Virus record (IMG/VR): IMGVR_UViG_3300036769_000405
DNA from: an uncultured virus (IMG/VR IMGVR_UViG_3300036769_000405)
Lineage: Duplodnaviria; Heunggongvirae; Uroviricota; Caudoviricetes
Strand: one strand, 5' to 3'
DNA length: 64,000 nucleotides
Of this stretch, positions 1-64,000 are shown one piece after another (position 1 is the stretch's first letter; every line of letters starts with the position of its first letter). The notes beneath the pieces were generated by a model. That model was given only the letters and a program-made list of their open reading frames with translations, was not told where the DNA came from and did not search any database. Position numbers and translations under genes: made by a program.

Positions 1-111
1 ATCTTTGTGTTATTTATGTTGTACCTAAATGCGGTGTTCCAGATAACATTTTATGTTTTGGTATTTAAAAATTTACATTTGTTACAAATTGCAATTTTTA
101 CAATCAGCATT

Positions 112-188
112 AACAGTTACTACATTAGGTACATAACTGTTGTAATTAAAGAGTAACTGTTGTAATTAAAAGTCTAGTAATTAAAAGT
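112..188. repeat. Direct repeat TAACTGTTGTAATTAAA x2 (20-bp period), a partial third copy and an inverted half-copy
   Basis: Copies at 134-150 and 154-170, GTAATTAAAAGT at 177-188, inverted AACAGTTA at 112-119; upstream of the first gene. Confidence 0.8.
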
Positions 189-207
189 ATATTTTGGAGG
201 ATTTATA

Positions 208-906
208 ATGAAGATTGATTTAGTATCAGGACTGGTAGCAGACTTTGATGACCAGTTAAATGGTTATGTTATACATTTTTGGAGAGCAAAAGTTAAAGGA
301 CAACTTCTTAAAGATTGCTATGAAGTAGTTGACACTGTCAAGAAAGTAACAAGAACAAATGTAACACTTGGTCTTGATATCCTTAAAGGACGTGGATTTG
401 TATTTGAAAGTCAGGAGGATTTAACAAAGTATCTTCTCGACAATTCTAAAGAAATTAAATATCTGTTTGGAGAGAAACTCAAAACAAGAAAATCAATCGG
501 ACAGTATTCAGACATAATTCTGGATTGTGAGACCGGTAACCTCTATGGTGGGTACTTTACAAATGATGATTGGCAAACTAATATAACAGAACATTGCAGA
601 AATAAAGTGAAGAATGGAATCGGCACTTTGTTATGTCCAGATAGAACCATTAAAACATTTAATTGGGTTAATAATTCTATCGAAATTGATGAAAATCATT
701 ACAAGCTGGATGATTTACTGAAAGGTGTATCTGTAACAGATGCTGTTAAGGCTGTTGATAACTGGTCAGCTACTCATGATTTAGATGAGGTAACTGGAGT
801 ACAAAAGTTGCTCGAGTATTTACCTAAGTCTTTTGTAACAGAGTTACAGGAGTCTTATCCGTCAAAGTACATAGCTTATTATGCATTAACTTGTATGAAG
901 TATTAA
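208..906 (+). CDS. Hypothetical protein
   Basis: 232-aa ORF with GGAGG SD; no recognised motif. Confidence 0.75.
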   Translation: MKIDLVSGLVADFDDQLNGYVIHFWRAKVKGQLLKDCYEVVDTVKKVTRTNVTLGLDILKGRGFVFESQEDLTKYLLDNSKEIKYLFGEKLKTRKSIGQYSDIILDCETGNLYGGYFTNDDWQTNITEHCRNKVKNGIGTLLCPDRTIKTFNWVNNSIEIDENHYKLDDLLKGVSVTDAVKAVDNWSATHDLDEVTGVQKLLEYLPKSFVTELQESYPSKYIAYYALTCMKY

Positions 907-921
907 GGAGGATTTCCTATA

Positions 922-1062
922 ATGAATGATTTTGGTACTTGCCCTAGATGTGGTGGTAATATGGAAATGATTGATGTTGAACAGGGAACTGAATGTGATA
1001 CTTGTGGTTTTAAATATGATACGTTTGGTAATGAAGTTCTTGAAGATGATTGTACTAACTGA
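922..1062 (+). CDS. Small zinc-ribbon protein (46 aa, not in ORF track)
   Basis: AAGGAGG SD; translates MNDFGTCPRCGGNMEMIDVEQGTECDTCGFKYD..., two CxxC pairs. Confidence 0.75.
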   Translation: MNDFGTCPRCGGNMEMIDVEQGTECDTCGFKYDTFGNEVLEDDCTN

Positions 1063-1075
1063 ATAGAGGTTTACT

Positions 1076-1376
1076 GTGGTAACACGAAGCTTTTTGAACA
1101 GCACCTAAGACTTCACTTTTAATTAAACGTATTACTGAAAAGAATGGTGATGTTGTTTATTATTTCAATAAAGTATTTGTTGTTAAAACTATAGGTGTTT
1201 TACTGGAGATACCAAAGAGTTCATGGATACCTTGTAGATTTAGAAACAATTATGTTCACTTGGGTCCTGATTTTGCTTACAAGTATTTTGCACAGGTCAT
1301 AGAGCATAATAATGACATTGATAAATTAGTAGCTTATGCTGGAGTAACACTTAATTGGAACTGTCAGTTATACTGA
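1076..1376 (+). pseudogene. Frameshifted hypothetical gene (~99 aa if one base is removed)
   Basis: GAGG SD and GTG at 1076; the long open frame 1098-1376 (TAPKTSLLIKR...) is +1 to it and has no start of its own. Confidence 0.5.
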
Positions 1377-1405
1377 ATATTAAACACAAAATAAGGAGAA
1401 TTACA

Positions 1406-1792
1406 ATGGCTAAGGAAACATTGACTTATTTAGATTTCGCTGCTGATGAAGCTTTATATCTTATAACTGCTTATTCAAAAGGGTTAAGATATAATGCCAT
1501 GGTAGCCCAAGCACAACGTATTTGCGAATGCTATATGAAGCATGTTATTACCAGAAGTTTAATGAACAATAATCCTGTAATGACTTCGCATAATCTTAGA
1601 ACTCTCTATGAGTTTCTCGAAGATATGGGTCTTGACATGAAGCCCATTAGAGCACAGGTAATGATGCTAAACAATTTCTACACACATACGCGATATCCTG
1701 GTAAAGATGCTTTCATGGCATCTGAAGAAGATATCGTTGGTGCAGTTAAAGCTATACAGGATATAATAAAATTTATGGCGAGGTATTACTAA
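1406..1792 (+). CDS. HEPN domain protein
   Basis: AQRICECYMKH, SHNLRTLY, YTHTRYPG match the QQAxEKxLK / HxL / Y..RYP pattern of HEPN; SD-supported ATG at 1406. Confidence 0.8.
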   Translation: MAKETLTYLDFAADEALYLITAYSKGLRYNAMVAQAQRICECYMKHVITRSLMNNNPVMTSHNLRTLYEFLEDMGLDMKPIRAQVMMLNNFYTHTRYPGKDAFMASEEDIVGAVKAIQDIIKFMARYY

Positions 1793-2335
1793 ATGTCTGA
1801 TAAAGCTTGTTTAGTTTATAATAAATCCAAATCACAGGAAGTAGCTTTGAATAATGTGGCAGTACGTTGCAAAGAAATCATTACAGATAACTCTGAATAC
1901 TTAACAACTTTAAAACGGTTATGTGGAACACTTTGTTATTCTTCTTTATTTCTACTGCCGGATTACGAGTTAGCTAATGAACAAAAGTACACATTTGAAA
2001 ACGTTTGCTATTTTGTTCCGGGATTATTAAAAATGACATTGCATGAAATGCTGGATAACTTATCTATTGTCGTAACATCAAATAGTCAACAGAAAATTCA
2101 TTCGGCATTGAAAGCAATTCTACATGAATGTATGTATGCTGAGGTCATTAGTCTTCTAAAGGTTAATGTAAAAGATACATACTGCGCTTTACTTTATGTA
2201 TATTGCAAGTTATGTAAAAATACAAATCATGCTAATAAGGTCAAAGAATTCTGGGCGGACAATCGCCGTGGATTTCAATACATTTGGTCTTATTTTGAAA
2301 AGGAGATGTCTGATGTTAACGGATCTTTATACTAA
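1793..2335 (+). CDS. Hypothetical protein
   Basis: 180-aa ORF abutting the HEPN stop. Confidence 0.7.
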   Translation: MSDKACLVYNKSKSQEVALNNVAVRCKEIITDNSEYLTTLKRLCGTLCYSSLFLLPDYELANEQKYTFENVCYFVPGLLKMTLHEMLDNLSIVVTSNSQQKIHSALKAILHECMYAEVISLLKVNVKDTYCALLYVYCKLCKNTNHANKVKEFWADNRRGFQYIWSYFEKEMSDVNGSLY

Positions 2336-2720
2336 AATCGATAAGTTGATAGATCGTGATATTTTGAATGATAAACATATTATTTTTGATCTGATGAAAG
2401 ATGCAAATTTTATCGATCTCTTCACTCCACCTACAATGTTCCCGGTTAAAGACATCCTCGCTTCTATGATGTCTGTTAGTTATCTAAAAGCAAAAACATG
2501 TTATGATTTAATCAGGAATCCGAACCTGTATGATTACCTTGAGTTAATTGGTGTTAAGCAAATGTACTTTGCAGCAGCTCTGTGCATGTATGTTAGGGGT
2601 GCTTACAAACTCATACCTGATTTTGATTTAGGTTATTGTTTAGAAGATGAGTTTGGTCAGGATACCTACAACGCTATCATTCGTAGTATAACTCAAGCAT
2701 TAGAGGTGTTCTATGATTGA
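2313..2720 (+). CDS. Hypothetical protein
   Basis: AAGGAG SD supports ATG 2313 within track ORF 2196..2720. Confidence 0.65.
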   Translation: MLTDLYTKIDKLIDRDILNDKHIIFDLMKDANFIDLFTPPTMFPVKDILASMMSVSYLKAKTCYDLIRNPNLYDYLELIGVKQMYFAAALCMYVRGAYKLIPDFDLGYCLEDEFGQDTYNAIIRSITQALEVFYD

Positions 2721-3144
2721 TCTTTATACTGACGTATCTGTTTGTAAAGGTTCAGCCGTCGCAACCTGTTTTGTTATCTCTACAGATTATTTCCTCGGCT
2801 ATAACTCTTTTAAGTATGAATCCGTTAATTCTTCTCTACAAGGAGAGTTAATGGGTATACGTGATGGACTTAGTTATGTTAAGTCTTTAACTAAATCACA
2901 TGAACTTATAAATGTTTATTCTGATTCCTATTCAGCTGTACAACTTATCAAGTCAAAAGGTTATACTTCTAAGGGAAATAAACAATTTGAAACTCTAGTG
3001 TCTGATATACAAAAGTTGTGTAACGGACAGAATGTAAACTTCCTTCTTATTCGAGGGCATCAAGTAGAGCATAATCCTAATAAGGTCGTAGACTTGATTA
3101 GTAATTCAGTTCTACGTTACAAATCAAATAAAAATAAGGAGTGA
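2713..3144 (+). CDS. Ribonuclease HI-like protein (catalytic domain only)
   Basis: LYTDVS, GELMGI, VYSDS, IRGHQ, NKVVDLIS give the D-E-D-(H)-D RNase H catalytic set. Confidence 0.8.
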   Translation: MIDLYTDVSVCKGSAVATCFVISTDYFLGYNSFKYESVNSSLQGELMGIRDGLSYVKSLTKSHELINVYSDSYSAVQLIKSKGYTSKGNKQFETLVSDIQKLCNGQNVNFLLIRGHQVEHNPNKVVDLISNSVLRYKSNKNKE

Positions 3145-3150
3145 TGTTTT

Positions 3151-3885
3151 ATGAAGGAGGAAATTGAAAGCAAGGCTCATGAGTTAGCCACTACTATTGG
3201 TACTGCTAGTATTGTAATCACCATTTTATGTGCAGTTGTACTATCATTTTATTTACTGAGTAAACTTTTGTCCATGAAGCGTGGTAGCAGTACAGCAACT
3301 AGATTTGTACGTGATACTGTAGGTTATCACAGTACAACTCTATGGATGCTTATATGTTTAGCTTGCTTTTTTATCGAAACCTGTGTAGGATTAGTATTGA
3401 TTAATAAATTCTGGGCAGGACTTCCTTGGTTAATTCCTGCAGTTATTGCGTATATAATAAAGTTTCAATCAACAGTTTCGAAGCAACGTGTTACTGATGC
3501 ACGCAATGTTGCAACAGCAGCAACTAATGTTGCTTTAAATTCAAATAACCCTGTATCTAGGGCTGTAAAGAATACAGTACAAACCGCAAGTATTGAAGCA
3601 AAATCTCAACCTGTAGTTGATGCAGTTGTTATTGAAGATTCTACTAATGTACAACAGATTGAAGCAAAACCACAGCCTAGTATGAAAGCTATTGCTATGG
3701 ACACTTCTGATGAATCTTTCAGAGCATTCGCGTCACGTGCTGGTATTAACATTGATGATAAGACTGATGATCAAATTGCAAGCGAAGTTATCAGAAATGC
3801 ACCACAATCAATGTTAGCTGCATTGCCTAATGACTTAAGTAACAAAGAAAAGGCTCTACGTATTATGAATGGGGTGGTATCTTGA
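3151..3885 (+). CDS. Membrane protein (about 3 TM segments plus cytoplasmic tail)
   Basis: Hydrophobic stretches in the N-terminal half; AAGGAG SD. Confidence 0.7.
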   Translation: MKEEIESKAHELATTIGTASIVITILCAVVLSFYLLSKLLSMKRGSSTATRFVRDTVGYHSTTLWMLICLACFFIETCVGLVLINKFWAGLPWLIPAVIAYIIKFQSTVSKQRVTDARNVATAATNVALNSNNPVSRAVKNTVQTASIEAKSQPVVDAVVIEDSTNVQQIEAKPQPSMKAIAMDTSDESFRAFASRAGINIDDKTDDQIASEVIRNAPQSMLAALPNDLSNKEKALRIMNGVVS

Positions 3886-4595
3886 GAACAATTAAGAAAT
3901 TTGTACTCTCTCTCTCTCTCTCAATTATAGTGCTATTTAACTGCACAGGATGCTCTTTTGATGAAGTAGTAGAAACTATACAGTCTATTCCTACACAGGC
4001 AGAATTGCAGGTAGATAGTTATATTGGGATGAGCGCTAGTACATCAGAAGCTTATACTAAATATAAAAACAAATTAGATAGTAATAACAATACAACTTAT
4101 ACAAGTAATCCTTGGAAAGCAGTTATAGGTATTTTTGATAAAAGTCAAACAGTCAAATTTGATCTTTTTGGGATAAGACAGACTGTGGATGAAACACAAT
4201 TAGCTAATTATAAAATTGAGTATGAAGATAATAAGGCTAATGACTTGACTTATACATCAAATAAGAATAACTATATAACTAAAGGTATTATAGCAGTTTT
4301 AGTTGTAATAGTCCTTCTACTTATCATATTACTTCTACTACGTAGTAGAAGAAAGAAAGTAGCTGGACCTACAGTTGTGGTTAGCCAACCTGCCGCAACA
4401 GTTATACCACAAGTAAATACTACAGGTCAATTAACCGTTGATTACGATTCTTTATTAACAGCTGTTTGTACTAAAGGTGGCGTTTCAGTTGCTGAAGTGT
4501 TACCACATTTTAGTAATTCACGTGCTGCTTATGAGAAAGTTAATATACTTGTAGGAAAAGGTAAAACAGGTCAAGAAATTTTAAACTCTATCTGA
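3882..4595 (+). CDS. Putative lipoprotein with internal TM, paralog of 4649..5440
   Basis: Signal peptide with CTGC lipobox-like Cys; TM GIIAVLVVIVLLLIILLLL; C-terminal VDYDSLL...SRAAYEK...GKG.TGQEILN domain shared with next gene. Confidence 0.75.
   Translation: MRTIKKFVLSLSLSIIVLFNCTGCSFDEVVETIQSIPTQAELQVDSYIGMSASTSEAYTKYKNKLDSNNNTTYTSNPWKAVIGIFDKSQTVKFDLFGIRQTVDETQLANYKIEYEDNKANDLTYTSNKNNYITKGIIAVLVVIVLLLIILLLLRSRRKKVAGPTVVVSQPAATVIPQVNTTGQLTVDYDSLLTAVCTKGGVSVAEVLPHFSNSRAAYEKVNILVGKGKTGQEILNSI
3906..3922 (+). repeat. (CT)8C dinucleotide microsatellite in signal-peptide coding region
   Basis: CTCTCTCTCTCTCTCTC encoding LSLSLS. Confidence 0.9.
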
Positions 4596-4648
4596 TCAGT
4601 TTAAGAATCAATCAACCTGTCTTATCTGATTTTGTTAAGAAAGGTTGA

Positions 4649-5440
4649 TTGATTATGAGCAACTTAACATATAAAAGAATTGTATTGACCATTTTGTTTA
4701 GCATACTCAGTGTTAATCTTTCTGGGTGTGGAAAATCATCAAATACTCTATCTTCCATGATCTCATCTTTAGTAAGTGACTATAAAAATGAATCTGTAAA
4801 AAATAGTCTAGAAGCTGATAAAGAATATCCTATGAGTAAAGATACATTGAAGGCTAATGAAGATTATAATGAAGCCGTTAATAAATGTGAGACTCAGAAA
4901 AGTGGATGGAATATATTCAAAGCTATTACAAGTGATACCTATTGTCTTCCATTTAATAAAAGCTCACAAGAGGCTAATTTAGAAGCTGATAAAGTACAAG
5001 CAAAAAATACTTACGAAGAGACTAAAGCTAATGATGAGATTTATCAAGCAGCTCTACAGGCTGAAGATGATCAGGCTACTGCTGAGAAAGAGGCTAACCA
5101 AGAAGAAGTTACCAATTATCTGAATAAGAACAAAACGCTTATTATTGTTTTAATTGCTGTAGTTTTAATTATTTTAGCCATAGCTATGTACCTTAAGATG
5201 CATGCTAAACCAGTATCAGAATCTGTTGTGGAAAAGACATCTGAAACTTTACAGCAACCTAAAACATCTGGAGAACTTGTTGTTGATTATGACTCTCTAC
5301 TTGAACAACGCTGTAAGGAGGTTGGAATTTCTCCTTCAGATGTTCTATCCCATTTCTCAGATTCTAGATCAGCCTATGAAAAGATTAACATTATGGTTGG
5401 TAAGGGAATGTCTGGTCAAGAAATTTTGAATCAAATTTAA
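4649..5440 (+). CDS. Putative lipoprotein with internal TM, paralog of 3882..4595
   Basis: LSGC lipobox; TM LIIVLIAVVLIILAIAMY; C-terminal VDYDSLL...SRSAYEK...GKGMSGQEILN. Confidence 0.75.
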   Translation: MIMSNLTYKRIVLTILFSILSVNLSGCGKSSNTLSSMISSLVSDYKNESVKNSLEADKEYPMSKDTLKANEDYNEAVNKCETQKSGWNIFKAITSDTYCLPFNKSSQEANLEADKVQAKNTYEETKANDEIYQAALQAEDDQATAEKEANQEEVTNYLNKNKTLIIVLIAVVLIILAIAMYLKMHAKPVSESVVEKTSETLQQPKTSGELVVDYDSLLEQRCKEVGISPSDVLSHFSDSRSAYEKINIMVGKGMSGQEILNQI

Positions 5441-5461
5441 AAATATTACAAGAGGTGTTGT

Positions 5462-5741
5462 ATGAATATTATAGGAATTGTAGTTATTATTCTGGGTGTG
5501 TATTTCTGTATCAAGTTAGGTTTGAAAGATGGTTTAATCTTTCTTCTTAAAGAAGCTTTATTTCCCAGGATTAGGTGCAATTCTAGGTATGCTTATTGGC
5601 GTGCTCATTGTTCAGGATGATGAGATTATGATTGTTTTAGCAGTCGTTGGACTCATTATCGGTATCATTCCAGTAGTTCTGGACGGTAAGAAGAAATTGG
5701 ATAAGGTGAAAGAACAAGAGCAGAATAATAAGAATAATTAG
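5462..5741 (+). pseudogene. Small membrane protein gene with +1 frameshift at TTT CCC AGG (5561-5569)
   Basis: Frame 0 MNIIGIVV...KEALFP continues in +1 frame as GLGAILGMLIG...KKKLDK, resembling the next gene (GLGATVGLL...KKKIDN). Confidence 0.7.
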
Positions 5742-5750
5742 GAGGCTGTT

Positions 5751-5993
5751 ATGTCCTGGGTTAGTGTTATATGTTTTGTGTGCTTTTTTGCAATAGCATT
5801 AAAAGTAGGAGTTGGTAAGGCTTTTGGTTGGCTTTTCAAATCGTGGTTTTTAGTAGGCTGTATGAGTGGACTTGGTGCTACTGTAGGACTCTTAACAGGA
5901 TTTGGATTTTTTAATGGTAGCGCTGTAGGACTCCTTATTGGAGAGATCTTAGCTTTAAATAATGCTAAAAAGAAAATTGATAATAACAAATAA
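5751..5993 (+). CDS. Small Gly-rich membrane protein
   Basis: 80 aa, hydrophobic, GGAGG SD. Confidence 0.75.
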   Translation: MSWVSVICFVCFFAIALKVGVGKAFGWLFKSWFLVGCMSGLGATVGLLTGFGFFNGSAVGLLIGEILALNNAKKKIDNNK

Positions 5994-6019
5994 TGTAATA
6001 ACTTAAGGAGGTTTATTAC

Positions 6020-6263
6020 ATGTTAATAAGTCTACTTTTTTATACTTATAATTATTCCAGCAATTGCAAGTATTGGTTTAATTACAAATAAGAATATCAA
6101 TGATAAAGTTTTTGGAATTAGTATTCTGATTACTGAAGTTATAAGCATTATTCTTGGTTACTTTATTCATGGTATTGAGGGAATTGCTCTTACTCTAGTA
6201 ATTGAATCACTGATTATTGTTCCAATGCTCGCATTGTTCTGTAGTTATCTTACTGAGAGGTGA
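6020..6263 (+). pseudogene. Small membrane protein gene with +1 frameshift in a T6 run (6036-6041)
   Basis: AAGGAGG SD, MLISLLF, then the +1 frame continues ILIIIPAI...LGYFIHGIEGI, similar to LIGYFISGIDGV of the next gene. Confidence 0.7.
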
Positions 6264-6499
6264 TGTTTATGCTAGATATTATCTTTGAGTTAGGTTATGC
6301 TATAACTCTTATTAGTGTCTTATTTGCAATAATGTTTTTAGATATTAAAATTTTCATACGTATTTTACTTAGTATACTACTTGCAAGTATTTGTTGTTTG
6401 ATAGGTTACTTTATATCTGGAATTGATGGAGTTATTTTAGGAAGTATTACTTTACTTGTTTGGTTTTTATCAATACAAACTTTATGTGATAGGAGTTGA
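6260..6499 (+). CDS. Small membrane protein
   Basis: 79 aa, about 3 hydrophobic segments. Confidence 0.7.
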   Translation: MMFMLDIIFELGYAITLISVLFAIMFLDIKIFIRILLSILLASICCLIGYFISGIDGVILGSITLLVWFLSIQTLCDRS

Positions 6500-6509
6500 T
6501 AATCTATTT

Positions 6510-7118
6510 ATGTATGCAGTAGTAGCTCCTGGATTTAGTTGTGTATATTCTAACTGGGCTGATGTCGAAAGAATAAAAGCATTATATCCCTACCCTAAGT
6601 GGATTAAGTGTCATTCTGAAGAAGAGGCTCGAGCCTGGATAAAACGCAACTCCTATGGTAAACATCTTACAGGTATTTATAATTATGGGAATACTTTTAG
6701 AAGTTTGTACATAGATGCTAAGTATAAAATTGGTGACGGTTGCATTTATTATGTACTTGATTGTTCTAAAGTAGGTCACATAAGAATTCATACCAAAGAT
6801 GTTTTTGTTGAATACAAAGGAAGTAAGATTTATATCAAGCTTCCTAATATTTATGTCTCTAATGAGACCACTGCAGGGCACATGTCAGCAATACATAATC
6901 TATTAAAGATTTTGGGAGATTATGTAGATGTTAATATTGAGTTACCATATTACTCATTATTCTATTGCCTGACCGTTTACTCCAAGGGTAATAATAGACC
7001 AGTTCAGTTAGTTAAGAATCTAATTGAACAACGTCTGGGTGCCGTTGCTTTATCACTTAAAATGGAGAATTTTAGTGAGGAGGAAAGTGCTTATGTCAAC
7101 AGAGATGATGGAACATAA
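6510..7118 (+). CDS. RNase H1/viroplasmin N-terminal hybrid-binding domain protein with possible degenerate RNase H-like fold
   Basis: MYAVVAPGFSCVYSNWADV...KCHSEEEARAWI resembles the YAV..G...GVY..W.EC...F.S.EEA..W pattern; no D-E-D set in the C-terminal part. Confidence 0.65.
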   Translation: MYAVVAPGFSCVYSNWADVERIKALYPYPKWIKCHSEEEARAWIKRNSYGKHLTGIYNYGNTFRSLYIDAKYKIGDGCIYYVLDCSKVGHIRIHTKDVFVEYKGSKIYIKLPNIYVSNETTAGHMSAIHNLLKILGDYVDVNIELPYYSLFYCLTVYSKGNNRPVQLVKNLIEQRLGAVALSLKMENFSEEESAYVNRDDGT

Positions 7119-8658
7119 CTCTTCCGATGGAGAATCACCAGAGGCAAAAAGCAATATTATTCAGTTTCCAATTTCAGATAACTCTATGTTTACTATAACA
7201 GCTAATGACTTTGACGGCAGTACACCTGCTCAACAAAATTATGGTGATGCTGACTTTTCAGAGATTTCAGCATTTAAGAAACAAGCTGAAACTGATGGTT
7301 ATTCTTCTGAATATGTAGAAGCCGCAGCAAAACTTGCAAACAGTACCACAAGATCCTACACTGATTTTGAGAAATTGATTGATCAAGCTATGGATGATGC
7401 TGAGCGCAGAGAGCAAGAAGCAATTGAGCGGCAGATGCGTATCCGTAAGTCTATACAGATGGAGATTGGGAAACTATCCAAGTTGGACAACATTGCACAG
7501 TATGCTGATAATTTAATTTATCATGTGTATCAAACTACAGCTGTCACGATCATGGATATTGTCAAACATGCTACACCTGAAGAGTTACAGTTAAACATCT
7601 TTAAGGAGCCCGTTTACTCAGTTATCATTCAGATTAATAAGGAGTGGGTTGCAAATAAGGTAGCTGAGATTCTTGCTGGTTGGGAAACAAATCAATACCC
7701 TAAAGAGTTTATTGAGAATTATCTCAGAAGTCAGAACGTTCCGGATAACCTATTTGAAAAGAATAAAGCAAACTTAATTCAGGTATTACCTGTAACTATA
7801 CAGAGTGAGAAATCACCTGACACATACAAACAATTTAGAGCTGTACAATTAATTCTACAAGCTAAAAATCCTGAAGAGTCAATTGTTATAGCTAATGATA
7901 TTCTTTCACAACCTATTCAAAACTGTGAATATAGTGCAGTTCTAGAAAAAGAGATGGAAGATGGCATGCCCTCATTAGCGGCTCAAGCAAAAGCCACTCA
8001 GTGTTCTATTGAAACTTTACCGGATTCTATGAAGTCAAAATTATCCACTGTAGGTCTTGTAGGTACTGCAGGGGCTTTTTGTGGTAAAGTTATCAATATG
8101 AAATATAAAGCCGCTAAAACATTTGACGATATGCTTTATGAAAGTATGGGTCAGTATGGAGATATGTGGCGTGCAAACCGTGAGGTCTCTAAGCAGCGTA
8201 AAGAGGAACTAAAAAATTTAAAGGCTGAAATCAAACACAGAGAAGCTATTGAAAATCTCGAAAATCAGTCTATGAATCGTGCGTTTGAAAGGGATCAACG
8301 TAATTACTATAAAGACTTACAAAGAGCAGAAGAACTTGAACAAAGAAAGAACGCTAATCTTGATAAGCGAAATCAAGTTAAATCAAAACCTGTTATCAAG
8401 GATAATAAAGAGTCTGCAGAGGCAAGAGACTTTGCTCCTGATATTCCGATACCTGTTATTATTGGTACTGTTAATAGTCTTCTAGGTTTCTTCACTTGGT
8501 TATTACTTGGTGGTATGATAGGTATAGTTTGTGTTGTAGGTCTTGGTATTGCTTTTATCGGATTCATTAAAAAAGAACATGGAGAAGATAAAGCATTATT
8601 GACTATAGCTGGCGGGTATGCTTTATATGCTATCGCCCTAATCTTTAACTTTATGTAA
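7093..8658 (+). CDS. Coiled-coil protein with C-terminal TM segments
   Basis: Charged helical segments; about 3 hydrophobic helices at the C-terminus; GAGGAGG SD. Confidence 0.7.
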   Translation: MSTEMMEHNSSDGESPEAKSNIIQFPISDNSMFTITANDFDGSTPAQQNYGDADFSEISAFKKQAETDGYSSEYVEAAAKLANSTTRSYTDFEKLIDQAMDDAERREQEAIERQMRIRKSIQMEIGKLSKLDNIAQYADNLIYHVYQTTAVTIMDIVKHATPEELQLNIFKEPVYSVIIQINKEWVANKVAEILAGWETNQYPKEFIENYLRSQNVPDNLFEKNKANLIQVLPVTIQSEKSPDTYKQFRAVQLILQAKNPEESIVIANDILSQPIQNCEYSAVLEKEMEDGMPSLAAQAKATQCSIETLPDSMKSKLSTVGLVGTAGAFCGKVINMKYKAAKTFDDMLYESMGQYGDMWRANREVSKQRKEELKNLKAEIKHREAIENLENQSMNRAFERDQRNYYKDLQRAEELEQRKNANLDKRNQVKSKPVIKDNKESAEARDFAPDIPIPVIIGTVNSLLGFFTWLLLGGMIGIVCVVGLGIAFIGFIKKEHGEDKALLTIAGGYALYAIALIFNFM

Positions 8659-8674
8659 GGGAGATATTTCAAAA

Positions 8675-10048
8675 ATGAATAAACCATTATCTTTTATATT
8701 CGAAGGAGTTCGATATACAACACTTTTTTGCGATGATGAATATTTGAGATCAGCACTTGAGCCTGGTTCGAATGTTGTTAACTGTATGACACTACAGGCA
8801 AGTGGTGGATTCAGTAAGGCATTCAAACAGGTATATGGAATTCAGGTACGGGACATTCCTATCATTGGTAATCCAGTCATTAACAAAAACAGTAATATCT
8901 TTATCGTTTCCGGTACAGCTGTTATTGATGGGATGGAACGAAATGTTCAGATTCTTGAAGATAAGGTTGTGATTGAAGATTTAATACCTGATCCTACTGT
9001 TGAGGATTCAGATGCAATTCAGGATCAAGTAACAGAAAAACATAATGATCAAATTGAGGTAGAAGATCCTCATGAACAACTGGATCCTACTATTCAACAG
9101 GAGTTTATTGAGACTGTTGAAAACAAACCCCTATCCCCTATCCCTGATGTAGTTGCTGAGAAAACGACTGAGTTAAGTACTGAACCTGCTGTAAATACAT
9201 TGATTACTGATATACAAGATGAACAACAGTCTAAAGTTAAAGCAAAGATTCTTGTTGTCGGTGACGGTTCTATTAGTGCTAAGAAACAATTGCTCGAGAG
9301 TTTTGCATCAGAAGCACCTGTTAGTCCTAAAATAATCTTACCGCCTGAAAATGTTGAAGAATCTCTGGTCGAACGCGCTCTTAATGCATGTGATGTTTCT
9401 GTAGGTGTTTCTTTTGGACCACTTGCAACAGACGGTATATCAGCTTTGACTGATAATGAATTTATTGTTGGATCTTTATGCCCTAACAACAAAGGTTGCA
9501 TGTTTGGCTTTCAAGTTCCTAAATACGTAAAGAATCGTTTCAAGGCTGCCCGTAAGGAGCAGATTCCTAAAGAAGAGGTTAAAGTTGAAAAACCTGCTCC
9601 TGCCCATGAGAAAAGGCACATCATGACTGATGAAGAACTGGAAGCAGTATGGAAGCAAACTTCAGAACCAGATACTACAGAACGTTGGGAAGAAGCTACA
9701 GCTACAGAAGAAGATTCTATTGAGGATGAACCAACAGTCGACAATAAAGCTTTAAAAGAACAGTTAAGATCAAAGTTCACTTCTGAAGTCAATGCAGTTA
9801 TTGGAGATATTCCGCACTCTATTCTTGGTGGTATTACGGAGTTCACTACAAATCCTGTTAATGAAGAAAAGTTGAAAGAACAGGGTAATTTGTACTGTAT
9901 TGATAATCGGTGGCATAAGTGTGGTAACTGGTATTGCATTGATGTTGTTAACGACTCAGCACGATACTTCTTCAACTCTAAAAGCAATGTATCAATTGAA
10001 ATCCCAGTTCAGGATTTGAAAGAATGGCTTGAGGCTGTAACATCTTAA
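8675..10048 (+). CDS. Hypothetical acidic protein with low-complexity linkers
   Basis: 457-aa ORF, E/D/P-rich middle. Confidence 0.7.
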   Translation: MNKPLSFIFEGVRYTTLFCDDEYLRSALEPGSNVVNCMTLQASGGFSKAFKQVYGIQVRDIPIIGNPVINKNSNIFIVSGTAVIDGMERNVQILEDKVVIEDLIPDPTVEDSDAIQDQVTEKHNDQIEVEDPHEQLDPTIQQEFIETVENKPLSPIPDVVAEKTTELSTEPAVNTLITDIQDEQQSKVKAKILVVGDGSISAKKQLLESFASEAPVSPKIILPPENVEESLVERALNACDVSVGVSFGPLATDGISALTDNEFIVGSLCPNNKGCMFGFQVPKYVKNRFKAARKEQIPKEEVKVEKPAPAHEKRHIMTDEELEAVWKQTSEPDTTERWEEATATEEDSIEDEPTVDNKALKEQLRSKFTSEVNAVIGDIPHSILGGITEFTTNPVNEEKLKEQGNLYCIDNRWHKCGNWYCIDVVNDSARYFFNSKSNVSIEIPVQDLKEWLEAVTS

Positions 10049-10061
10049 TAAGGAGAAACAT

Positions 10062-10730
10062 ATGGCAGGTATTAATGATGTACTTCGCAATATGAGAAAA
10101 GCTGGTAAAGTTCAGGATATGAAAGAGAAGGGTGATCTTGGTGAAGAAGCTGTCTTAGCTGTCTGTTATGATAGAAAAGAACAAGCTGGTGTTGGATTAC
10201 TTTACCAATCATTCATGTACCCTTATCAGACAGACAGATCTGGAGTTTGTTACACAGGTAATATAAAATTTGAGAATGGTGATTTTGTAGAGTACACAAA
10301 AGATTCTATAAATGATGAAATTGATGTACTCTATATAACACCTTATCGTATATTTACGATTGAAGTGAAAAGTTACCATGCACGAACGCTTGATGTTTAT
10401 GAGCACTGGTTCAATAAGAATTCTACACCAGTAGATAAGTCTCCTGTGATGCAAGCTGAGAAACACGCACGACACCTCTATCATGCTATATACACTGTAT
10501 TACCTGATGGTAACCCATCATATATTCAGCCAATGGTTTGTTTTGTAGATAGATGTAAAGTACGCGATGATCGTTCTCAACATTTTGTTGATTATGTGCC
10601 TGTTTGTGTTCTAAACAATTTATTAGCAACAATAAACAAATACAACACTCCGTTGGAATACAATCTTGATCTTGAACAGATTGAGCGTAAACTTAATGAA
10701 GTTAAAGTAAGTATTAAGCGCATATTGTAA
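10062..10730 (+). CDS. NERD-family PD-(D/E)xK nuclease
   Basis: KGDLGEEAV, EIDVLYIT...IFTIEVKSY, SPVMQA are typical NERD motifs. Confidence 0.8.
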   Translation: MAGINDVLRNMRKAGKVQDMKEKGDLGEEAVLAVCYDRKEQAGVGLLYQSFMYPYQTDRSGVCYTGNIKFENGDFVEYTKDSINDEIDVLYITPYRIFTIEVKSYHARTLDVYEHWFNKNSTPVDKSPVMQAEKHARHLYHAIYTVLPDGNPSYIQPMVCFVDRCKVRDDRSQHFVDYVPVCVLNNLLATINKYNTPLEYNLDLEQIERKLNEVKVSIKRIL

Positions 10731-10746
10731 CTTTGTTAGTTGCTAT

Positions 10747-10774
10747 TATTTGCAAGTACATGTATATATTATTG
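10747..10774 (+). promoter_or_regulatory. Putative promoter motif TATTT-N11-TATATA-N4-TG
   Basis: Same spacing recurs at 26915 and 48621 in intergenic gaps. Confidence 0.5.
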
Positions 10775-10829
10775 TAAGGAGTTATTATTGTATATGACTC
10801 CTTGCAATAATAAAAGCGGAGGTTTTTAT

Positions 10830-11192
10830 ATGATTAGCAATGAATTATTAAGTAAGCTCTATATGATGTCTGGTGTAACAAACCCATCTCATGTTACAGA
10901 GGCTGCTTGTACACACTATGCACATCTTATTAACGCTGTGAATACGGATACCGATGATCAGATTATTGAGAAATCTAAAGCTGCTTTAGTTTCTGCACTA
11001 CATGATCTATCTATCCATAAGACTAACAGCAATGCTTTATTCTTAAGTACTTACATGCTCGGTAAGAGTTATGTTGAAACTCTAATAGAACATAATATTG
11101 TATCTCGTAAGCTTTGTGTTTTTGAAACAAAAGTCTATAATGATCCTAATGATAAGACAATAAGTTTCGTTGTTGAAATAGCGGAGGATTAG
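10830..11192 (+). CDS. Hypothetical protein
   Basis: GGAGG SD supports ATG 10830. Confidence 0.65.
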   Translation: MISNELLSKLYMMSGVTNPSHVTEAACTHYAHLINAVNTDTDDQIIEKSKAALVSALHDLSIHKTNSNALFLSTYMLGKSYVETLIEHNIVSRKLCVFETKVYNDPNDKTISFVVEIAED

Positions 11193-11194
11193 TT

Positions 11195-11458
11195 ATGAGG
11201 ATCCTATGTGCAGAACTTGATCATTTAAAGACATGTCAGGTTATTGAAATAACCTGTGCTGGTTACCATGATATGTACAAATTTGGTGATGGTACTGATA
11301 CGAGTATGAAAGGTCTTTATGTTGTTGATACACAAGGTAATTATCTTTTATTTAAACATGTACCGATGCCGACTTGTAATGAGATTTGTCATACATTAGC
11401 AGAGAAAGGTTTTATTGATCTCAGAAAATATGGATCTTACATAACACTTTCTATTTAA
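11195..11458 (+). CDS. Hypothetical protein
   Basis: 87 aa, GGAGG SD. Confidence 0.65.
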   Translation: MRILCAELDHLKTCQVIEITCAGYHDMYKFGDGTDTSMKGLYVVDTQGNYLLFKHVPMPTCNEICHTLAEKGFIDLRKYGSYITLSI

Positions 11459-11476
11459 CTTAGGAGGATTTTTACT

Positions 11477-11857
11477 ATGCCAAAAGAAATGAAATCAAAA
11501 GTAAAAAGAAATAAAGTTGCTCCTAGAACTAAAGATATTATTTTACAGAAGTTCTGTAATGAGGAGCAGTTGAATATTATCAAGAAACAGATCAAGGCAG
11601 GAGCTGTTTTTATTGTTCTCGGCTCTGAATTTACAGATACTGATATGTTCTACAAAGGACTTATGCAATTAATGTATGCACCTACATCCAATGGTGCATG
11701 TACTTATGATTCTTATGTGAAATTCAGATATGGTTTTGATCGACCTATAATCACAATTTCTCTGAATGATCGTTGTAATCACAATAAGGTGTATTCTATC
11801 AAGCAACTCAGGAGATACAAAACACTTACACTTTACGCGAACCATGAGGAGGCTTGA
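11477..11857 (+). CDS. Hypothetical basic protein
   Basis: 126 aa, AGGAGG SD. Confidence 0.65.
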   Translation: MPKEMKSKVKRNKVAPRTKDIILQKFCNEEQLNIIKKQIKAGAVFIVLGSEFTDTDMFYKGLMQLMYAPTSNGACTYDSYVKFRYGFDRPIITISLNDRCNHNKVYSIKQLRRYKTLTLYANHEEA

Positions 11858-11861
11858 TTTC

Positions 11862-12401
11862 ATGGATTCAAATATGAAGATTGCTCAGTACATTCTTGAT
11901 TCTATTGGGATTAAGTATACTGATCAAATACCATTTAATGCACGACTTGCTGTAGATGATGTAAAGACTTCTACCTACAACTTGATTAAGTTGAAGAAGT
12001 ATCTGCATGAAGATGGTATGAGAGATCTGTACACTAAGTTACTCATTACTTGGTTGTTACATACAGAACCTCTAGATAGATTCCAATGGGGTGTTAACGC
12101 TGACGGAACACTAACAAATGTTATTTTAAATCAACCATTTGAAAAAGCATTTCCTCACGTGAAATATTTCTGTAAAAATAATTTGTCAGCGTCACCAATA
12201 AACATGATACTCCTGGGTGGTGATGATTTATACTTTAAAGTAGCATGTCAAATTTATGATACCATCGAACAAAAACGACAAGACATTGATGCTTATATCC
12301 TAAAAACAACAGTAGCTTGTCAAGATTATAACTCAAAAGCTCAGGAGATGTTCTCAGGTTCTATGAGAGAGCTATCTACTTATATTAAGGAGGTTTCTTA
12401 G
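11862..12401 (+). CDS. Hypothetical protein
   Basis: GAGGAGG SD supports ATG 11862 within track ORF 11766..12401. Confidence 0.6.
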   Translation: MDSNMKIAQYILDSIGIKYTDQIPFNARLAVDDVKTSTYNLIKLKKYLHEDGMRDLYTKLLITWLLHTEPLDRFQWGVNADGTLTNVILNQPFEKAFPHVKYFCKNNLSASPINMILLGGDDLYFKVACQIYDTIEQKRQDIDAYILKTTVACQDYNSKAQEMFSGSMRELSTYIKEVS

Positions 12402-12403
12402 AA

Positions 12404-13042
12404 TTGTTTCCTGCACGTGTATTCTATACTAACGGATTATTGATCATCGAAAATTTAGATACTCACACCACAGAGGGATTCTGGTGCGATGATGTGAAAG
12501 TTCGTAAATCTTTAGATAGTATGTACGAAACTCTTAGAACTTCAAATCTAAAACAACGCATATTTAATGCTGATGTCGAAGTAACTGAGTCACCTAGTCA
12601 AGTGCTTATCACTTCAAGTGATGTCTACAGTGCGCTGGATCACACTGATGCTCTTGAATACTATGTTCGTTTCTTAACTTGGTTACTTAAAGATAACAGC
12701 GTCTCATCTAAGGCAGCAGCTTTGTTAGTATTACAGGAAATAATTCCAGTTCATGCTAACTTAGCTGTAATCGATCCGTCTGCTCCTATCTTTGAGCGAA
12801 TGATTGAATCTTATTTGAGAAAAATTCTCAGTGATAGTAAAACAATTGAGATGTTAGATACTGAGTTGTATAAAGTAGGGGTTGTCACAGAATACTTGTT
12901 TGATACAGAAGCAAGCAATAAAATACTATCAAGCGTCACAAGAAAAGAAACTCTTGAAATCAATCGTGTCATTTATAATGGCAAAGATAAGTTTCAAGTT
13001 ATGCTAAGAGGTGGAGTACTCTTAGGTACATTAACACAGTAA
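12404..13042 (+). CDS. Hypothetical protein
   Basis: 212 aa, TTG start with AAGGAGG SD. Confidence 0.65.
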   Translation: MFPARVFYTNGLLIIENLDTHTTEGFWCDDVKVRKSLDSMYETLRTSNLKQRIFNADVEVTESPSQVLITSSDVYSALDHTDALEYYVRFLTWLLKDNSVSSKAAALLVLQEIIPVHANLAVIDPSAPIFERMIESYLRKILSDSKTIEMLDTELYKVGVVTEYLFDTEASNKILSSVTRKETLEINRVIYNGKDKFQVMLRGGVLLGTLTQ

Positions 13043-13055
13043 GGAGGACATTCAA

Positions 13056-13670
13056 ATGTCTAATTTAATTACATTAACCGATGACCAGATTGTGAATGTA
13101 AAACATGTTTTGTTTGGTCTTCAGAAGCAGGCAAATGTAATCAATGAAGCTGTAGTTAAAATTATCGCTTCAGGATTGGTTCGGCACAATGATATCTCTG
13201 CTTTAGATTCTCAGGAATCTATTGTAGCTAGTGCTCAGCAGTTTCTTGAGAAAGTAGTTGCTGATAATGGTTGTTCGTCTGAGGATGATAGGACATTTAT
13301 TATGTTGTTAGCTGGTGAACAGTCATTAGCAAATCTTGATGCACAGGGTCCTAAAAGTGTTTACGTAGAACAGCCGAATCCAGAATCACCTAAGTATCTT
13401 TTCCGTATTTACATGTTAGGTGAAAGCCCGGCAATTACAAGAACAGCTGAAGCTGGTAATTCAGAACTTAACGTTAATCAGGTTGTAACTACACCGGCAT
13501 TCACTGACGATTGCCCATATGACCCTATGGACAGTTATGCAGTTAGAGCAGAAAAGATTAAGAAAGCTATTTTGCCATTAGTTCCGGATATTGTTAAAAC
13601 GGAGATACCGGACAATGATTATGCTCAGGCACTTTGTATGGCTGAGTATTATTACAGACACAAAGATTGA
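13056..13670 (+). CDS. Hypothetical protein
   Basis: 204 aa, AAGGAGG SD. Confidence 0.7.
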   Translation: MSNLITLTDDQIVNVKHVLFGLQKQANVINEAVVKIIASGLVRHNDISALDSQESIVASAQQFLEKVVADNGCSSEDDRTFIMLLAGEQSLANLDAQGPKSVYVEQPNPESPKYLFRIYMLGESPAITRTAEAGNSELNVNQVVTTPAFTDDCPYDPMDSYAVRAEKIKKAILPLVPDIVKTEIPDNDYAQALCMAEYYYRHKD

Positions 13671-13683
13671 TTTTTCATATCGT

Positions 13684-13718
13684 TCTACGTTAATTAGTCC
13701 ATGATTGATTAACGTAGA
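13684..13718. terminator. Intergenic stem-loop
   Basis: TCTACGTTAAT...ATTAACGTAGA inverted repeat. Confidence 0.55.
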
Positions 13719-13758
13719 GCTCCATCAGGAGTTAGTACTTATTATAAAGGAGATAATT

Positions 13759-14751
13759 ATGTTTGTCGTATTTGATTTAGAGACTACAGGGTTTTCTGAA
13801 ATAACTTGTGACGTTATAGAATTCTCTTACATTATGTTTGACTCAAATAACTGCTATGTTAAAGCTGAGCAGTTATACTTCTATTATGAAGGAATGAGTT
13901 GGAGCGAGGAAGCTTATGCTGTTCACAAGATATCCTTAGATTTTCTTAAAACTCAAAAAGATAAGTTCAGAGAAAATCTGATTAAGATGTTTTCAGTATT
14001 GCATCATGCAAATGTTATTGGTCACAATTCTAAGCATTTCGATTGCCCATTCGCTAAAACATGGCTGATGCGTATGGGAATTAGAAACTTAGAGTATGGT
14101 ATCATACAGGATACTATGACAGCCTACAAACCACTGACTCATACAGCAAGAATAAGCTTAAGCAAATTATCAGCTCGCATGGGAATTACTGATGAGCAGG
14201 TAAGGACTCTACTTCCTATCTGGTTTCCTGGCACACAATCAGTACATGCTCATGAAGCAGCTTATGATGTTGTGGAAACAGCTATACTTACATTACGTGG
14301 AATTGAAAAGAAACTGATTTCATTTGAATCACTGGTTCATTTACAGAAAGATGTTTCAGATAATGACATTTCAGGAATGTTTGAATCCGACTCTAAGGAG
14401 AAAGACCCACATGGATTTTTGGTTAAGTTGCTTGATTACAAAGCAAATGCCTCGGAAGCTTACTTGTACTTCGTGAATCATGATAATAGTCAGTTTGCAA
14501 ATGTTATTCCAACGGATGCTGATAAAGACTTGGCTGTGCATGAGCATAAGTACCTTCCACTTCTTTTAAATCAAGAAAGTGGAAATAGCCCTTACTATAC
14601 TATACTTAACAACGGTACAACATATAGACTTAAGAAATTTAACTCAACAATTGGTGATGAGGTTGGTGATGTATTTTCTATTATCACCGAGTATGGTGCT
14701 TTGTCTGATAGCGAAGTAGATATTACAAAAATCATCGAAAGAAATTTTTAA
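13759..14751 (+). CDS. DEDDh 3'-5' exonuclease (DnaQ/epsilon-like) with C-terminal extension
   Basis: VFDLETTG (ExoI), IGHNSKHFD (ExoII), HAHEAAYDV (ExoIII). Confidence 0.88.
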   Translation: MFVVFDLETTGFSEITCDVIEFSYIMFDSNNCYVKAEQLYFYYEGMSWSEEAYAVHKISLDFLKTQKDKFRENLIKMFSVLHHANVIGHNSKHFDCPFAKTWLMRMGIRNLEYGIIQDTMTAYKPLTHTARISLSKLSARMGITDEQVRTLLPIWFPGTQSVHAHEAAYDVVETAILTLRGIEKKLISFESLVHLQKDVSDNDISGMFESDSKEKDPHGFLVKLLDYKANASEAYLYFVNHDNSQFANVIPTDADKDLAVHEHKYLPLLLNQESGNSPYYTILNNGTTYRLKKFNSTIGDEVGDVFSIITEYGALSDSEVDITKIIERNF

Positions 14752-14764
14752 GGAGGTATAGTTT

Positions 14765-15034
14765 ATGTCTAATATATTTGATGACTGCAATACATTAGCA
14801 GAACTAAATGCTGAAAGAATCAAAGCTACTACTTCTGATGTCGATCTTGTTACGATTAACAACATGTATAACGAAAGACGTCAGGAATTACTTACGAGCA
14901 AGAAACCTTTCGTGGTATTGAAACCTGTTATTGTTAAACCACGGGAAGTAACTCGCTACAGTGGCATTCCTATAGTTGGCAGAACGAAGTATCCCGGATG
15001 CATTCAGTTAACAGATTCAGGGTTCTTATATTAA
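14765..15034 (+). CDS. Hypothetical protein
   Basis: 89 aa, AAGGAGG SD, just upstream of primase. Confidence 0.7.
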   Translation: MSNIFDDCNTLAELNAERIKATTSDVDLVTINNMYNERRQELLTSKKPFVVLKPVIVKPREVTRYSGIPIVGRTKYPGCIQLTDSGFLY

Positions 15035-15044
15035 GGAGTTCTGT

Positions 15045-15836
15045 ATGGATAATGCAAATATATTTGCTCAATTACAAGCACTATCAACTTTATCAGAGCA
15101 AACAACAATTATAACTTTACGTAAGCAATTAAACGATATGGTAGCTTGGTTTAAGAATCGAGAAGCGTATCTGGAAGAAGTTACTATCTTTGCAGAAGTT
15201 ATTAGAAATCTGAAAGTGCAAACTTTACTTGATTGTGATTCATTCATGATACAGGATGATTTTAATTTACTTGAGCTTCCTGAAGAATTTGCACATGATT
15301 CTCTCGGTCTATGCAAAGGTAGTGACTACTGCATATTTCAAGGACGCTATGTATATCCAGTTAAAGATGTACACGGAGATGTTATGGGATTATGTGGTTA
15401 TGATAAGTTTTCAGATATGAAATATCTTGACTCTACTAACTTTGGTTATAAAGCAAAGACTTATTCTTGTTGGGGAATGGAGAAATTACCGGAGTATTAC
15501 AGGAATAACAAACCAGTATTCTTTGTTGAAGGAATTGTTTGTGCACTCTATATACGTCAGTGCGGTATGCAATCACTTGCCATGCTTGGTTCAAATGCTA
15601 GTCCATATATCATGGAAATTATGCGACGTTTTGGACCAAGAGCAATTGTTGTTTGTGATTCTGATGAAGCTGGAACAAAGTGTCGCGAACGGTTACGTAG
15701 AAAAGTTCCTATGGTTCGTTGTGTTCAGTCACATATTGCAAAAGATGTCGACGATAGTCGTGAAGTTGATTCCAACTTTATAGTCGAGTTATTAAAGTTA
15801 CAAAATCCATTTTACAACAGTGATTTATTTTCTTAG
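15045..15836 (+). CDS. DnaG-like primase catalytic/TOPRIM core
   Basis: FQGRYVYPVKDVHGDVMGLCG, KYLDS, FVEG, CDSDEAG, KDVDD; no N-terminal Zn finger. Confidence 0.8.
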   Translation: MDNANIFAQLQALSTLSEQTTIITLRKQLNDMVAWFKNREAYLEEVTIFAEVIRNLKVQTLLDCDSFMIQDDFNLLELPEEFAHDSLGLCKGSDYCIFQGRYVYPVKDVHGDVMGLCGYDKFSDMKYLDSTNFGYKAKTYSCWGMEKLPEYYRNNKPVFFVEGIVCALYIRQCGMQSLAMLGSNASPYIMEIMRRFGPRAIVVCDSDEAGTKCRERLRRKVPMVRCVQSHIAKDVDDSREVDSNFIVELLKLQNPFYNSDLFS

Positions 15837-15844
15837 GAGGGTTT

Positions 15845-16144
15845 ATGTTTTATTATAACAAAAGTCCTAAAGTGCAGAAACTTTATGACTACAGAATTAA
15901 GTACAGACTTGCTGATGGGTCTTTGACATATTGTAGACAATCAAGACATCCAAACGTTGATATCTATGATGCTTTATCACATTTGTCTGAAGTGTCTGAA
16001 CTTAATGTCGATCTTCTGAAGTATCATGATCTACAGTATGATAACACTGACAATTTTGATAAAGATGCTTATTTGTATGCACGTGATACACTAAAACGTC
16101 TTGATGATATTGTCAACCATTTAACGATGGAGAGGGAGGATTAA
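15845..16144 (+). CDS. Hypothetical protein
   Basis: 99 aa, AGGAGG SD. Confidence 0.65.
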   Translation: MFYYNKSPKVQKLYDYRIKYRLADGSLTYCRQSRHPNVDIYDALSHLSEVSELNVDLLKYHDLQYDNTDNFDKDAYLYARDTLKRLDDIVNHLTMERED

Positions 16145-16147
16145 CAT

Positions 16148-16462
16148 ATGGAACTTAAGCTAACAGACGTTATCGATACTTTACATAGAAGATGTAGGTA
16201 TCTAATCCAGTATGACAATATCGATAAGATATTTGTAAGATTTGAGGATAACAACGAGACAGTTAGGGTGTTTATCATTCTGAATGATAATCCTGACCCA
16301 GATACATTAACAAGTATTTCTCTACGTTATACTCATTTGTTTGATGATTTATCGCACTTCTACACATTTGAAGTTCTGGGTTCGATTAATTATTTTAAAC
16401 CGAACAAAGATACTTACACTATCTGGAATAAGAATTGTGGATTCATGGGAGTCTACAGGTAA
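16148..16462 (+). CDS. Hypothetical protein (weak resemblance to a degenerate minimal nucleotidyltransferase)
   Basis: 104 aa; NIDKIFV..VRVFIIL layout, but no GS/DxD motif. Confidence 0.45.
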   Translation: MELKLTDVIDTLHRRCRYLIQYDNIDKIFVRFEDNNETVRVFIILNDNPDPDTLTSISLRYTHLFDDLSHFYTFEVLGSINYFKPNKDTYTIWNKNCGFMGVYR

Positions 16463-16475
16463 GGAGGATTATACT

Positions 16476-16862
16476 ATGAGTAATAAAGTTTATCAGACAG
16501 AATTATTCAATGAACTTAGCACTATTGGTAAAGGTCAATTTGCCAGTGCTGTTTCTAACTTAATACAAAATGGAAATGTTAAAGGTGTTGTTCAGGACCA
16601 ATTATTATTCCTAACTGATATTACAACATCTCCTGACATTATCATTACATATTGGACAAACAGTAATGGCAGGGCTGTTGAAGTTCGTGGTCACGGTTTG
16701 CATGTGCAGATCGAAGCAATCGACACTGAAACCAATACCTGTTACATGAATAATAAAGGACATATATGCAACCCGACACTTGAGTATTTCGATGGTCTTA
16801 TTTCAGTACTTGAGGCTGGTGAAGTTGTTTGTATTGTCCCTATTGGTGGAGGTTATGATTAA
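16476..16862 (+). CDS. Hypothetical protein
   Basis: AAGGAGG SD supports ATG 16476. Confidence 0.65.
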   Translation: MSNKVYQTELFNELSTIGKGQFASAVSNLIQNGNVKGVVQDQLLFLTDITTSPDIIITYWTNSNGRAVEVRGHGLHVQIEAIDTETNTCYMNNKGHICNPTLEYFDGLISVLEAGEVVCIVPIGGGYD

Positions 16863-17543
16863 ATGATAGATGATGGATATAGACTTTCTTTTTCAATCAG
16901 CGATGATGGTTTTTCAATCGTTGATAACATTTCTGGTAATGGAATTATTTGTACAAGAGGTTATTTTACTCTTGCTACACTTGATCGTTCAGTTGCCCTT
17001 CAACACATTAAGAATTTACAGGAAGCTCTGCTTTCTTCTACAAAGAAGAGATTGAACTTCAAAGGAACTCCTATTATCAGTTTTGATAAAACAGTTCTTA
17101 TTAGAGAGAATGCTCATTATGATTGGACAATTGGATATGACCGAACAGGTGCAAGTCTCAAGGACAACGTTATACACCCTACACTTACTTTTGATAAAGG
17201 AGTAATACTTTCTTCTATCAACAGAGTGTATGCTGAAATTCTCACAAAGAGTTATGACTTAAGTCCTAAGAGGGATATTGTAAGACGCATTGCAGATGCT
17301 GGACTCCTTGTTTGGGTTTACAAGGGGCACAGTGTTGTGGTTTTTGAGAAAGATGTTTCAGGAAACTGCATGGCAAATTGTATGATCGATGGGGTATATT
17401 TCATGGTTGTAGTCGTTAGTGTATCAAAAGAAATGCAGTTAGCAACTTTGTACACTACCTCACTGGAGGAGTTACTATCAGTTCCACTTGATGATTCTAT
17501 ACTAGCATTCTACGATTATGACGAAAACGCGTTTGATGATTAA
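16863..17543 (+). CDS. Hypothetical protein
   Basis: 226-aa ORF, coupled to the previous stop. Confidence 0.65.
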   Translation: MIDDGYRLSFSISDDGFSIVDNISGNGIICTRGYFTLATLDRSVALQHIKNLQEALLSSTKKRLNFKGTPIISFDKTVLIRENAHYDWTIGYDRTGASLKDNVIHPTLTFDKGVILSSINRVYAEILTKSYDLSPKRDIVRRIADAGLLVWVYKGHSVVVFEKDVSGNCMANCMIDGVYFMVVVVSVSKEMQLATLYTTSLEELLSVPLDDSILAFYDYDENAFDD

Positions 17544-17567
17544 ATAAAATAGGGAGGTTAATCAAAG

Positions 17568-19574
17568 ATGTTATCAAAAGAGATTTTGGTGTGGGCGCAA
17601 CAATATTACTACACAACAATGAACCTTGAGGGTAAAGATACTCTCACTACAAATGTTTCTGAAAAACAGGAACAACAGATCTTAACAGCTTACAGGAAAA
17701 CATTTGTATCACCTGTATCCAAAATCCTCTATGGAGAAGATAGAGATGCAATATCTCAGGAAGATGTTAACAAGTTTCTTCCAATTATGAGAGCGGCAAA
17801 ACTTCCTAGTGCAATTCATTATTTAAATGAAGTTGCTAGGGACTATATTCAGGGATCTGACATACAAACACAATTCAATCAGGCAGCTCAGTCATTTAAG
17901 GATTCTTCAAAAGAAGTTTACTTGATGACTAATAAGAGTACAGCCCCTTTCATCGGTTATATATCACACCACGATAAGTTAATTGGTGATTGGGATGTGG
18001 TTGATCTTTTTGTTATTGGTGAGACGCGGCGTTTCAACAAGGGACTTAATATCAATCAACTGGTACAATCGAACCCTACGAAGCTTACAGACTTCGGGAT
18101 TGATGCCTTAAGAACTCTAGTATCCCATGGAGTTGTTAACGCTGATAATCTTGCTAGAGAGAAGTACTGTATTCCTAATGTAAATGGAACAGGATTTCAG
18201 ATGGCAATTGTTAATGCTTTAACTCCACAACTCCCATCTTACTTTGTTCGAAAATTAATTAACGAACTTCCTGAAGCAACAAAGAACGACGCTGAATCAC
18301 CGTATCACGCTGCTTATGAATATGCACAACAACATCCAAATGATTACAGAACAGCGTTACGAGAATTAAAAGACATTTTGGATAATGCAAGCACCCCGCA
18401 GGCTACCGGTTTGACTGATGAGATTGTTGCTAAGTATATTAGTGACAAATATGGTCAAAGTATGGAGGATGTTCTCAACAACCTCTGTGTACCAACAGCT
18501 CAAAAATTATACACCTCTACATATTTTCTTGGAGAAGAAGACAGAGATTTATCAGCTGAGGAACTTGTTTCTAAAGTTAAAGAGAATCCTATGTCTGTTT
18601 GTGGCACAATGGATGAACTTCTGATTGCTTTCTGTACTCAGGAGAACTTCAGTCGTGAGCATACAATCAATGAACTGATTGACTTCATCAATGACGTTGA
18701 AGTTGCTGAAAAGCCCACTATACAGCAACAAGTAGCCTCATTCGCAGTAGAGAACTCTATCAACATGGAAACCACTCTACAGGAGTTTGTTGATGGTAGT
18801 AAGCATGTATTTGTCGACGATGCTGATGTTGCTATTGACCTGATCAGGAATTGTCCTACAATTTCTGATAATGTTAAGAATGATGTTATCAGGAGCATTC
18901 TTGATGATATTCCTGTAGATTATCCGGACATTACAACAACCCTATCTACAGCACATATTCCGGATGATATTATATCAGCAATTCTTGTAGCTTCTCAGAC
19001 AGGAGTATTTAATTATCCTGAAAAACCTGTTACAGATGAAGCTGTTGTTACATATCTAACAAGAGCAGGTATTCCGCGTACTGAAGCCACTGCAATTGCT
19101 TCTGGAAATATTCCGGAGACAAATAACAATACATTAAACTTACAAGGTTTAGGAATTTCTGAAACAGGCATACAAAATATCTTAGCTGGTGATTTCTCGA
19201 AACTGTCAGTGAATGAAGTTTCTATTATCTTGAAACCATACTTAAGTAATCTCGGATATACTGATTATGAAATCAGTAAGGTACTTGCCGGAAATGCACA
19301 CGCAACACAGCAAAGTCAATTCTTTGTTCTTGAAGATAAAGGATATAAAGCAGCTAACTCATTGTTGATTGACTTGCGAAATGCACTATCTACAGCAGAC
19401 TCTGATGACTTACGTTCAAGCTTATTACCTATTGTTTACTCTTACTTGAGAGTTCTCATGCTTAAGAGTGGTGATGAGAAAGACGCCGCAGAGTTCCTTG
19501 AATCAAAGAAATCTGGTTGCTCAGAACAAGTATCATCCTACATTGATAAGGCGGTTACAATTCTGGCTGATTAA
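17568..19574 (+). CDS. Large helical hypothetical protein
   Basis: 668 aa; repeated short helical units (LTRAGIP..EA..I, LQGLGISE..IQ.IL, LSNLGYTD.EI.KVL). Confidence 0.75.
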   Translation: MLSKEILVWAQQYYYTTMNLEGKDTLTTNVSEKQEQQILTAYRKTFVSPVSKILYGEDRDAISQEDVNKFLPIMRAAKLPSAIHYLNEVARDYIQGSDIQTQFNQAAQSFKDSSKEVYLMTNKSTAPFIGYISHHDKLIGDWDVVDLFVIGETRRFNKGLNINQLVQSNPTKLTDFGIDALRTLVSHGVVNADNLAREKYCIPNVNGTGFQMAIVNALTPQLPSYFVRKLINELPEATKNDAESPYHAAYEYAQQHPNDYRTALRELKDILDNASTPQATGLTDEIVAKYISDKYGQSMEDVLNNLCVPTAQKLYTSTYFLGEEDRDLSAEELVSKVKENPMSVCGTMDELLIAFCTQENFSREHTINELIDFINDVEVAEKPTIQQQVASFAVENSINMETTLQEFVDGSKHVFVDDADVAIDLIRNCPTISDNVKNDVIRSILDDIPVDYPDITTTLSTAHIPDDIISAILVASQTGVFNYPEKPVTDEAVVTYLTRAGIPRTEATAIASGNIPETNNNTLNLQGLGISETGIQNILAGDFSKLSVNEVSIILKPYLSNLGYTDYEISKVLAGNAHATQQSQFFVLEDKGYKAANSLLIDLRNALSTADSDDLRSSLLPIVYSYLRVLMLKSGDEKDAAEFLESKKSGCSEQVSSYIDKAVTILAD

Positions 19575-19602
19575 CGAAGTTCTAATAGAAAGGTGAATTA
19601 CA

Positions 19603-20364
19603 ATGAAGAAATCTTATGCTTTACTTTTGTTACTTACATTAACGTTATTACTTAGTGGCTGTGGAAACACAGCCACTGAGCTATCGACTGACTCTGAAGT
19701 TGCTGCAGTTGTTGAAGAAACAACTGAGATGCCACCTGAGATAATATACATTGATGGTTATCACGACGATGAACTATTGGCTCAACCAGTTGTTGTAGAA
19801 GATGTTTGGGAGCAAGTTAAATCCTATGCTGAATCCTACAATACACTCTGTGTAACAGTTTATGAATCTGATACCGAGCAGGATGGTGTCACAGATTATG
19901 GTAGTGTTTATATGTCTTGTTGTGATACTACAGAGTTTGCAGAAACATTTAACATAGACCTGAGTAATATAACAAACTGTTATGAGGCTGAAATGTCCGT
20001 AATATCAGCTACTGGTTGTGACCTTACCACAGATAAACTTGTTCTTGATGAGAATGATGATCGTCCATTTAACAGACTTATGTTTACTGTTACTGATGGT
20101 AGTAAATTAGCAGATGAACTTGCAGCAAACTTTGACGGTGATGTTACCGATTATGTTACACAAGTTAATGTTCAGTGGAATGGTGAACAGTATTGGCTTG
20201 GTTATTACATGATTGATATTACATACGGCGAGAATTCACATCATTATATTACATATGCTTTTGATAACTACAATGTAGATATGGATTCATCTGCAATGGA
20301 ATCCGGTTCAGGTTGTTGTAATAACATGTCTGAAATGGTTATGGAAGAATCTACTGAAGAATAA
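19603..20364 (+). CDS. Putative acidic lipoprotein
   Basis: MKK-hydrophobic-LLSGC lipobox. Confidence 0.8.
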   Translation: MKKSYALLLLLTLTLLLSGCGNTATELSTDSEVAAVVEETTEMPPEIIYIDGYHDDELLAQPVVVEDVWEQVKSYAESYNTLCVTVYESDTEQDGVTDYGSVYMSCCDTTEFAETFNIDLSNITNCYEAEMSVISATGCDLTTDKLVLDENDDRPFNRLMFTVTDGSKLADELAANFDGDVTDYVTQVNVQWNGEQYWLGYYMIDITYGENSHHYITYAFDNYNVDMDSSAMESGSGCCNNMSEMVMEESTEE

Positions 20365-20390
20365 CCAACTAATTATAGGAGGTAAGAAAG

Positions 20391-22625
20391 ATGAAGAAAT
20401 CTTTACGCAATATACTTTTATGCCTACCTATACTTGCATTAATTTGCTTTATACCAACAATTGTTCAAGCAGCTTGTTACAACTCTTCAGGCTGTGCTTG
20501 TGGTGGAAAATCAGCATGTTCTTTAGCTGCACGTTGTGTTGATTCATGTGTAGGTCACAATTGGACAGATACTCGTGATGTAACTAGTGGTTCTGTTACT
20601 TGCACAACAGGACAAACTATAGACCACCAAAAGTATTGTAGTATATGTGGAGTATGGTTATCAACAGGTACAAGTACAACATCAGCATTAGGTCATTCGT
20701 GGTCTACTACATGGTGTAATAGTTATTCAAGTCATTGGCATGTTTGTTCCCGTTGTGGTGCTACAGCAGACGGTGCTTATCATAGTTTTGGTTCATGGAC
20801 TAATGCTGGTGGTAATCATACTCGTAAATGTACTGTATGTGGTTATACAGAGACTGGAGATCATAGTTTTGGCGGCTATGCTTGTAATCACAATGGTACA
20901 AAAACCAAGAAATGTGGAACATGTGGTGCTACATCTACAGCAAACATTACTTATTATGTTAGTTACAGTGCTAATACATCAGCATTTGCAAGTAATTGTC
21001 CCAATAAGACAGCATCCGGTTCAACATCTACTCAGACCTGTACTTATGGTTACACTTATTCAGCACTGAGTGCTTTGACCAATCCTTATTATAGACAAAC
21101 AAGTTGGAGTGGTTTAAGATGCGGTGCGTCTTATGCGAATTTGAAAGCTTGTGAAGGCGATACTTATTCCAACAGTGCAGTTTGGGCAGCAAAGAAATAT
21201 CGTATTCAATACAATATCAATGCTCCATCTTCTGTATACAGCGGCACTTCTACAATAACAGGTTACATTAGTACAGAGAGTTCTGTAACTTTACTATCTA
21301 ATCCTGATTATTACTGTCGTGGTTACTATGTAGTTGGTTGGTCAACCAATCCAAATGCTTCATCTGCTTCTTATAGTCTTGGTGCTACTGAAGGGGCCTT
21401 TTGGTATGCACCTCCTGGAACATCCGATTCGGATGTTTTAAATCTCTATGCTATTTGGAAACCTTATACTTATGAAGTAACCTATAAAGCTGGAGATGGT
21501 GTTGGTGCAGATTATACAGAGACATGGACCTACAATTCTAACCATAATCTATTTAATAACACACCACAATTACCAAACACATCTGGAACTACAACACCTA
21601 GATTTACAAAAGAGGGTTATTACATTGATTACTGGATTGTTAGTGCAACTGGTACTCGTGAAACATCACTTGATGCTAAGACATTGCTGACTGGTACTGG
21701 TTACTCTGGCGATACGATTGTAAGTGCTACAAAGGCTTATAAGAATATCATCACTCCTGGTGGATTCTCAGGTCAGTTACTATCACCAAATGTGACCAAA
21801 GGTCATGATTGTAAGGTAACATTAACAGCTCACTGGGCTCCAATAAGATACAAGGTACAGTATAACAATGATACAACTTCAATTGTAAATCGTGGTTATA
21901 CTTCAAGTACAGGAACTTACACAACACCTGCATATGATTATGCAGCTTATTATGATTTGTATAATTTACCTAGTACAAGATCAAATAAGTATGGAGATTC
22001 TACATGGTTAGGTTATGGTGTTTCTAATGGTGATGTTAGTAAGAACCCTAAGTGGTATTTGAATGGCAGATCTCCTGCAAGTTATGCTTCAGGAAGATTG
22101 ACACAAATTACTGCTACAAACCTTACAGGACTTGTAACTACATCTGGAACAACATATGCTAATTACTTCAAGTATCTGAATAGTGGAACTATTCAATCAT
22201 TCCCCATTTACTGTGTATGGGATGATTGCCCTGGTATTGAACCAATTGATTTGCAGTGGGGTGGAAATGCTTATGATGCAAACTCTATTATACAGTATGA
22301 TAAGATGACTAACTCCAGTACTAAATCTGGACTTGAATCAGAGTATCAGATTCTTAACAATATTGCTAATAAGAATACTGTTTGGGATCGTGAAGATGAT
22401 GTAAGTTCTATTACATCTGATATGAAGAATAAATATTACTTACAAGCATTCAGTAACTTGAATATCAAGAATCAGAAAGTATACAGTAATGGTACTGTTG
22501 AACCTACAGCATATGAGTTAAAGTACACTGTTATTGATGATAATGGTAATACTTATCAAACCACGCGTAAACTCTATGTTGGTGATTTAGCTGATATTAA
22601 AGTTGGTGGTTCTGCTTTACAGTAA
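20391..22625 (+). CDS. Secreted protein with Cys/His-rich repeats and InlB B-repeat-like domains
   Basis: Signal peptide VQA/A; repeats GHSW..HWHVCSRCG, YHSF..HTRKCTVCG, DHSF..KKCGTCG; GYYVVGWST/LYAIW and GYYIDYW/LTAHW motifs. Confidence 0.75.
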   Translation: MKKSLRNILLCLPILALICFIPTIVQAACYNSSGCACGGKSACSLAARCVDSCVGHNWTDTRDVTSGSVTCTTGQTIDHQKYCSICGVWLSTGTSTTSALGHSWSTTWCNSYSSHWHVCSRCGATADGAYHSFGSWTNAGGNHTRKCTVCGYTETGDHSFGGYACNHNGTKTKKCGTCGATSTANITYYVSYSANTSAFASNCPNKTASGSTSTQTCTYGYTYSALSALTNPYYRQTSWSGLRCGASYANLKACEGDTYSNSAVWAAKKYRIQYNINAPSSVYSGTSTITGYISTESSVTLLSNPDYYCRGYYVVGWSTNPNASSASYSLGATEGAFWYAPPGTSDSDVLNLYAIWKPYTYEVTYKAGDGVGADYTETWTYNSNHNLFNNTPQLPNTSGTTTPRFTKEGYYIDYWIVSATGTRETSLDAKTLLTGTGYSGDTIVSATKAYKNIITPGGFSGQLLSPNVTKGHDCKVTLTAHWAPIRYKVQYNNDTTSIVNRGYTSSTGTYTTPAYDYAAYYDLYNLPSTRSNKYGDSTWLGYGVSNGDVSKNPKWYLNGRSPASYASGRLTQITATNLTGLVTTSGTTYANYFKYLNSGTIQSFPIYCVWDDCPGIEPIDLQWGGNAYDANSIIQYDKMTNSSTKSGLESEYQILNNIANKNTVWDREDDVSSITSDMKNKYYLQAFSNLNIKNQKVYSNGTVEPTAYELKYTVIDDNGNTYQTTRKLYVGDLADIKVGGSALQ

Positions 22626-22630
22626 AATTC

Positions 22631-22659
22631 AGAGGGTGTTCTATTATAGAACACCCTCT
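22631..22659. terminator. Perfect 13-bp stem-loop
   Basis: AGAGGGTGTTCTA-tta-TAGAACACCCTCT directly after the stop. Confidence 0.75.
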
Positions 22660-22700
22660 ATAAAATGTTATACATGATTTGTATTTATAAGGAGATTCAT

Positions 22701-23165
22701 ATGAACATATTTGGTTGCATTCTTTTTACATCTCTTGGAATTTTACTAATAATTACTTTACCTCAATTACTTAAGTTTGAAGAAAAAGATTACTCAAAAT
22801 TTTCTGTAACTACAGGTCAAGTTTTGCATGAAGAATATTTTACTGGCTGCAGATGGATTGTTGAGTTTACAGATGAAAATGGTAATGAAGCTATTGGTAT
22901 GGATGATATAAATTCCTATAATTCTTTTAACTATAAGAAATATACTTTACCTAAATTTGGGACAGCAGAAGAAATATTTTATTGGAGATACAATGGTAAG
23001 TCTGAATACAGTATTAATGGTAAAAGAGTGTATTATTATATACATTTCTGTAATGAAAGATTCTATGATTTACAAAGAGCTTTATGTAAAAGAAATTGTA
23101 TTATAGGTATTGTTATAGGATGTTCCTTTATTATAGCCGGTATTTTAATTTTGTTATTTAGTTAA
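22701..23165 (+). CDS. Two-TM membrane protein
   Basis: N- and C-terminal hydrophobic helices; AAGGAG SD before ATG 22701; very AT-rich. Confidence 0.7.
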   Translation: MNIFGCILFTSLGILLIITLPQLLKFEEKDYSKFSVTTGQVLHEEYFTGCRWIVEFTDENGNEAIGMDDINSYNSFNYKKYTLPKFGTAEEIFYWRYNGKSEYSINGKRVYYYIHFCNERFYDLQRALCKRNCIIGIVIGCSFIIAGILILLFS

Positions 23166-23281
23166 TACTATTTAGCTTAAAGATAGATTATTTTATATAA
23201 GATACGAAAATTAAACTGAACTTTTTTCAGTTACATACAATATATAAATGTAAAGTTAATTTTATGTAAGGAGGTGACTAC

Positions 23282-23560
23282 ATGAGTGACGAATTAAAAG
23301 AAATCAGTGAAACAAATAACGTCATGGCTTCTATCGCTGATGCTGTTGACAAACTCCAATTCGACGGAGAGGCACTGAAAGGTCAGGAAATTGACCAAAC
23401 AAAAGTTGATTGGTATACTCACCGTTTTGATTTATTTGTCAGTGATGGCGTTTATGCTGCTATCAATGCTTATCTTCAGAAGTTACAATCTGAGGATATG
23501 AATGAACTTACCAGAGCTGTTATTTTGCATGAAGCATTAAACAGACAATTAAACAAGTAG
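23282..23560 (+). CDS. Hypothetical protein
   Basis: 92 aa, AAGGAGGTG SD. Confidence 0.75.
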   Translation: MSDELKEISETNNVMASIADAVDKLQFDGEALKGQEIDQTKVDWYTHRFDLFVSDGVYAAINAYLQKLQSEDMNELTRAVILHEALNRQLNK

Positions 23561-23574
23561 GAGGATTTTTACTA

Positions 23575-24591
23575 ATGGTAACACAAGGAACACTTAAAAG
23601 AAAAAGAAAGAAAGAAATTATGAGAAAACGGTGTATTGTAGCTTTGGGAGTGATTGTAACTGCAGCAGTTGCAATAGCTCTAACAGTAACACTTGATAAA
23701 GAGGATGTACAGAATTACTTGCTTTCAATTTATGCAGATAAGTTTGCAATCGAAGAGTCTACAGAATCTGAACCATTACCGGTTTCTGCAGGTGTAGCAG
23801 AAACACTAAATAGTTGTCTGACTGATGACTATTCTGCAACGATTCAGACAAAAAGTCGAGAATTAGTGCAAGCAGCAGCTTATGTATCAGCAGAAGACAA
23901 TTTTATTGAAATCGTAGAAAACTTTAAAGATTACTGTTTAAGTAATTCTCAAGTTTCTATTGATTACAACCATTACGTTATAATTGGAGGTAATCAGGTT
24001 GATTTAGCTGAGGTACATTCACAGACTGATAATACAACATTGGAATCTCATATTGTTATCACAAAACCAGATTATGCTTTGGATATGTGGTACAATCAAT
24101 CTTCCAAAGATTACTTTGTAAATCTTTCTGCAAATGATCAACAGTCAAATTGGGTGTATATTGACAACTCTGCTGAGGAGTCACTTTATAACTTCATAAA
24201 CAATCAGGTTGTATATCAAAGTACTTACAATACTCTAAGTACTGTTTTAAGTGAGATAATTACTAATGGTAATTATGAGGTAATTCCTGGTGTCAATGAG
24301 GATTCATATGCTATTACATACACATCAGATTCACTTACTGATTGGAGTATGCAACCAACATTTTACCATAATAACTTAGAAAGCTGGAATATAACTATTC
24401 AGCAGATAAGTACCCGATTTTTTGTAAATATAACTTTTAACTATACAGATGCTTCCTCTGTATCTACTGAGCTGATGTCTTATTCTTTCGAACCTACCAA
24501 CAGTTGCAACATTAGCCTACCTCTTGAAGTAACTGAGCAGTGTGGTACACTAAGTAACCTTGAAATCATCTATAATTATGTAAAGGAGTAA
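23575..24591 (+). CDS. Membrane-anchored extracellular protein
   Basis: Basic N-terminus, TM CIVALGVIVTAAVAIAL, beta-rich acidic ectodomain. Confidence 0.7.
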   Translation: MVTQGTLKRKRKKEIMRKRCIVALGVIVTAAVAIALTVTLDKEDVQNYLLSIYADKFAIEESTESEPLPVSAGVAETLNSCLTDDYSATIQTKSRELVQAAAYVSAEDNFIEIVENFKDYCLSNSQVSIDYNHYVIIGGNQVDLAEVHSQTDNTTLESHIVITKPDYALDMWYNQSSKDYFVNLSANDQQSNWVYIDNSAEESLYNFINNQVVYQSTYNTLSTVLSEIITNGNYEVIPGVNEDSYAITYTSDSLTDWSMQPTFYHNNLESWNITIQQISTRFFVNITFNYTDASSVSTELMSYSFEPTNSCNISLPLEVTEQCGTLSNLEIIYNYVKE

Positions 24592-24597
24592 AAAATT

Positions 24598-25743
24598 ATG
24601 TCTCAATTCACATGTCCTTTTTGTAAAGGAAAGTTAGTTACCTATGGTAGTTTTTCTTTATTATGTACAACTTGTAGAACATTTACAAGCAAGTCTAGTA
24701 AGAGAGTTGAGTTAACGGATAAATCTCCGGCTTACTTGAAAGAGTCTGTAACATTTCTGGAGAAATTTAAGGAAGCATCTCCGGTGCTGGTTCTATCAAA
24801 AGCAAAACTTTACGAGCCTGATTTTGTTGCAAGTGAAACCATGTTTTTCGGATCAAAGAAAATTGTTGATGGAGTAATTTGTAACTCTATTGATGGTTAT
24901 AAGAATATCAGAAATATTAGTGATTATCACCTTATTGCAGGACAGGGTCAAATTGCAGATCAGTTGGTTAATCGATTAAAATTTGCTTTGCTCCATGAAG
25001 CAGATCAGAATCCTATGCTTTATACCGAATATCCGGAGCCAGGTAGAATTTTGTGGGAGAAGACTCTGTTTGCATCCGTACCACAAGAGTTTCTATCGCA
25101 GGATAAGATGAGTGTTTTGCAGGCATATTTCCAGCCCACACTTGAGGGTATGATTCATACTTTGTTGATCAATGGTGGCTGGGCAGAGAGAGTTCATTTG
25201 TCACCATTAAGTGATGAACAAGCATTGTATTCTTGGATTTTCTGTGAACCTTATATCAATGTAGGTTGGGGTAAAGGATTTCTTGGATTACAGGATAAGT
25301 TGTGGTCCTATGTCAAAGCTATTTTGAGTGACCTGCACACAATCAATCTTGATAAACAAGAATTGCCAACAATGGATAATAAATGGATGTATGAGTACGC
25401 CGATGTGTACTACAGATCAATGCCTTCAACAGCAGTCAATTGCGACGGTGGAGAAATTTTTACAGGAGTAAATATCGCATTTGATATCTTGAACCATGAA
25501 TTAACATTGGACGGTATGCAATATGCACCTACAGATGGTGCTGCTGGAGCAGCTACAAATGGTCATTTCCGTGCCTACACTTTATTTGCACAGTTATTTG
25601 ATAAATACTGTGTTGAACAGAAAGCCTTTGGTATGGAAGCTAAGAACAAATTCATGAATGGTAACAAACCGTTCGATTTAAAATGTAACACAAATGAATT
25701 CATTCTTGAATTTTGGCAGAGAATGAAAGTTCATATTTCTTAA
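24598..25743 (+). CDS. Hypothetical protein with N-terminal zinc ribbon
   Basis: CPFC...CTTC at the N-terminus. Confidence 0.7.
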   Translation: MSQFTCPFCKGKLVTYGSFSLLCTTCRTFTSKSSKRVELTDKSPAYLKESVTFLEKFKEASPVLVLSKAKLYEPDFVASETMFFGSKKIVDGVICNSIDGYKNIRNISDYHLIAGQGQIADQLVNRLKFALLHEADQNPMLYTEYPEPGRILWEKTLFASVPQEFLSQDKMSVLQAYFQPTLEGMIHTLLINGGWAERVHLSPLSDEQALYSWIFCEPYINVGWGKGFLGLQDKLWSYVKAILSDLHTINLDKQELPTMDNKWMYEYADVYYRSMPSTAVNCDGGEIFTGVNIAFDILNHELTLDGMQYAPTDGAAGAATNGHFRAYTLFAQLFDKYCVEQKAFGMEAKNKFMNGNKPFDLKCNTNEFILEFWQRMKVHIS

Positions 25744-25801
25744 GAAAGGAGATTAAATACTTACTACTTGATAACAAGTTAGCATAACTCTAAGTAACCT
25801 T

Positions 25802-26098
25802 GTGCAGTTCTATCAGTTACATGAATTGTATTACCTTGTAGTGAAGCAAAGACTTGACAAGTATTTGGGTAAACATTTCACAATGGCTGAGAGAACTGTA
25901 CGTTTAAAACGAAATAACAAAGATTGTTTTTATTTAGTAGAAGATGCTGAACTAAGAAATGGTAATATAACATTCTCTATACTCAATGATTTCTACACTT
26001 ACAAAGCATCATTTACAGCATATAGAAGATATGGTAAACAAACAGTAATTGATTGCACAAAACTGGTACTCGTTAGTATTGTACGAAAGGAGTCTTGA
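25802..26098 (+). CDS. Hypothetical protein (start uncertain)
   Basis: 98-aa ORF; the frame is open further upstream toward an AAGGAG SD. Confidence 0.55.
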   Translation: MQFYQLHELYYLVVKQRLDKYLGKHFTMAERTVRLKRNNKDCFYLVEDAELRNGNITFSILNDFYTYKASFTAYRRYGKQTVIDCTKLVLVSIVRKES

Positions 26099-26099
26099 C

Positions 26100-26900
26100 G
26101 TGCTTGGAGTACATCAAGTTTTTAGTTCACCTATGGAGTTAGTTATAACAGATACTCTAAGATTAGGTGCTGATACTTTTCAAATATTTATACGAAATAA
26201 CAGAAACATGAAACAGAGACAAATAACACCTTATGAAATAAGTTGTTTTAATCATAATTTATTAAAATCTGATTTAACATCATTCGTGGTACATGCAGCT
26301 TATGCTATGAATCCTTGTACATCAGATGTGTATCAACGTGAACGTCTTAAAAAGATTATAAGTGCTGATCTGCATTTAATGAATGAAATGGCTGGAATAA
26401 AATACTACGTTCTACATCCGGGTTCAGCCAAAGACTTGAGCACTAAAGAGGCGCTGGATAATCTAGCTTTAGTTTTACATGACATTAAGCAAGATATAGG
26501 AAGCACACATATTGCTTTGGAGTTTATGTCTGGTGCAGGTACTCAAATGCTTAGTACACCAGAGCAAATTATTTATATAATGTCAACATGTTATGATATT
26601 CCACACTTATGTATTTGTTTTGATACTTGCCATGTATATGCTGCTGGTTATAACCTGTGGAAGACATATGATATACTAAAACAGTATATAGGCGTCGTAC
26701 ATTTGAATAATTCATATTCTACGTATGGCTCACGTAGAGATCGACATGAAGCACTAGATAAAGGTAAAATACCTTTAGATGATTTATTGGAGTTAGCTAC
26801 TGATTTTAACAAATCTACTTATAGACCAATAATACTCGAAACTCCAGGTGCAACCATCTATTCCGATTTTGCATTATGTAAGGAAGCTCTAAAAATTTAA
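26100..26900 (+). CDS. nfo: Endonuclease IV (AP endonuclease family 2)
   Basis: LGVH, VHAAYAMN, VLHPGS, LEFMSG, CFDTCHVYAAG, HLNNS, DRHE, ILETP. Confidence 0.9.
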   Translation: MLGVHQVFSSPMELVITDTLRLGADTFQIFIRNNRNMKQRQITPYEISCFNHNLLKSDLTSFVVHAAYAMNPCTSDVYQRERLKKIISADLHLMNEMAGIKYYVLHPGSAKDLSTKEALDNLALVLHDIKQDIGSTHIALEFMSGAGTQMLSTPEQIIYIMSTCYDIPHLCICFDTCHVYAAGYNLWKTYDILKQYIGVVHLNNSYSTYGSRRDRHEALDKGKIPLDDLLELATDFNKSTYRPIILETPGATIYSDFALCKEALKI

Positions 26901-26914
26901 ATATAGCTTCCATT

Positions 26915-26942
26915 TATTTCTAAAGCATTGCATATAAATTTG
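26915..26942 (+). promoter_or_regulatory. Putative promoter motif TATTT-N11-CATATA-N4-TG
   Basis: Same spacing as 10747 and 48621. Confidence 0.5.
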
Positions 26943-26959
26943 AATAAGTATTAATTCTT

Positions 26960-27230
26960 TCTTGGATTACCTTCTTCCCCTAAAATCCACTTCAGAGGTA
27001 TGGTCACTAACCCTGTCATACCTCATCCTCCCTGTTGTTAATCAAGTTGTTAATATTATATAACTACTTAATTAACCATAGGATTCCACGCCTATGGCGA
27101 ACTTCTGATGAATCATAGTGACCACATGCTATGATAACATTGTAGAATAACTCCTAGCGGTGTGCAGGATTCTCTCATACCTGCACATCTCTAGGTGCTA
27201 CTCTGACCTAAATAAATGAAAGGAGGAGGT
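26960..27230 (+). ncRNA. Candidate structured 5' leader or ncRNA (about 5 consecutive hairpins)
   Basis: GAGGTATG/CATACCTC, CCATAGG/CCTATGG, ATCATAG/CTATGAT, TGTGCAGG/CCTGCACA stems in a gene-free 330-nt gap. Confidence 0.55.
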
Positions 27231-27234
27231 TGTT

Positions 27235-27435
27235 ATGTCATTTCGTGAATGGTTATACGATCAGCTTCTCGCTGATGATTTAATCGATGAAGATATGTAT
27301 ACGGCAGATGACATTAACGAAGATATGATGTTGACTGAGACGGATCTTGAAAGTTACGATATTGATATCTACAGAGATCAGTTCGAAGAACATTGTAAGT
27401 CTGTTGGTGTTGAGCCGGAATGGGACGTAGACTAA
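27235..27435 (+). CDS. Very acidic small protein (possible DNA mimic)
   Basis: 66 aa with 23 D/E; strong AAAGGAGGAGGT SD. Confidence 0.75.
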   Translation: MSFREWLYDQLLADDLIDEDMYTADDINEDMMLTETDLESYDIDIYRDQFEEHCKSVGVEPEWDVD

Positions 27436-27575
27436 CTTAAGTATTATACTACGTCCGAGTAAGTCGCCTAATTGGACATAGTTAACTTGAGCCTTTACGC
27501 CACACAATTCCCTTTTATGGGGCACATTTTATCAAAACATTTCCCAGTATGGGACACATTAAAGGAGAACAAATT

Positions 27576-28865
27576 ATGCAGATTTCAGCAAGAGGTGCGC
27601 AGAAGAAGCGCGAAGAAAGTAAGAAATTGGAAATGTATTCAAAGCAGTGGTTACCTGGTGACACACTCAGGGTTTTCTACCCTATCTTTTGGGTAGAGGG
27701 GCATCCGGAAATTGCAGTAGGTGCTATTTGGGGACACAGTGTTTCCGATATTAAAGCACTTAAACTTAAAACTGCATTTATTCCGTCCACAACAGAATTT
27801 GATGAAAACGGTATGCCTATTGGCACTCCGGATGTTACGTATCAGTTCAGCCAGATCGCACGTGTTTTTGTAAATGGTGCAAAGATGATTGAGGAAGCTC
27901 AGATCTCAAAGAAAAACTGGCCTACTGAAGCAGCCCGCAAAGATGCATTGATGGAACTTGAGAAGAAGTATGATACCAAGAACAACCAGAATGCGGTTCG
28001 TCCTATTATTGGACGTGCACAGTATTACATCAGTACTGAGGTTATCTCCATGAAGCTGGTAAATGATCAGCCGAATTTGGATTCACTCAAGTTATCTTCA
28101 GCCCCGCTGTCAAATCAAACAATTAACAAACTGTATGCACTCATGGCAGATCAGAAATACGCCCCTGTAGAGGGTGATGAATTCTTTGAAGTAGAATGGA
28201 AGTACCCTACAGATTCAGACAAAGCATCATCAGCACGATCCGCAACAGTAAATGGGTTAACAGCTGAATACAGATCACCTGTTGCCTATCCGGATGCCTA
28301 CAAGACATTGTCAGGACTGTTTGGTATGGTTGCAAGAGATTCCGAAACAATTACAAGACGTGCTACTAGAATGATCGATCCGGCGCGTGTAAGAGCCGCT
28401 TTAACCCAGTATGCTTTTCTGTCCAGTGAGTATCTGGACGTTGCATCAGAAGAAGATGAAGAAATCTTGTTAAATCATGTTGATCTTATCCAGGAGTTGG
28501 ACGTTACCCGTGCGCTTACAAATCAGGAATTGGTTCAGAAGATTCAGCAGGCAGTTGCCGAGGCTGACATTAAGAGACCAAATGTTCCCGAAGAAATTCC
28601 AAGTATCACCGAACCTGCAACAGCATCATCAGCTATTCCGGAGAATCCTGCAACCGCTGTGGATTCGGCAATGCAGTCAGTACCTGATCTTTCATTAGTA
28701 GCTGGTGCACCGACTATGCAGTCTTTGATGACAGAAGCAGCACAGCAGCCAGCAGCTACACAGACAGTAGCTCCGGCATCAATGCAGTCGCTTCTGAACA
28801 ATCAGAACAACATCAGTGGAGACGAAGCCATGTTGGAGGATGTAGACCTTACATCTATGGTGTAA
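27576..28865 (+). CDS. Putative ssDNA-binding/recombination protein
   Basis: TLRVFYP near the N-terminus (like phage gp32-type RFLP), Ala/Pro linker, acidic-hydrophobic tail DEAMLEDVDLTSMV, position before Rad50/Mre11. Confidence 0.45.
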   Translation: MQISARGAQKKREESKKLEMYSKQWLPGDTLRVFYPIFWVEGHPEIAVGAIWGHSVSDIKALKLKTAFIPSTTEFDENGMPIGTPDVTYQFSQIARVFVNGAKMIEEAQISKKNWPTEAARKDALMELEKKYDTKNNQNAVRPIIGRAQYYISTEVISMKLVNDQPNLDSLKLSSAPLSNQTINKLYALMADQKYAPVEGDEFFEVEWKYPTDSDKASSARSATVNGLTAEYRSPVAYPDAYKTLSGLFGMVARDSETITRRATRMIDPARVRAALTQYAFLSSEYLDVASEEDEEILLNHVDLIQELDVTRALTNQELVQKIQQAVAEADIKRPNVPEEIPSITEPATASSAIPENPATAVDSAMQSVPDLSLVAGAPTMQSLMTEAAQQPAATQTVAPASMQSLLNNQNNISGDEAMLEDVDLTSMV

Positions 28866-28883
28866 AATTGTAGATAGGAGGTA

Positions 28884-28915
28884 TGCGGAGGGTTTTGATT
28901 TCTTAACCCTCCGCA
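28884..28915 (+). promoter_or_regulatory. 11-bp stem-loop between an AGGAGG and the Rad50-N start codon
   Basis: TGCGGAGGGTT/AACCCTCCGCA. Confidence 0.6.
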
Positions 28916-28924
28916 ATTCTTAAT

Positions 28925-29878
28925 ATGGTACTCAAACAAATTATAACAAGAAATATACAGAATCACCGGGAGGTTGTGATCGATTTACCTCCTACTGGTT
29001 TGATCGTATTTACAGGAGCCAACAGTAATGGTAAATCCGTTATTGTTAAAACAACTCGTTCCTTATTGAATGGAGACTTGCGAAAACCTAGAAAGCGCGC
29101 CTCTTTAGTTAATCGAAATGCTACATTTGGTGAGATTACATATGTACGAGATGATGATATGCGTTTAACATGCCACATTGCACGTGAAGCCAGTATGACT
29201 TACTTTAAGTTGGAAGTACCTGGTGAAGATGCAATTGTTCGTTATCTTGCGGATAAGTCATACTCAGAACTTATGCATACTTTTGGTTGGCATTATGATG
29301 AACAAACTGGTATTAGTTTGAACATCGCTGAAGAGGAAGATGCTTTGTTGTTCTACAAAACGAGCAACAAGATTAATGCAAGTATCTTGGAGACTGCAAC
29401 AACAGACTCTACGGCAGACAAAGTATCTGAGGCATTCGAAAATACATTAAAGGATGCCCGATCATTTCGTGAACAATGTATACAACAGGTTAGAACTTAT
29501 TCTAGTTCACTAAATGAATTAAAGGTAGAACCTATTGCTCCACTAATCGAAAAGAGTGAGAAATTATCTTACTATTTTAGAAACTTGGAGGGAGTTTATT
29601 TACCTAATTTACCTGAAATTCATGCTGTACCTGTCGTGCATTTTGCAAATGTATATATGCCGGAATTACCTGTTATCAAAGCAATTCCTAGAGTTCATTA
29701 TGCTAGCATTTATTCTCCTAGCATTCCTGTAATACGTTATCCGAAGATCATGAATATCTCATGTCATATTCCGGATATTATCTCTGTAGCTTCAGAGTTA
29801 AAGGCACTTCGTGAACACAAGTGCCCTACATGTGGAAGGGGGTTTGATTGTGCTTGCACGAATACTATTTCTGACTGA
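28925..29878 (+). CDS. Rad50/SbcC-like ATPase, N-terminal half
   Basis: LKQIITRNIQNH, Walker A GANSNGKS, short coiled coil, C-terminal CPTCGR zinc hook; no Walker B. Confidence 0.8.
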   Translation: MVLKQIITRNIQNHREVVIDLPPTGLIVFTGANSNGKSVIVKTTRSLLNGDLRKPRKRASLVNRNATFGEITYVRDDDMRLTCHIAREASMTYFKLEVPGEDAIVRYLADKSYSELMHTFGWHYDEQTGISLNIAEEEDALLFYKTSNKINASILETATTDSTADKVSEAFENTLKDARSFREQCIQQVRTYSSSLNELKVEPIAPLIEKSEKLSYYFRNLEGVYLPNLPEIHAVPVVHFANVYMPELPVIKAIPRVHYASIYSPSIPVIRYPKIMNISCHIPDIISVASELKALREHKCPTCGRGFDCACTNTISD

Positions 29879-30932
29879 CTTCCATAAGCGTTATAAAGAC
29901 TCTACATCAATAAAAGGTATTCTTCCTGTCCAGCAGAAAATACAGGAAGAAATCATCAGCTTCATTAAGGCAAATGATGTAACCCATTGTATCAGTACAG
30001 GTGATTGGTATGATAGTGGATTTCATGGATTAGGTCCAGCTTACGGATCAATGGAAATGGACCGACGTTTATCAGCAGCCGTTAATGGTAATATGTATTT
30101 GTGTATTGGAAACCATTTCTATCTAGAAAGAGATGAGAATCCTGAAATGTACATAATCCAGCCTAATGCTTTTATCAAACCTTTAACACCAATTGCAGTA
30201 CCAGACAAGCCCATTTTTAATATGATACAAACCTTACAAATTGGACAGGTGCAAATAGATTTCTTCCACTACAATAAGTTAAACAAGAATTATGTAGCCT
30301 ACAGAAATCCTAACACAACTTTCCATATCGGTGTTTATCATGATGATACAGTAGTACCTGGTTGGGTCAGAGAACAAGAGGGTTATACAGGAGCCTCAAC
30401 ACAATCATATATGGATACTGTTTACAACAACATTGATTTGGCGATACACGGGCATATTCACACAAAAATTGGAATGACTTCTATACAGTTATCATCTGGT
30501 AGAAAAGTTCCTATGTTCATTCCTGGAGCACTTAGCATTACACAGAATAAGGAATGTTTTAAACATCAGGATGTGCAATTACCACTGATTGACATTGATG
30601 ATGACAGTACTGTACATGTGAAGCAAGCGACATTCTCTACACATTTGGCAGAACTGAAGTTCTATGCACCAAAAAAGAAGAAAGAACACCCATTAGTTAC
30701 AGAGGGTCTGATCGGAAAAGGTCAGTTGGAAATGAATCCAACAGATGCAGAGTTGAGATCACTGCCGGTATATCTGACTAAGAGAGGTTACGTTAACAGA
30801 CATTTGAACCTGGTCAACGCAGCTCTATCAGATACTTTGAATCTGGCAACAGCAGTAAGAATTTTAGCGGAGGTAGATGAAATACATGAGCGAACAGGAG
30901 ATAGTGAAATTACTTCAGGATCGTCAGAATGA
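29850..30932 (+). CDS. Mre11/SbcD-like metallophosphoesterase nuclease
   Basis: ILFLTDFH, TGDWYD, IGNH, HGHIH motifs; start probably 29844 or 29850. Confidence 0.85.
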   Translation: MLARILFLTDFHKRYKDSTSIKGILPVQQKIQEEIISFIKANDVTHCISTGDWYDSGFHGLGPAYGSMEMDRRLSAAVNGNMYLCIGNHFYLERDENPEMYIIQPNAFIKPLTPIAVPDKPIFNMIQTLQIGQVQIDFFHYNKLNKNYVAYRNPNTTFHIGVYHDDTVVPGWVREQEGYTGASTQSYMDTVYNNIDLAIHGHIHTKIGMTSIQLSSGRKVPMFIPGALSITQNKECFKHQDVQLPLIDIDDDSTVHVKQATFSTHLAELKFYAPKKKKEHPLVTEGLIGKGQLEMNPTDAELRSLPVYLTKRGYVNRHLNLVNAALSDTLNLATAVRILAEVDEIHERTGDSEITSGSSE

Positions 30933-31194
30933 GTTCATTGAAAAGAGAACTATCATTGAGACTGAGGTTAACAAGTTCCTCAAATCCTTAGAGAATCAGG
31001 ATGAGGACATTAAACAGAAGTGTGGCACAAAAGATGGTGTAACAGCGAGAGATCTGCTTCCGGCTTTATGGCTGGAACCATTCAATGAAGAAGAATACAA
31101 GAAGCAGAGGGAAGCTTTGGATACTTACATAGCTCAAGTATCAGCTGTGTGTGATCAGTTAAATCAGGAGGCAGCCGCATGTCTTCAGGCGTAA
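30886..31194 (+). CDS. Small coiled-coil protein within the Mre11/Rad50 operon
   Basis: Helical and charged; GGAGG SD. Confidence 0.7.
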   Translation: MSEQEIVKLLQDRQNEFIEKRTIIETEVNKFLKSLENQDEDIKQKCGTKDGVTARDLLPALWLEPFNEEEYKKQREALDTYIAQVSAVCDQLNQEAAACLQA

Positions 31195-32192
31195 CATTAA
31201 AAGCTTATGACTTGCTGAAAGCATTAAATGCTCTAACACCATTATTTCCTAAAGGTACATCCGAAATGCCAATAGGATTTCATTTAGCACAAGGCAGGCT
31301 TAAAATAGTCTGCCTTTCTGGTGTTATTTATCAGTCATCTCTGGTAACCTATGATGAATTAGCAGTAGGTCATGCAACAGTACTTTACCATGATATTACA
31401 CCATTAGTTCCAACATCAGGTCAAGTGGTAATTGAATTCACTCCTATAAGTGTTATTATTACTGGAGATGGGTTTTCAGTAGAATTACCGTTTGGTTACA
31501 GTGTTGTTGAGGAACAAGATTTCTCGAAGATTGTTTTCTCAAGCATTTCAAGTACAGGATTTTCAGAAAGTCTTAAACGATTACTAAACATGAATATCGA
31601 GAAGTTGTATAATACGATTTCTCCAATCACCATAAATAACGGATTAGCTTTACAGCGATTTCAAAATACATGGATTCAGGTTCGAGTACTTGGTCTACCT
31701 TTTGAAGCAGTTTTGGATTCAGAACATGTTAAGTTGTTAGTTAAATTTTCACCTACAGAATATTATGTAGCAAACAATTCTACACTTATATTCAAGAATC
31801 CTACAGGTATATTGCAATTACCTTGCAAAGCAAGTACGGACCACAGTAAGATTACAGACCTCATGGAAGATCTTGGTGAACCAGTACAACTTAATCTGGA
31901 GAAGTATCTGGATAAAGTTAAGCAAATGGTGAAAATTGATTCAAAACAGCATTGTAAAATCACAGTTTACAAGAATGGACTTAAGACTACTATTTCCTAC
32001 AATAACACCACAATGAGTGTTTACTCAGGAGATGTTGAGTCAGAAGTTGTTGCTGTTACACACTTGCCTCTTACATTGTGGATTACATATTTACGTGGAT
32101 TAGATTCAAGTGTTATACAGATATTAGTAGGAGGTGGAAAGATTTGCCTACGAACTCAATCAATGGTTATAGTAGCACGTGTGCTGCTTTGA
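31179..32192 (+). CDS. Possible divergent sliding clamp (DnaN-like)
   Basis: 337 aa; N-terminus LKAYDLLKAL...IGFHLAQGRLKIVC and repeated alpha/beta pattern reminiscent of beta clamp; DnaX-like gene in the same window. Confidence 0.45.
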   Translation: MSSGVTLKAYDLLKALNALTPLFPKGTSEMPIGFHLAQGRLKIVCLSGVIYQSSLVTYDELAVGHATVLYHDITPLVPTSGQVVIEFTPISVIITGDGFSVELPFGYSVVEEQDFSKIVFSSISSTGFSESLKRLLNMNIEKLYNTISPITINNGLALQRFQNTWIQVRVLGLPFEAVLDSEHVKLLVKFSPTEYYVANNSTLIFKNPTGILQLPCKASTDHSKITDLMEDLGEPVQLNLEKYLDKVKQMVKIDSKQHCKITVYKNGLKTTISYNNTTMSVYSGDVESEVVAVTHLPLTLWITYLRGLDSSVIQILVGGGKICLRTQSMVIVARVLL

Positions 32193-32845
32193 GAGAAACC
32201 ATTCAGGACTTAGATGTGCGTGTTCGATTAAGTGAGCAGAATCAAAAGCTTATTGACAGCTATACAGAGAAAGTTAAAAAGTTGGAAGAAAACATTGGTT
32301 TGTGTAATGGTGTTATTAACATTATTAAACCAATGCTCGAAGATGTACAAGAATACATCACAAAGCGCAGAAAGAACTCTATGCAAAATATCAACAATGC
32401 TTTGCGTATTGCTGGTGAAATTATTCAGGACGCAACTGAGGGTATCTACTTTAAAATGGATGGAGATGAAGCTTGGCTTTCCACTCCGGATGGATTGGAG
32501 GTAGATATTGTTGAGGGTGGAGGTTATCGCCAGATTTCATCTACATTCATAAGATCAGTTGTTTTAGCGGCAAACAGTCAAACATTAAACACTCTAATGC
32601 TTGATGAGATTTTTGCATTAGTATCACCTGAGAATTCAGCAACACTTTCATTATATCTTAATGTCATGTGTCAGGACAAACAGGTTATTTCTATCGAGCA
32701 GAAGCCTCAGGTATACAGCAATATTGACAGTATTACATACAAGTTTATTGCTGACGAAAAATATACAGAAGTTACAAAGAAAGTGATCAAGCGTGGAGAT
32801 TTCGTAGAACAGGGAGGAGTAGATAATGCAGTTCAAGTTAACTGA
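32144..32845 (+). CDS. Rad50/SbcC-like ATPase, C-terminal half
   Basis: Coiled coil, signature-like EGGGYRQ, Walker B LMLDEIF, switch region ISIEQ; AGGAGG SD before TTG 32144. Confidence 0.8.
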   Translation: MPTNSINGYSSTCAALRETIQDLDVRVRLSEQNQKLIDSYTEKVKKLEENIGLCNGVINIIKPMLEDVQEYITKRRKNSMQNINNALRIAGEIIQDATEGIYFKMDGDEAWLSTPDGLEVDIVEGGGYRQISSTFIRSVVLAANSQTLNTLMLDEIFALVSPENSATLSLYLNVMCQDKQVISIEQKPQVYSNIDSITYKFIADEKYTEVTKKVIKRGDFVEQGGVDNAVQVN

Positions 32846-33650
32846 GTTGTATAACACTAAGTATTTTTACGTAACTTACAATTGCGATTTAGTATACTTG
32901 TTTTCTACTGTTCTCAAGTTACAACAAGATAAGACAACAGTATATAATGCTGGTAATGATTTGCTTGAAAGTGTATATGATGCAGCAAAATCAGCAACTG
33001 CTATTCAGTTTGATTTAGCAGACTGTAAATTAACTCCTGATGTGATTCCAACGATACGTAATTACATGTCACAAGGGATTGAATTCATTGATACAAGGAA
33101 TTCATGGAGAAATACTATTTTGGCAGAGAATCGAAAGAGATTGAGTATTAATACATCAGCTTTTATTAACATGCCCAAGTATGATCCTACAGAACAAGTA
33201 CTAACTTATGTACAAAGTTTAAGCAAGGATGTTACATATAAAATACCATACAATGAGCCTGAGATTTATATACCACTTACTTACATCGTGATGGTAGCAC
33301 GTCCAAGCATTAGAATCAATATAGCAGCACATAATCTGGACTTCTTCAGCTTCATAGGATCTAGGTTAACTCTTGCCGATATAGAAAATTATACCGAGTT
33401 CTACTTTACGACACAAGAGGGCACAATAATCGTGAAACTGGAAGATGGTCTCATTCTTACTCAGAAATCTGGAAGAGTTGATTTGGAGTCAGCTTTAACA
33501 ATTGGATACTTAGTTCCAACTGTACTTGGTAGGGATAAAATCATTCAGGAGAGCTGCTGGAATCTTATCTTCAAAGAGTGTCTTGGTTTACTAAATGGTT
33601 ACAGAGCAACTAAGAAGTTAACTTTGGATGAGGTCTTATTACTTAAGTAA
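32826..33650 (+). CDS. Hypothetical protein
   Basis: 274 aa, GGAGGAG SD. Confidence 0.7.
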   Translation: MQFKLTELYNTKYFYVTYNCDLVYLFSTVLKLQQDKTTVYNAGNDLLESVYDAAKSATAIQFDLADCKLTPDVIPTIRNYMSQGIEFIDTRNSWRNTILAENRKRLSINTSAFINMPKYDPTEQVLTYVQSLSKDVTYKIPYNEPEIYIPLTYIVMVARPSIRINIAAHNLDFFSFIGSRLTLADIENYTEFYFTTQEGTIIVKLEDGLILTQKSGRVDLESALTIGYLVPTVLGRDKIIQESCWNLIFKECLGLLNGYRATKKLTLDEVLLLK

Positions 33651-33689
33651 GACCTCTACATTAAACTTACAATAAACAAGGAGTATTCT

Positions 33690-35717
33690 ATGATTACTAC
33701 AGGAATAACAAAAGAAGCTTTCATGTCTTTGCTTGAGGTAAAACTCAATGCTAATTACACAAATGAGCAGAAAGCTTTGATTGAATCATTTGGTGATGGA
33801 CCTACATTCTGTTTTGCAGATCCAGGTACTGGTAAAACATATACTGCAATAGGCGGTTTATTAACCGCTGAACTGTTTAAGGGAATTCCAGGGCAGAATA
33901 TTTATGCCCTATCTTTTACCAGACTTGCTACAGGAGAACTTGCAGTAAGACATGAAGCAGCTTGCCAGAAGCTTGGTATTTCAAGACAGGTGAACTTTGC
34001 AACATTACATTCATTATGTCGTACTATTCTGTTAGATAATTACAGATTACTTGGTATGACAAAGTTTGAGTCTACAGGTGCTTTAACAATGGAACGTGCA
34101 TACCGTATCATTGAAGATTCGTGCGCTGAGTGGGGAGTTGCAATTGAACCTCGGTCTATTCGAAGTGTAGTTAATGCTTGTTCTACGTTGAACGCTGCAT
34201 TGATTTTTGATCAGGATACAGTCATGACAAAAATGGTTTTTAAAGATTGCCATATTGATTATGAACTGTTTGAGCGTTTAAGAGGACTTTTATTCTCTTA
34301 TTCTCTCTTAACTGAAACTATCAGCGTTTCCGACTTACTGTTATACACAGTTATGTTACTTACGAGACATCCGGAAATTTCTCAGAAGTTTAAGGAAAAG
34401 TGCAAGCTTATGTTGGTCGACGAGGCCCAAGACCTCTCGCTCTTACAGCTACGTATCATATCACTTTTAACAGATAACCCTGTTTTGATCGGGGATATGA
34501 AGCAACAGATATATGGTTTTAACGGTGCCTGTCAGGAAGTTGTTTCTGAGTTCCACAAACTCTACCCAACATGTACTGATATGAAACTTACGCAGTCTTT
34601 CCGTTGTAAAAATGAGATTGCTGAGTATGCAAAGAAGATTATCCAATACAATGATATTGGTGGTGCAGATTATAAAGGTACTGGTGACGGTGGTTCTGTA
34701 CATGTTATCGCAGGACTTTACGAAAATGGTGCTGACATTGTTCATTTAAGTGAACACTTACACAAGGAGTTTGTTACCAATAATAACCACTTTCCAAAAG
34801 AATATTTATTCCTTGTACGTAATAACATTTCAATTATTCCTATAGTTGAAGAGTTGTTTAAACAAGGACTTCCTTTCCGGGTAAATAAGTATAAGAAAGC
34901 TTGTGAGGTTCCGGTTATCAAAGAACTTTGTGAATTGGTTCAGTTATGCGAACAGCCCTACAATGTAAATAATGTTCTTGCACTGAGATATCTTATTCCT
35001 GAGTTCAGAGAGTATACAAATATTTATACGCACCCTTACTACCAGATTTGTAAGAAAACAGGGTGTAATATATTTGAAGTAAACTATCAGTTTAGGAATA
35101 TACCCCTAGCTTCTAAGGCAATGAATATCCTTGTTGAGACACAAGAGATGTTGCATAATGGAGCAACAACCGGCGAATTATTCAATCATTTATGGCCTTT
35201 ATTTGAGGAGACTTGGTTGAGTGCAAATAAGTGGAAATTGGAAGCAAAACCTGAGTACTACTTAGCTTCTGTAAACACTCTAACACGAAAACCTTACCAG
35301 AAGTTCATACAGGATGAAACTCTCAAAATGGATATCATTAAAGAGAGTGAACGTTACGGTAGAGGTATTCGGTGTTATACCATGCATGCTTCTAAGGGTC
35401 TTGAAGCTGATATTGTCTACATCATTGATGCAGATGAGGGCTTGATTCCTAATGATAAGAAACTTAAAGAAATGATGGATAAGAAGTGCGATATGGATGC
35501 CGCTCGTGCTATACGCGAAGAACGTTCACTATGTTTTGTAGCTTGTACAAGAGCAAGGGAAGAATTGAATATCATTTACAACGATAAGCCATCAAGCATG
35601 TTACTTGGTGAAAATCAGTATGCTATGTTTGACAGTGTGTACAGTTACTATAAAACTGTTGGTGACGATATTAATTCTTTTGAGAAGTTTACAGAGAGGT
35701 ATATTCCGCATGAATGA
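33690..35717 (+). CDS. UvrD/PcrA-family SF1 DNA helicase
   Basis: ADPGTGKT, LSFT, TLHS, VDEAQD, IGDMKQQIYGFNGA, LTQSFRC, TMHASKGLE, EERSLCFVACTRA. Confidence 0.93.
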   Translation: MITTGITKEAFMSLLEVKLNANYTNEQKALIESFGDGPTFCFADPGTGKTYTAIGGLLTAELFKGIPGQNIYALSFTRLATGELAVRHEAACQKLGISRQVNFATLHSLCRTILLDNYRLLGMTKFESTGALTMERAYRIIEDSCAEWGVAIEPRSIRSVVNACSTLNAALIFDQDTVMTKMVFKDCHIDYELFERLRGLLFSYSLLTETISVSDLLLYTVMLLTRHPEISQKFKEKCKLMLVDEAQDLSLLQLRIISLLTDNPVLIGDMKQQIYGFNGACQEVVSEFHKLYPTCTDMKLTQSFRCKNEIAEYAKKIIQYNDIGGADYKGTGDGGSVHVIAGLYENGADIVHLSEHLHKEFVTNNNHFPKEYLFLVRNNISIIPIVEELFKQGLPFRVNKYKKACEVPVIKELCELVQLCEQPYNVNNVLALRYLIPEFREYTNIYTHPYYQICKKTGCNIFEVNYQFRNIPLASKAMNILVETQEMLHNGATTGELFNHLWPLFEETWLSANKWKLEAKPEYYLASVNTLTRKPYQKFIQDETLKMDIIKESERYGRGIRCYTMHASKGLEADIVYIIDADEGLIPNDKKLKEMMDKKCDMDAARAIREERSLCFVACTRAREELNIIYNDKPSSMLLGENQYAMFDSVYSYYKTVGDDINSFEKFTERYIPHE

Positions 35718-36174
35718 TCTCTACACAATACTAAAGAATATGGACTCTTCAATATTTGAAGAGTCTAGTTCTGAACAATCTATGAACTCAGCATTTGACA
35801 GAGATGGACAACCTTACAGTGTTGAACAATTTCCTAAAGAGTTTGCAAAAGCAATTTTGGGAAATAAGTACCTCAATAAGTGTTCCTATCAGTTAATGTC
35901 CTCATCTACTGAAACGATCCTTATTCAGGTGGACGAAACATATCCACCTGATGATAAACGAAGATTTATAGAATATCCTTTAAATTCTGATAATGAAGTA
36001 AAAACTTATGAACAGATGAAAGAGGATATTATGCTCGCGGCTGAAACAGTTTCTACAACTGTAGAAGAACAAGAGCGACCAAAAACGCACTGGATACTTT
36101 TATTTAGTGTGTTAATGGTAACACTTCTAGCAATAGGTGTGATTACTTTCAAGTATTTATTATCCCTTATGTAG
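35710..36174 (+). CDS. Hypothetical protein with C-terminal TM
   Basis: WILLFSVLMVTLLAIGVITF; start overlaps the helicase stop. Confidence 0.65.
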   Translation: MNDLYTILKNMDSSIFEESSSEQSMNSAFDRDGQPYSVEQFPKEFAKAILGNKYLNKCSYQLMSSSTETILIQVDETYPPDDKRRFIEYPLNSDNEVKTYEQMKEDIMLAAETVSTTVEEQERPKTHWILLFSVLMVTLLAIGVITFKYLLSLM

Positions 36175-36186
36175 CGAGGTGTCATT

Positions 36187-36756
36187 ATGGGTTTCAATTA
36201 CTTTAATTATGGAAACATTCATCCTTGCGGAATCTCACAAGGTAAAGTATTCTATATATTACCATCAGGTAAGCGAGTAGAATTTGAAACTAAGCTTAAT
36301 GTTGAGATACCAGAACAAACAAATCTGTTTATCTCGGACAGAGTTGCCTTTTTACTTTACCATGAAGATAAGATGTATATAGGTCGTTTTGATGACTCTA
36401 TAAGTATTTATAGAAAGTCTGATGAATTACTTGTCGGATTAAATAGTTGGAAAGCACCTATGGAATCTAAGACAGTTGTTTGTGGCTATTATAATAATGG
36501 TTACAGTATTACTGAAATACATCTGGATTTAAGAGATCGTCGCACAGTTTATATCTGTGGTGAAAACCATGAGGGAGTATTGAAAGAAGAAATAACAAAC
36601 AACATTTTTGATTTGGACAGGTCGTCTTTCAGTGCATCTGTGTTTGGTGACTCTAAGAATTATCACATTTATACAAAAGGGGGTAATGTTCTTGAAGTCA
36701 ATGATTGGCATATACAGGATGACGTTCGGAAGCGAAATTGTAGAATCTTTTTATGA
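36187..36756 (+). CDS. Hypothetical protein
   Basis: 189 aa, GAGGTG SD. Confidence 0.65.
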   Translation: MGFNYFNYGNIHPCGISQGKVFYILPSGKRVEFETKLNVEIPEQTNLFISDRVAFLLYHEDKMYIGRFDDSISIYRKSDELLVGLNSWKAPMESKTVVCGYYNNGYSITEIHLDLRDRRTVYICGENHEGVLKEEITNNIFDLDRSSFSASVFGDSKNYHIYTKGGNVLEVNDWHIQDDVRKRNCRIFL

Positions 36757-37261
36757 TTATGAAACGCATACAATCGGTCCTTACACAGTGCCTCTGAACA
36801 TTAGTTATAATCAGGGAAGTTGTCAAGGCAATGCTTTCTCTATGTACAGATACTATGACACAATGATGAAAGACGAAGAAGCTTTGGCTGTCTTTAACGT
36901 TAATAATTATTGCCTATGTGTCTTGCATAAGGATTATATTCGAATGATTCATGTACAACCAGCCTTTTCAAAAAGTGGGCAAAAGCCATTACCTGCATTT
37001 AATATTACTCCACCAATAACTGTTCCAGAATATAAACATATTGGTTGGGTAAAGACATATCAGAAATGCTTGGCAGTATACACTTGGCCCTGGCATCTTA
37101 TACAGAATAAAATTACCGGGGAAGTGTGGAATTTTAAGGATAAGATAAGTGGCAGACCTCTTGAAAACCCGCCGCTTGGATTATATAAAGAATTAGTAGA
37201 GACAGATCATCGCGGAGTCTATTTTGATCTTGATAAGAACGCGCCTGTCTTTATAGATTAA
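36608..37261 (+). CDS. Hypothetical protein (true start probably downstream)
   Basis: Open frame fills the gap to the next gene. Confidence 0.6.
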   Translation: MIWTGRLSVHLCLVTLRIITFIQKGVMFLKSMIGIYRMTFGSEIVESFYDYETHTIGPYTVPLNISYNQGSCQGNAFSMYRYYDTMMKDEEALAVFNVNNYCLCVLHKDYIRMIHVQPAFSKSGQKPLPAFNITPPITVPEYKHIGWVKTYQKCLAVYTWPWHLIQNKITGEVWNFKDKISGRPLENPPLGLYKELVETDHRGVYFDLDKNAPVFID

Positions 37262-37278
37262 GAAAGGAGAAATGTGTC

Positions 37279-37509
37279 GTGCCTGATTTCAGTACAGTAA
37301 TTCGTGATTTCGGTGTAGTACCGACAGTAATTGCAGTAGGTATCATTTTACTGATGATTTACTCAATTGCCAAAGGTGGTAGTAAAGGAAATGGTGGAAG
37401 CAGTACAGGTTCTAGCAAGAGCTCTTCAACTAAGAGTTCAAACACTCAAACTTCTACAACCACAGCCACAACAGAATCTAACAACTCAACTACGACACCT
37501 AATTCGTAA
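37279..37509 (+). CDS. Small single-TM protein with Ser/Thr tail
   Basis: AAAGGAG SD; VIAVGIILLMIYSI then S/T-rich. Confidence 0.7.
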   Translation: MPDFSTVIRDFGVVPTVIAVGIILLMIYSIAKGGSKGNGGSSTGSSKSSSTKSSNTQTSTTTATTESNNSTTTPNS

Positions 37510-37895
37510 TGGGGTTATTTGGTTCTAGTAAGCCTAAGAAAGATGCTCAGATCGTCTGGCTTGAAAAAGTCGACGCTGAGTATCAAAAGGCTTTTCAAAT
37601 AAAGAATGCTAACGGTCTTGTTGATTACATGACGCGTCCTTGTCTTTCTAAACTAATGGAGAAAATCAGATTAGGTGAGAAAGCGTACTCAGGACTGTCT
37701 AGATATCAACATACTACTTGGGTTAAAGAGGCAAGTACGGCTAATAGCATTACATACAGAAAAGAAGTAACATATGATCAGATTCAGATGTCACACGGAA
37801 TTATCGTTCCTGTTGGTGATGAAAATAAAGAGTACTGGACCATTGTTAATGACAATGGTATCAGTAGAGTAGCAGAGATAAGGAGAGCAGGTTAA
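37509..37895 (+). CDS. Hypothetical protein (possible NTF2/Tim44-like fold)
   Basis: YQKAF...LVDYMT...EYWTIV...VAEI pattern. Confidence 0.5.
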   Translation: MGLFGSSKPKKDAQIVWLEKVDAEYQKAFQIKNANGLVDYMTRPCLSKLMEKIRLGEKAYSGLSRYQHTTWVKEASTANSITYRKEVTYDQIQMSHGIIVPVGDENKEYWTIVNDNGISRVAEIRRAG

Positions 37896-38408
37896 ATGGA
37901 CACTTCATTGCAGGCTGTATCACAAGAGATTGATGACACAATACGTCAATTGATTATTGACACTAAGAAAGACTTAGAAGACGTTACGTTAGCTATTGAG
38001 GAACTTAGTGTGAAGCTGCAAAACATGGAGAAAACTGACTTGTCAGAAAATGCCGATTACCAGATTGCTAAAGATGAAAGAGCAATGAAAGCGGCTATGA
38101 GAAACTTATTGATTAAGCGTGTAGAATCGATGTCTCATGAAATCGGTAATTACACTCCTACCGGATTTATTCGTCTTGGAACAACAGTAGAGTTGATTGT
38201 AAACTCTATTGATGGAATTCAAAAGACATTACCTAAGAACAAGTTTGTATTCAAGCTTGTTCAACATGATACAAGCGATGCCTTAAAACGTTTAGTAGCT
38301 ATTGACAGTCATGTTGGTGCTGCTATACTTGGACGACCAGCAGGAGATATTGTTGTAGTTGAAGCGCCTGGTGGTAAAATCAATTATAAAATAGAAAGGA
38401 TTTACTAA
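37896..38408 (+). CDS. greA: GreA/GreB-family transcription elongation factor
   Basis: DLSENADYQIAK with acidic catalytic pair; LGTTVEL; SHVGAAILG...GDIVVVEAPGG...YKIERI. Confidence 0.88.
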   Translation: MDTSLQAVSQEIDDTIRQLIIDTKKDLEDVTLAIEELSVKLQNMEKTDLSENADYQIAKDERAMKAAMRNLLIKRVESMSHEIGNYTPTGFIRLGTTVELIVNSIDGIQKTLPKNKFVFKLVQHDTSDALKRLVAIDSHVGAAILGRPAGDIVVVEAPGGKINYKIERIY

Positions 38409-38410
38409 GT

Positions 38411-40630
38411 ATGGTTTACACAGCTAGTTTAAATGTGCCTGTTAAGAAAGCTTTAGGAAAACAGGCTGTGCAATCAAATCTTAATAAGATTTGTGAGCAG
38501 ATTACTCTGGATCCTGATACAACAAATATGGACGTTGTTTTCCTTGGACCTAGAGATTTAGTTGGACCAAAAGCTACAAAGATTCAACAGGTTTTACGCA
38601 GTAAACATCCAGATATCTGCGTTATCTATCTCTACAATAAATCAGATGAAGCTGATCTGATTGATTGTGAGTATAAGAAACAGTGTAAGAAAATCAGTGT
38701 TAATGAAGTTAATGAGGCATTCGAAGAATTTGTTGGGCAACACAAGATCCGGCAGGGTAAGCAGCAAATCTCTTCTGCAGATTTTGATGCGAGTCCTAAT
38801 GTAAATCTCGGACAAATGCCAGCTAATTCAGGCTACGGTTCTTATGGTATGTCTGGAGATGATGAGGTGTATTTAGCACCACAAAGTCCTATCCAACAGA
38901 GTCCTGCTATGGATGATTTAGATGGTTTGAATCTTGGAAACTTTGTACCTGATACCGGAAATGCTGAATTACAGGAACAGCAGCCTAGCACATTTCCTAT
39001 TCCGCCTATCGATAATTCAGCATATATCAATACAGAGCAGAAACCTCTTGATACACAACCGGCTCCCGAACCTGTGCTGCAACAGCAACCTGTGCATCCG
39101 AATTTCGATACAGAAACAGGAACGCCTTTGAACAATCAACAGCAATTTTACAGTCCAAAGCCGGAAGCAACAATTCCTGTTATCAACACAGAACCTGTCC
39201 AGACGATCGAAGATGCCATGGCAAATGTTAAAAACTATGAAGAATGGAACATTTTCAAGGAACATTTAAACCATGACTCTATTGTAAAGTCCCTGATTGC
39301 TGAAAACTCTGAGTATGTTGGTTTGATTAACATGCTTGATGTTCTCGATAAGAGAATTGAAACTGTGTGGCGTGATCCCGCTTTAACTTTTGAGCAGAAG
39401 TTTGATAAGATCAAAGACATTGGTTTGGAGCGTTCAGTAGTGCGTGCAACAACAAACAGTCAGAACGTTGAGAAAGTTATCTCTATTATCTCTACAATTG
39501 TACTGTCAGCAAAGCGTTCTGTTGAAGAGAAAATTCAGAATCTGGATGTTGCACTTTACAAGGTAACAACAGACAAAGAGAAAATCACAGACACTTCTTA
39601 TATCGACAAAGCTATTGAGGAGAGAACGAAAGTTCAACTTGAACTCCTTAATATATCCAGAAGTATTGTAGACCTTTACAAGTCTATTGATACGTTGGTT
39701 GTTGATGAGATTGCAGAACTGGATCGGAAATTACCATCTTCAAATGCTTTTATCAATGATATGGTAAAGCCTATTGGAACGCAGATTTTTACACCAACCA
39801 ATACAGCTGCACTTGCAAATAAACTCATGCGTGCATTGCAGGAGAACAGTGTTGTAGCTTCTCAGCTCGAGGAATCTGTTAATGCAGTTATCGACAATCT
39901 GTTCGAGTTGTGTGATAAAGATGAAGAGATTATCAGGTATCAGCAGAATATGATTAACATGTTGAAAGCACATCGTGTAGAAGATGTTATCATCTGCAAT
40001 ACGTTGTTGAAGAAAGTTCTTCGTCTCTATGTAGCAGCTGACAATACAGGACGTTCAGCAACTGCTATAACATGGAGTGGTATTTGCTCTAGACGGCAAA
40101 ACAGCTTGTTGGTAGATTTAACAGGACGTGCTAAGTTTAGGGAATATGGTATCACACCAATGCGTTTGGATGATTTCATGACCTCTAGACCTGAGCAGCA
40201 ATTTCTTTGCGTTGAATCAGATCATATACCAGCGCCGGAAGAATTACAGAAGATCGTAGAACAGTTGAAGTCTCGATTGAACTACTACCCATATGTAAAC
40301 GTTATCATGGCGCCGGAAGACACCAATGGTATTCAGCAACTTTCAGAGGAGGCTCTCTGTATTCATTACATAACCGATTGCTCCACAACATCCATTCGTG
40401 TTATGAAAGATGTTGTTGCAAATCATACAACGAAGAACATTGCTCGGAAACTTGTCACGATTGATACACCTGTATCACCGCTCATGATTGCAGACAGTAT
40501 TGGAATCAATCAGCCTGTAAAGATCGTAACACTTCCGGCAATACCTGCTATCAGAGCCTGCTCTTTACGGCACGATAGACCTTATGAATATACAGATGTT
40601 CAGAAGATTTTTGAGGAGGCTTTTAGATGA
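38411..40630 (+). CDS. Multidomain protein: receiver-like N-terminus, Pro/Gln linker, coiled coil, degenerate MinD/ParA-like C-terminus
   Basis: HPDICVIYL receiver-like segment; LYVAADNTGRSATA deviant P-loop; LLVDL; overlaps the PilB-like gene. Confidence 0.5.
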   Translation: MVYTASLNVPVKKALGKQAVQSNLNKICEQITLDPDTTNMDVVFLGPRDLVGPKATKIQQVLRSKHPDICVIYLYNKSDEADLIDCEYKKQCKKISVNEVNEAFEEFVGQHKIRQGKQQISSADFDASPNVNLGQMPANSGYGSYGMSGDDEVYLAPQSPIQQSPAMDDLDGLNLGNFVPDTGNAELQEQQPSTFPIPPIDNSAYINTEQKPLDTQPAPEPVLQQQPVHPNFDTETGTPLNNQQQFYSPKPEATIPVINTEPVQTIEDAMANVKNYEEWNIFKEHLNHDSIVKSLIAENSEYVGLINMLDVLDKRIETVWRDPALTFEQKFDKIKDIGLERSVVRATTNSQNVEKVISIISTIVLSAKRSVEEKIQNLDVALYKVTTDKEKITDTSYIDKAIEERTKVQLELLNISRSIVDLYKSIDTLVVDEIAELDRKLPSSNAFINDMVKPIGTQIFTPTNTAALANKLMRALQENSVVASQLEESVNAVIDNLFELCDKDEEIIRYQQNMINMLKAHRVEDVIICNTLLKKVLRLYVAADNTGRSATAITWSGICSRRQNSLLVDLTGRAKFREYGITPMRLDDFMTSRPEQQFLCVESDHIPAPEELQKIVEQLKSRLNYYPYVNVIMAPEDTNGIQQLSEEALCIHYITDCSTTSIRVMKDVVANHTTKNIARKLVTIDTPVSPLMIADSIGINQPVKIVTLPAIPAIRACSLRHDRPYEYTDVQKIFEEAFR

Positions 40631-42009
40631 TCCAATCTTTGATCGGTATCATAAATGCTGTCGATTCTAGTTTGATCGATCAGAAAACTTCTTTACGCTT
40701 TAAGGATAAGAGCGCTTTCAGAACACCGGAAGCGCTCATTATTCATGAGCAGCAAGTAATCTCTGATGAACGTTTATTAGAAGCGTTACAAAGAGAATAC
40801 AATACGATATTAGTGACACCTACAGTTCGCTACATCCCTAAGGATATTCTTGAGATGTTTAGGCAACTACCTGTTGTAGTCCTTGACTATGATGTTGCTA
40901 ACAGTATTATTACTCTTGGTACTATACCTGAGTTTAAAGGAGTTAAAGATAAACTTTTTAGTGATCAGTACATTCTTCACTTAAGTTTAGTTCCTATATA
41001 CTATTACGTAGAACTTTACACAAAGCAGTTTGGAGAACCTGACTTTCTTGCAGAACTTCCTATTAAAGATAAATGGGATTTCATTGTACAAGAAGCTTTA
41101 CAGTTAGGTGCCTCTGATATAACAATCACTAACACTTATTCTGGTGCAAAGGTTTACTATTCGGCTCGTAAAAAGAAAGTAATGTCAAAACGTCAAATTA
41201 AACATGATGACGTTCATGAAATTGCTTCTTTGCTTTCATCATCAGCTAAAGCAACAATGGCTGATGATTCAGCCAAGCCTAGATTTTTTGCAGTAGATAT
41301 CAATAAACAGAATCGTGGGCGTGTTGTTATTAATAGAACTTATTATGGTGAGTTAATCACTATAAGAGTTTTATCAAATACTCTAATTGACAAATCATTG
41401 GAAGATTTGAATTTGTCATCATCAACAATAATGTTTATTCGTGAAACCATGTTGTCACAAGAGAAGGGTTTACGTTTATTTATTGGAGAGACTGGTGCTG
41501 GAAAGAACATGTCAATTCTTTGCGCTCTGTGTGAATTAGTTCGAAAGAACAATTACAAGATAGTCAGCTTGGAACAACCTGTGGAAATACTTGTTGACGG
41601 CATTGAACAAATAAATGCCGAGACTGACCAGGAATTTGAAGAGAATGCTGATTCACTGCTACGGCAGAATCCTGATATAGTGTACTTTACTGAAATAACC
41701 GCAAGAACAGCTAAAGCTATCATGCAACAATCAAACACAGCTAAAGCTGTTTTCTCAACTGTTCACGCAAACAGTATTGCGGATGTTTTATTCCGACTTG
41801 AAGATATAACACAAATGCCGATAGATAGAATTATTTTAACGTTACACAGTTGTGTATATCAGGAATTGGTTCGGGATGACAAACTTGATCGCGTTAAACC
41901 TTATACACGTTGTGTGTATTTCTCAGAGGATCTTAAAATGCGTTTGTATGGAAAAAGTATTCCTGAGATTATAGGAATTCTACGCGGTGAAGAAAATAGA
42001 TGGAAATAG
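40627..42009 (+). CDS. PilB/GspE-family secretion ATPase
   Basis: ISDERLLEAL N-domain, GASDI, GETGAGKN, SLEQPVE, LLRQNPDIVYFTEI, STVHANS. Confidence 0.85.
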   Translation: MIQSLIGIINAVDSSLIDQKTSLRFKDKSAFRTPEALIIHEQQVISDERLLEALQREYNTILVTPTVRYIPKDILEMFRQLPVVVLDYDVANSIITLGTIPEFKGVKDKLFSDQYILHLSLVPIYYYVELYTKQFGEPDFLAELPIKDKWDFIVQEALQLGASDITITNTYSGAKVYYSARKKKVMSKRQIKHDDVHEIASLLSSSAKATMADDSAKPRFFAVDINKQNRGRVVINRTYYGELITIRVLSNTLIDKSLEDLNLSSSTIMFIRETMLSQEKGLRLFIGETGAGKNMSILCALCELVRKNNYKIVSLEQPVEILVDGIEQINAETDQEFEENADSLLRQNPDIVYFTEITARTAKAIMQQSNTAKAVFSTVHANSIADVLFRLEDITQMPIDRIILTLHSCVYQELVRDDKLDRVKPYTRCVYFSEDLKMRLYGKSIPEIIGILRGEENRWK

Positions 42010-42025
42010 GTTAGGAGGTTATATT

Positions 42026-42328
42026 ATGGGTACTATTGCTTACTATGCAAAGTTGTATAACAATACTACAGTAAAACAGCCTCATGTGTTAAAAGAGCCT
42101 GAGAAAGAGTTTGCTGGAAGAGCAATAATATCTGATGCAAAAGAGATTACTTTAGCTGAGTATGATCTTGATACAAAGGATGCTATTACAGCACATCATT
42201 TGAAAGATTATAGACGTAAACGTTTTAATCTTGTTTTACTTCCTAAGATCGATACTTTATTCGATAGAATACTGGAAGGGAGTGAATATTGGAATGGCTT
42301 GTTACACAATGACGGCGCTTACTCATAA
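42026..42328 (+). CDS. Hypothetical protein
   Basis: AGGAGG SD supports ATG 42026. Confidence 0.65.
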   Translation: MGTIAYYAKLYNNTTVKQPHVLKEPEKEFAGRAIISDAKEITLAEYDLDTKDAITAHHLKDYRRKRFNLVLLPKIDTLFDRILEGSEYWNGLLHNDGAYS

Positions 42329-42926
42329 TAGTAAGTGGTTTACATTTCACATGGAAGATATTCCAACACCTTTCAATACAAAGGAATTTGCTTTGTTACG
42401 TAGACCAAATACACCACGATTACTCATTGACTCTATTCGGAGAGGTGATGAAGAATCAGGATTATTTGAGGGTGATATCATTTCCATGAATGGGGAAGAT
42501 TGGTTGATTTGTTATGAGCGTGGATTTTATGCTATTAACAAGGATTATATAATTAGATATCTATATACGTTATCTGATTATAAATATCTTGGTACTTGCT
42601 TCGATATTAAGAGTCCTATACCAATTAACTTTAGATCCAGACATCGATTTATTTATAAGGATTTAATTTTCAGAATCAATGATATTGTAGGAGCTTATGA
42701 TGATAAGTTACTTTTACGTCCAGTTTCCAAACCGGTTAATGTAGCAGAAGTACATCAGGAGTGTTGTATTACATACAACAAACAGAGAATTTATCTCAAT
42801 GATTCAATTGATGATGGCATTGTTGAACTACATGGTGGACGTGTTACATTAAACAAAGATAATAACCTTATTGATTTAGCAACAGGAGGTTCCCTAGATG
42901 GATATATTCCCAAACCTACTCGGTGA
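42294..42926 (+). CDS. YopX-like protein
   Basis: GLFEGDII...ICYERGFY resembles the YopX IYEGDI motif. Confidence 0.45.
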   Translation: MACYTMTALTHNSKWFTFHMEDIPTPFNTKEFALLRRPNTPRLLIDSIRRGDEESGLFEGDIISMNGEDWLICYERGFYAINKDYIIRYLYTLSDYKYLGTCFDIKSPIPINFRSRHRFIYKDLIFRINDIVGAYDDKLLLRPVSKPVNVAEVHQECCITYNKQRIYLNDSIDDGIVELHGGRVTLNKDNNLIDLATGGSLDGYIPKPTR

Positions 42927-43524
42927 TGCTGAGTTTAGAAATTTCACACAGCAAGATTATGCTGTATTAAGTGGAGTATTGAATGATACATTGGCTAAGT
43001 ATCTCAGTGATTATATAAAGAATCCAGAAGCCGACCCCAAGGTAGTGCAGGATATCAAAGATAATCTTAATGATTACATTGAGAGTTTAACTTTCCATTT
43101 CATTTTACGTGAAAATGGAACACTTGATTTAATCGGGAAAATATCACCGGAAACTATTCTATCATCTGGAGCAGACCTGAATGATATTTATACTAAGTTG
43201 AAATATCTGGAAGATAATATCAGTAAGCTTCGAACTTTTATTCCACCTAGAACAAAAACTAACTATACAGATTTTGTACAAATGATTAGCAGAGTTGTTG
43301 GTACTATGATTGCTAATAATCAGCAACCAACATATCCTGATATCATGCAGCGAATTGGTAGTAACAAATTTGTGTTTTATATTCCTGGAGATTCTGGTCA
43401 CAATACTGGAACAGGTATTGTAAATTCTAGAAGACGACAGTGGACAATGTGTCTACGTGGTTTAGAATACAAGAAGTACTGTGATGATAATGGTATAAAT
43501 CTATTTCGTAGGAGAGTATTCTAA
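42898..43524 (+). CDS. Hypothetical protein
   Basis: 208 aa, AGGAGG SD. Confidence 0.7.
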   Translation: MDIFPNLLGDAEFRNFTQQDYAVLSGVLNDTLAKYLSDYIKNPEADPKVVQDIKDNLNDYIESLTFHFILRENGTLDLIGKISPETILSSGADLNDIYTKLKYLEDNISKLRTFIPPRTKTNYTDFVQMISRVVGTMIANNQQPTYPDIMQRIGSNKFVFYIPGDSGHNTGTGIVNSRRRQWTMCLRGLEYKKYCDDNGINLFRRRVF

Positions 43525-44435
43525 TGAGTAAAGTTTTACACATTTTTGACTTAATGCCTTTTATTCATGCTGGACATGTTAATAAGGCTTCTAAACTTGA
43601 ACAACTTGTTGATGTTGGTACAACATGGAAGATGCAAGTAACGCCCACTGGTGGGTTATCTTTAGTCTTCAACACTCTTTATCCTTTATTGGGCAAGGGT
43701 GATTTTGTGTTTTGTAGTGACAGAACTCCAACAATAAAGAAAGATATGTTAACAAGTTATAAAAGTAATCGTGACCATAATCCAAACATTGCAGTTGAAC
43801 AGGCTGTTGCAGAATATATATTGCAGGTTTGTAATTGCTCTGTAATAGCTCGTTCTGGGTATGAAGCAGATGATATTATTTACACACTTGTAAAACGGCT
43901 CCATTCTGCTTATGACGAGATTTACATTTATACAGGTGACTCCGATCTTTATTTCCTCGTAGATGAGATCGTTTCAATCAAGCCTAGTAGTAGTCAGGCA
44001 AAAGAAGTAAACATTTACAATTATGAGGATGTACTTGCTAAGAAAGGTGCAAGATATAATACAATGACTGTGCAAAAAATTCTTAAAGGTGATGTTTCGG
44101 ATTGTATCCCTGGATTACCTAAGAACTTACAATTGATACTTGCTCAGACATTATATCAAGAGCCTATGTTACCTCAATTAGGTAATAGAGAATTTGTTAG
44201 GCAATGGGTTCAATATTTAGCACCTGAAGCTGTTAAGCAAGTAGATCTGGTATTTCCGCTTGATGTTGATGATGTTCCTATTGACTTCTTGGAGCCTAAT
44301 AGGCACTACATAGTGAACTTTGGAGCAGCTATTAACAATAAGTATCTGCGTGGAAAAGGAACACCTGATTTTGATATTGACCCTTATATTAGTGATATTC
44401 AAAGTCACGGGTATTATATTGAGGAGGATAACTAA
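43524..44435 (+). CDS. Stand-alone 5'-3' exonuclease / flap endonuclease (PolI N-terminal-like)
   Basis: HIFD, YKSNR, GYEADDIIYT, TGDSDL, LKGDVSDCIPGL. Confidence 0.9.
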   Translation: MSKVLHIFDLMPFIHAGHVNKASKLEQLVDVGTTWKMQVTPTGGLSLVFNTLYPLLGKGDFVFCSDRTPTIKKDMLTSYKSNRDHNPNIAVEQAVAEYILQVCNCSVIARSGYEADDIIYTLVKRLHSAYDEIYIYTGDSDLYFLVDEIVSIKPSSSQAKEVNIYNYEDVLAKKGARYNTMTVQKILKGDVSDCIPGLPKNLQLILAQTLYQEPMLPQLGNREFVRQWVQYLAPEAVKQVDLVFPLDVDDVPIDFLEPNRHYIVNFGAAINNKYLRGKGTPDFDIDPYISDIQSHGYYIEEDN

Positions 44436-44710
44436 TGTCAGCTATTATTAGAAGAGATATACAAATTCCGGTAATTATAACACATGATAAGAAGCATTGT
44501 GATATTTATATTCCTGATATGGATATCACTGTTCATGGTCATGATTATGTTGATACATTATCAAATGCCATTATGAAAGCCAGTGCTATATATTATTACA
44601 ATCTTGAGCGTAATCTTAAGCTTGTGTTGAATACCACGTATGCACAGGCTGAAAAACTTTGTGCGACAAGAAAGGGTAGTTTCACATCCTATATCGGGTT
44701 AACTGCTTAG
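44435..44710 (+). CDS. HicB-like domain protein
   Basis: DIYIPDMDITVHGHDYVDTLSNA resembles V..PDL.G..T.G.T.EEA..NA. Confidence 0.55.
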   Translation: MSAIIRRDIQIPVIITHDKKHCDIYIPDMDITVHGHDYVDTLSNAIMKASAIYYYNLERNLKLVLNTTYAQAEKLCATRKGSFTSYIGLTA

Positions 44711-44720
44711 GGAGGTATAT

Positions 44721-47700
44721 ATGAAGAGAAATCTTAAAAAGATTATTACTTATATATGTCTACTTGCAGTTCTCGTAACTACTTTACCATTTCAAACAAT
44801 AACAGTAAATGCTATGTATGCAGATAGGGATGAGTTCTATAACGCTCTGTTTGCTACAGCAGCGGCTCCTTATTTGATGACTTGTCAGCCTGATGATGCT
44901 ATTATTCTAACGAGTAAAGTTGAATTAGTATCAGGTGATCAATCAGTAAACTATGATGGTGGTGTTTTTGATCTGCCAAGATTATCTTACAAGTACCATT
45001 ACGAGATATTTGGAAACAGTAATTATTTCCTCGGTGATACAATTTACCCTACATTATGTATTTATTCAGCAGCTAAAGATGGTTCGTGCACATTACGTAT
45101 TGTAAGTGATGCTGAAAGTAAAGTAGTGTTTTCTTGTACAGTATCTATTTCACCTGATACACCAAATTGGATTGAAGGTATTGACTATTGGTACCCGTCA
45201 CATGATCTTGCCGAAACAGATACACGACCAGCTGTTACTGCTAAGAAATTTGAAGACTGCTCTGCTGAAGTTGTACAGGGTATAATCGATGCTGGTGGTA
45301 AAGCACGTATGTACAATGGAACACCAAGTGCATACGACGCTAAAATGCATACAAATGCTATCGTTATGGATTCTTATACAATTACTCCTGAGTACTTTTG
45401 GGATTGTTTGTCTGGTTATTCATTTGATTTCTATAATGCAGCTGATGAAGCTTATGCTTACACACCACTTGAAATTTCTGATAGTAACTTCACATCTAAG
45501 TACAATATTAAAGATTATATTGGAGCAATAGATGATGGTTTAGGTGCCCGTGTTGGTCTTCTATTCGGAGGAAGTTTGTTAGAAGGCTGTACTTATAACA
45601 ATAATACTGGTGATTGTTCAACAATACTTACATCGGGTGTTACTTACCCACTCTACTATTTTATTGCAACATCAGCAGGTTGTTATTGGAGTAAGATTAC
45701 AGATACAACAGCTGTATCATCAGAAGAATTGAAATCAACTTCAACAAGTGCTCCTACAATGAGTTGGGCAGCTAATCAGTATTACAATCTTGAGACAGGT
45801 GTTACTACTACAATGGCTGGTATTACATCAGATGTTACTGATGATTCATTGGAATATGGTCCAATCTCTTTTGATGACTTTTACACTTCCAATTATAATT
45901 CTAGTGGTGGATTATCAATGAGATCAGGCAAGTATCAGTTTATGCACAGTAATACAACTACTGTTACTGGTATAAACGTGTACGCTAATTCACTTATGTA
46001 TAACGGTGTTATTCCACACTATGGTACATTAACTCTTCAGCAGAAACCTAATACTCTAACGATCAATTATTATTACAAGACGCCTACAGCTACAACTTGG
46101 AGATTACTTGATACGTTGAATTATACAGCTTCTACTTTTACATCAAGTGATTATCGTGCAATGCCTTCTATCGATAACTATGCTGCTAATTGTTGGTACA
46201 CTGATACTGACTTAACAACGAAGTTTGATCCATCAACAATGATTGATACAACAAAAGATTCAACGATATCACTTTATGGTAGTTATACATATGATGGTCC
46301 AACTTATAGTGTTACTTATTACAATAACCTATCTGGTGCTTCATCTACAGCAACATATAATCTTGATCAAAAGCCTACATTACCAGATAACCCAACAGCA
46401 TCTAATGGTTATTCTTTCAAGAATTGGGCAATCGTTAATAAGAAAGATGATGAGTCTGGAACTGATTATATAGCTTCTACATTTAGTCCTGAGGGTAATG
46501 CAAGTTATATATTCAAAACAATGTGGGATGTTGAGGGAATTATTGTTCGTGTGTTAACATCAAAAACCAACTACTACGTTGGTGATAATATAGATACATC
46601 ATTGTTACAGGTATGGGTCCAGGACAGTAGTGATGTGAACGATACCAGAATACTTGAATCAAATGAATACACTCTCAGTTCTACCAAAATAAGTAAAACT
46701 GGTATAAATCAGTTTACAATAACTTATACAAAGACTGGTGCAACTGCAATATGTGAACTTAATGGATTAGAAGTAATTCCTGTATCAATTTCAGCTACTT
46801 ACAAAGGTGGAGATACAGTTGTCGGAACTGAATTAAAACCAAGTGATTTTAACTGTGTTATTAATTACAATAACGGATCTAGTGTAGCTATTTCAGATTT
46901 CACAATTTCACCAACGACCATTAGTACTGTTGGGAATAATCCAATCACAGTAGCTTATACTGATTACACAACAAGTGTTTCTATAACCGGTATTAAAGAT
47001 GATACAAAGACAGCAACTTTAAAGTCTATTTCAGCTTCTTTTACAGGTAATCAACCTTATGTTGGTAGTACGATTTCGGCTAGTGATTTACTTGTTACAG
47101 CTTTCTATTCTGATAATACAAGTAAAACTTTAGCCTCAACTGCATTCACATTTAGCCCTAGTAAATTCAATACAGCTGGTATGCAATCTATTTCTGTTAG
47201 CTATAGTGGATTAAGTACATCTGTTCTTGTATCTGTAAAAGATAGTAGTAACAGTAGCTCAGGATCAAACTCTGGAAGCAGTGATTCTGATAGTTCAGGT
47301 TCTAGTGATAACAATACATCAAGTTCTGGAAGTAATACATCAAGTTCTAGTAATACCAATACATCAAGTTCATCAGGATCTAGTGATTCAGATGTAATTG
47401 CCGGAGACTCTATATTAGATTCATTATTCAGCGGATTATTTGATGACTTGTTTGATATGTCAAACTGGGATATTGATTATTCAGATTCTAGTTATGATTA
47501 TTCAGATTCAAGTGCAACATCAAACTCAGGAGGCAGTAGTTCAAACTCATCAAGTTCAAACTCATCAAGTTCAAACTCTAGTTCTTACACAAGTTCTGGA
47601 TTGAGTTCAAGTTCTGCATCATCAAGTGATAAAGGAACATCACCTGGATATCTACACGCTGCAAATATCCTAACAAATACAATGGGATTGGCTAATGCTA

Positions 47701-48599
47701 CTAGTTCTTCTATTGTTGATATCAAGTCTTATTTGGAAGCTGCTGACAGTAATTCTACTGTATATATAACTCTAACTAATGGTGCTAATGGTAATGATAT
47801 AACATCTGATATGTTTAAAATAATCAAGGATAAGAAGTTAAATGTATACCTTGATATGATATCATCTTCAACAACATCATCAGTAGCAAATTGGTTAATA
47901 TCAGGTGAATTACTTGAAGATACAGCAAGTGCTTTAAACCCTAACATTTCTTTTGAAGTTGAGGATAAGGCTTCTGATAGGCTTGTTTATTTCGCCACAG
48001 CAGGTACGGTATTTCCTACAGGTTTAACCTTAACAGTTTATCCTAATATCTCATGCTATGGTTCTGGTGAACTGATTCGTCTCTACAGTTGTGATTTGAG
48101 TAAGAATAATGCTCATTTGTTATCAACATTTACATGGCAGGATTCCGTTAATAGTATTGTTATGGATGTTTATACAACACCTAACTTGTGCTTATCAAAC
48201 TCATTGTTAGCTTATAACGATGGTGCTTCATTGAAAGATGAAAACGGATTGCCTAGTGTAGACGATACTGTAGAAACTGACGAAGATACAGATAGCTCTT
48301 TTGACTGGGGAGTCGAAGACGAAGAGGAACCCTTTGATTGGGGGGATAGTGAAACTGAATCCCCAAATCTTTCCAAGGTTCAACCTGTATTGATAATTTT
48401 AATTGCTGTTGCCGCTTTATCTGTACTTGGTGGTTTAGGTACTTTCTTAATACTACATAGTAAAAGGAAATCTATATCTATTGATAATAGCTTTAATGCT
48501 TTTATGGGTGATGAAGCTTCTGATAATTTAGAAGATTATGAAGAAGCTTCTGATGAATCTGAAGATGAAAATGACATGGATAATTTTCCAGAAGAATAA
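44721..48599 (+). CDS. Large membrane-anchored surface protein (B-repeat and Ig-like domains, Ser-rich stalk)
   Basis: Signal peptide; GYSFKNW; three YVGD/VVGT/YVGS Ig-like repeats; poly-Ser; C-terminal TM and acidic tail. Confidence 0.8.
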   Translation: MKRNLKKIITYICLLAVLVTTLPFQTITVNAMYADRDEFYNALFATAAAPYLMTCQPDDAIILTSKVELVSGDQSVNYDGGVFDLPRLSYKYHYEIFGNSNYFLGDTIYPTLCIYSAAKDGSCTLRIVSDAESKVVFSCTVSISPDTPNWIEGIDYWYPSHDLAETDTRPAVTAKKFEDCSAEVVQGIIDAGGKARMYNGTPSAYDAKMHTNAIVMDSYTITPEYFWDCLSGYSFDFYNAADEAYAYTPLEISDSNFTSKYNIKDYIGAIDDGLGARVGLLFGGSLLEGCTYNNNTGDCSTILTSGVTYPLYYFIATSAGCYWSKITDTTAVSSEELKSTSTSAPTMSWAANQYYNLETGVTTTMAGITSDVTDDSLEYGPISFDDFYTSNYNSSGGLSMRSGKYQFMHSNTTTVTGINVYANSLMYNGVIPHYGTLTLQQKPNTLTINYYYKTPTATTWRLLDTLNYTASTFTSSDYRAMPSIDNYAANCWYTDTDLTTKFDPSTMIDTTKDSTISLYGSYTYDGPTYSVTYYNNLSGASSTATYNLDQKPTLPDNPTASNGYSFKNWAIVNKKDDESGTDYIASTFSPEGNASYIFKTMWDVEGIIVRVLTSKTNYYVGDNIDTSLLQVWVQDSSDVNDTRILESNEYTLSSTKISKTGINQFTITYTKTGATAICELNGLEVIPVSISATYKGGDTVVGTELKPSDFNCVINYNNGSSVAISDFTISPTTISTVGNNPITVAYTDYTTSVSITGIKDDTKTATLKSISASFTGNQPYVGSTISASDLLVTAFYSDNTSKTLASTAFTFSPSKFNTAGMQSISVSYSGLSTSVLVSVKDSSNSSSGSNSGSSDSDSSGSSDNNTSSSGSNTSSSSNTNTSSSSGSSDSDVIAGDSILDSLFSGLFDDLFDMSNWDIDYSDSSYDYSDSSATSNSGGSSSNSSSSNSSSSNSSSYTSSGLSSSSASSSDKGTSPGYLHAANILTNTMGLANATSSSIVDIKSYLEAADSNSTVYITLTNGANGNDITSDMFKIIKDKKLNVYLDMISSSTTSSVANWLISGELLEDTASALNPNISFEVEDKASDRLVYFATAGTVFPTGLTLTVYPNISCYGSGELIRLYSCDLSKNNAHLLSTFTWQDSVNSIVMDVYTTPNLCLSNSLLAYNDGASLKDENGLPSVDDTVETDEDTDSSFDWGVEDEEEPFDWGDSETESPNLSKVQPVLIILIAVAALSVLGGLGTFLILHSKRKSISIDNSFNAFMGDEASDNLEDYEEASDESEDENDMDNFPEE
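47538..47578 (+). repeat. 15-bp tandem repeat AGTTCAAACTCATCA x2.7
   Basis: Encodes SSNSS units of the Ser-rich stalk. Confidence 0.8.
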
Positions 48600-48620
48600 T
48601 TTTTAATTTTCAGATTCTTT

Positions 48621-48648
48621 TATTTACTTAAGCAGTTATATACTTATG
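48621..48648 (+). promoter_or_regulatory. Putative promoter motif TATTT-N11-TATATA-N4-TG
   Basis: Same spacing as 10747 and 26915. Confidence 0.5.
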
Positions 48649-48665
48649 AAGGAGGCGACATCGAA

Positions 48666-49220
48666 ATGATTGAGCAGTACGTTCAAGCAAATAGCTTGTC
48701 TTGCCTTATGAACGAGGATAGAACAATCGAGATTATTCCTGAACCGTTTCGTATGCAAGGCTCAGTTTCATTCCGTGTCACCTACTCCGAGTATAGTAAC
48801 TATATTCTTTCATTACCTAAGGATACTGGCGTTATTTTAATGTCAGAACTTTCGTATTTACGAAACCTTGCATCTTCAGATAACCCGAAGCTGTACTCTT
48901 GCTTTTTAAAAGACTTAGCATTTGCGATATGTAAAGAAGTATGGTTTTCAGAGTGTTATGCAAAAGATGCTTCAATAATCCTACCTGCGTCTTACATAAG
49001 TAAGGTTATGACTGTTTCAGCCATTTTACAATCTTATCTATATTGTAGAGACGTAGAAAGTGAACTTTTAGGTAAAGTACAATCCGCAGGGTTTAAACCA
49101 TTTAAGACACAGCGTATACAAAATATACGGCTAGTTCAGTTAGCGGTCGTCTTGTATTCAATGTCTAAAGTTCCAAATGGTGTGGAAGAGGTTAATCTTG
49201 TGTACGACTTAGTCACCTAG
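48666..49220 (+). CDS. Hypothetical protein
   Basis: 184 aa, AAGGAGG SD. Confidence 0.7.
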   Translation: MIEQYVQANSLSCLMNEDRTIEIIPEPFRMQGSVSFRVTYSEYSNYILSLPKDTGVILMSELSYLRNLASSDNPKLYSCFLKDLAFAICKEVWFSECYAKDASIILPASYISKVMTVSAILQSYLYCRDVESELLGKVQSAGFKPFKTQRIQNIRLVQLAVVLYSMSKVPNGVEEVNLVYDLVT

Positions 49221-49240
49221 AAAAATTTTAAAATCCGAAT

Positions 49241-49544
49241 ATTATTTTTCTGGTGATTAAGTATATACAAGTGATGAGCGTTAGTAAAGCTAACACAAAG
49301 CTCAACTTCTCAGAGAATGGCGACACTTTGAGAAACATCTACAACTTAATATGTACGCTTTATTGCTTGGCGGGTTGTTTACAACAAACAATAAAACAAA
49401 GCTAGGAGAAGGTTAGGCTATCTTACCTTAAGTCACACGTCACACTCTAAGTCTGTCACATAGTGAATAGAATATGTAGTTCCTGCATCCCTGACTCTAC
49501 AAAATGATAGTGCTTACAAATTTACCAAATGGAGGTACATGTAA
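49241..49544 (+). promoter_or_regulatory. Promoter-like motif plus structured 5' leader of the 410-aa gene
   Basis: TTTTC-N11-TATATA-N4-TG at 49246-49273; stems TGAGC/GCTCA, TTCTCAGAG/CTTTGAGAA, TTTATTG/CAATAAA, AAGGT/ACCTT. Confidence 0.55.
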
Positions 49545-50777
49545 ATGAATTCTCAGAAGAAAGCAGAATTAGCAACATTCCTTATCAAGAATAAGGGAAT
49601 CCTGTTACCTGAAGATCAGGACGCTGAAATCAAAAAGATGTCTGCACAGTGCCCGGAAGCTACGGCTACCGAGAAAGGTCTCGTTGATGAAGTCGACAGA
49701 GCCTATGAAGTTATGATCATTATGAATGGAACCGCAGGAGATCCGACCGGAACACAGGTACCGGTTGCTACACAGCCGACCAGCAGCATTTCCGCTGCAG
49801 AAGAACTGCAGATCAGCAAGACTCTGCTTAAGCAGGGACAGGAGCGTGCCGCAGTTTCTGCCAACACTACAATCGATTCTTACGTTTTTGATCGTCCGGA
49901 CCCGGCAACTGTTATCAAGGCTGGAACCAAGGGACAGATCGTTGAGAAGTCTTGGAAGTCTTTCCAGGAGAAAATTGACAAAGGTACTTACGTAGTTCTG
50001 CCGGATGACGGTGCAGATGTTGAGGAAGGTAAGCGGATCGCTTCTACCACAAACTACAACGCTTTAAAGGCGGCTTTTGAAGCAGGATCGCCTGTTGACG
50101 TTTACATTGGTGGATTAAACAAGAAACCTATCGGCTATATCGTAGTAAAGGGTAGTGCAACTGGTGCCGGCAATGCACCGGTTCAGATGACGCGTGAGCA
50201 GCTGGAGCAGTTTACCATTATGGAGACCGCTGGTTACATCGTAGCTTCTGAAACGAAGCCGGGCGTTAAGCTTAAGTACATGAATGCAAAAGCAGATCCG
50301 ACCAATCCTGGAAAGTCCATCCCGGGCAAGACCATTCTGGCAGATGCCAACAAGAAGGCTGCTGTTGAGGCGGGATCCTACGATGTTTCTCGTGAAGCAA
50401 CGAGTGAAGTTGTTTCTACCGGATGTAAGTCCGCTTTACAGATCAGAGTAAAAATGCCGAGCAAGACTGCAAAAGACGGTGTAACACCGCTTACGAAAAC
50501 TGTACGTATTTCCCTTAAGGCAGATCTGCCGACTCTTACAAGAAAAGCAAAGTATGTTGATGTGTTTGGTACCGGTGAGCGTGAATCCAATTCTGACCTG
50601 ATCAATGTTCCGACCGGAGAGCAGGCAAAGAAGATCTCTGAGGCTCAGAGAAATGCCATCGCAACTCTTCGTCAGAAAGCGAATGATCCGGCAACTGTTG
50701 GAGACCTTGCAGCTATCGCTGACAAGCTGGCAGCTTTCGATGCTCCGGCTTCTCAGGCTCCTGGTGCAGTTCTGTAA
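49545..50777 (+). CDS. Orphan 410-aa Ala/Lys/Thr-rich protein, probably abundant
   Basis: GGAGG SD; codons visibly shifted to CCG/CTG/ATC/ACC/AAG relative to neighbours; no signal peptide or TM. Confidence 0.85.
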   Translation: MNSQKKAELATFLIKNKGILLPEDQDAEIKKMSAQCPEATATEKGLVDEVDRAYEVMIIMNGTAGDPTGTQVPVATQPTSSISAAEELQISKTLLKQGQERAAVSANTTIDSYVFDRPDPATVIKAGTKGQIVEKSWKSFQEKIDKGTYVVLPDDGADVEEGKRIASTTNYNALKAAFEAGSPVDVYIGGLNKKPIGYIVVKGSATGAGNAPVQMTREQLEQFTIMETAGYIVASETKPGVKLKYMNAKADPTNPGKSIPGKTILADANKKAAVEAGSYDVSREATSEVVSTGCKSALQIRVKMPSKTAKDGVTPLTKTVRISLKADLPTLTRKAKYVDVFGTGERESNSDLINVPTGEQAKKISEAQRNAIATLRQKANDPATVGDLAAIADKLAAFDAPASQAPGAVL

Positions 50778-50789
50778 TTAACACATGAT

Positions 50790-51660
50790 CGCGGCGTGCG
50801 GGGTACAGGTGTTACCTCGCACCATATTAAAATAAGAAAGCACACTGAGTACTCTATTAGGCTAACGTCCGTCCATAAAGCCATAAATTAGGTATTTTGT
50901 TATCTCCCAACAACGTATACCTAACGTTAGCCTAACAGAGTACTTAGGTGCTCTAGGTACCGACTACCGGTGAGTTAAGAGTACTCTGGTTGGTATCTTA
51001 TAAGGCATTATTCGTCACATACAGGTTGCGACGTACGCCTATTAAACGGTGTTAGTTACCGAGCCATACTTATCGGTAACATTGTGCTAGCCGACGGGCT
51101 GATTCGGCGGCGTATGAAAAGGCGAAGTGGGCGGCCGGGAAACATGCCCCAGGTAAAAGGTTAAGTCGCCGTACCTAATAATCGGCGGCGTATGAAGCGC
51201 GGCGATACCACCAGGTGGTGAGATCCGGGTGGAATGCCGTATAAGCGAAGAGTCTGACGCAGTAGGGGAAATTGCCTCTACTGTTGGGTCAGACTACTAA
51301 TTAAGATGTCCGCAAGGTTGCGGATTGGTGGTATTTGTAGCCACCATGCTTGATGTATTGGGACAGAACGGAATAGTGTGGCTGCTAGATACTGCAGTCA
51401 TGTTGTTTAGTCACCCTGAACATCGTGGTATTGATGAGACTCTCTAGCCATTATGCTATTATAGTAGTCACAGCTGCTAGATAGCTGTTAGGGACTGTGA
51501 ACCTAACTATCTGTTCAGCTTCTATGTGTAACTTAGTTGGAAGATACACTGGATGCTGAGTCCAACAAACAGATTTTAGCGTTAATTCGCACTGGTACAA
51601 CTTTGAGTTCTCAATATAAAGCGGTAGGGGCTTTTCATCGGCTCCCTACCGCTTTTTTTC
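50790..51660 (+). ncRNA. Candidate large highly structured ncRNA (~870 nt), family not recognised
   Basis: No ORF; GC-richer; more than 10 consecutive stems with G-U pairs on the + strand; internal repeats; ends in a terminator. Confidence 0.75.
51618..51660 (+). terminator. Rho-independent terminator
   Basis: AAAGCGGTAGGGGC-loop-GCTCCCTACCGC followed by T7. Confidence 0.9.
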
Positions 51661-51726
51661 AATAAGTATACTGTTTAGTTTTGATAACCCCGTTATTAAA
51701 TCTAACACTTATTTGGAGGAAACTTT

Positions 51727-52878
51727 ATGAAAAGACCTGCTACATTTGAAGATATTAAAGGACATACTTGGCTTGTTCAATATCTCAAAGAAAACATTAC
51801 AAAAGGAACATTACACCACTTTTTGATATTAGAGGGGCCTGAAGGTCTTGGTAAGACATCTTTAGCTGATTTAATAGCACTCTCATTAGTTTATGGATTA
51901 GAGCCATCTAAAGCACGCGATGATGCTTATAAAGAGGTTGTTGTTAAGAAAGGTACTAATAATAATATTAAAAGATTTGAGTGTTCTGTCGACGGTGGTA
52001 AAGACGTTGCACGTTTAATTAAAGATGAAATGAATACAACGTTTACTGTTAAAGGTCCTAAAGTTATTATATGTGATGAATGCCATGGATTAACTGAACA
52101 GGCACAAGATGTGTTTCTGGCTGAGACTGAATATATCGGGGATGATGTTTACATCATCATGCTGACAACTGAGATCACAAAGTTAAAAGCTTCGCTAAGG
52201 TCTAGGGCTGTTCCGATTCACTTGAATCCATTGAAACAGTCTGAAATGGTTTTAGTACTTAAAGCAGAAGTAACAGCAAGAAATTTAAAGATACAGAATG
52301 AAGATATAGTCCTAGGTATGATTGCTGAATGGTCAGAATGCAAGCCAAGAACTGGATTAAATATTCTGGATGCGTTCGGAAATGGTTCTGCAGTTTCTAT
52401 GAATGCAATACGTGAGTTGATCGGTTACTTGGATATTAGAGATGTTGTTCCACTATTGGCTTCATTATCTGGCTCTATGACATTTGGATTAAGTTATATT
52501 TCAGAAATGCAGGTAAACGCCTCATTAATTAACAACGTTATTGAATGTATTAATTTGAAATCTGGAAATGGTTCTTACAAGATTAAAATGCAAGATGTTC
52601 CATACGTTAGAGATCAGCTTGTTAATGTTTCTGTTGAGCAGCTTGTAACATTCCTTTATGGAATTACAAAGAGTAGTAAGTTAACAAGGACATTGATTAT
52701 TAACGCTTACATTAGTGCACATGAGTCAGCACAGTCTTTAGTTGATTCAGATACTCATGAGACTCTAGCCTTGGAAAACATTCAGCGTTCAAATGTTCAA
52801 CTTGAAGTTGAGCATTCAGCAATGACAAAAGCACCTACACTGGATGACTTACTTATAAGTAGTAAAATAATACAATAA
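51727..52878 (+). CDS. DnaX (gamma/tau)-like clamp-loader AAA+ ATPase
   Basis: RPATFEDIKGH, GPEGLGKTS, ICDECHGLT..AQD, LRSRA; lacks the four-Cys Zn module. Confidence 0.85.
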   Translation: MKRPATFEDIKGHTWLVQYLKENITKGTLHHFLILEGPEGLGKTSLADLIALSLVYGLEPSKARDDAYKEVVVKKGTNNNIKRFECSVDGGKDVARLIKDEMNTTFTVKGPKVIICDECHGLTEQAQDVFLAETEYIGDDVYIIMLTTEITKLKASLRSRAVPIHLNPLKQSEMVLVLKAEVTARNLKIQNEDIVLGMIAEWSECKPRTGLNILDAFGNGSAVSMNAIRELIGYLDIRDVVPLLASLSGSMTFGLSYISEMQVNASLINNVIECINLKSGNGSYKIKMQDVPYVRDQLVNVSVEQLVTFLYGITKSSKLTRTLIINAYISAHESAQSLVDSDTHETLALENIQRSNVQLEVEHSAMTKAPTLDDLLISSKIIQ

Positions 52879-52891
52879 GGAGAATATTGAA

Positions 52892-53677
52892 ATGAAAAAA
52901 TTTATTTCTATACTAGTTGTTCTTAGTATTCTTTTAACAGGATGTAGCTTTACAAAATCTAACTCAGACAGCATTAAGTTGTCTGATGCTACATACACAC
53001 TTGAAATACCAGTAGCAGATGGTAAAGTGTTTACAATAGAAGTACCTACAGATTTACAAATTATGGCAACTGACAATAATGTATACTTTAAATTTAACAA
53101 TGATATTGTTATGTACGCTACTCACAATACAGAGTCTAGCTCTGAGGTAACCAAGTATGCTGTATCTAGACAGGTAGAAGAACGTTATATATTCGCTAGA
53201 TGTGATGGTGCTGTGAACAGACTGAAAGAGACCTTTGGAAACGGTATTATTAAAGATTGTGATGTAAAACTCTACATTGAGACTGAACTTAAAGAATTTC
53301 CTGAGTACATGGATATGTCCGATGATATGATACTGTATGATAATAATCTTTATATGCCAGACGGTTGTGAGGAAAACACAGTTAATATCTACACTTCCGA
53401 ACTTCTTTGTGATGGCGAATCATGGTTGGAGAGTTGGATCATGGATGGTACTTATGATGATATTAAAGATACACTAGCAACATATTGTATTACTAATTCG
53501 GGATCAGATAAGATTAATTATTGGTACAAAGATGATAACATTGTTATTATGTATTCCGGAGATAATATTGTTGCAGCCAAGAAATTACGCTATAATGAAT
53601 GGTATGTGTATTCCGGAAGTGCTATGTATGAAGATTACATACTAACTGGTGTAGATAAAGTACACAGTAGTATTTGA
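52892..53677 (+). CDS. Putative lipoprotein
   Basis: MKK-hydrophobic-LLTGC lipobox. Confidence 0.8.
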   Translation: MKKFISILVVLSILLTGCSFTKSNSDSIKLSDATYTLEIPVADGKVFTIEVPTDLQIMATDNNVYFKFNNDIVMYATHNTESSSEVTKYAVSRQVEERYIFARCDGAVNRLKETFGNGIIKDCDVKLYIETELKEFPEYMDMSDDMILYDNNLYMPDGCEENTVNIYTSELLCDGESWLESWIMDGTYDDIKDTLATYCITNSGSDKINYWYKDDNIVIMYSGDNIVAAKKLRYNEWYVYSGSAMYEDYILTGVDKVHSSI

Positions 53678-53687
53678 GGTACTGTTT

Positions 53688-54056
53688 ATGATAATTATAT
53701 CAGGGATCAAAGATATTGACTTTGCTCAATATGATCAAGTTTGGTACATTACCAACAACAACCCTAACATGCGAGTAGGTGCTCAGCATCATCAAGAGTT
53801 AGCACCACCTGCAAATTACTATTACCAGTATAGACAAGGTGCTATCTCATTAGACTCTCTACTTAATGAATATGGAAGCAAATTATGGTCTGGTGTTTAC
53901 AAAGAAGCTATTGATAACTTGATTGGATTGTCTGAGTCAGAGTTATGGATTCAGTTAGTTTGTTATTGTACTAATTATAATAAATGTCACCGCTATGTAT
54001 TATATAGATATCTTAAAGAGATTTATGATAAGGTAGTTTGTCTTGATATTCAGTAA
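53688..54056 (+). CDS. DUF488-family protein
   Basis: ELAPP and LVCYC....CHR motifs. Confidence 0.75.
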   Translation: MIIISGIKDIDFAQYDQVWYITNNNPNMRVGAQHHQELAPPANYYYQYRQGAISLDSLLNEYGSKLWSGVYKEAIDNLIGLSESELWIQLVCYCTNYNKCHRYVLYRYLKEIYDKVVCLDIQ

Positions 54057-54070
54057 AGGAGACTTTTACT

Positions 54071-54685
54071 ATGGTGTTTACGATCGAATCAGATGATAAG
54101 AAAGCTACTATTTTAGCGAGTCAGAAACAAGAGCATTTAAAATTGCAAAAGTTTTGTATAGGATTTCTATTAATGTTATTCACAATAGTAATATACTATA
54201 TCAGCACTAAGTTGATTGTGATAAAGGAGAGTTTGAATGAATGGGAATTTGTTTTAACTCTTTTGAGTTTTTGTTTTACTATAGCTTTGGTATACATATC
54301 ACTTGGCGATAAATATAACATTGGACAACCTTTGAATTTTGCAATGTTTATAGATGAGCAGATTCAAATAAAGAACAAGACGTTTATATATCGTTACAGG
54401 GATATGTATGATTTACATGATGGTTGCTGGAGATATATCATATGTGATCTTAACGGTGGTATTGAAAGTGTTAAGTATTCAGTTGATCAGCATAAAGTAA
54501 CGATTGATGGCTTGCTATATACTGCCAGGTTATCTAGTGATAAATGTGAGATTACAGCATTTGATTATGAAGAAGCTATATGTATGCCATTCTCATTTTA
54601 TGATTATTTCACAACTGGTCTCTACGAACAGTTAATTGAGGAGATTAAAAGAAATGATAATGCTATCAGGAAAGAAGCAAGTTGA
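54071..54685 (+). CDS. Two-TM membrane protein
   Basis: Two N-terminal hydrophobic helices; AAAGGAG SD. Confidence 0.7.
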   Translation: MVFTIESDDKKATILASQKQEHLKLQKFCIGFLLMLFTIVIYYISTKLIVIKESLNEWEFVLTLLSFCFTIALVYISLGDKYNIGQPLNFAMFIDEQIQIKNKTFIYRYRDMYDLHDGCWRYIICDLNGGIESVKYSVDQHKVTIDGLLYTARLSSDKCEITAFDYEEAICMPFSFYDYFTTGLYEQLIEEIKRNDNAIRKEAS

Positions 54686-55013
54686 TTGTCAGCAATATGA
54701 TCATGTTTGGTATGTAACTCACACATGTCCTGGCATGAAAACAGGTTGTGAACATCATCCTGAATTAGCTGCTTCTAAGAAGACTTGTAATTTGTGTTAT
54801 CCTCCACATACTGACTTAGATTTATTCTACAAAGAGTATGTTAGGGAATTAACCTCTGAGCCTAGGATTTCCAAACTTAAGCAAATAGTTGAAAGATCTG
54901 AAGCTGGTGAATGGTTTCAACTTATATTTTATGAGGATGACCCTAATGATGGTGAACGTCCTTATATGTATAAGATTTTAAAACAATTAACTAACGATGT
55001 TTACATCGAATGA
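54654..55013 (+). CDS. DUF488-like paralog lacking the Cys/His motif
   Basis: QYDHVWYVT...HHPELA...GEWFQLIFYE aligns with 53688..54056; CHR replaced by GER. Confidence 0.7.
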   Translation: MIMLSGKKQVDCQQYDHVWYVTHTCPGMKTGCEHHPELAASKKTCNLCYPPHTDLDLFYKEYVRELTSEPRISKLKQIVERSEAGEWFQLIFYEDDPNDGERPYMYKILKQLTNDVYIE

Positions 55014-55201
55014 AAGGAGACAAGATAATGAGTAGCAAAACTTTAAACTTACTGACATTTTTAGCAGGCGTTGCAGTTGGTGCAGCTAGCACATTTGTAG
55101 GTGTAACAATTCACAATGCTATTGAATGTTTGGATGAAGATGAAACTTCAGAAAATGAAGATGATTATTTCGAAGATCCGGATATTGCTACAGAGGAGTA
55201 G
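55010..55201 (+). CDS. Small TM protein with acidic tail
   Basis: FLAGVAVGAA then D/E-rich; start probably 55028. Confidence 0.65.
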   Translation: MKGDKIMSSKTLNLLTFLAGVAVGAASTFVGVTIHNAIECLDEDETSENEDDYFEDPDIATEE

Positions 55202-55219
55202 TAAAGGAGTAGGTACATA

Positions 55220-56380
55220 ATGGACGATACATTAACTTTAGATGAATGTATTGATCTTGTTATAACACAATTTACCAGATATAACCAGACTGGTATCAAT
55301 TGTGTCAACAAGGGTGCTATGACTCTGGAATCTTTTAAACAGGATGTCTATTCTTTTATGGATTCCAGAGTACCTGCTGAATTTCAGGATATTTGCTGGG
55401 ATGAATTACAAGCTGCTGCTTGGAATTACGATATTATTAAACCACTCATATACGATGACGGTGCTATTTCAGACATTGTTATTCATGCTTGGAATAATGT
55501 TTGGATAAACACTAGAGGTCAGTGGTCTGAATGGAGTAAACATTTCAGAAACGAAGATCATTACTTGCGATTCTTTAACCACGTTTGTTTTATGACTGGA
55601 ACAGTAGTAAATGAAAACAATGCTTGTGAAAATTGTACTGATATTTACACATGTCCTGACTTCAGATTGAGAATTAACTTCGTACACAAGTCTATAAATA
55701 CGGATGGTAACAATGTTTTATCTTTCCGTAAGATTCCTACACATAAGAAACTTTTGAATGATTTAACAAGTCCTGAAGAGGGTATGCTTACTGGAGATAT
55801 GTTACCTATTATACATAAGCACATTTCTGAAGCTACCGGTATTCTAATATGTGGTATGTCAGGTAGTGGTAAGACAACTTTTCTAAATGCTTTAGTTGAA
55901 GAGTTACCTAAAAATTGGAAGTATCTTTTTATACAAGAGAATGAAGAGTTGTACTCAGATACAAGACGTAATTCAGATTTCTTAAGAACTGTTAAAGGTA
56001 TTAATCAGTATGATGTCAAACATGATTTAAAAGAGATTGCTAGACAAGCACTTCTTATGTCTATTCAATGTTGTGTTGTTGGTGAAACAAAGGGTGGAGA
56101 AGCTCTTTATCTTTTGAATATCATGACAAACGGTGCTTTAGGTATCACTACTGCACATACTGATAGTGCTGAACATGGTTTGACAAAAATCGCTGATTAC
56201 GTTAAGTATGAATCTGACTATACACAAGATCAATGTTTGCAGATGCTTACTGCAATGAATAAAGTTTTCTTTTTGAAAGATTACAGACTGCGTGAGATTA
56301 CAACAGTACATGGTTACGATTCTGAGAAACATCAGTTAATAATGTCAACTGAACATTACAATCCAAATCCTAGGGTATAG
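55220..56380 (+). CDS. TadA/CpaF (VirB11-like) secretion ATPase
   Basis: IKPLIYDD..ISDI, SFRK, GMSGSGKTT, IQENEEL, VVGETKGGEA, TTAHTDSA. Confidence 0.88.
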   Translation: MDDTLTLDECIDLVITQFTRYNQTGINCVNKGAMTLESFKQDVYSFMDSRVPAEFQDICWDELQAAAWNYDIIKPLIYDDGAISDIVIHAWNNVWINTRGQWSEWSKHFRNEDHYLRFFNHVCFMTGTVVNENNACENCTDIYTCPDFRLRINFVHKSINTDGNNVLSFRKIPTHKKLLNDLTSPEEGMLTGDMLPIIHKHISEATGILICGMSGSGKTTFLNALVEELPKNWKYLFIQENEELYSDTRRNSDFLRTVKGINQYDVKHDLKEIARQALLMSIQCCVVGETKGGEALYLLNIMTNGALGITTAHTDSAEHGLTKIADYVKYESDYTQDQCLQMLTAMNKVFFLKDYRLREITTVHGYDSEKHQLIMSTEHYNPNPRV

Positions 56381-56423
56381 CTGACATTAGAGTTATACTC
56401 TAGGTGTTATGGAGGGTTTCATT

Positions 56424-56900
56424 ATGACAGATAATTATCAGGAACGTTTTAAGTTATACTATAAAAAAGCTGTTTGTGCTGATGTACTATTTCGCGATGA
56501 TGCTGGAGGTGTTCGTTTAATGTATTATTACATATATGAATGCTTATTAAACCTACTTTTAGCAAAGTTCTATCCTGATACCAAGTTTGACCAGGAACCT
56601 TATCTTGATGAACTTGTTGATATGATCGGAATTAATGAAGATATGACTGAATATGAAAGTCATTGGTATAAAGGTATTGCCAAGGTTATGCATAAAGCCT
56701 TCGCAAATCCAACCAATATGCACAAAATAGATGTTGCAATTAAGGATAACCTTATGAATAAATTACACACTATTGCTCATGCTAGATGCATAGATGATTT
56801 TGACAACACTACTGACTTCTTTATGTTAGGGGCTTATCTACATGATAATGAATTTCTATATGATGGAATTTCTCTACCTAAGGAGTTTGTTTCAACTTAA
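56424..56900 (+). CDS. Hypothetical protein (weakly HEPN-like)
   Basis: YYYIYECLLNLLL helix and LDELV; no catalytic motif seen. Confidence 0.5.
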   Translation: MTDNYQERFKLYYKKAVCADVLFRDDAGGVRLMYYYIYECLLNLLLAKFYPDTKFDQEPYLDELVDMIGINEDMTEYESHWYKGIAKVMHKAFANPTNMHKIDVAIKDNLMNKLHTIAHARCIDDFDNTTDFFMLGAYLHDNEFLYDGISLPKEFVST

Positions 56901-56938
56901 ATTTTAGTAATGCTTATTAGTTAGACAGGAGATTTAAA

Positions 56939-57121
56939 ATGGCAATTTACAGCACTGAATATATTGTAGCAGTTGTAGTTATGATGACACTTGTACTACT
57001 TATGTTTATCATAACTTTGATAATCTTTGGAAAGAACGTGGAGAGTTCTCATGAAAGTTTATTTAGTCACTTACGACTGTGGATCAAAGTACATAGAAAC
57101 AGTCCAAGTAAGAGTAGATAA
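56939..57121 (+). CDS. Small single-TM protein
   Basis: AGGAG SD; long hydrophobic helix. Confidence 0.6.
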   Translation: MAIYSTEYIVAVVVMMTLVLLMFIITLIIFGKNVESSHESLFSHLRLWIKVHRNSPSKSR

Positions 57122-57310
57122 AACAACATCCCATATAATGATGATATGCTTCATTTTAAAAACAGCTGATTATAAGTCTAAAGAAACCACACTGGTACAA
57201 AGAATATACTTCAGGAGAAGCTGATAAAGAATATATGGAGGTTTCTATACATATCAACGACTTAAAGATTATTTTGTAATCTCTAGACTTGATGTGTAGT
57301 ATAAATTAAA

Positions 57311-58024
57311 GTGGATAAGAACATGATAATATTTTTAAGATTATCTTTTGTAATTATTTTTACTTTTATTCTTTTTGTTATTTATACTTTCATAGCAGGT
57401 AAGTACAGAGAATCTGAAAAGAATACTACAGTTACTGTTAAATTACCTGTAAGTACTATCCAGAACACTACAGTATTTTACATAAACGATGTACCTATAC
57501 ATTGTTTAATGCAAGTACAAGAATTCCTTGATATGGGTTATTCACTTTATAGCTCTAATGAGAATTTACAGAGTGATACTTATATTGATGGTTTAACTTA
57601 TTTACCTGATAATGCTTTATTGTTGAAGAAAGATGATGAATTGGATCTTCTTGTGTATATTATCAATCTTGATACTGAACAGCAGTTAGTCACAGATTGT
57701 TATGTTTACTATTATGGTTTAACACCATTAAGTTATTCATCACATGAGTTTGATCCCTATTCCCAGCACATAACTTTCTTTGATTCAGTAAAGTTTGGAG
57801 ATAGTTTAAACACAATTAATACACAATTTGGTGACTATCTTTCTAATTCTACAGAGATGACTCTAATGGAAGGACAAGCATCTACATATAATTACAGAAA
57901 AGATCCTATCAATTATTCATTGAATGTTCACAATGAGTTAGGACTGTATGAGTTTTATGTTAATGTTGAGAAACGTAGTCTTATAGATGGTGGATTTACA
58001 AAGGAGTATATTCAGATAAGATAG
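57311..58024 (+). CDS. Membrane-anchored extracellular protein
   Basis: N-terminal TM; soluble domain ending SVKFGDSLNTI...FG. Confidence 0.7.
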   Translation: MDKNMIIFLRLSFVIIFTFILFVIYTFIAGKYRESEKNTTVTVKLPVSTIQNTTVFYINDVPIHCLMQVQEFLDMGYSLYSSNENLQSDTYIDGLTYLPDNALLLKKDDELDLLVYIINLDTEQQLVTDCYVYYYGLTPLSYSSHEFDPYSQHITFFDSVKFGDSLNTINTQFGDYLSNSTEMTLMEGQASTYNYRKDPINYSLNVHNELGLYEFYVNVEKRSLIDGGFTKEYIQIR

Positions 58025-58151
58025 AATTAAGTAGTAATCAAAGTAATAAAGAAACGTCCTAAAATGACAGCACGTTTGTGTGATAAACTTGTTATTAAGG
58101 GAAGTATTCAATGCTTTGAAATACATAAAATTATAAAGGAGGTGCTACGTC

Positions 58152-58274
58152 ATGATTGAAAAGATGAATGGTAACTTAGTTGCTAGATTAGCATCAGGTG
58201 TGATTATTGCTGCAATTGCTGGTATAGTAGCTTGCATCAAAATCATCTTTAGACCTGAGTTATTTGAACAGTAA
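58152..58274 (+). CDS. 40-aa single-TM peptide (not in ORF track)
   Basis: AAAGGAGGTG SD; MIEKMNGNLVARLASGVIIAAIAGIVACIKIIFRPELFEQ. Confidence 0.7.
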   Translation: MIEKMNGNLVARLASGVIIAAIAGIVACIKIIFRPELFEQ

Positions 58275-58454
58275 CATTGTATTACTTACAGTGTTACTGT
58301 TTAAGTAACACTGTTTTATAATTTATGTAATACCAAGCTCACAGCGTGGCATCGTAAAAAGCTAAGTCTTTTACTATGTATTATACAGAACTTGATAACG
58401 TACTTTCGACTTAAATAACAAATAATATAAAATATAGTAAAGGATTTAGATAAT

Positions 58455-61271
58455 ATGAGGAAAAAGACTTTAAATGTCTTAGCGGCCTTTTTATTATTGC
58501 TTGCAATGCTTGTAGCAGCAGTACCTGTATTCGCGGCTGAAGAGGATAATACTCAGTCTGTAAATTCCAACACTTCAACTAGCGTTGAAATACAAGGTGC
58601 TTCTAGCACCTTTACTGTTAGAGTTCCGAAGAAACTCACTGGTATTGGAACATCAGGTACAGTTTCCTATGGTGTATCTGTATCCGGTGATATTGCTGGT
58701 GATAAGCAAGTATCTGTTGTTCCTGATACTTCTGTAACTCTTAAACAGGATGAGGCTGCTGACGTTATTGCAACAATTGCACAAGATAAAACAACTTGGG
58801 CTGCTAATGAATTTAAGACTTCTGCTAAAGGTTCAATCACATACAGTAATATCATTGAGGGAAGTTACACCGGTAGCTTTCATTTCACAATAGCTCTACA
58901 GGATTGGGCTGGTTCGTCAGATTCCGATAGTGAAGAAGATGATGATGAAGAAAATACTTCTGCAATACCTGTAAAGGTTGTTGATAGTGAGGGCTCTGAC
59001 TTAAATGCATCTGCATCCTACATTACTGGAGATGATGCTGATAAACTTCTTGAAGCATTAGTTGAATCAGGAGCAATTAGTTCTGCAGATGATGTGGATT
59101 TACTTGTAGACATCACAACAGATGATTTCGATGATATAACAACAGCAACATTTGATGTATCTTCTATTGCAAGTCCAGGAGATAAAGTCGCTATTTTACA
59201 TTTTAATACTGAAACAAATTCTTGGGAATTAATAGGTATTGAAACTGTTAAAGAAAACAGTACTGTGAGTGGAAACTTTTCTAGTTACTCTCCAGTAGCT
59301 TTTGTTGTAGTAAATGATGACGAAGAATTCCAAATACAGGATGTATTTAGTACTCTAGAAGCCGGTCTTTATGATGCTAACAATAATTTACTTTGTAAGT
59401 GGTCTGATGCTGGTATTAACATTGCTGTTGATTATACTTATAGTAATTATAATACGGAAACAGCAAGTGCTTACTATGTTATAACTAATAAGTACCCTAC
59501 AACAGCTAAGATTATTGTACAAGATGGTATTAATAAAATAGGTAATTATGCTTTTATGGGTTGTTCTAATGTTACACGAATCTTATTACCTGAAACCATC
59601 ACTTCTATAGGAAACTATGCATTTCGTAGTACAGGTGTCAAACAGGTTGAAATACCTTCAAGTTATAGTATTATTCCTGAATGTGCATATCAAGATTGCG
59701 TTAATCTTGTAAATGTTATTATACCTGATAATATTGTAACTATAAAAGATAATGCTTTTAAGGGTTGTACCAATATTAAGTCAGTATATTTGCCAAAGAC
59801 TACAACATCTATTTGGTGTAAAACAGCTGTAGGTAATAGTGAGAACAAAACATACGCACCATTCTATGGATGCAAAAACTTGGATAAAATTTATACTGAG
59901 TTAAGTTCAAAAAGTTCAAATTGGGGTAGTTATTACGCTTACAAAGGAACTACTGTAGATGCTTATACTGTATATAATACTACTAAGGATAGTTATCAAC
60001 TAGGTTTGTATTTCCAATCACTTAGCGGTGATGTAACATTACCTAACACTATAACAAGTATACCTGATGGTGCTTGTTATTATAATACAAGTATTACAAG
60101 TATAACTATTCCAAGTACAGTTACTTCTATAGGCAAGTATGCATTTTATATGTGTACTAATCTAAGCAATATTAATTTCCAGGGTGATTTATCAACTATA
60201 GGTGATTATGCTTTTTATCGTTGTAATTCTTTAACAAGTATTAATATACCAAGTGGTATAACATCATTAGGTAAGTACACATTCTGGAGTTGTGGTAACT
60301 TACAGTCAGTAACATTACCTGACACTTTAACTACTATAGGTGATGAGTGTTTTGAATACTGCAGAAATTTAACCAATGTAGTATTTTCCGAAAATATCAC
60401 AAGTGTTGGACCTTATGCTTTTCAGTACTGTAGTGGGCTGACTACACTTAATTTACCAGATAGCTTAACAACTATTGATTATTATGCTTTCGCTTATTGT
60501 ACTTCATTAGATACTATAAATTGGTCACATTCTCTAGATAAGATAGGTCTTTATGCATTTAAAAATTGTAAAGCTTTAACTTATGTTATATTACCTGATA
60601 GCCTAACTTATATTAATGCTGGTGCTTTTAGTAACTGTACAGGATTAAAAGCAATTTACATCCCAACAAGTGTTACTACTATAGTGGCTAAATCAGCAAC
60701 TGAATCACCATTCTATGAGGATAGTGGTAATTTAAATATTTACTGTGAAGTATCTGCTAAACAATCTGGTTGGGGATCATATTGGAACTATGTAACAGAT
60801 AGTAGTACAGCTTACATTACATATGGTATGACGAATAATGACGTTAATTATTGGTGTACAGCAACGTTATCTGGAGATATTATCATTCCTGAAGGGATTA
60901 CTTTAATACCTTCTGGAATTTTTGTAAATAATACTACGATTACTAGTGTAACTTTTTCATCAAGTATATTATACATTAGATCGAGTGCTTTTTCAGGGTG
61001 TACTAATTTATCTTCAATAACATTAAATGAAAATCTTTCAACTATAGCCGTTAAAGCATTTAATAATTGTACATCATTAAGTAATATTTGGATACCTGAA
61101 TCTGTTACAACTATAGTAGCATCTTCAGTAAGTAGTGCAACTTTTTATGGATGCTCTAAAGATTTAGTGATAAATTGTGAAGCATCTAGTAGGCCATCTG
61201 GATGGGGACCTTATTGGAATTATTATTCAGATAATGATAAGTTAACTGTTAACTATGGAGTGTCTCAATAG
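58455..61271 (+). CDS. Secreted BspA-type leucine-rich-repeat protein with N-terminal WxL/pilin-like domain
   Basis: Signal peptide VFA/A; many IGxYAFxxCxxL repeats in three blocks, each capped by WGSY/WGPY; N-domain shared with next gene. Confidence 0.88.
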   Translation: MRKKTLNVLAAFLLLLAMLVAAVPVFAAEEDNTQSVNSNTSTSVEIQGASSTFTVRVPKKLTGIGTSGTVSYGVSVSGDIAGDKQVSVVPDTSVTLKQDEAADVIATIAQDKTTWAANEFKTSAKGSITYSNIIEGSYTGSFHFTIALQDWAGSSDSDSEEDDDEENTSAIPVKVVDSEGSDLNASASYITGDDADKLLEALVESGAISSADDVDLLVDITTDDFDDITTATFDVSSIASPGDKVAILHFNTETNSWELIGIETVKENSTVSGNFSSYSPVAFVVVNDDEEFQIQDVFSTLEAGLYDANNNLLCKWSDAGINIAVDYTYSNYNTETASAYYVITNKYPTTAKIIVQDGINKIGNYAFMGCSNVTRILLPETITSIGNYAFRSTGVKQVEIPSSYSIIPECAYQDCVNLVNVIIPDNIVTIKDNAFKGCTNIKSVYLPKTTTSIWCKTAVGNSENKTYAPFYGCKNLDKIYTELSSKSSNWGSYYAYKGTTVDAYTVYNTTKDSYQLGLYFQSLSGDVTLPNTITSIPDGACYYNTSITSITIPSTVTSIGKYAFYMCTNLSNINFQGDLSTIGDYAFYRCNSLTSINIPSGITSLGKYTFWSCGNLQSVTLPDTLTTIGDECFEYCRNLTNVVFSENITSVGPYAFQYCSGLTTLNLPDSLTTIDYYAFAYCTSLDTINWSHSLDKIGLYAFKNCKALTYVILPDSLTYINAGAFSNCTGLKAIYIPTSVTTIVAKSATESPFYEDSGNLNIYCEVSAKQSGWGSYWNYVTDSSTAYITYGMTNNDVNYWCTATLSGDIIIPEGITLIPSGIFVNNTTITSVTFSSSILYIRSSAFSGCTNLSSITLNENLSTIAVKAFNNCTSLSNIWIPESVTTIVASSVSSATFYGCSKDLVINCEASSRPSGWGPYWNYYSDNDKLTVNYGVSQ

Positions 61272-61280
61272 ACACTCCAT
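61255..61280. terminator. Stem-loop spanning the stop codon
   Basis: ATGGAGTGTCT/AGACACTCCAT. Confidence 0.55.
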
Positions 61281-61320
61281 TCATTAAACTAAATTTTAAG
61301 ATAAGAGGATTTAATTTATT

Positions 61321-61842
61321 ATGAATAGAATGTTTAGTAAAGTAATTGCTGCTGGACTTTGTGTAGTACTTTGCATCACAACAGTTCCTGTGCTTGCAGC
61401 AAAAGAAAATCAGAATGTAACTGAAGCTGGTATAGCAACTTGTGAAGTTACAATTAATGCTGATGGTACTGAGCCTGATAATTCGTTTACTGTAAGTATT
61501 CCGAAAACTATTTCAGGTACTGGTACATCAGGTACATTAACCTACACTGTAAGTGTTTATGGTGATTTAACAGATACAGCTTCTGTTACAGTTCAACCAG
61601 ATACTACAGTTACACTAAAGCAGGAAAACAAGGATGATGTTACTGCTTCTATTTCACAGGACAAAACTGTTTGGACTGCAGATAATATTGATACCGATGG
61701 TTCCGGATCGATCACTTATGCCAATTTAGGTGCTGGAACTTATAAAGGTACTTTTAATTTTACTATCACACTTACTACCGGAACTATTCAGCTACAAGAA
61801 TTGGACGATACAGTGGAAGATCCTGTTGAAGATGCCACTTAA
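61321..61842 (+). CDS. Secreted single-domain WxL/pilin-like protein
   Basis: Signal peptide VLA/A; FTVSIPK...QDKTVW...GTYKGTFNFTITL, paralogous to the LRR protein N-domain. Confidence 0.7.
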   Translation: MNRMFSKVIAAGLCVVLCITTVPVLAAKENQNVTEAGIATCEVTINADGTEPDNSFTVSIPKTISGTGTSGTLTYTVSVYGDLTDTASVTVQPDTTVTLKQENKDDVTASISQDKTVWTADNIDTDGSGSITYANLGAGTYKGTFNFTITLTTGTIQLQELDDTVEDPVEDAT

Positions 61843-61855
61843 CTTTCTACTAATA

Positions 61856-61882
61856 AAGGTTACCCTGTAATAGGGTAACCTT
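61856..61882. terminator. Stem-loop terminator
   Basis: AAGGTTACCCT/AGGGTAACCTT followed by a T-rich tract. Confidence 0.7.
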
Positions 61883-61908
61883 ATATTTTATATAAAGGAG
61901 ATTATAGA

Positions 61909-62751
61909 ATGAGTGAATATTTTCAGCCTTATGTCTATGTTGTGCGTGAGATGCGTGGAAATGATAAATTTAAGGATGTAGATATCAAACAATTTAAGAA
62001 AGATGATATTGAATTCGATTACATCTCTAAGCATGACTTCAATAAATTTAAAGATCGTGATTATATGATAACTGGTAATATGTATGTAAACGATGAGTGT
62101 GACCAACGTGATAGAGTTGTTGTAGTAACTCGTGATCCAGATAAAACAAAGTCCTACCATTTTAAACATGATAAACCCCATAAGATGACTTTTCAAGATA
62201 AACTTGAAATCAGTATTAGTAAAGGTTATGTTCAAGTAAATGAGAAGACTTTTGTACGCCTTATCGATAAAAGATTAGGTGATATGTTGATTCCATGTTT
62301 GATTGCAGTTTTACTGCTTTCATTTATTATTTTAATCTGTACACAAAATCAAGAGGCAGCTAAAGATAACATCACACTATCTATTGCTGAATCCACTGAG
62401 TGGAGTAAGGAGCTTCCAGATAACAATGTAAATGAAGAGATCATAGAGTATACAGATATCCCTGGTTATGGGGATTTAACAGTATCTGAAGAAGACCCTT
62501 ATGTGAACTTAATTAACTTGCCTGGAAATACAGTATTAATGTCCTATACTATAGTTAACGATGAAACTGAAGAAGTTATTTATGAAACTGAGGGTGTTAT
62601 AGAAGCAGGTAAAATGGTACCTGTTGACTTTTATAATTTACTTGGTGAATCTGGTGTATATGATTTAACGTTTGTTATTCATACTTACGATGATACAACG
62701 CAGGCTGCTTGTAATACAGTTGATCAGAATGTGCAGGTAACAGTTAAATGA
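61909..62751 (+). CDS. Single-TM protein with extracellular beta-sandwich domain
   Basis: TM LIPCLIAVLLLSFIILIC; IPGY...LINLPGN...IYET..IEAGK...GVY. Confidence 0.7.
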   Translation: MSEYFQPYVYVVREMRGNDKFKDVDIKQFKKDDIEFDYISKHDFNKFKDRDYMITGNMYVNDECDQRDRVVVVTRDPDKTKSYHFKHDKPHKMTFQDKLEISISKGYVQVNEKTFVRLIDKRLGDMLIPCLIAVLLLSFIILICTQNQEAAKDNITLSIAESTEWSKELPDNNVNEEIIEYTDIPGYGDLTVSEEDPYVNLINLPGNTVLMSYTIVNDETEEVIYETEGVIEAGKMVPVDFYNLLGESGVYDLTFVIHTYDDTTQAACNTVDQNVQVTVK

Positions 62752-62939
62752 CAAAGACAAACAATCTAAGTTCTAGATGTTATTATGGGTGTTCTAAATG
62801 TAATAATTGTATTCATAATGTCTCTAAGTATACTGGAGGTAAAATAACTTTAGACTGTGATTTAGGTAAGTACTACGAATCTAAATTTGATAGTTTTAAA
62901 GATAAGATTAAAAGATTTTTTAATGGAGGTAAAAAGTAA
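62748..62939 (+). CDS. Small Cys-rich protein
   Basis: CYYGCSKCNNC...C; overlaps the previous stop (ATGA). Confidence 0.55.
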   Translation: MTKTNNLSSRCYYGCSKCNNCIHNVSKYTGGKITLDCDLGKYYESKFDSFKDKIKRFFNGGKK

Positions 62940-62977
62940 GTATTTATATAGTTAATATACTTTGCTTAATGAGTTAT

Positions 62978-64000
62978 ATGACAGAATGTGTTAAAACAAA
63001 AACAAGAGGGATAAGCATTAGAACAAAGATCACGTCTTTATGTATGATATTGAACTTACTTGCAATTATAGTTGTAAGTTTACAATTATATTACAGGTCT
63101 AAATCAGGATTAATAGAAGTTGGTAAAGAAGATGCAATATTTGCTGCTGAAGCTTTATCTAACATGGTAAACGCTACAGGGTTAGAAAATACAGACGCTT
63201 TGCAGGAGATGTTAACAGAGGCAGTTAGTAGTACTAAGTTGTTGCGTACATTTATCATCGATACTAATCATAAGTATCTTGTTGACACTAATTCAGCAGG
63301 AGAGGTAAATGATGATAGCAGTATAATTAACAACTGCATTACTGCAGGTGAAGCTATTTCTGAAAATGATATGACTTACTTTAATTCAACGCCTATCCTG
63401 ACTTCCTATATCCCACTGAGAGATGAGTCTGGAAGCATTGTAGCTGTGCTCGGTGTTAACTTCGATTACAGTTCCATACAGCAGAGTTTGAAAGGATTAC
63501 GTACAAGATTTTTAGGTAGTGTTCCATTCTATTTAATCTTAAGTGCTATTGTAGTTGTATTTGTTGCTACAAGAATTTCAAACAGTATTTATAATGTTAC
63601 AGGAAAGTTACATGAACTTAATAATAGTGGCGGTGATTTAACTAAGAAGCTAAATGTAACTTCTGCAGATGAATTAGAATTGCTTTCTGGAGAACTTAAT
63701 AACTTCCTTGATTATTTAAACAATATTATATCATCTATATCTCACACATCCAGTGATTTGAAAGATTCAGTTGATACTGTTGGTGATAATATTGTCGACA
63801 CTTCACATCAAATTTCAGATGTTTCAGCTACATTAGAAGAAATGAGTGCCATGGCGCAACAGACTGCAGCTTCCATTAATCAGATTCATCAGTATTCAAG
63901 AAATATGAGTACTGCTATGGATGTTGTTAATAATAACGTTGAAGAGGGATTAAAACACACAGACGAGATTAGTTGTCGTGCTAACAACTTACTTAACAAG
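62978..64000 (+). CDS. Methyl-accepting chemotaxis protein, partial (runs off the window; not in ORF track)
   Basis: SIRTKI-TM1, Cache-like SYIPLRDESGSIVAVLGV, TM2, HAMP GGDLTKKLNVTSADELELLSGELNNFL, methylation-helix SATLEEMSA. Confidence 0.85.
   Translation, partial: MTECVKTKTRGISIRTKITSLCMILNLLAIIVVSLQLYYRSKSGLIEVGKEDAIFAAEALSNMVNATGLENTDALQEMLTEAVSSTKLLRTFIIDTNHKYLVDTNSAGEVNDDSSIINNCITAGEAISENDMTYFNSTPILTSYIPLRDESGSIVAVLGVNFDYSSIQQSLKGLRTRFLGSVPFYLILSAIVVVFVATRISNSIYNVTGKLHELNNSGGDLTKKLNVTSADELELLSGELNNFLDYLNNIISSISHTSSDLKDSVDTVGDNIVDTSHQISDVSATLEEMSAMAQQTAASINQIHQYSRNMSTAMDVVNNNVEEGLKHTDEISCRANNLLNK

Follow-up and report, generated by a model that had tools for sequence, protein, structure and literature searches.

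A candidate large non-coding RNA downstream of a two-gene operon in an uncultured phage-like element

The DNA analysed here (the window) is a single 64-kb stretch. It comes from a large uncultured phage-like element (at least 185 kb) found in animal guts, and between 48.6 and 51.7 kb it appears to carry a module with strong expression. The module would consist of a conserved operon of two orphan genes, encoding proteins of 184 and 410 aa, then ~0.8 kb of non-coding, GC-rich and strongly folding sequence, and then the first terminator. The features are listed in Table 1. Replication genes are found in the window; a clamp-loader gene adjoins the non-coding gap, and genes for RNase H, primase, helicase and a 5'-3' exonuclease are also present. 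All 63 open reading frames (ORFs) kept, of 69 listed, are on the + strand. The 6 dropped ORFs are on the - strand and 5 of these are inside + strand ORFs.

Table 1. Features of the locus and of the 410-aa protein. Positions are those of the window unless residues are indicated.
Feature	Position	Strand	Detail
Sigma-70-like promoter match ahead of the 184-aa gene	48571..48600	+	ATGACA, 18 nt, AATAAT; 10 of 12; consensus match only, putative
TATATAC word	48637-48643
184-aa gene	48666..49220	+	orphan; first of the conserved pair
Promoter-like word TATATACAAGTG	49262..49273	+	aligns with look-alikes in L002/L003 and L004; a lead only
Two leader hairpins	49275-49304 and 49307-49334	+	second with loop AAUGGCGACA
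410-aa gene	49545..50777	+	orphan; strong codon bias
Hairpin just 3' of the stop codon	50796..50822	+	centroid structure; followed by A-rich, not U-rich, sequence, so not a terminator
Long hairpin	50839..50952	+	basal stem of 28 pairs (50839-50868 with 50924-50952), two unpaired bases, one G-U
Structured non-coding RNA core (candidate)	50954..51592	+	RNA-library contigs; z -5.4
Non-coding contigs			X1, 50956-51592; X2, 50940-51592; X7, 50914-51152 and 51137-51597; X9, 50958-51592
Exact 15-nt direct repeat TCGGCGGCGTATGAA inside the RNA	51104-51118 and 51182-51196
Second exact repeat, 11 nt	51381-51391 and 51473-51483
Intrinsic terminator	51617..51659	+	hairpin 51620-51652, then T7 tract 51653-51659
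Clamp-loader gene	51727..52878	+	phrog_5846, 3.9e-37; DNA_pol3_delta2, 2.4e-11; conserved downstream neighbour
410-aa protein, predicted layout	residues 1-60; 84-345		N-terminal helical module (1-60); linker; 262-aa core (84-345); linker; C-terminal helices
Predicted two-stranded beta ribbon	residues 283-333		long, basic, amphipathic; inside the core

A first-pass annotation of this DNA, made from the sequence alone, had described a 410-aa gene with a codon usage unlike that of its neighbours. The gene is present and is the most biased in the window. With a GC content of 0.485 and a GC3 of 0.448 it ranks highest of the 63 ORFs listed (most others, 0.17-0.35). The four codons that had been singled out are all enriched compared with 50 other ORFs (fractions of 0.77 vs 0.11 for CCG, 0.42 vs 0.07 for CTG, 0.72 vs 0.18 for ATC and 0.37 vs 0.07 for ACC). 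In related loci, the GC3 of the homologue also tops its own neighbourhood (L003, 0.571 vs 0.43-0.51; L004, 0.641 vs 0.33-0.43; L005, 0.605 vs 0.399). Judged from these sequences, the bias is a trait of the protein family. The high expression proposed earlier is supported by this family-wide bias and by the recovery of the stretch from 11 animal-gut RNA libraries. The 410-aa gene is apparently one of the most expressed genes of the element.

The family of the 410-aa protein falls into 53 clusters when grouped at 90% identity, and has 117 representatives at 50%. Closer homologues (P0002-P0011) share 66-74% protein identity; for P0002-P0021 the range is 57-74%, and several of the encoding contigs are 12-250 kb long. 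Many other contigs of the family measure 2.8-3.1 kb and may include both the operon and the RNA; for comparison, 48661 to 51592 amounts to 2932 nt. There was no Pfam family at E values up to 0.1 and no PHROG match, and the best result of a PDB profile search (E 0.11) was an unrelated protein. Hence, the protein does belong to no recognisable family, as had been stated. Scans of IMG/VR with two family alignments and with the single 410-aa protein returned no family member, searches of species genomes for the family gave nothing, and GenBank phages gave no protein or DNA match. One locus, L001, was rejected as a relative; its match spans 34 residues, at chance level, within a 198-aa ORF.

The core of the 410-aa protein was modelled with confidence (pLDDT 97, pTM 0.86). 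Foldseek searches with this model gave a best E of 0.18. Comparison with 48,161 chains using VIA gave a best Z of 2.9, and only 20 chains at Z of 2 or above. The structure-model check proposed with the first-pass annotation thus gave a confident core with no PDB match. As modelled, the core appears to be an unrecognised fold that no solved structure resembles. The best VIA matches of the N-terminal bundle were ANTAR RNA-binding domains, over ~50 residues (NasR, Z 4.6; Rv1626, 4.1; AmiR, 3.9; EutV, 3.7). These are weak matches to a three-helix bundle, within the tool's stated background, and there is no Pfam match. Among the weak Foldseek matches, HU chains alone recurred at a moderate probability (1hue, 0.51; 3rhi, 0.33). 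They match the ribbon over 62-63 columns at E 0.97-1.4, with a weak VIA Z of 2.4 at an rmsd of 10.6. No capsid chain appeared in the Foldseek or VIA rows for either model, although absence from the list does not exclude an HK97 fold. Similarly, these lists hold no OB-fold chain, and neither Pfam nor PHROG gave a match. The ESM Atlas gave no usable match for the whole protein or the core, and the Atlas model was poor (pLDDT 0.33). A homodimer prediction scored 0.00 against a mark of 0.42, which is evidence neither way.

As a tentative first guess, the 410-aa protein may bind nucleic acid. The guess comes from the long, amphipathic, basic beta ribbon of the model and from the position of the gene in a replication gene cluster. 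The predicted ribbon may resemble that of HU and IHF, which are DNA-bending proteins. Conversely, the 410-aa protein is four times larger, has no Pfam match, aligns over those 62-63 columns at E ~1, and the rest of its 262-aa core matches nothing. A second comparison is with gene 32 of phage T4, which encodes an abundant single-strand DNA-binding protein and has a regulatory leader. Here too we find an apparently abundant protein in a replication cluster, and a leader with a conserved hairpin. The modular layout is also similar, with an N-terminal module, a core, a flexible linker and a conserved C-terminal tip (L395, A397 and F398 are conserved at 90% or more in the family alignment). The difference is that the 410-aa protein has no recognised OB fold and no sequence match. 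As a member of a widespread gut-phage family that is apparently highly expressed, with a confident model and no look-alike structure, the protein is a good target for structural and functional work.

The first-pass annotation had placed the start of a self-contained unit at 49241. This is not supported; the unit begins one gene earlier. At all four related loci, a homologue of the 184-aa protein (182-184 aa, 39-45% identity) is encoded directly upstream of the 410-aa homologue. One of these, L005, is a 1958-nt contig that is exactly the two-gene unit. Furthermore, 16 contig sizes are common to the match tables of the two families, and the two genes have consecutive locus tags in one NCBI record. 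In RNA libraries, contigs span both genes from 48635 or 48661. Contig starts fall at 48635-48663, near the putative promoter of the 184-aa gene. A search for the 184-aa family returned 82 clusters, none with a family name; the protein has no Pfam or PHROG match and its best E in a PDB profile search was 0.31. The TATATAC word in this region was dropped as a general promoter word (19 matches vs 18.6 expected).

The 410-aa gene had been credited with a hairpin-rich leader of ~280 nt. As a whole, the leader (49221-49544) folds no better than expected (z -0.18; 43 of 100 shuffles fold equally well). Structure is confined to its 5' third, for which the description stands; 200-nt windows at 49101 and 49201 give z of -5.4 and -8.0 (12 shuffles each). 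A hairpin with the loop (U)AGGCGAC recurs in L002/L003, in L004 (weak stem) and in L005; the stems differ and there are only 4 distinct sequences. A promoter-like motif had also been noted at 49246-49273. It does not hold up as a sigma-70 match, the region having 10 such matches against 7.0 +/- 2.9 expected. What persists is the word TATATACAAGTG with its look-alikes in L002/L003 and L004. The L005 row of the leader alignment has no look-alike, and a degenerate form of the word has 1 match in the whole window vs 0.82 expected. A pairing of the leader loop GGCGAC with GUCGCC at 51165-51170 was dropped; the 6-mer count is 4 vs 4.2 expected and the gap in L004 has no such site.

Between the 410-aa and clamp-loader genes there is a gap of 949 nt (50778-51726), where translation table 11 yields no ORF longer than 49 aa. 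A recoded gene was rejected; reading TAG as Q, or using table 4, gave no + strand ORF above 74 aa. Of 17 gaps longer than 150 nt, this one is the richest in GC (0.449; others, 0.244-0.401). Its predicted fold has an energy of -334.8 kcal/mol, compared with -264.6 +/- 9.5 for 20 shuffles (z -7.4). On these three counts, the gene is followed by a structured region, as had been claimed. The core of the region (50954-51592) gives z -5.4, and a piece of the 410-aa coding sequence of equal length and GC gives z -1.0. Each of the nine 200-nt windows at 50801 to 51601 has a z below zero (-0.6 to -7.0), and the 13 windows inside the 410-aa coding sequence have z of -2.45 to +0.62; with 12 shuffles each, these values are noisy. 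The scan covered positions 1-27900 and 44001-58100.

No U-tailed terminator precedes the end of the region, in agreement with the first reading. The first, at 51617-51659, has the GC-rich hairpin and following U tract of an intrinsic terminator. A simple scan missed its hairpin, presumably because the loop is above the scan's 8-nt limit. The long hairpin near the start of the gap has a predicted 28-pair stem; RNase III sites call for a duplex of about 20 pairs or more. We propose that this hairpin would be a processing site between the mRNA and the RNA. A search of the whole window with Rfam 15 gave 0 matches at gathering score. For 49100-51800, at E up to 10, there were 6 chance-level matches (microRNA, sRNA and snoRNA models; best E 0.13). 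The 15-nt repeat was also tried as a marker of relatives; its 63 single matches in IMG/VR, with extended similarity of 24 nt at most, are chance.

The stretch was found in 11 animal-gut metatranscriptome runs, 8 of which contained at least half of its words. All 11 have the same year and library description and could come from a single campaign. In all 4 runs examined, contigs at 99% identity or above cover the operon. In the same 4 runs the non-coding part is a separate contig record, from 50914/50958 to 51592/51597, and a contig ends at 51592 or 51597. Contigs of X1, X7 and X9 continue past this end into AGATCGGAAGAGCGTCGTGTAG, which we take to be Illumina adapter read-through sequence. Hence, the fragments truly ended there and the RNA has a fixed end. 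These data are assembled contigs, which cannot show strand, level or true start and may include DNA carry-over. In 3 of the 4 runs, operon contigs continue for 59-72 nt beyond the stop codon, through the hairpin at 50796-50822, and stop at 50836-50849, within the long hairpin's 5' arm.

The first-pass annotation had proposed one transcript. As a primary transcript this is plausible, given that there is no terminator from the stop codon to 51617 and that contigs continue past the stop codon. In all 4 runs, nevertheless, the non-coding part was assembled apart from the operon and has a fixed end of its own.

Some properties of the contigs are not usable as evidence. Positions 50850-50913 are uncovered in all 4 runs. 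A control flank (51728-54100) gave only two short pieces, both in X2 and one clearly foreign. Contig depth for the RNA and the operon was 50.5 vs 16.5 in X1, 70 vs 18-25 in X2, 9-17 vs 7-11 in X7 and 18.9 vs 4.5-10 in X9; contig depth cannot rank the parts, and we make no claim about abundance.

We infer that the RNA is transcribed from the + strand. For 50954-51592, the + strand folds 49 kcal/mol better than the - strand (z -5.4 vs -3.8). The adapter side at 51592 presumably fits a + strand 3' end in the commonest type of stranded library. It is improbable that the - strand is the one transcribed, from a start near 51592-51597 in the direction of the long hairpin (50952-50839) and antisense to nothing coding. 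Contigs carry no strand, and the sharp adapter end could be a 5' start if the library's first read is sense. The - strand does fold better than its shuffles, and the long hairpin, trailed on that strand by a U-rich run, reads together with CUUUCUUAUUUU as a terminator. Yet the + strand folds better still, the contigs stop before the hairpin that would be this terminator, a scan found no - strand promoter near 51600-51640, and every kept ORF is on the + strand.

We compared the DNA downstream of the homologues. L002 and L003 are near relatives, counted here as a single lineage; in both, the homologue and the clamp-loader position are just 105 nt apart, and this spacer holds a terminator. In L004, the homologue is followed by a structured gap of 917 nt (3854-4770; z -14.4). 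The arrangement of terminator then clamp loader is also found in L003 and L004; the clamp-loader position in L002, L003 and L004 is occupied by an ORF of 384-385 aa, equated by size and position alone. A blastn comparison of the L004 and window gaps gave nothing significant; the best match, at E 0.11, spans 17 nt and is on the opposite strand. A covariance model of 51180-51330 scored 8.7 bits (E 0.46) against the L004 gap, tied with a match in L002 coding DNA. A two-sequence consensus fold of the two gaps, using this single candidate homologue, was weak (-19.8 kcal/mol).

Thus, the protein and RNA do not always co-occur; two of the three relatives with downstream DNA (L002/L003) have no such RNA and the L004 gap is unalignable. 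Since the RNA is absent from L002/L003, its role is dispensable for relatives. It looks like an optional, lineage-variable cargo between stop codon and terminator, not a fixed partner of the protein.

These comparisons bear on the earlier suggestion of binding or assembly between the 410-aa protein and the downstream RNA, as one functional system, which we consider quite unlikely. The RNA lies next to the gene and no terminator intervenes, the same RNA libraries contain both, and the L004 homologue is also trailed by a large structured gap. The modelled protein has its long basic ribbon, and an N-terminal bundle with weak matches to ANTAR RNA-binding domains. However, a Z of ~4 for a three-helix bundle is within background, one lineage keeps the protein without such an RNA, the L004 gap is not demonstrably homologous, and the complementarity between leader loop and RNA is not kept in L004. 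The first-pass annotation had itself named homologues that usually lack the structured region as a result that would count against binding. This is what we observe in part, in L002/L003; L004 retains a large structured gap, with no detectable similarity.

The same loci speak to whether the region is a 3' UTR acting only in cis, its hairpin stack shielding the mRNA from 3' exonucleases or insulating the gene that follows, and has no role once free of the mRNA. Messenger RNAs are commonly stabilised by hairpins at their ends, the region lies between stop codon and terminator, its presence and sequence vary among relatives, and the comparison with L004 gave no covariation. Even so, ~0.8 kb is far beyond the needs of stabilisation, and L002/L003 manage with a 105-nt spacer and single terminator. 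Moreover, the non-coding contigs are separate and end ~28 nt before the terminator hairpin, not at it. We regard a purely cis-acting role as unlikely.

In ColE1 RNA II, RNase H generates the 3' end. A structured transcript of this kind, serving as a primer or at an origin, would account for the fixed end of the RNA, and the region sits among replication genes. Against this, the cumulative GC skew climbs evenly across the window and does not turn anywhere near 51 kb. The region, the most GC-rich of the gaps, contains neither iterons nor an AT-rich stretch for unwinding, and relatives exist without it. A replication element is therefore very improbable.

On balance, we favour the reading that the region encodes a candidate new large phage non-coding RNA, processed from the read-through transcript of the operon. 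RNA polymerase would read through the weak hairpin after the stop codon, a step shown only by the contigs extending beyond it. The transcript may then be cut at the 28-pair stem, in an RNase III-like manner. The downstream part would survive as a discrete + strand RNA of ~640-680 nt, with the fixed end seen in the libraries. Transcription from the operon promoter would bring this RNA to a high copy number in infected cells. Its most likely mode of action is in trans, as a compact scaffold or decoy, along the lines suggested for other large phage RNAs. That it serves as a subunit of the 410-aa protein, itself probably an abundant protein with an unrecognised fold, would be less likely.

RNase III processes polycistronic phage transcripts, including those of the T7 early region and of lambda. 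Similarly, the near-perfect 28-pair hairpin here lies exactly between two separately assembled RNA pieces. The difference is that cleavage is predicted, and that contig ends are not precise RNA ends. GOLLD and ROOL are also comparable. Parts of one recent source report that both are encoded in prophages and phages and form nanocages, that GOLLD often exceeds 800 nt with expression that rises during lysis, and that the GOLLD, ROOL and OLE profiles used there came from Rfam (10.1101/2024.12.08.627333). Like these, the candidate RNA is hundreds of nt long, densely structured and phage-borne, has no known protein partner and would be made during infection. Conversely, it matches no Rfam model, including GOLLD, ROOL, OLE, HEARO and raiA, even at E up to 10. 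It is also without a covariation-supported structure, and sits in the 3' read-through of a protein operon. GOLLD and ROOL often occur near tRNA islands, which is typical but not strictly defining. Here the context is phage-like, yet the 64-kb window has 0 tRNA or tmRNA genes (ARAGORN for tRNA).

To our knowledge, large structured phage RNAs are few and their functions are unknown. A bolder version of the favoured reading, which we hold to be doubtful, is an undescribed class of such RNAs. Cleavage at an RNase III-type hairpin would free each from the 3' end of the most abundant mRNA of the phage, and the RNA would accumulate as a compact ~650-nt particle, self-assembling as ROOL and GOLLD do or loading onto a co-expressed protein of new fold. 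The result would be an RNA or RNA-protein body in the infection of gut Clostridia. Should covariation fail, what is left is a structured 3' tail of unusual length, and only the protein stays of interest. The candidate RNA combines library evidence of a discrete species, a defined end and a proposed route of production by read-through and hairpin processing; hence, it is easy to synthesise and test.

The region comprises an operon of two genes and, trailing it, a structured RNA that shows up as a separate species. The first-pass annotation had started a self-contained unit at 49241, downstream of the 184-aa gene. This start was not supported. Directly 5' of the homologue in all four loci fetched as relatives (L002-L005) lies a gene of 182-184 aa (39-45% identity), and a single 2190-nt record from X1, a gut metatranscriptome run, covers both genes and extends to 72 nt past the stop codon. 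The 184-aa protein belongs to a family of 82 clusters without a name. The hit tables of the two families have 16 contig sizes in common, and one pair of family genes carries consecutive NCBI locus tags. L005 (1958 nt) spans little more than the two genes, with 27 nt ahead of the small one and 7 nt after the large one. For 21 of the 53 clusters of the 410-aa family the longest contig is just 1.8-3.2 kb, as would be expected of transcript-derived operon contigs.

The gap between the 410-aa gene and the clamp loader gene (50778-51726; 949 nt) holds no frame longer than 49 aa and no recoded frame (TAG as Q; TGA as W). Its GC (0.449) is the highest of 17 gaps. The z-score for folding is −7.4 for the gap and −5.4 for its core, against −1.0 for a piece of coding sequence of equal length and similar GC. 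A clear terminator lies at 51617-51659. Thus, both the structured region past the 410-aa gene and the U-tailed terminator at its end, as originally described, were confirmed. The RNA matched no Rfam 15 family, even with E up to 10; no tRNA or tmRNA was detected, and GenBank phages had no sequence similarity to the region. Within the RNA, a 15-nt and an 11-nt sequence each recur exactly as direct repeats, which hints at modules present twice or at alternative pairings.

The sequence 49200-51750 was present in eleven metatranscriptome runs, possibly from one campaign; in eight of them, half or more of the sampled words were found. Four runs (X1, X2, X7 and X9) were compared over 48600-54100 using assembled contigs, all of at least 99% identity, which carry no strand, level or true start and are no evidence where they leave sequence uncovered. 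Operon contigs run from 48635/48661 to 50836/50849. The RNA forms separate records, which end at 51592 or 51597 in all four runs. In X1, X7 and X9 the sequence goes on past this end as AGATCGGAAGAGCGTCGTGTAG, which we take to be Illumina adapter read-through. Hence, the fragments truly ended there, ~28 nt 5' of the terminator hairpin. The features seen in the sequence are genuine, and RNA libraries do contain the region; its RNA may be a new large non-coding RNA of phages and is a credible candidate for one.

Coordinates of selected features in the window
Feature	Run	Position	Remark
UvrD-type helicase		33690-35717	
Hairpin, then A-rich sequence		50796-50822	3' of stop codon
Long hairpin, 28-pair basal stem		50839-50868 with 50924-50952	predicted fold
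Separate RNA record	X1	50956-51592	
Separate RNA record	X2	50940-51592	
Separate RNA records	X7	50914-51152 and 51137-51597	
Separate RNA record	X9	50958-51592	
15-nt direct repeat, two copies		within 51104-51196	78 nt apart
11-nt direct repeat, two copies		within 51381-51483	92 nt apart
Clamp loader		51727-52878	

We favour the + strand for the RNA, because it folds 49 kcal/mol better than the − strand (z −5.4 vs −3.8), all kept genes lie on it and the adapter orientation suits a 3' end under the usual stranded protocol. All 63 ORFs kept, from 69 of at least 100 aa listed in the window, are on the + strand; six of the 69 are on the − strand, five of them inside + strand ORFs. An RNA from the − strand is possible; on that strand a U-rich run comes after the long hairpin.

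For a + strand RNA, co-transcription, cleavage and 3' trimming are probably the origin. The hairpin closest to the stop codon is not a terminator, because A-rich sequence comes next. Beyond it, the operon contigs stop within the 5' arm of the long hairpin, and the RNA contigs start in or just past its 3' arm. A long duplex is a classical RNase III substrate; we therefore propose that operon and RNA would be transcribed together and then cleaved at the 28-pair hairpin. Trimming from the 3' side would then stop at the base of the final helical domain; one predicted fold pairs 51587-51591 with 51496-51500. Alternatively, the separate RNA could possibly start from an internal promoter.

The first-pass annotation envisaged a possible RNP in which protein and RNA belong together. 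Our comparison set was the four related loci; scans of IMG/VR and species genomes gave no further relatives. In L002 and L003, which are mutually close and 48% identical to the window in protein, just 105 nt with a terminator separate the homologue from the clamp loader. In L004 (35% protein identity) a 917-nt non-coding gap (3854-4770) lies between the same genes, as in the window. This gap, with a z of −14.4 and a GC of 0.504 (0.451 in the contig as a whole), possibly encodes a further large structured RNA. It has no significant similarity to the window gap. A local motif is common to both, a GCGGC/GCCG stem around a hairpin and then UAUAAGC; it was the best hit of a single-sequence covariance model (8.7 bits, E 0.46), but a match in coding DNA scored equally. 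Hence, long structured non-coding inserts, which may be of one family or of several, occur at this position in some lineages. Across the loci compared, the RNA is not a constant companion of the 410-aa protein. An obligate pair is therefore partly refuted: L002/L003 are without the RNA, whereas L004 does have a structured gap.

A second structured gap paired with a codon-biased orphan gene lies at 26901-28865. Its gap (26901-27548) gave z −7.2, −5.7 and −6.2 in 200-nt windows. The 438-aa gene directly after it (GC 0.443, GC3 0.387) is exceeded in GC3 only by the 410-aa gene and by an overlapping ORF of 105 aa (30877-31194, GC3 0.443), and had no match in Pfam, PHROG or PDB sequence searches. 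At 5441-6455, 1015 nt of ordinary GC (0.31) are without an ORF of at least 100 aa; windows 5201 and 5501, near or in this stretch, have fold z of −4.4 and −3.2.

The leader between the two operon genes had been called hairpin-rich. This stands for the first ~110 nt, which hold two hairpins, and not for the leader overall, which folds like shuffled sequence (z −0.18). The second hairpin has the loop (U)AGGCGAC, which recurs on other stems in L002/L003, L004 (a weak stem) and L005. Seen in four distinct sequences, the loop is a lead, not proof.

The 410-aa gene (49545-50777) has a GC of 0.485 and the top GC3 (0.448) of 63 ORFs, and over-uses CCG, CTG, ATC and ACC 4-7 fold, in agreement with the sharply different codon usage first noticed. 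In L003, L004 and L005, too, none of the neighbouring genes reaches the GC3 of the homologue, so the bias is no local accident. Selection for heavy translation fits it better than recent transfer.

Proteins of the 410-aa family, with few exceptions ~400 aa long, fall into 53 clusters at 90% identity and are represented by 117 sequences at 50%. No PHROG family, and no Pfam family above its curated cut-off, was matched by the window's protein or by any of 37 distant members, and a 70-sequence profile found nothing among PDB sequences. The full-length model has a pLDDT of 81; for the core (84-345), a model built from 70 sequences has pLDDT 97 and pTM 0.86. Searches with the core found no matching structure: the best E was 0.18 in Foldseek and, in VIA against 48,161 chains, Z was at most 2.9 and only 20 chains had Z ≥2, on a scale where unmatched models typically reach Z 7-8 according to the tool. 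Hence, the family is truly an orphan, as first supposed, and its fold, predicted with confidence, has no match. The most striking feature of the modelled core is a two-stranded ribbon of ~26 + 19 residues (283-308, 315-333), along which hydrophobic side chains alternate with Lys/Arg/Thr. HU chains are the sole recurring look-alikes, and weak ones. The N-terminal helical module (~residues 4-79) is also seen, singly or as tandem copies, in other proteins (P0112, P0120, P0144, P0149 and P0160), with five stretches in P0112 and four each in P0120 and P0144. These carriers (~270-520 aa) are otherwise unrelated, with 4-5 tandem copies or the module in other positions; the four scanned (P0112, P0120, P0144 and P0160) had no Pfam above cut-off and no PHROG match. 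Our first guess is that the protein may bind nucleic acid in or near replication; alternatively, it may be an abundant structural protein.

The window has the look of a segment of a large phage. Its GC is ~0.30-0.40 in nearly all 1-kb bins. Recognised replication genes encode the clamp loader, a UvrD-type helicase, primase, exonucleases and RNase H; within the 64 kb, nothing was identified as a capsid, portal or terminase gene. The element is at least 184,686 bases, the length of a contig for which the window's 184-aa protein is recorded. NCBI labels one relative a Lachnospiraceae MAG, and the RNA libraries with the region are animal-gut metatranscriptomes.

Cell-envelope-type genes occur in this phage-like genome at 40627-42006, 44721-48599, 55220-56377 and 58455-61271. 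Two of them encode T2SSE-family ATPases. A third product, of 1292 aa, combines Big_3 and Listeria-Bacteroides repeats with Ser-rich stretches and a hydrophobic segment at the C-terminus; the fourth, of 938 aa, has BspA-type leucine-rich repeats. A 2026 preprint (10.64898/2026.10.24.761521) reports proteins of such kinds in huge phages. HEPN-domain, NERD-nuclease and GreA/GreB C-terminal-like genes lie at 1355-1792, 10062-10730 and 37896-38408. Two small genes, 53688-54056 and 54636-55013, have similar beginnings; the former, the one scanned, matched DUF488.

Follow-up and report, generated by a model that had tools for sequence, protein, structure and literature searches.

The stretch between a 410-aa gene and a clamp-loader gene in the DNA of an uncultured virus (IMG/VR IMGVR_UViG_3300036769_000405) is probably a new, expressed large phage RNA candidate. 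We analyzed 64,000 nucleotides of this DNA (64 kb, hereafter the window), which read as part of the genome of a large, uncultivated phage, and we propose that positions 50778–51670 are the non-coding 3′ part of a phage transcription unit that would release a stable RNA of ~650 nt with a role at the RNA level. We regard this whole proposal as evenly poised between right and wrong. An earlier note had described a novel large functional RNA of ~870 nt at this place; the stretch was found to be non-coding, structured on the + strand, without an Rfam family, and present in RNA libraries, all in keeping with that description, whereas the 870-nt unit probably gives way to a processed part of ~650 nt. 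The features referred to below, in the order of their positions, are the following.

48571–48600, + strand: promoter-like site (ATGACA, 18 nt, AATAAT) with 10/12 matches, the candidate start of the unit
48666–49220, + strand: 184-aa gene, the first of the unit, with no match among Pfam or PHROG families; RNA-library contigs cover it at 100% identity
49545–50777, + strand: 410-aa gene, GC 48.5%; its stop codon marks the start of the structured stretch
50778–51670, + strand: the whole non-coding, hairpin-dense stretch, with 18 hairpin loops in the centroid structure
50796–50822, + strand: GC-rich hairpin at a distance of 19 nt from the stop codon, in both the minimum free energy (MFE) and centroid structures
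50839–50952, + strand: long hairpin, dG −49.8, whose lower stem of 28 bp has one bulge and one mismatch and whose upper stem has 12 bp
50940–51592, + strand: separately assembled part in RNA libraries, the candidate mature RNA (~650 nt), whose end at 51592 is fixed
51104–51196, + strand: GC-rich core with the exact 15-nt direct repeat TCGGCGGCGTATGAA, copies at 51104–51118 and 51182–51196
51618–51659, + strand: intrinsic terminator, a 12-bp perfect stem (51618–51629/51644–51655) and then 7 T at 51653–51659
51727–52878, + strand: clamp-loader gene (phrog_5846 at 3.9e-37; DNA_pol3_delta2), the downstream neighbor that fixes the synteny

All ORFs of at least 90 aa that are not overlapped by a longer ORF lie on the + strand of the window, and the replication genes among its contents encode RNase H, a DNA polymerase exonuclease subunit, primase, helicase, exonuclease, and the clamp loader. 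The nearest GenBank relatives of the helicase are found in SPO1-like Bacillus, Listeria, and Moorella phages and in faecal phage records, at an identity of only 22–25%. ARAGORN found no tRNA or tmRNA gene in the 64 kb. The structured stretch spans the interval from the stop codon of the 410-aa gene to the terminator just ahead of the clamp-loader gene. A 122-aa protein encoded at 53688–54056, within the replication module, matches DUF488-N3a ("active DUF488-N3 subclade", 2.2e-07).

The absence of a gene from the stretch, as had been claimed, is borne out by its longest ORF, which is 42 aa under table 11. Recoding of TAG, TGA, or TAA as a residue opened no long frame in 50778–51670; the longest recoded frames were one of 119 aa on the − strand, with three recoded stops, and one of 122 aa that starts inside the upstream gene, with four. 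Translations of two open frames in the RNA were searched for gene calls in relatives, where one frame had no candidate and the single match of the other, a repeat-rich 1196-aa protein, was set aside as irrelevant. The stretch is also GC-richer than the window (45.8 versus 35.5%), with a core of 56–57% GC over 51078–51277. It is probably the largest gene-free stretch as well: the interval 5441–6455 is longer at the 90-aa cut-off, yet is filled by four hydrophobic ORFs of 50–80 aa. These ORFs (52, 50, 80, and 79 aa) form a run at 5462–6499 in which Shine-Dalgarno-like sequences are present, and from their sequences they look like small membrane proteins.

The MFE of the + strand is −335.3 kcal/mol over the 893 nt, compared with −270.6 ± 5.2 for dinucleotide shuffles (z −12.6; 0/20 shuffles as good). 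Folding of the − strand is weaker (−285.9, z −6.8) but still better than that of its shuffles. A coding control of similar GC content, 49700–50592 (893 nt), gave z −0.12 with 9/20 shuffles as good, and another intergenic stretch, 26901–27548, gave z −3.6. When the fold was computed in sliding windows, the stretch had the lowest energies among the 15 lowest-z windows listed, a noisy scan with eight shuffles per window. The dense base pairing described in the earlier note is reflected in an MFE structure in which 63% of bases are paired (283 pairs), and every stem named there was recovered from the inverted-repeat list and the MFE and centroid structures, including the 24-nt stem 50845–50868/50924–50947, which is 92% complementary, and the stem 51251–51261/51285–51295, which was confirmed among the inverted repeats. 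The closing T7 terminator was likewise found, as a 12-bp perfect stem and 7 T. Many stem imperfections had been read as G–U pairs pointing to selection on RNA rather than to a DNA cruciform; 37 of the 283 MFE pairs are G–U and the + strand folds better than the − strand, both of which agree with that reading.

Two hairpins at the 5′ end of the stretch may be relevant to how an RNA could be separated from the upstream message. The GC-rich hairpin at 50796–50822 is possibly a 3′ protecting stem for the mRNA. The 28-bp lower stem of the long hairpin at 50839–50952 surpasses both the ~20 bp of nearly perfect double-stranded RNA that we took as the mark of an RNase III substrate and the roughly two helical turns that RNase III needs, and the hairpin is proposed to be a putative processing site for a double-strand-specific (RNase III-type) enzyme, with cleavage predicted from stem length only. 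In the GC-rich core, 51165–51171 (GUCGCCG) is able to pair with either copy of TCGGCGGCGTATGAA, so alternative pairings are possible; direct repeats in the stretch are two-copy only. A CsrA-type sponge was considered and ruled out since only one of the nine GGA motifs in the stretch is unpaired.

No recognized family accounts for the stretch, which is what the earlier note had supposed. Rfam 15 at the gathering score gave 0 matches over the whole window, and with E up to 10 over 50600–51800 it returned only hairpin-level matches to miRNA and sRNA models, four of them on the terminator hairpin and one on 50834–50959. In both of these scans the covariance models of GOLLD, with its conserved 3′ region, of ROOL, with its pseudoknotted core, and of OLE went unmatched, and neither Rfam nor ARAGORN matched tmRNA, tRNA, RNase P, 6S, SRP, group I or II introns, or self-cleaving ribozymes. 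As far as covariance models can tell, GOLLD, ROOL, OLE, tmRNA, RNase P, 6S, introns, and ribozymes are excluded. A blastn search of the stretch against 50,697 GenBank phage records gave no match, and a literature word search found no paper describing such an RNA, which is not proof of its being unpublished.

Fourteen public sequencing runs contain the stretch, and all 14 are metatranscriptomic RNA libraries of 2025, 12 from gut metagenomes (animal gut by record) and two from freshwater; at least 0.67 of the sampled words were found in 9/14. The runs are coded as 14 studies, though their common year and type mean that they may be one campaign. Four of them (X1, X2, X9, and X10) were compared over 48000–54000 as contigs, which give no strand, start, or level, and DNA may occur in RNA libraries. 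The upstream contigs of X1, X2, and X9 begin at 48635, 48651, or 48661 and reach 50783, 50844, or 50849 with 0 differences from the window; a contig of X1 starts at 48661, spans both genes and the stop codon, and reaches 50849. The distal part was assembled separately in these same runs, as contigs of 50940–51592 (X2), 50956–51592 (X1), and 50974–51592 (X9), again with 0 differences each. Contig depths were 13–25 over the genes and 50–70 over 50940–51592, but with one figure per contig they cannot rank the parts. No contig covered 50850–50939 or 51593–52087 and hardly any covered 48000–48400 or 52088–54000, gaps that are not usable as evidence for processing, for silence of the neighbors, or against DNA contamination.

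In all three of the four compared runs that have the 3′ part, the distal contig stops at exactly 51592. The X1 and X9 distal contigs run past this position into 22–23 adapter-like letters, AGATCGGAAGAGCGTCGTGTAG(G), which we take to be the start of an Illumina adapter; on that assumption 51592 is a true fragment end, at which many library fragments ended. The position lies two bases past a small hairpin (51579–51590) and 26 nt before the terminator stem. These data point to a discrete RNA end at 51592, upstream of the terminator stem that starts at 51618, and the end in the X1, X2, and X9 contigs is thus distinct from the terminator, as is expected of a processed end. The ends at 50844/50849 and 50940 misfit a 2-nt 3′ overhang in the long stem, although contigs cannot show ends. 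In X10 there are three 151-nt contigs with three differences from the window, two at positions unpaired in the whole-stretch MFE (51047 and 51094) and one, 51210, that changes an A–U pair to G–U; the variants are compatible with the fold, and three are too few to weigh. A search for a discrete transcript had been suggested as a check. The stretch is present in RNA libraries and has a fixed end, and since the contigs cover ~650 nt and stop before the terminator, the molecule is probably a processed, 3′-UTR-derived RNA and not a primary transcript of 870 nt with its end at the T-run.

The candidate start of the transcription unit is the promoter-like site at 48571–48600. It is the best of seven such sites in 48400–51900, compared with 7.5 in shuffles, which makes it a weak indication; the first RNA contig starts at 48635–48661, just past it, although contigs cannot show a start. 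A sigma-70-type search found no promoter-like site in 50778–50950, and phage promoters may differ from this type. Directly upstream of the unit, 44721–48599 encodes a 1292-aa protein with Big_3 Ig-like domains. Near the 3′ end of that gene, short RNA contigs of 4/4 runs match ~32 nt at 48538–48570 with two differences and then diverge, which suggests a low-complexity repeat common to other sequences.

The 410-aa protein that precedes the stretch has 53 homolog clusters with 35–100% identity on contigs of up to 278 kb, one of them labeled a Lachnospiraceae MAG; its closer relatives are 66–74% identical. None of the 53 clusters has a Pfam domain, and the protein itself belongs to no PHROG or Pfam family. 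An AlphaFold2 model built from 30 sequences has a pLDDT of 83.9 and contains a pair of strands of 19–26 residues, and Foldseek gave no match for it in PDB or BFVD at E up to 0.001. The best VIA-align Z was 4.6, for the N-terminal helices, and ANTAR-domain proteins made up four of the 12 top matches; this lead was dropped because 0/30 family members match Pfam ANTAR at E up to 1. The gene product may be abundant and may have a new fold.

We propose the following course of events. The unit would run from the promoter-like site at ~48571–48600 through the 184-aa and 410-aa genes and ~890 nt of hairpins to the terminator at 51618–51659, and the stretch would have been selected to fold as + strand RNA. 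The primary transcript would be cut in the 28-bp stem of 50839–50952 by an RNase III-type enzyme, separating the mRNA, with the GC-rich hairpin 50796–50822 near its 3′ end, from the distal RNA, which would then be cut or trimmed to 51592, two bases past the hairpin 51579–51590. A stable RNA of ~650 nt would thereby be released and outlast the mRNA, and, most speculatively, it might act during infection as a scaffold, an assembly, or a host-factor decoy, much as has been suggested for other large RNAs of phages, beyond any protection of the mRNA. The X1 contig that bridges the stop codon as far as 50849 is compatible with co-transcription, while contigs show no single transcript.

The stretch could instead be a structured 3′ UTR only, in which case the hairpins would protect the 410-aa mRNA from 3′ exonucleases and insulate it from the downstream replication genes, and the 650-nt species would be a nuclease-resistant decay product. 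We consider this somewhat unlikely. Its position between stop codon and terminator, the lack of a promoter-like site at its own 5′ end, and the contig that bridges the stop codon are what such a 3′ UTR would have, and the stretch is dispensable in two related loci (L001 and L002, described below), where the terminator directly follows the gene. The window and a third locus, L003, have no detectable primary sequence in common, which fits selection for being structured over selection for a specific fold. Nonetheless, ~890 nt and 18 hairpins go far beyond what 3′ protection needs, and L002 manages with one terminator hairpin. The distal part was assembled apart from the mRNA in 3/3 runs that have both, and its fixed end at 51592 falls short of the terminator, so that protection of the 3′ end does not come from the terminator hairpin. 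Because the structure is larger than protection needs and its end is not the terminator, the released RNA with an RNA-level role is narrowly favored over pure mRNA protection. If the stretch is only a stabilizing 3′ UTR, it is still an extreme case.

A metagenome scan with the 410-aa protein yielded four loci (L001–L004), of which L004 ends within the gene and the other three reach past it. L001 and L002 are near-identical, carry a 410-aa homolog of 48% identity, and have the order 182-aa ORF, 410-aa homolog, clamp loader, with only ~105 nt and a plain terminator (6200–6305 in each) between the last two; the element is therefore dispensable in that lineage. The third locus, L003, whose 410-aa homolog is 35% identical, has 917 nt at the equivalent site, ORF-poor, its one ORF call being of 75 aa. 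Where the window has the 184-aa gene, L001, L002, and L003 have an ORF of 182 aa, and the clamp loader is 61–62% identical to the homologs of these three (61% for L003). The L003 stretch folds with −405.6 on the + strand (z −14.4) and −334.6 on the − strand (z −9.4) and has no match in Rfam. The site is thus structured in two of three lineages, and the clade is polymorphic, in these sequences, for presence or absence of the large structured stretch.

The two structured stretches gave no sign of homology. MAFFT alignment of the window with the L003 stretch showed nothing, common k-mers were at chance level, and the Smith-Waterman score of 56 compares with 55.7 ± 8.6 for shuffles (94/200 shuffles as good); RNAalifold found no common fold for the cores, and a single-sequence covariance model of 51160–51300 had no match in the L003 stretch. 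Collinear motifs seen by eye (GCGGCG.A.GAA and ATGCC..GTATAAGC) were not counted since all of these homology tests were null. In L003, positions 4401–4584 hold three hairpins (4401–4430, 4472–4503, and 4555–4584) with differing stems and the common hexaloop GUCAAA, which in the predicted structure look like a thrice-repeated putative binding site; no repeated loop of this kind is present in the window RNA.

Outside these loci, tblastn of the 410-aa protein against GenBank phages gave no match, nor did IMG/VR scans with the protein, its 30-sequence alignment, and the two-copy RNA motif, nor profile searches of species-genome contigs with the 410-aa and clamp-loader alignments. The clamp-loader alignment found only two distant loci in IMG/VR, L005 (24% identity), in which the gene order differs, and L006 (39%). 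As far as the scans reach, the clade thus appears to be absent from GenBank phages, IMG/VR, and species genomes.

The variable presence of the stretch among relatives and the unrelated sequences at the equivalent site in the window and L003 could also be explained by insertion at a hot spot, the inserted DNA being the decayed remains of a mobile or selfish element, or else filler rich in hairpins that different phages picked up independently, with no function for the phage, and the stretch is indeed GC-richer than the surrounding genome. The adjoining 410-aa gene is equally GC-rich, however, and exceeds its flanks in 4/4 loci, so the high GC of the stretch is no sign of foreign origin. The stretch matches no intron, ribozyme, or other mobile-RNA family even at E 10, contains no transposase or other ORF, lacks terminal repeats, and has no second copy in the window, and neutral filler would not keep z-scores of −12.6 and −14.4 with a bias to the sense strand. 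We therefore judge an insertion to be quite improbable.

Least probable of all is a replication element acting as DNA (an origin or a cruciform- or hairpin-extruding site, with transcription incidental or priming or activating the origin), for which the setting among replication genes (the clamp loader follows the stretch, and genes for helicase, primase, exonucleases, and RNase H occur at other places in the window), a 114-nt near-palindrome in the stretch, and the − strand that also beats its shuffles (z −6.8) could be cited, but against which stand the sense-strand folding bias in both the window and L003, 37 G–U pairs that would be mismatches in a cruciform, the absence of an iteron array (only two-copy repeats) and of the AT-richness of an origin in a stretch GC-richer than the genome, the lack of anything at the site in L001 and L002, and a GC-skew profile of the window without a turn at the stretch, which leans against an origin.

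With the release of a ~650-nt RNA kept as the preferred reading, a more general one can be offered for the site itself, although we consider it doubtful. The place 3′ of the conserved, expressed 410-aa gene would be a slot for different giant structured RNAs (~650–900 nt, unrelated between the window and L003), each cut from the operon transcript and accumulating as an RNA-only particle or a host-acting decoy. If this were true, the slot would add one or more new classes to the ornate phage RNAs already represented by GOLLD and ROOL, with 3′-UTR processing as their origin in place of a gene of their own.

To our knowledge, only a few non-coding RNAs longer than 500 nt have been described from bacteria or phages. 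For the proposed processing, one parallel is phage T7, whose early transcripts have RNase III processing hairpins between genes. As in T7, a long, nearly perfect hairpin lies between functional parts of a polycistronic transcript, where a cut would separate the products and leave structured ends, but the stem in the window is longer (28 bp with a 12-bp upper stem) and its cleavage is predicted. Stable non-coding RNAs processed from the 3′ end of an mRNA, without a promoter of their own, offer a second parallel to what is proposed here. Bacterial 3′-UTR sRNAs are mostly under 200 nt, and flavivirus sfRNA is left behind when an exonuclease stalls; for the window RNA the proposed cut is endonucleolytic.

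In size class (roughly 600–900 nt), in very dense secondary structure, and in being phage-encoded, the stretch is like GOLLD and ROOL (PMC12286853). GOLLD expression rises during phage lysis, both RNAs often lie near tRNA islands, and their structures are RNA-only cages (PMC12286853). The window stretch differs in that it lies in the 3′ UTR of a unit that codes for proteins, matches no Rfam model at any E up to 10, and has no tRNA gene within the 64 kb, tRNA proximity being typical rather than strictly defining for GOLLD and ROOL (PMC12286853). For Staphylococcus phage K (Kayvirus), abundantly transcribed long non-coding RNAs that adjoin tRNA genes are described (PMC9241854). Both are cases of a long non-coding RNA in a large Bacillota phage, with the window helicase nearest to SPO1-like Bacillus and Listeria phages (only 22–25%); the phage K RNAs are set apart by the adjoining tRNA genes, of which the window has none (PMC9241854). 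The stretch stands in kind with GOLLD, ROOL, and the phage K RNAs, being large, structured, phage-encoded, and expressed, but is a member of none of these families because their models do not match and no tRNA genes are nearby. Outside every Rfam 15 family, found in gut RNA libraries, and with one molecule end mapped, the candidate offers structure probing and cryo-EM something definite to work on. With it, the large phage RNAs would reach into a deep-branching clade of large, uncultivated gut phages, whose contigs are as long as 278 kb and whose helicase is only 22–25% identical to that of its nearest GenBank relatives.

Elsewhere in the window, a second locally GC-rich gene, encoding 438 aa, lies at 27549–28865, with 44% GC in 28001–29000 against ~35%. 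The 650-nt stretch 5′ of this gene holds a 66-aa ORF and is only moderately structured (z −3.6).
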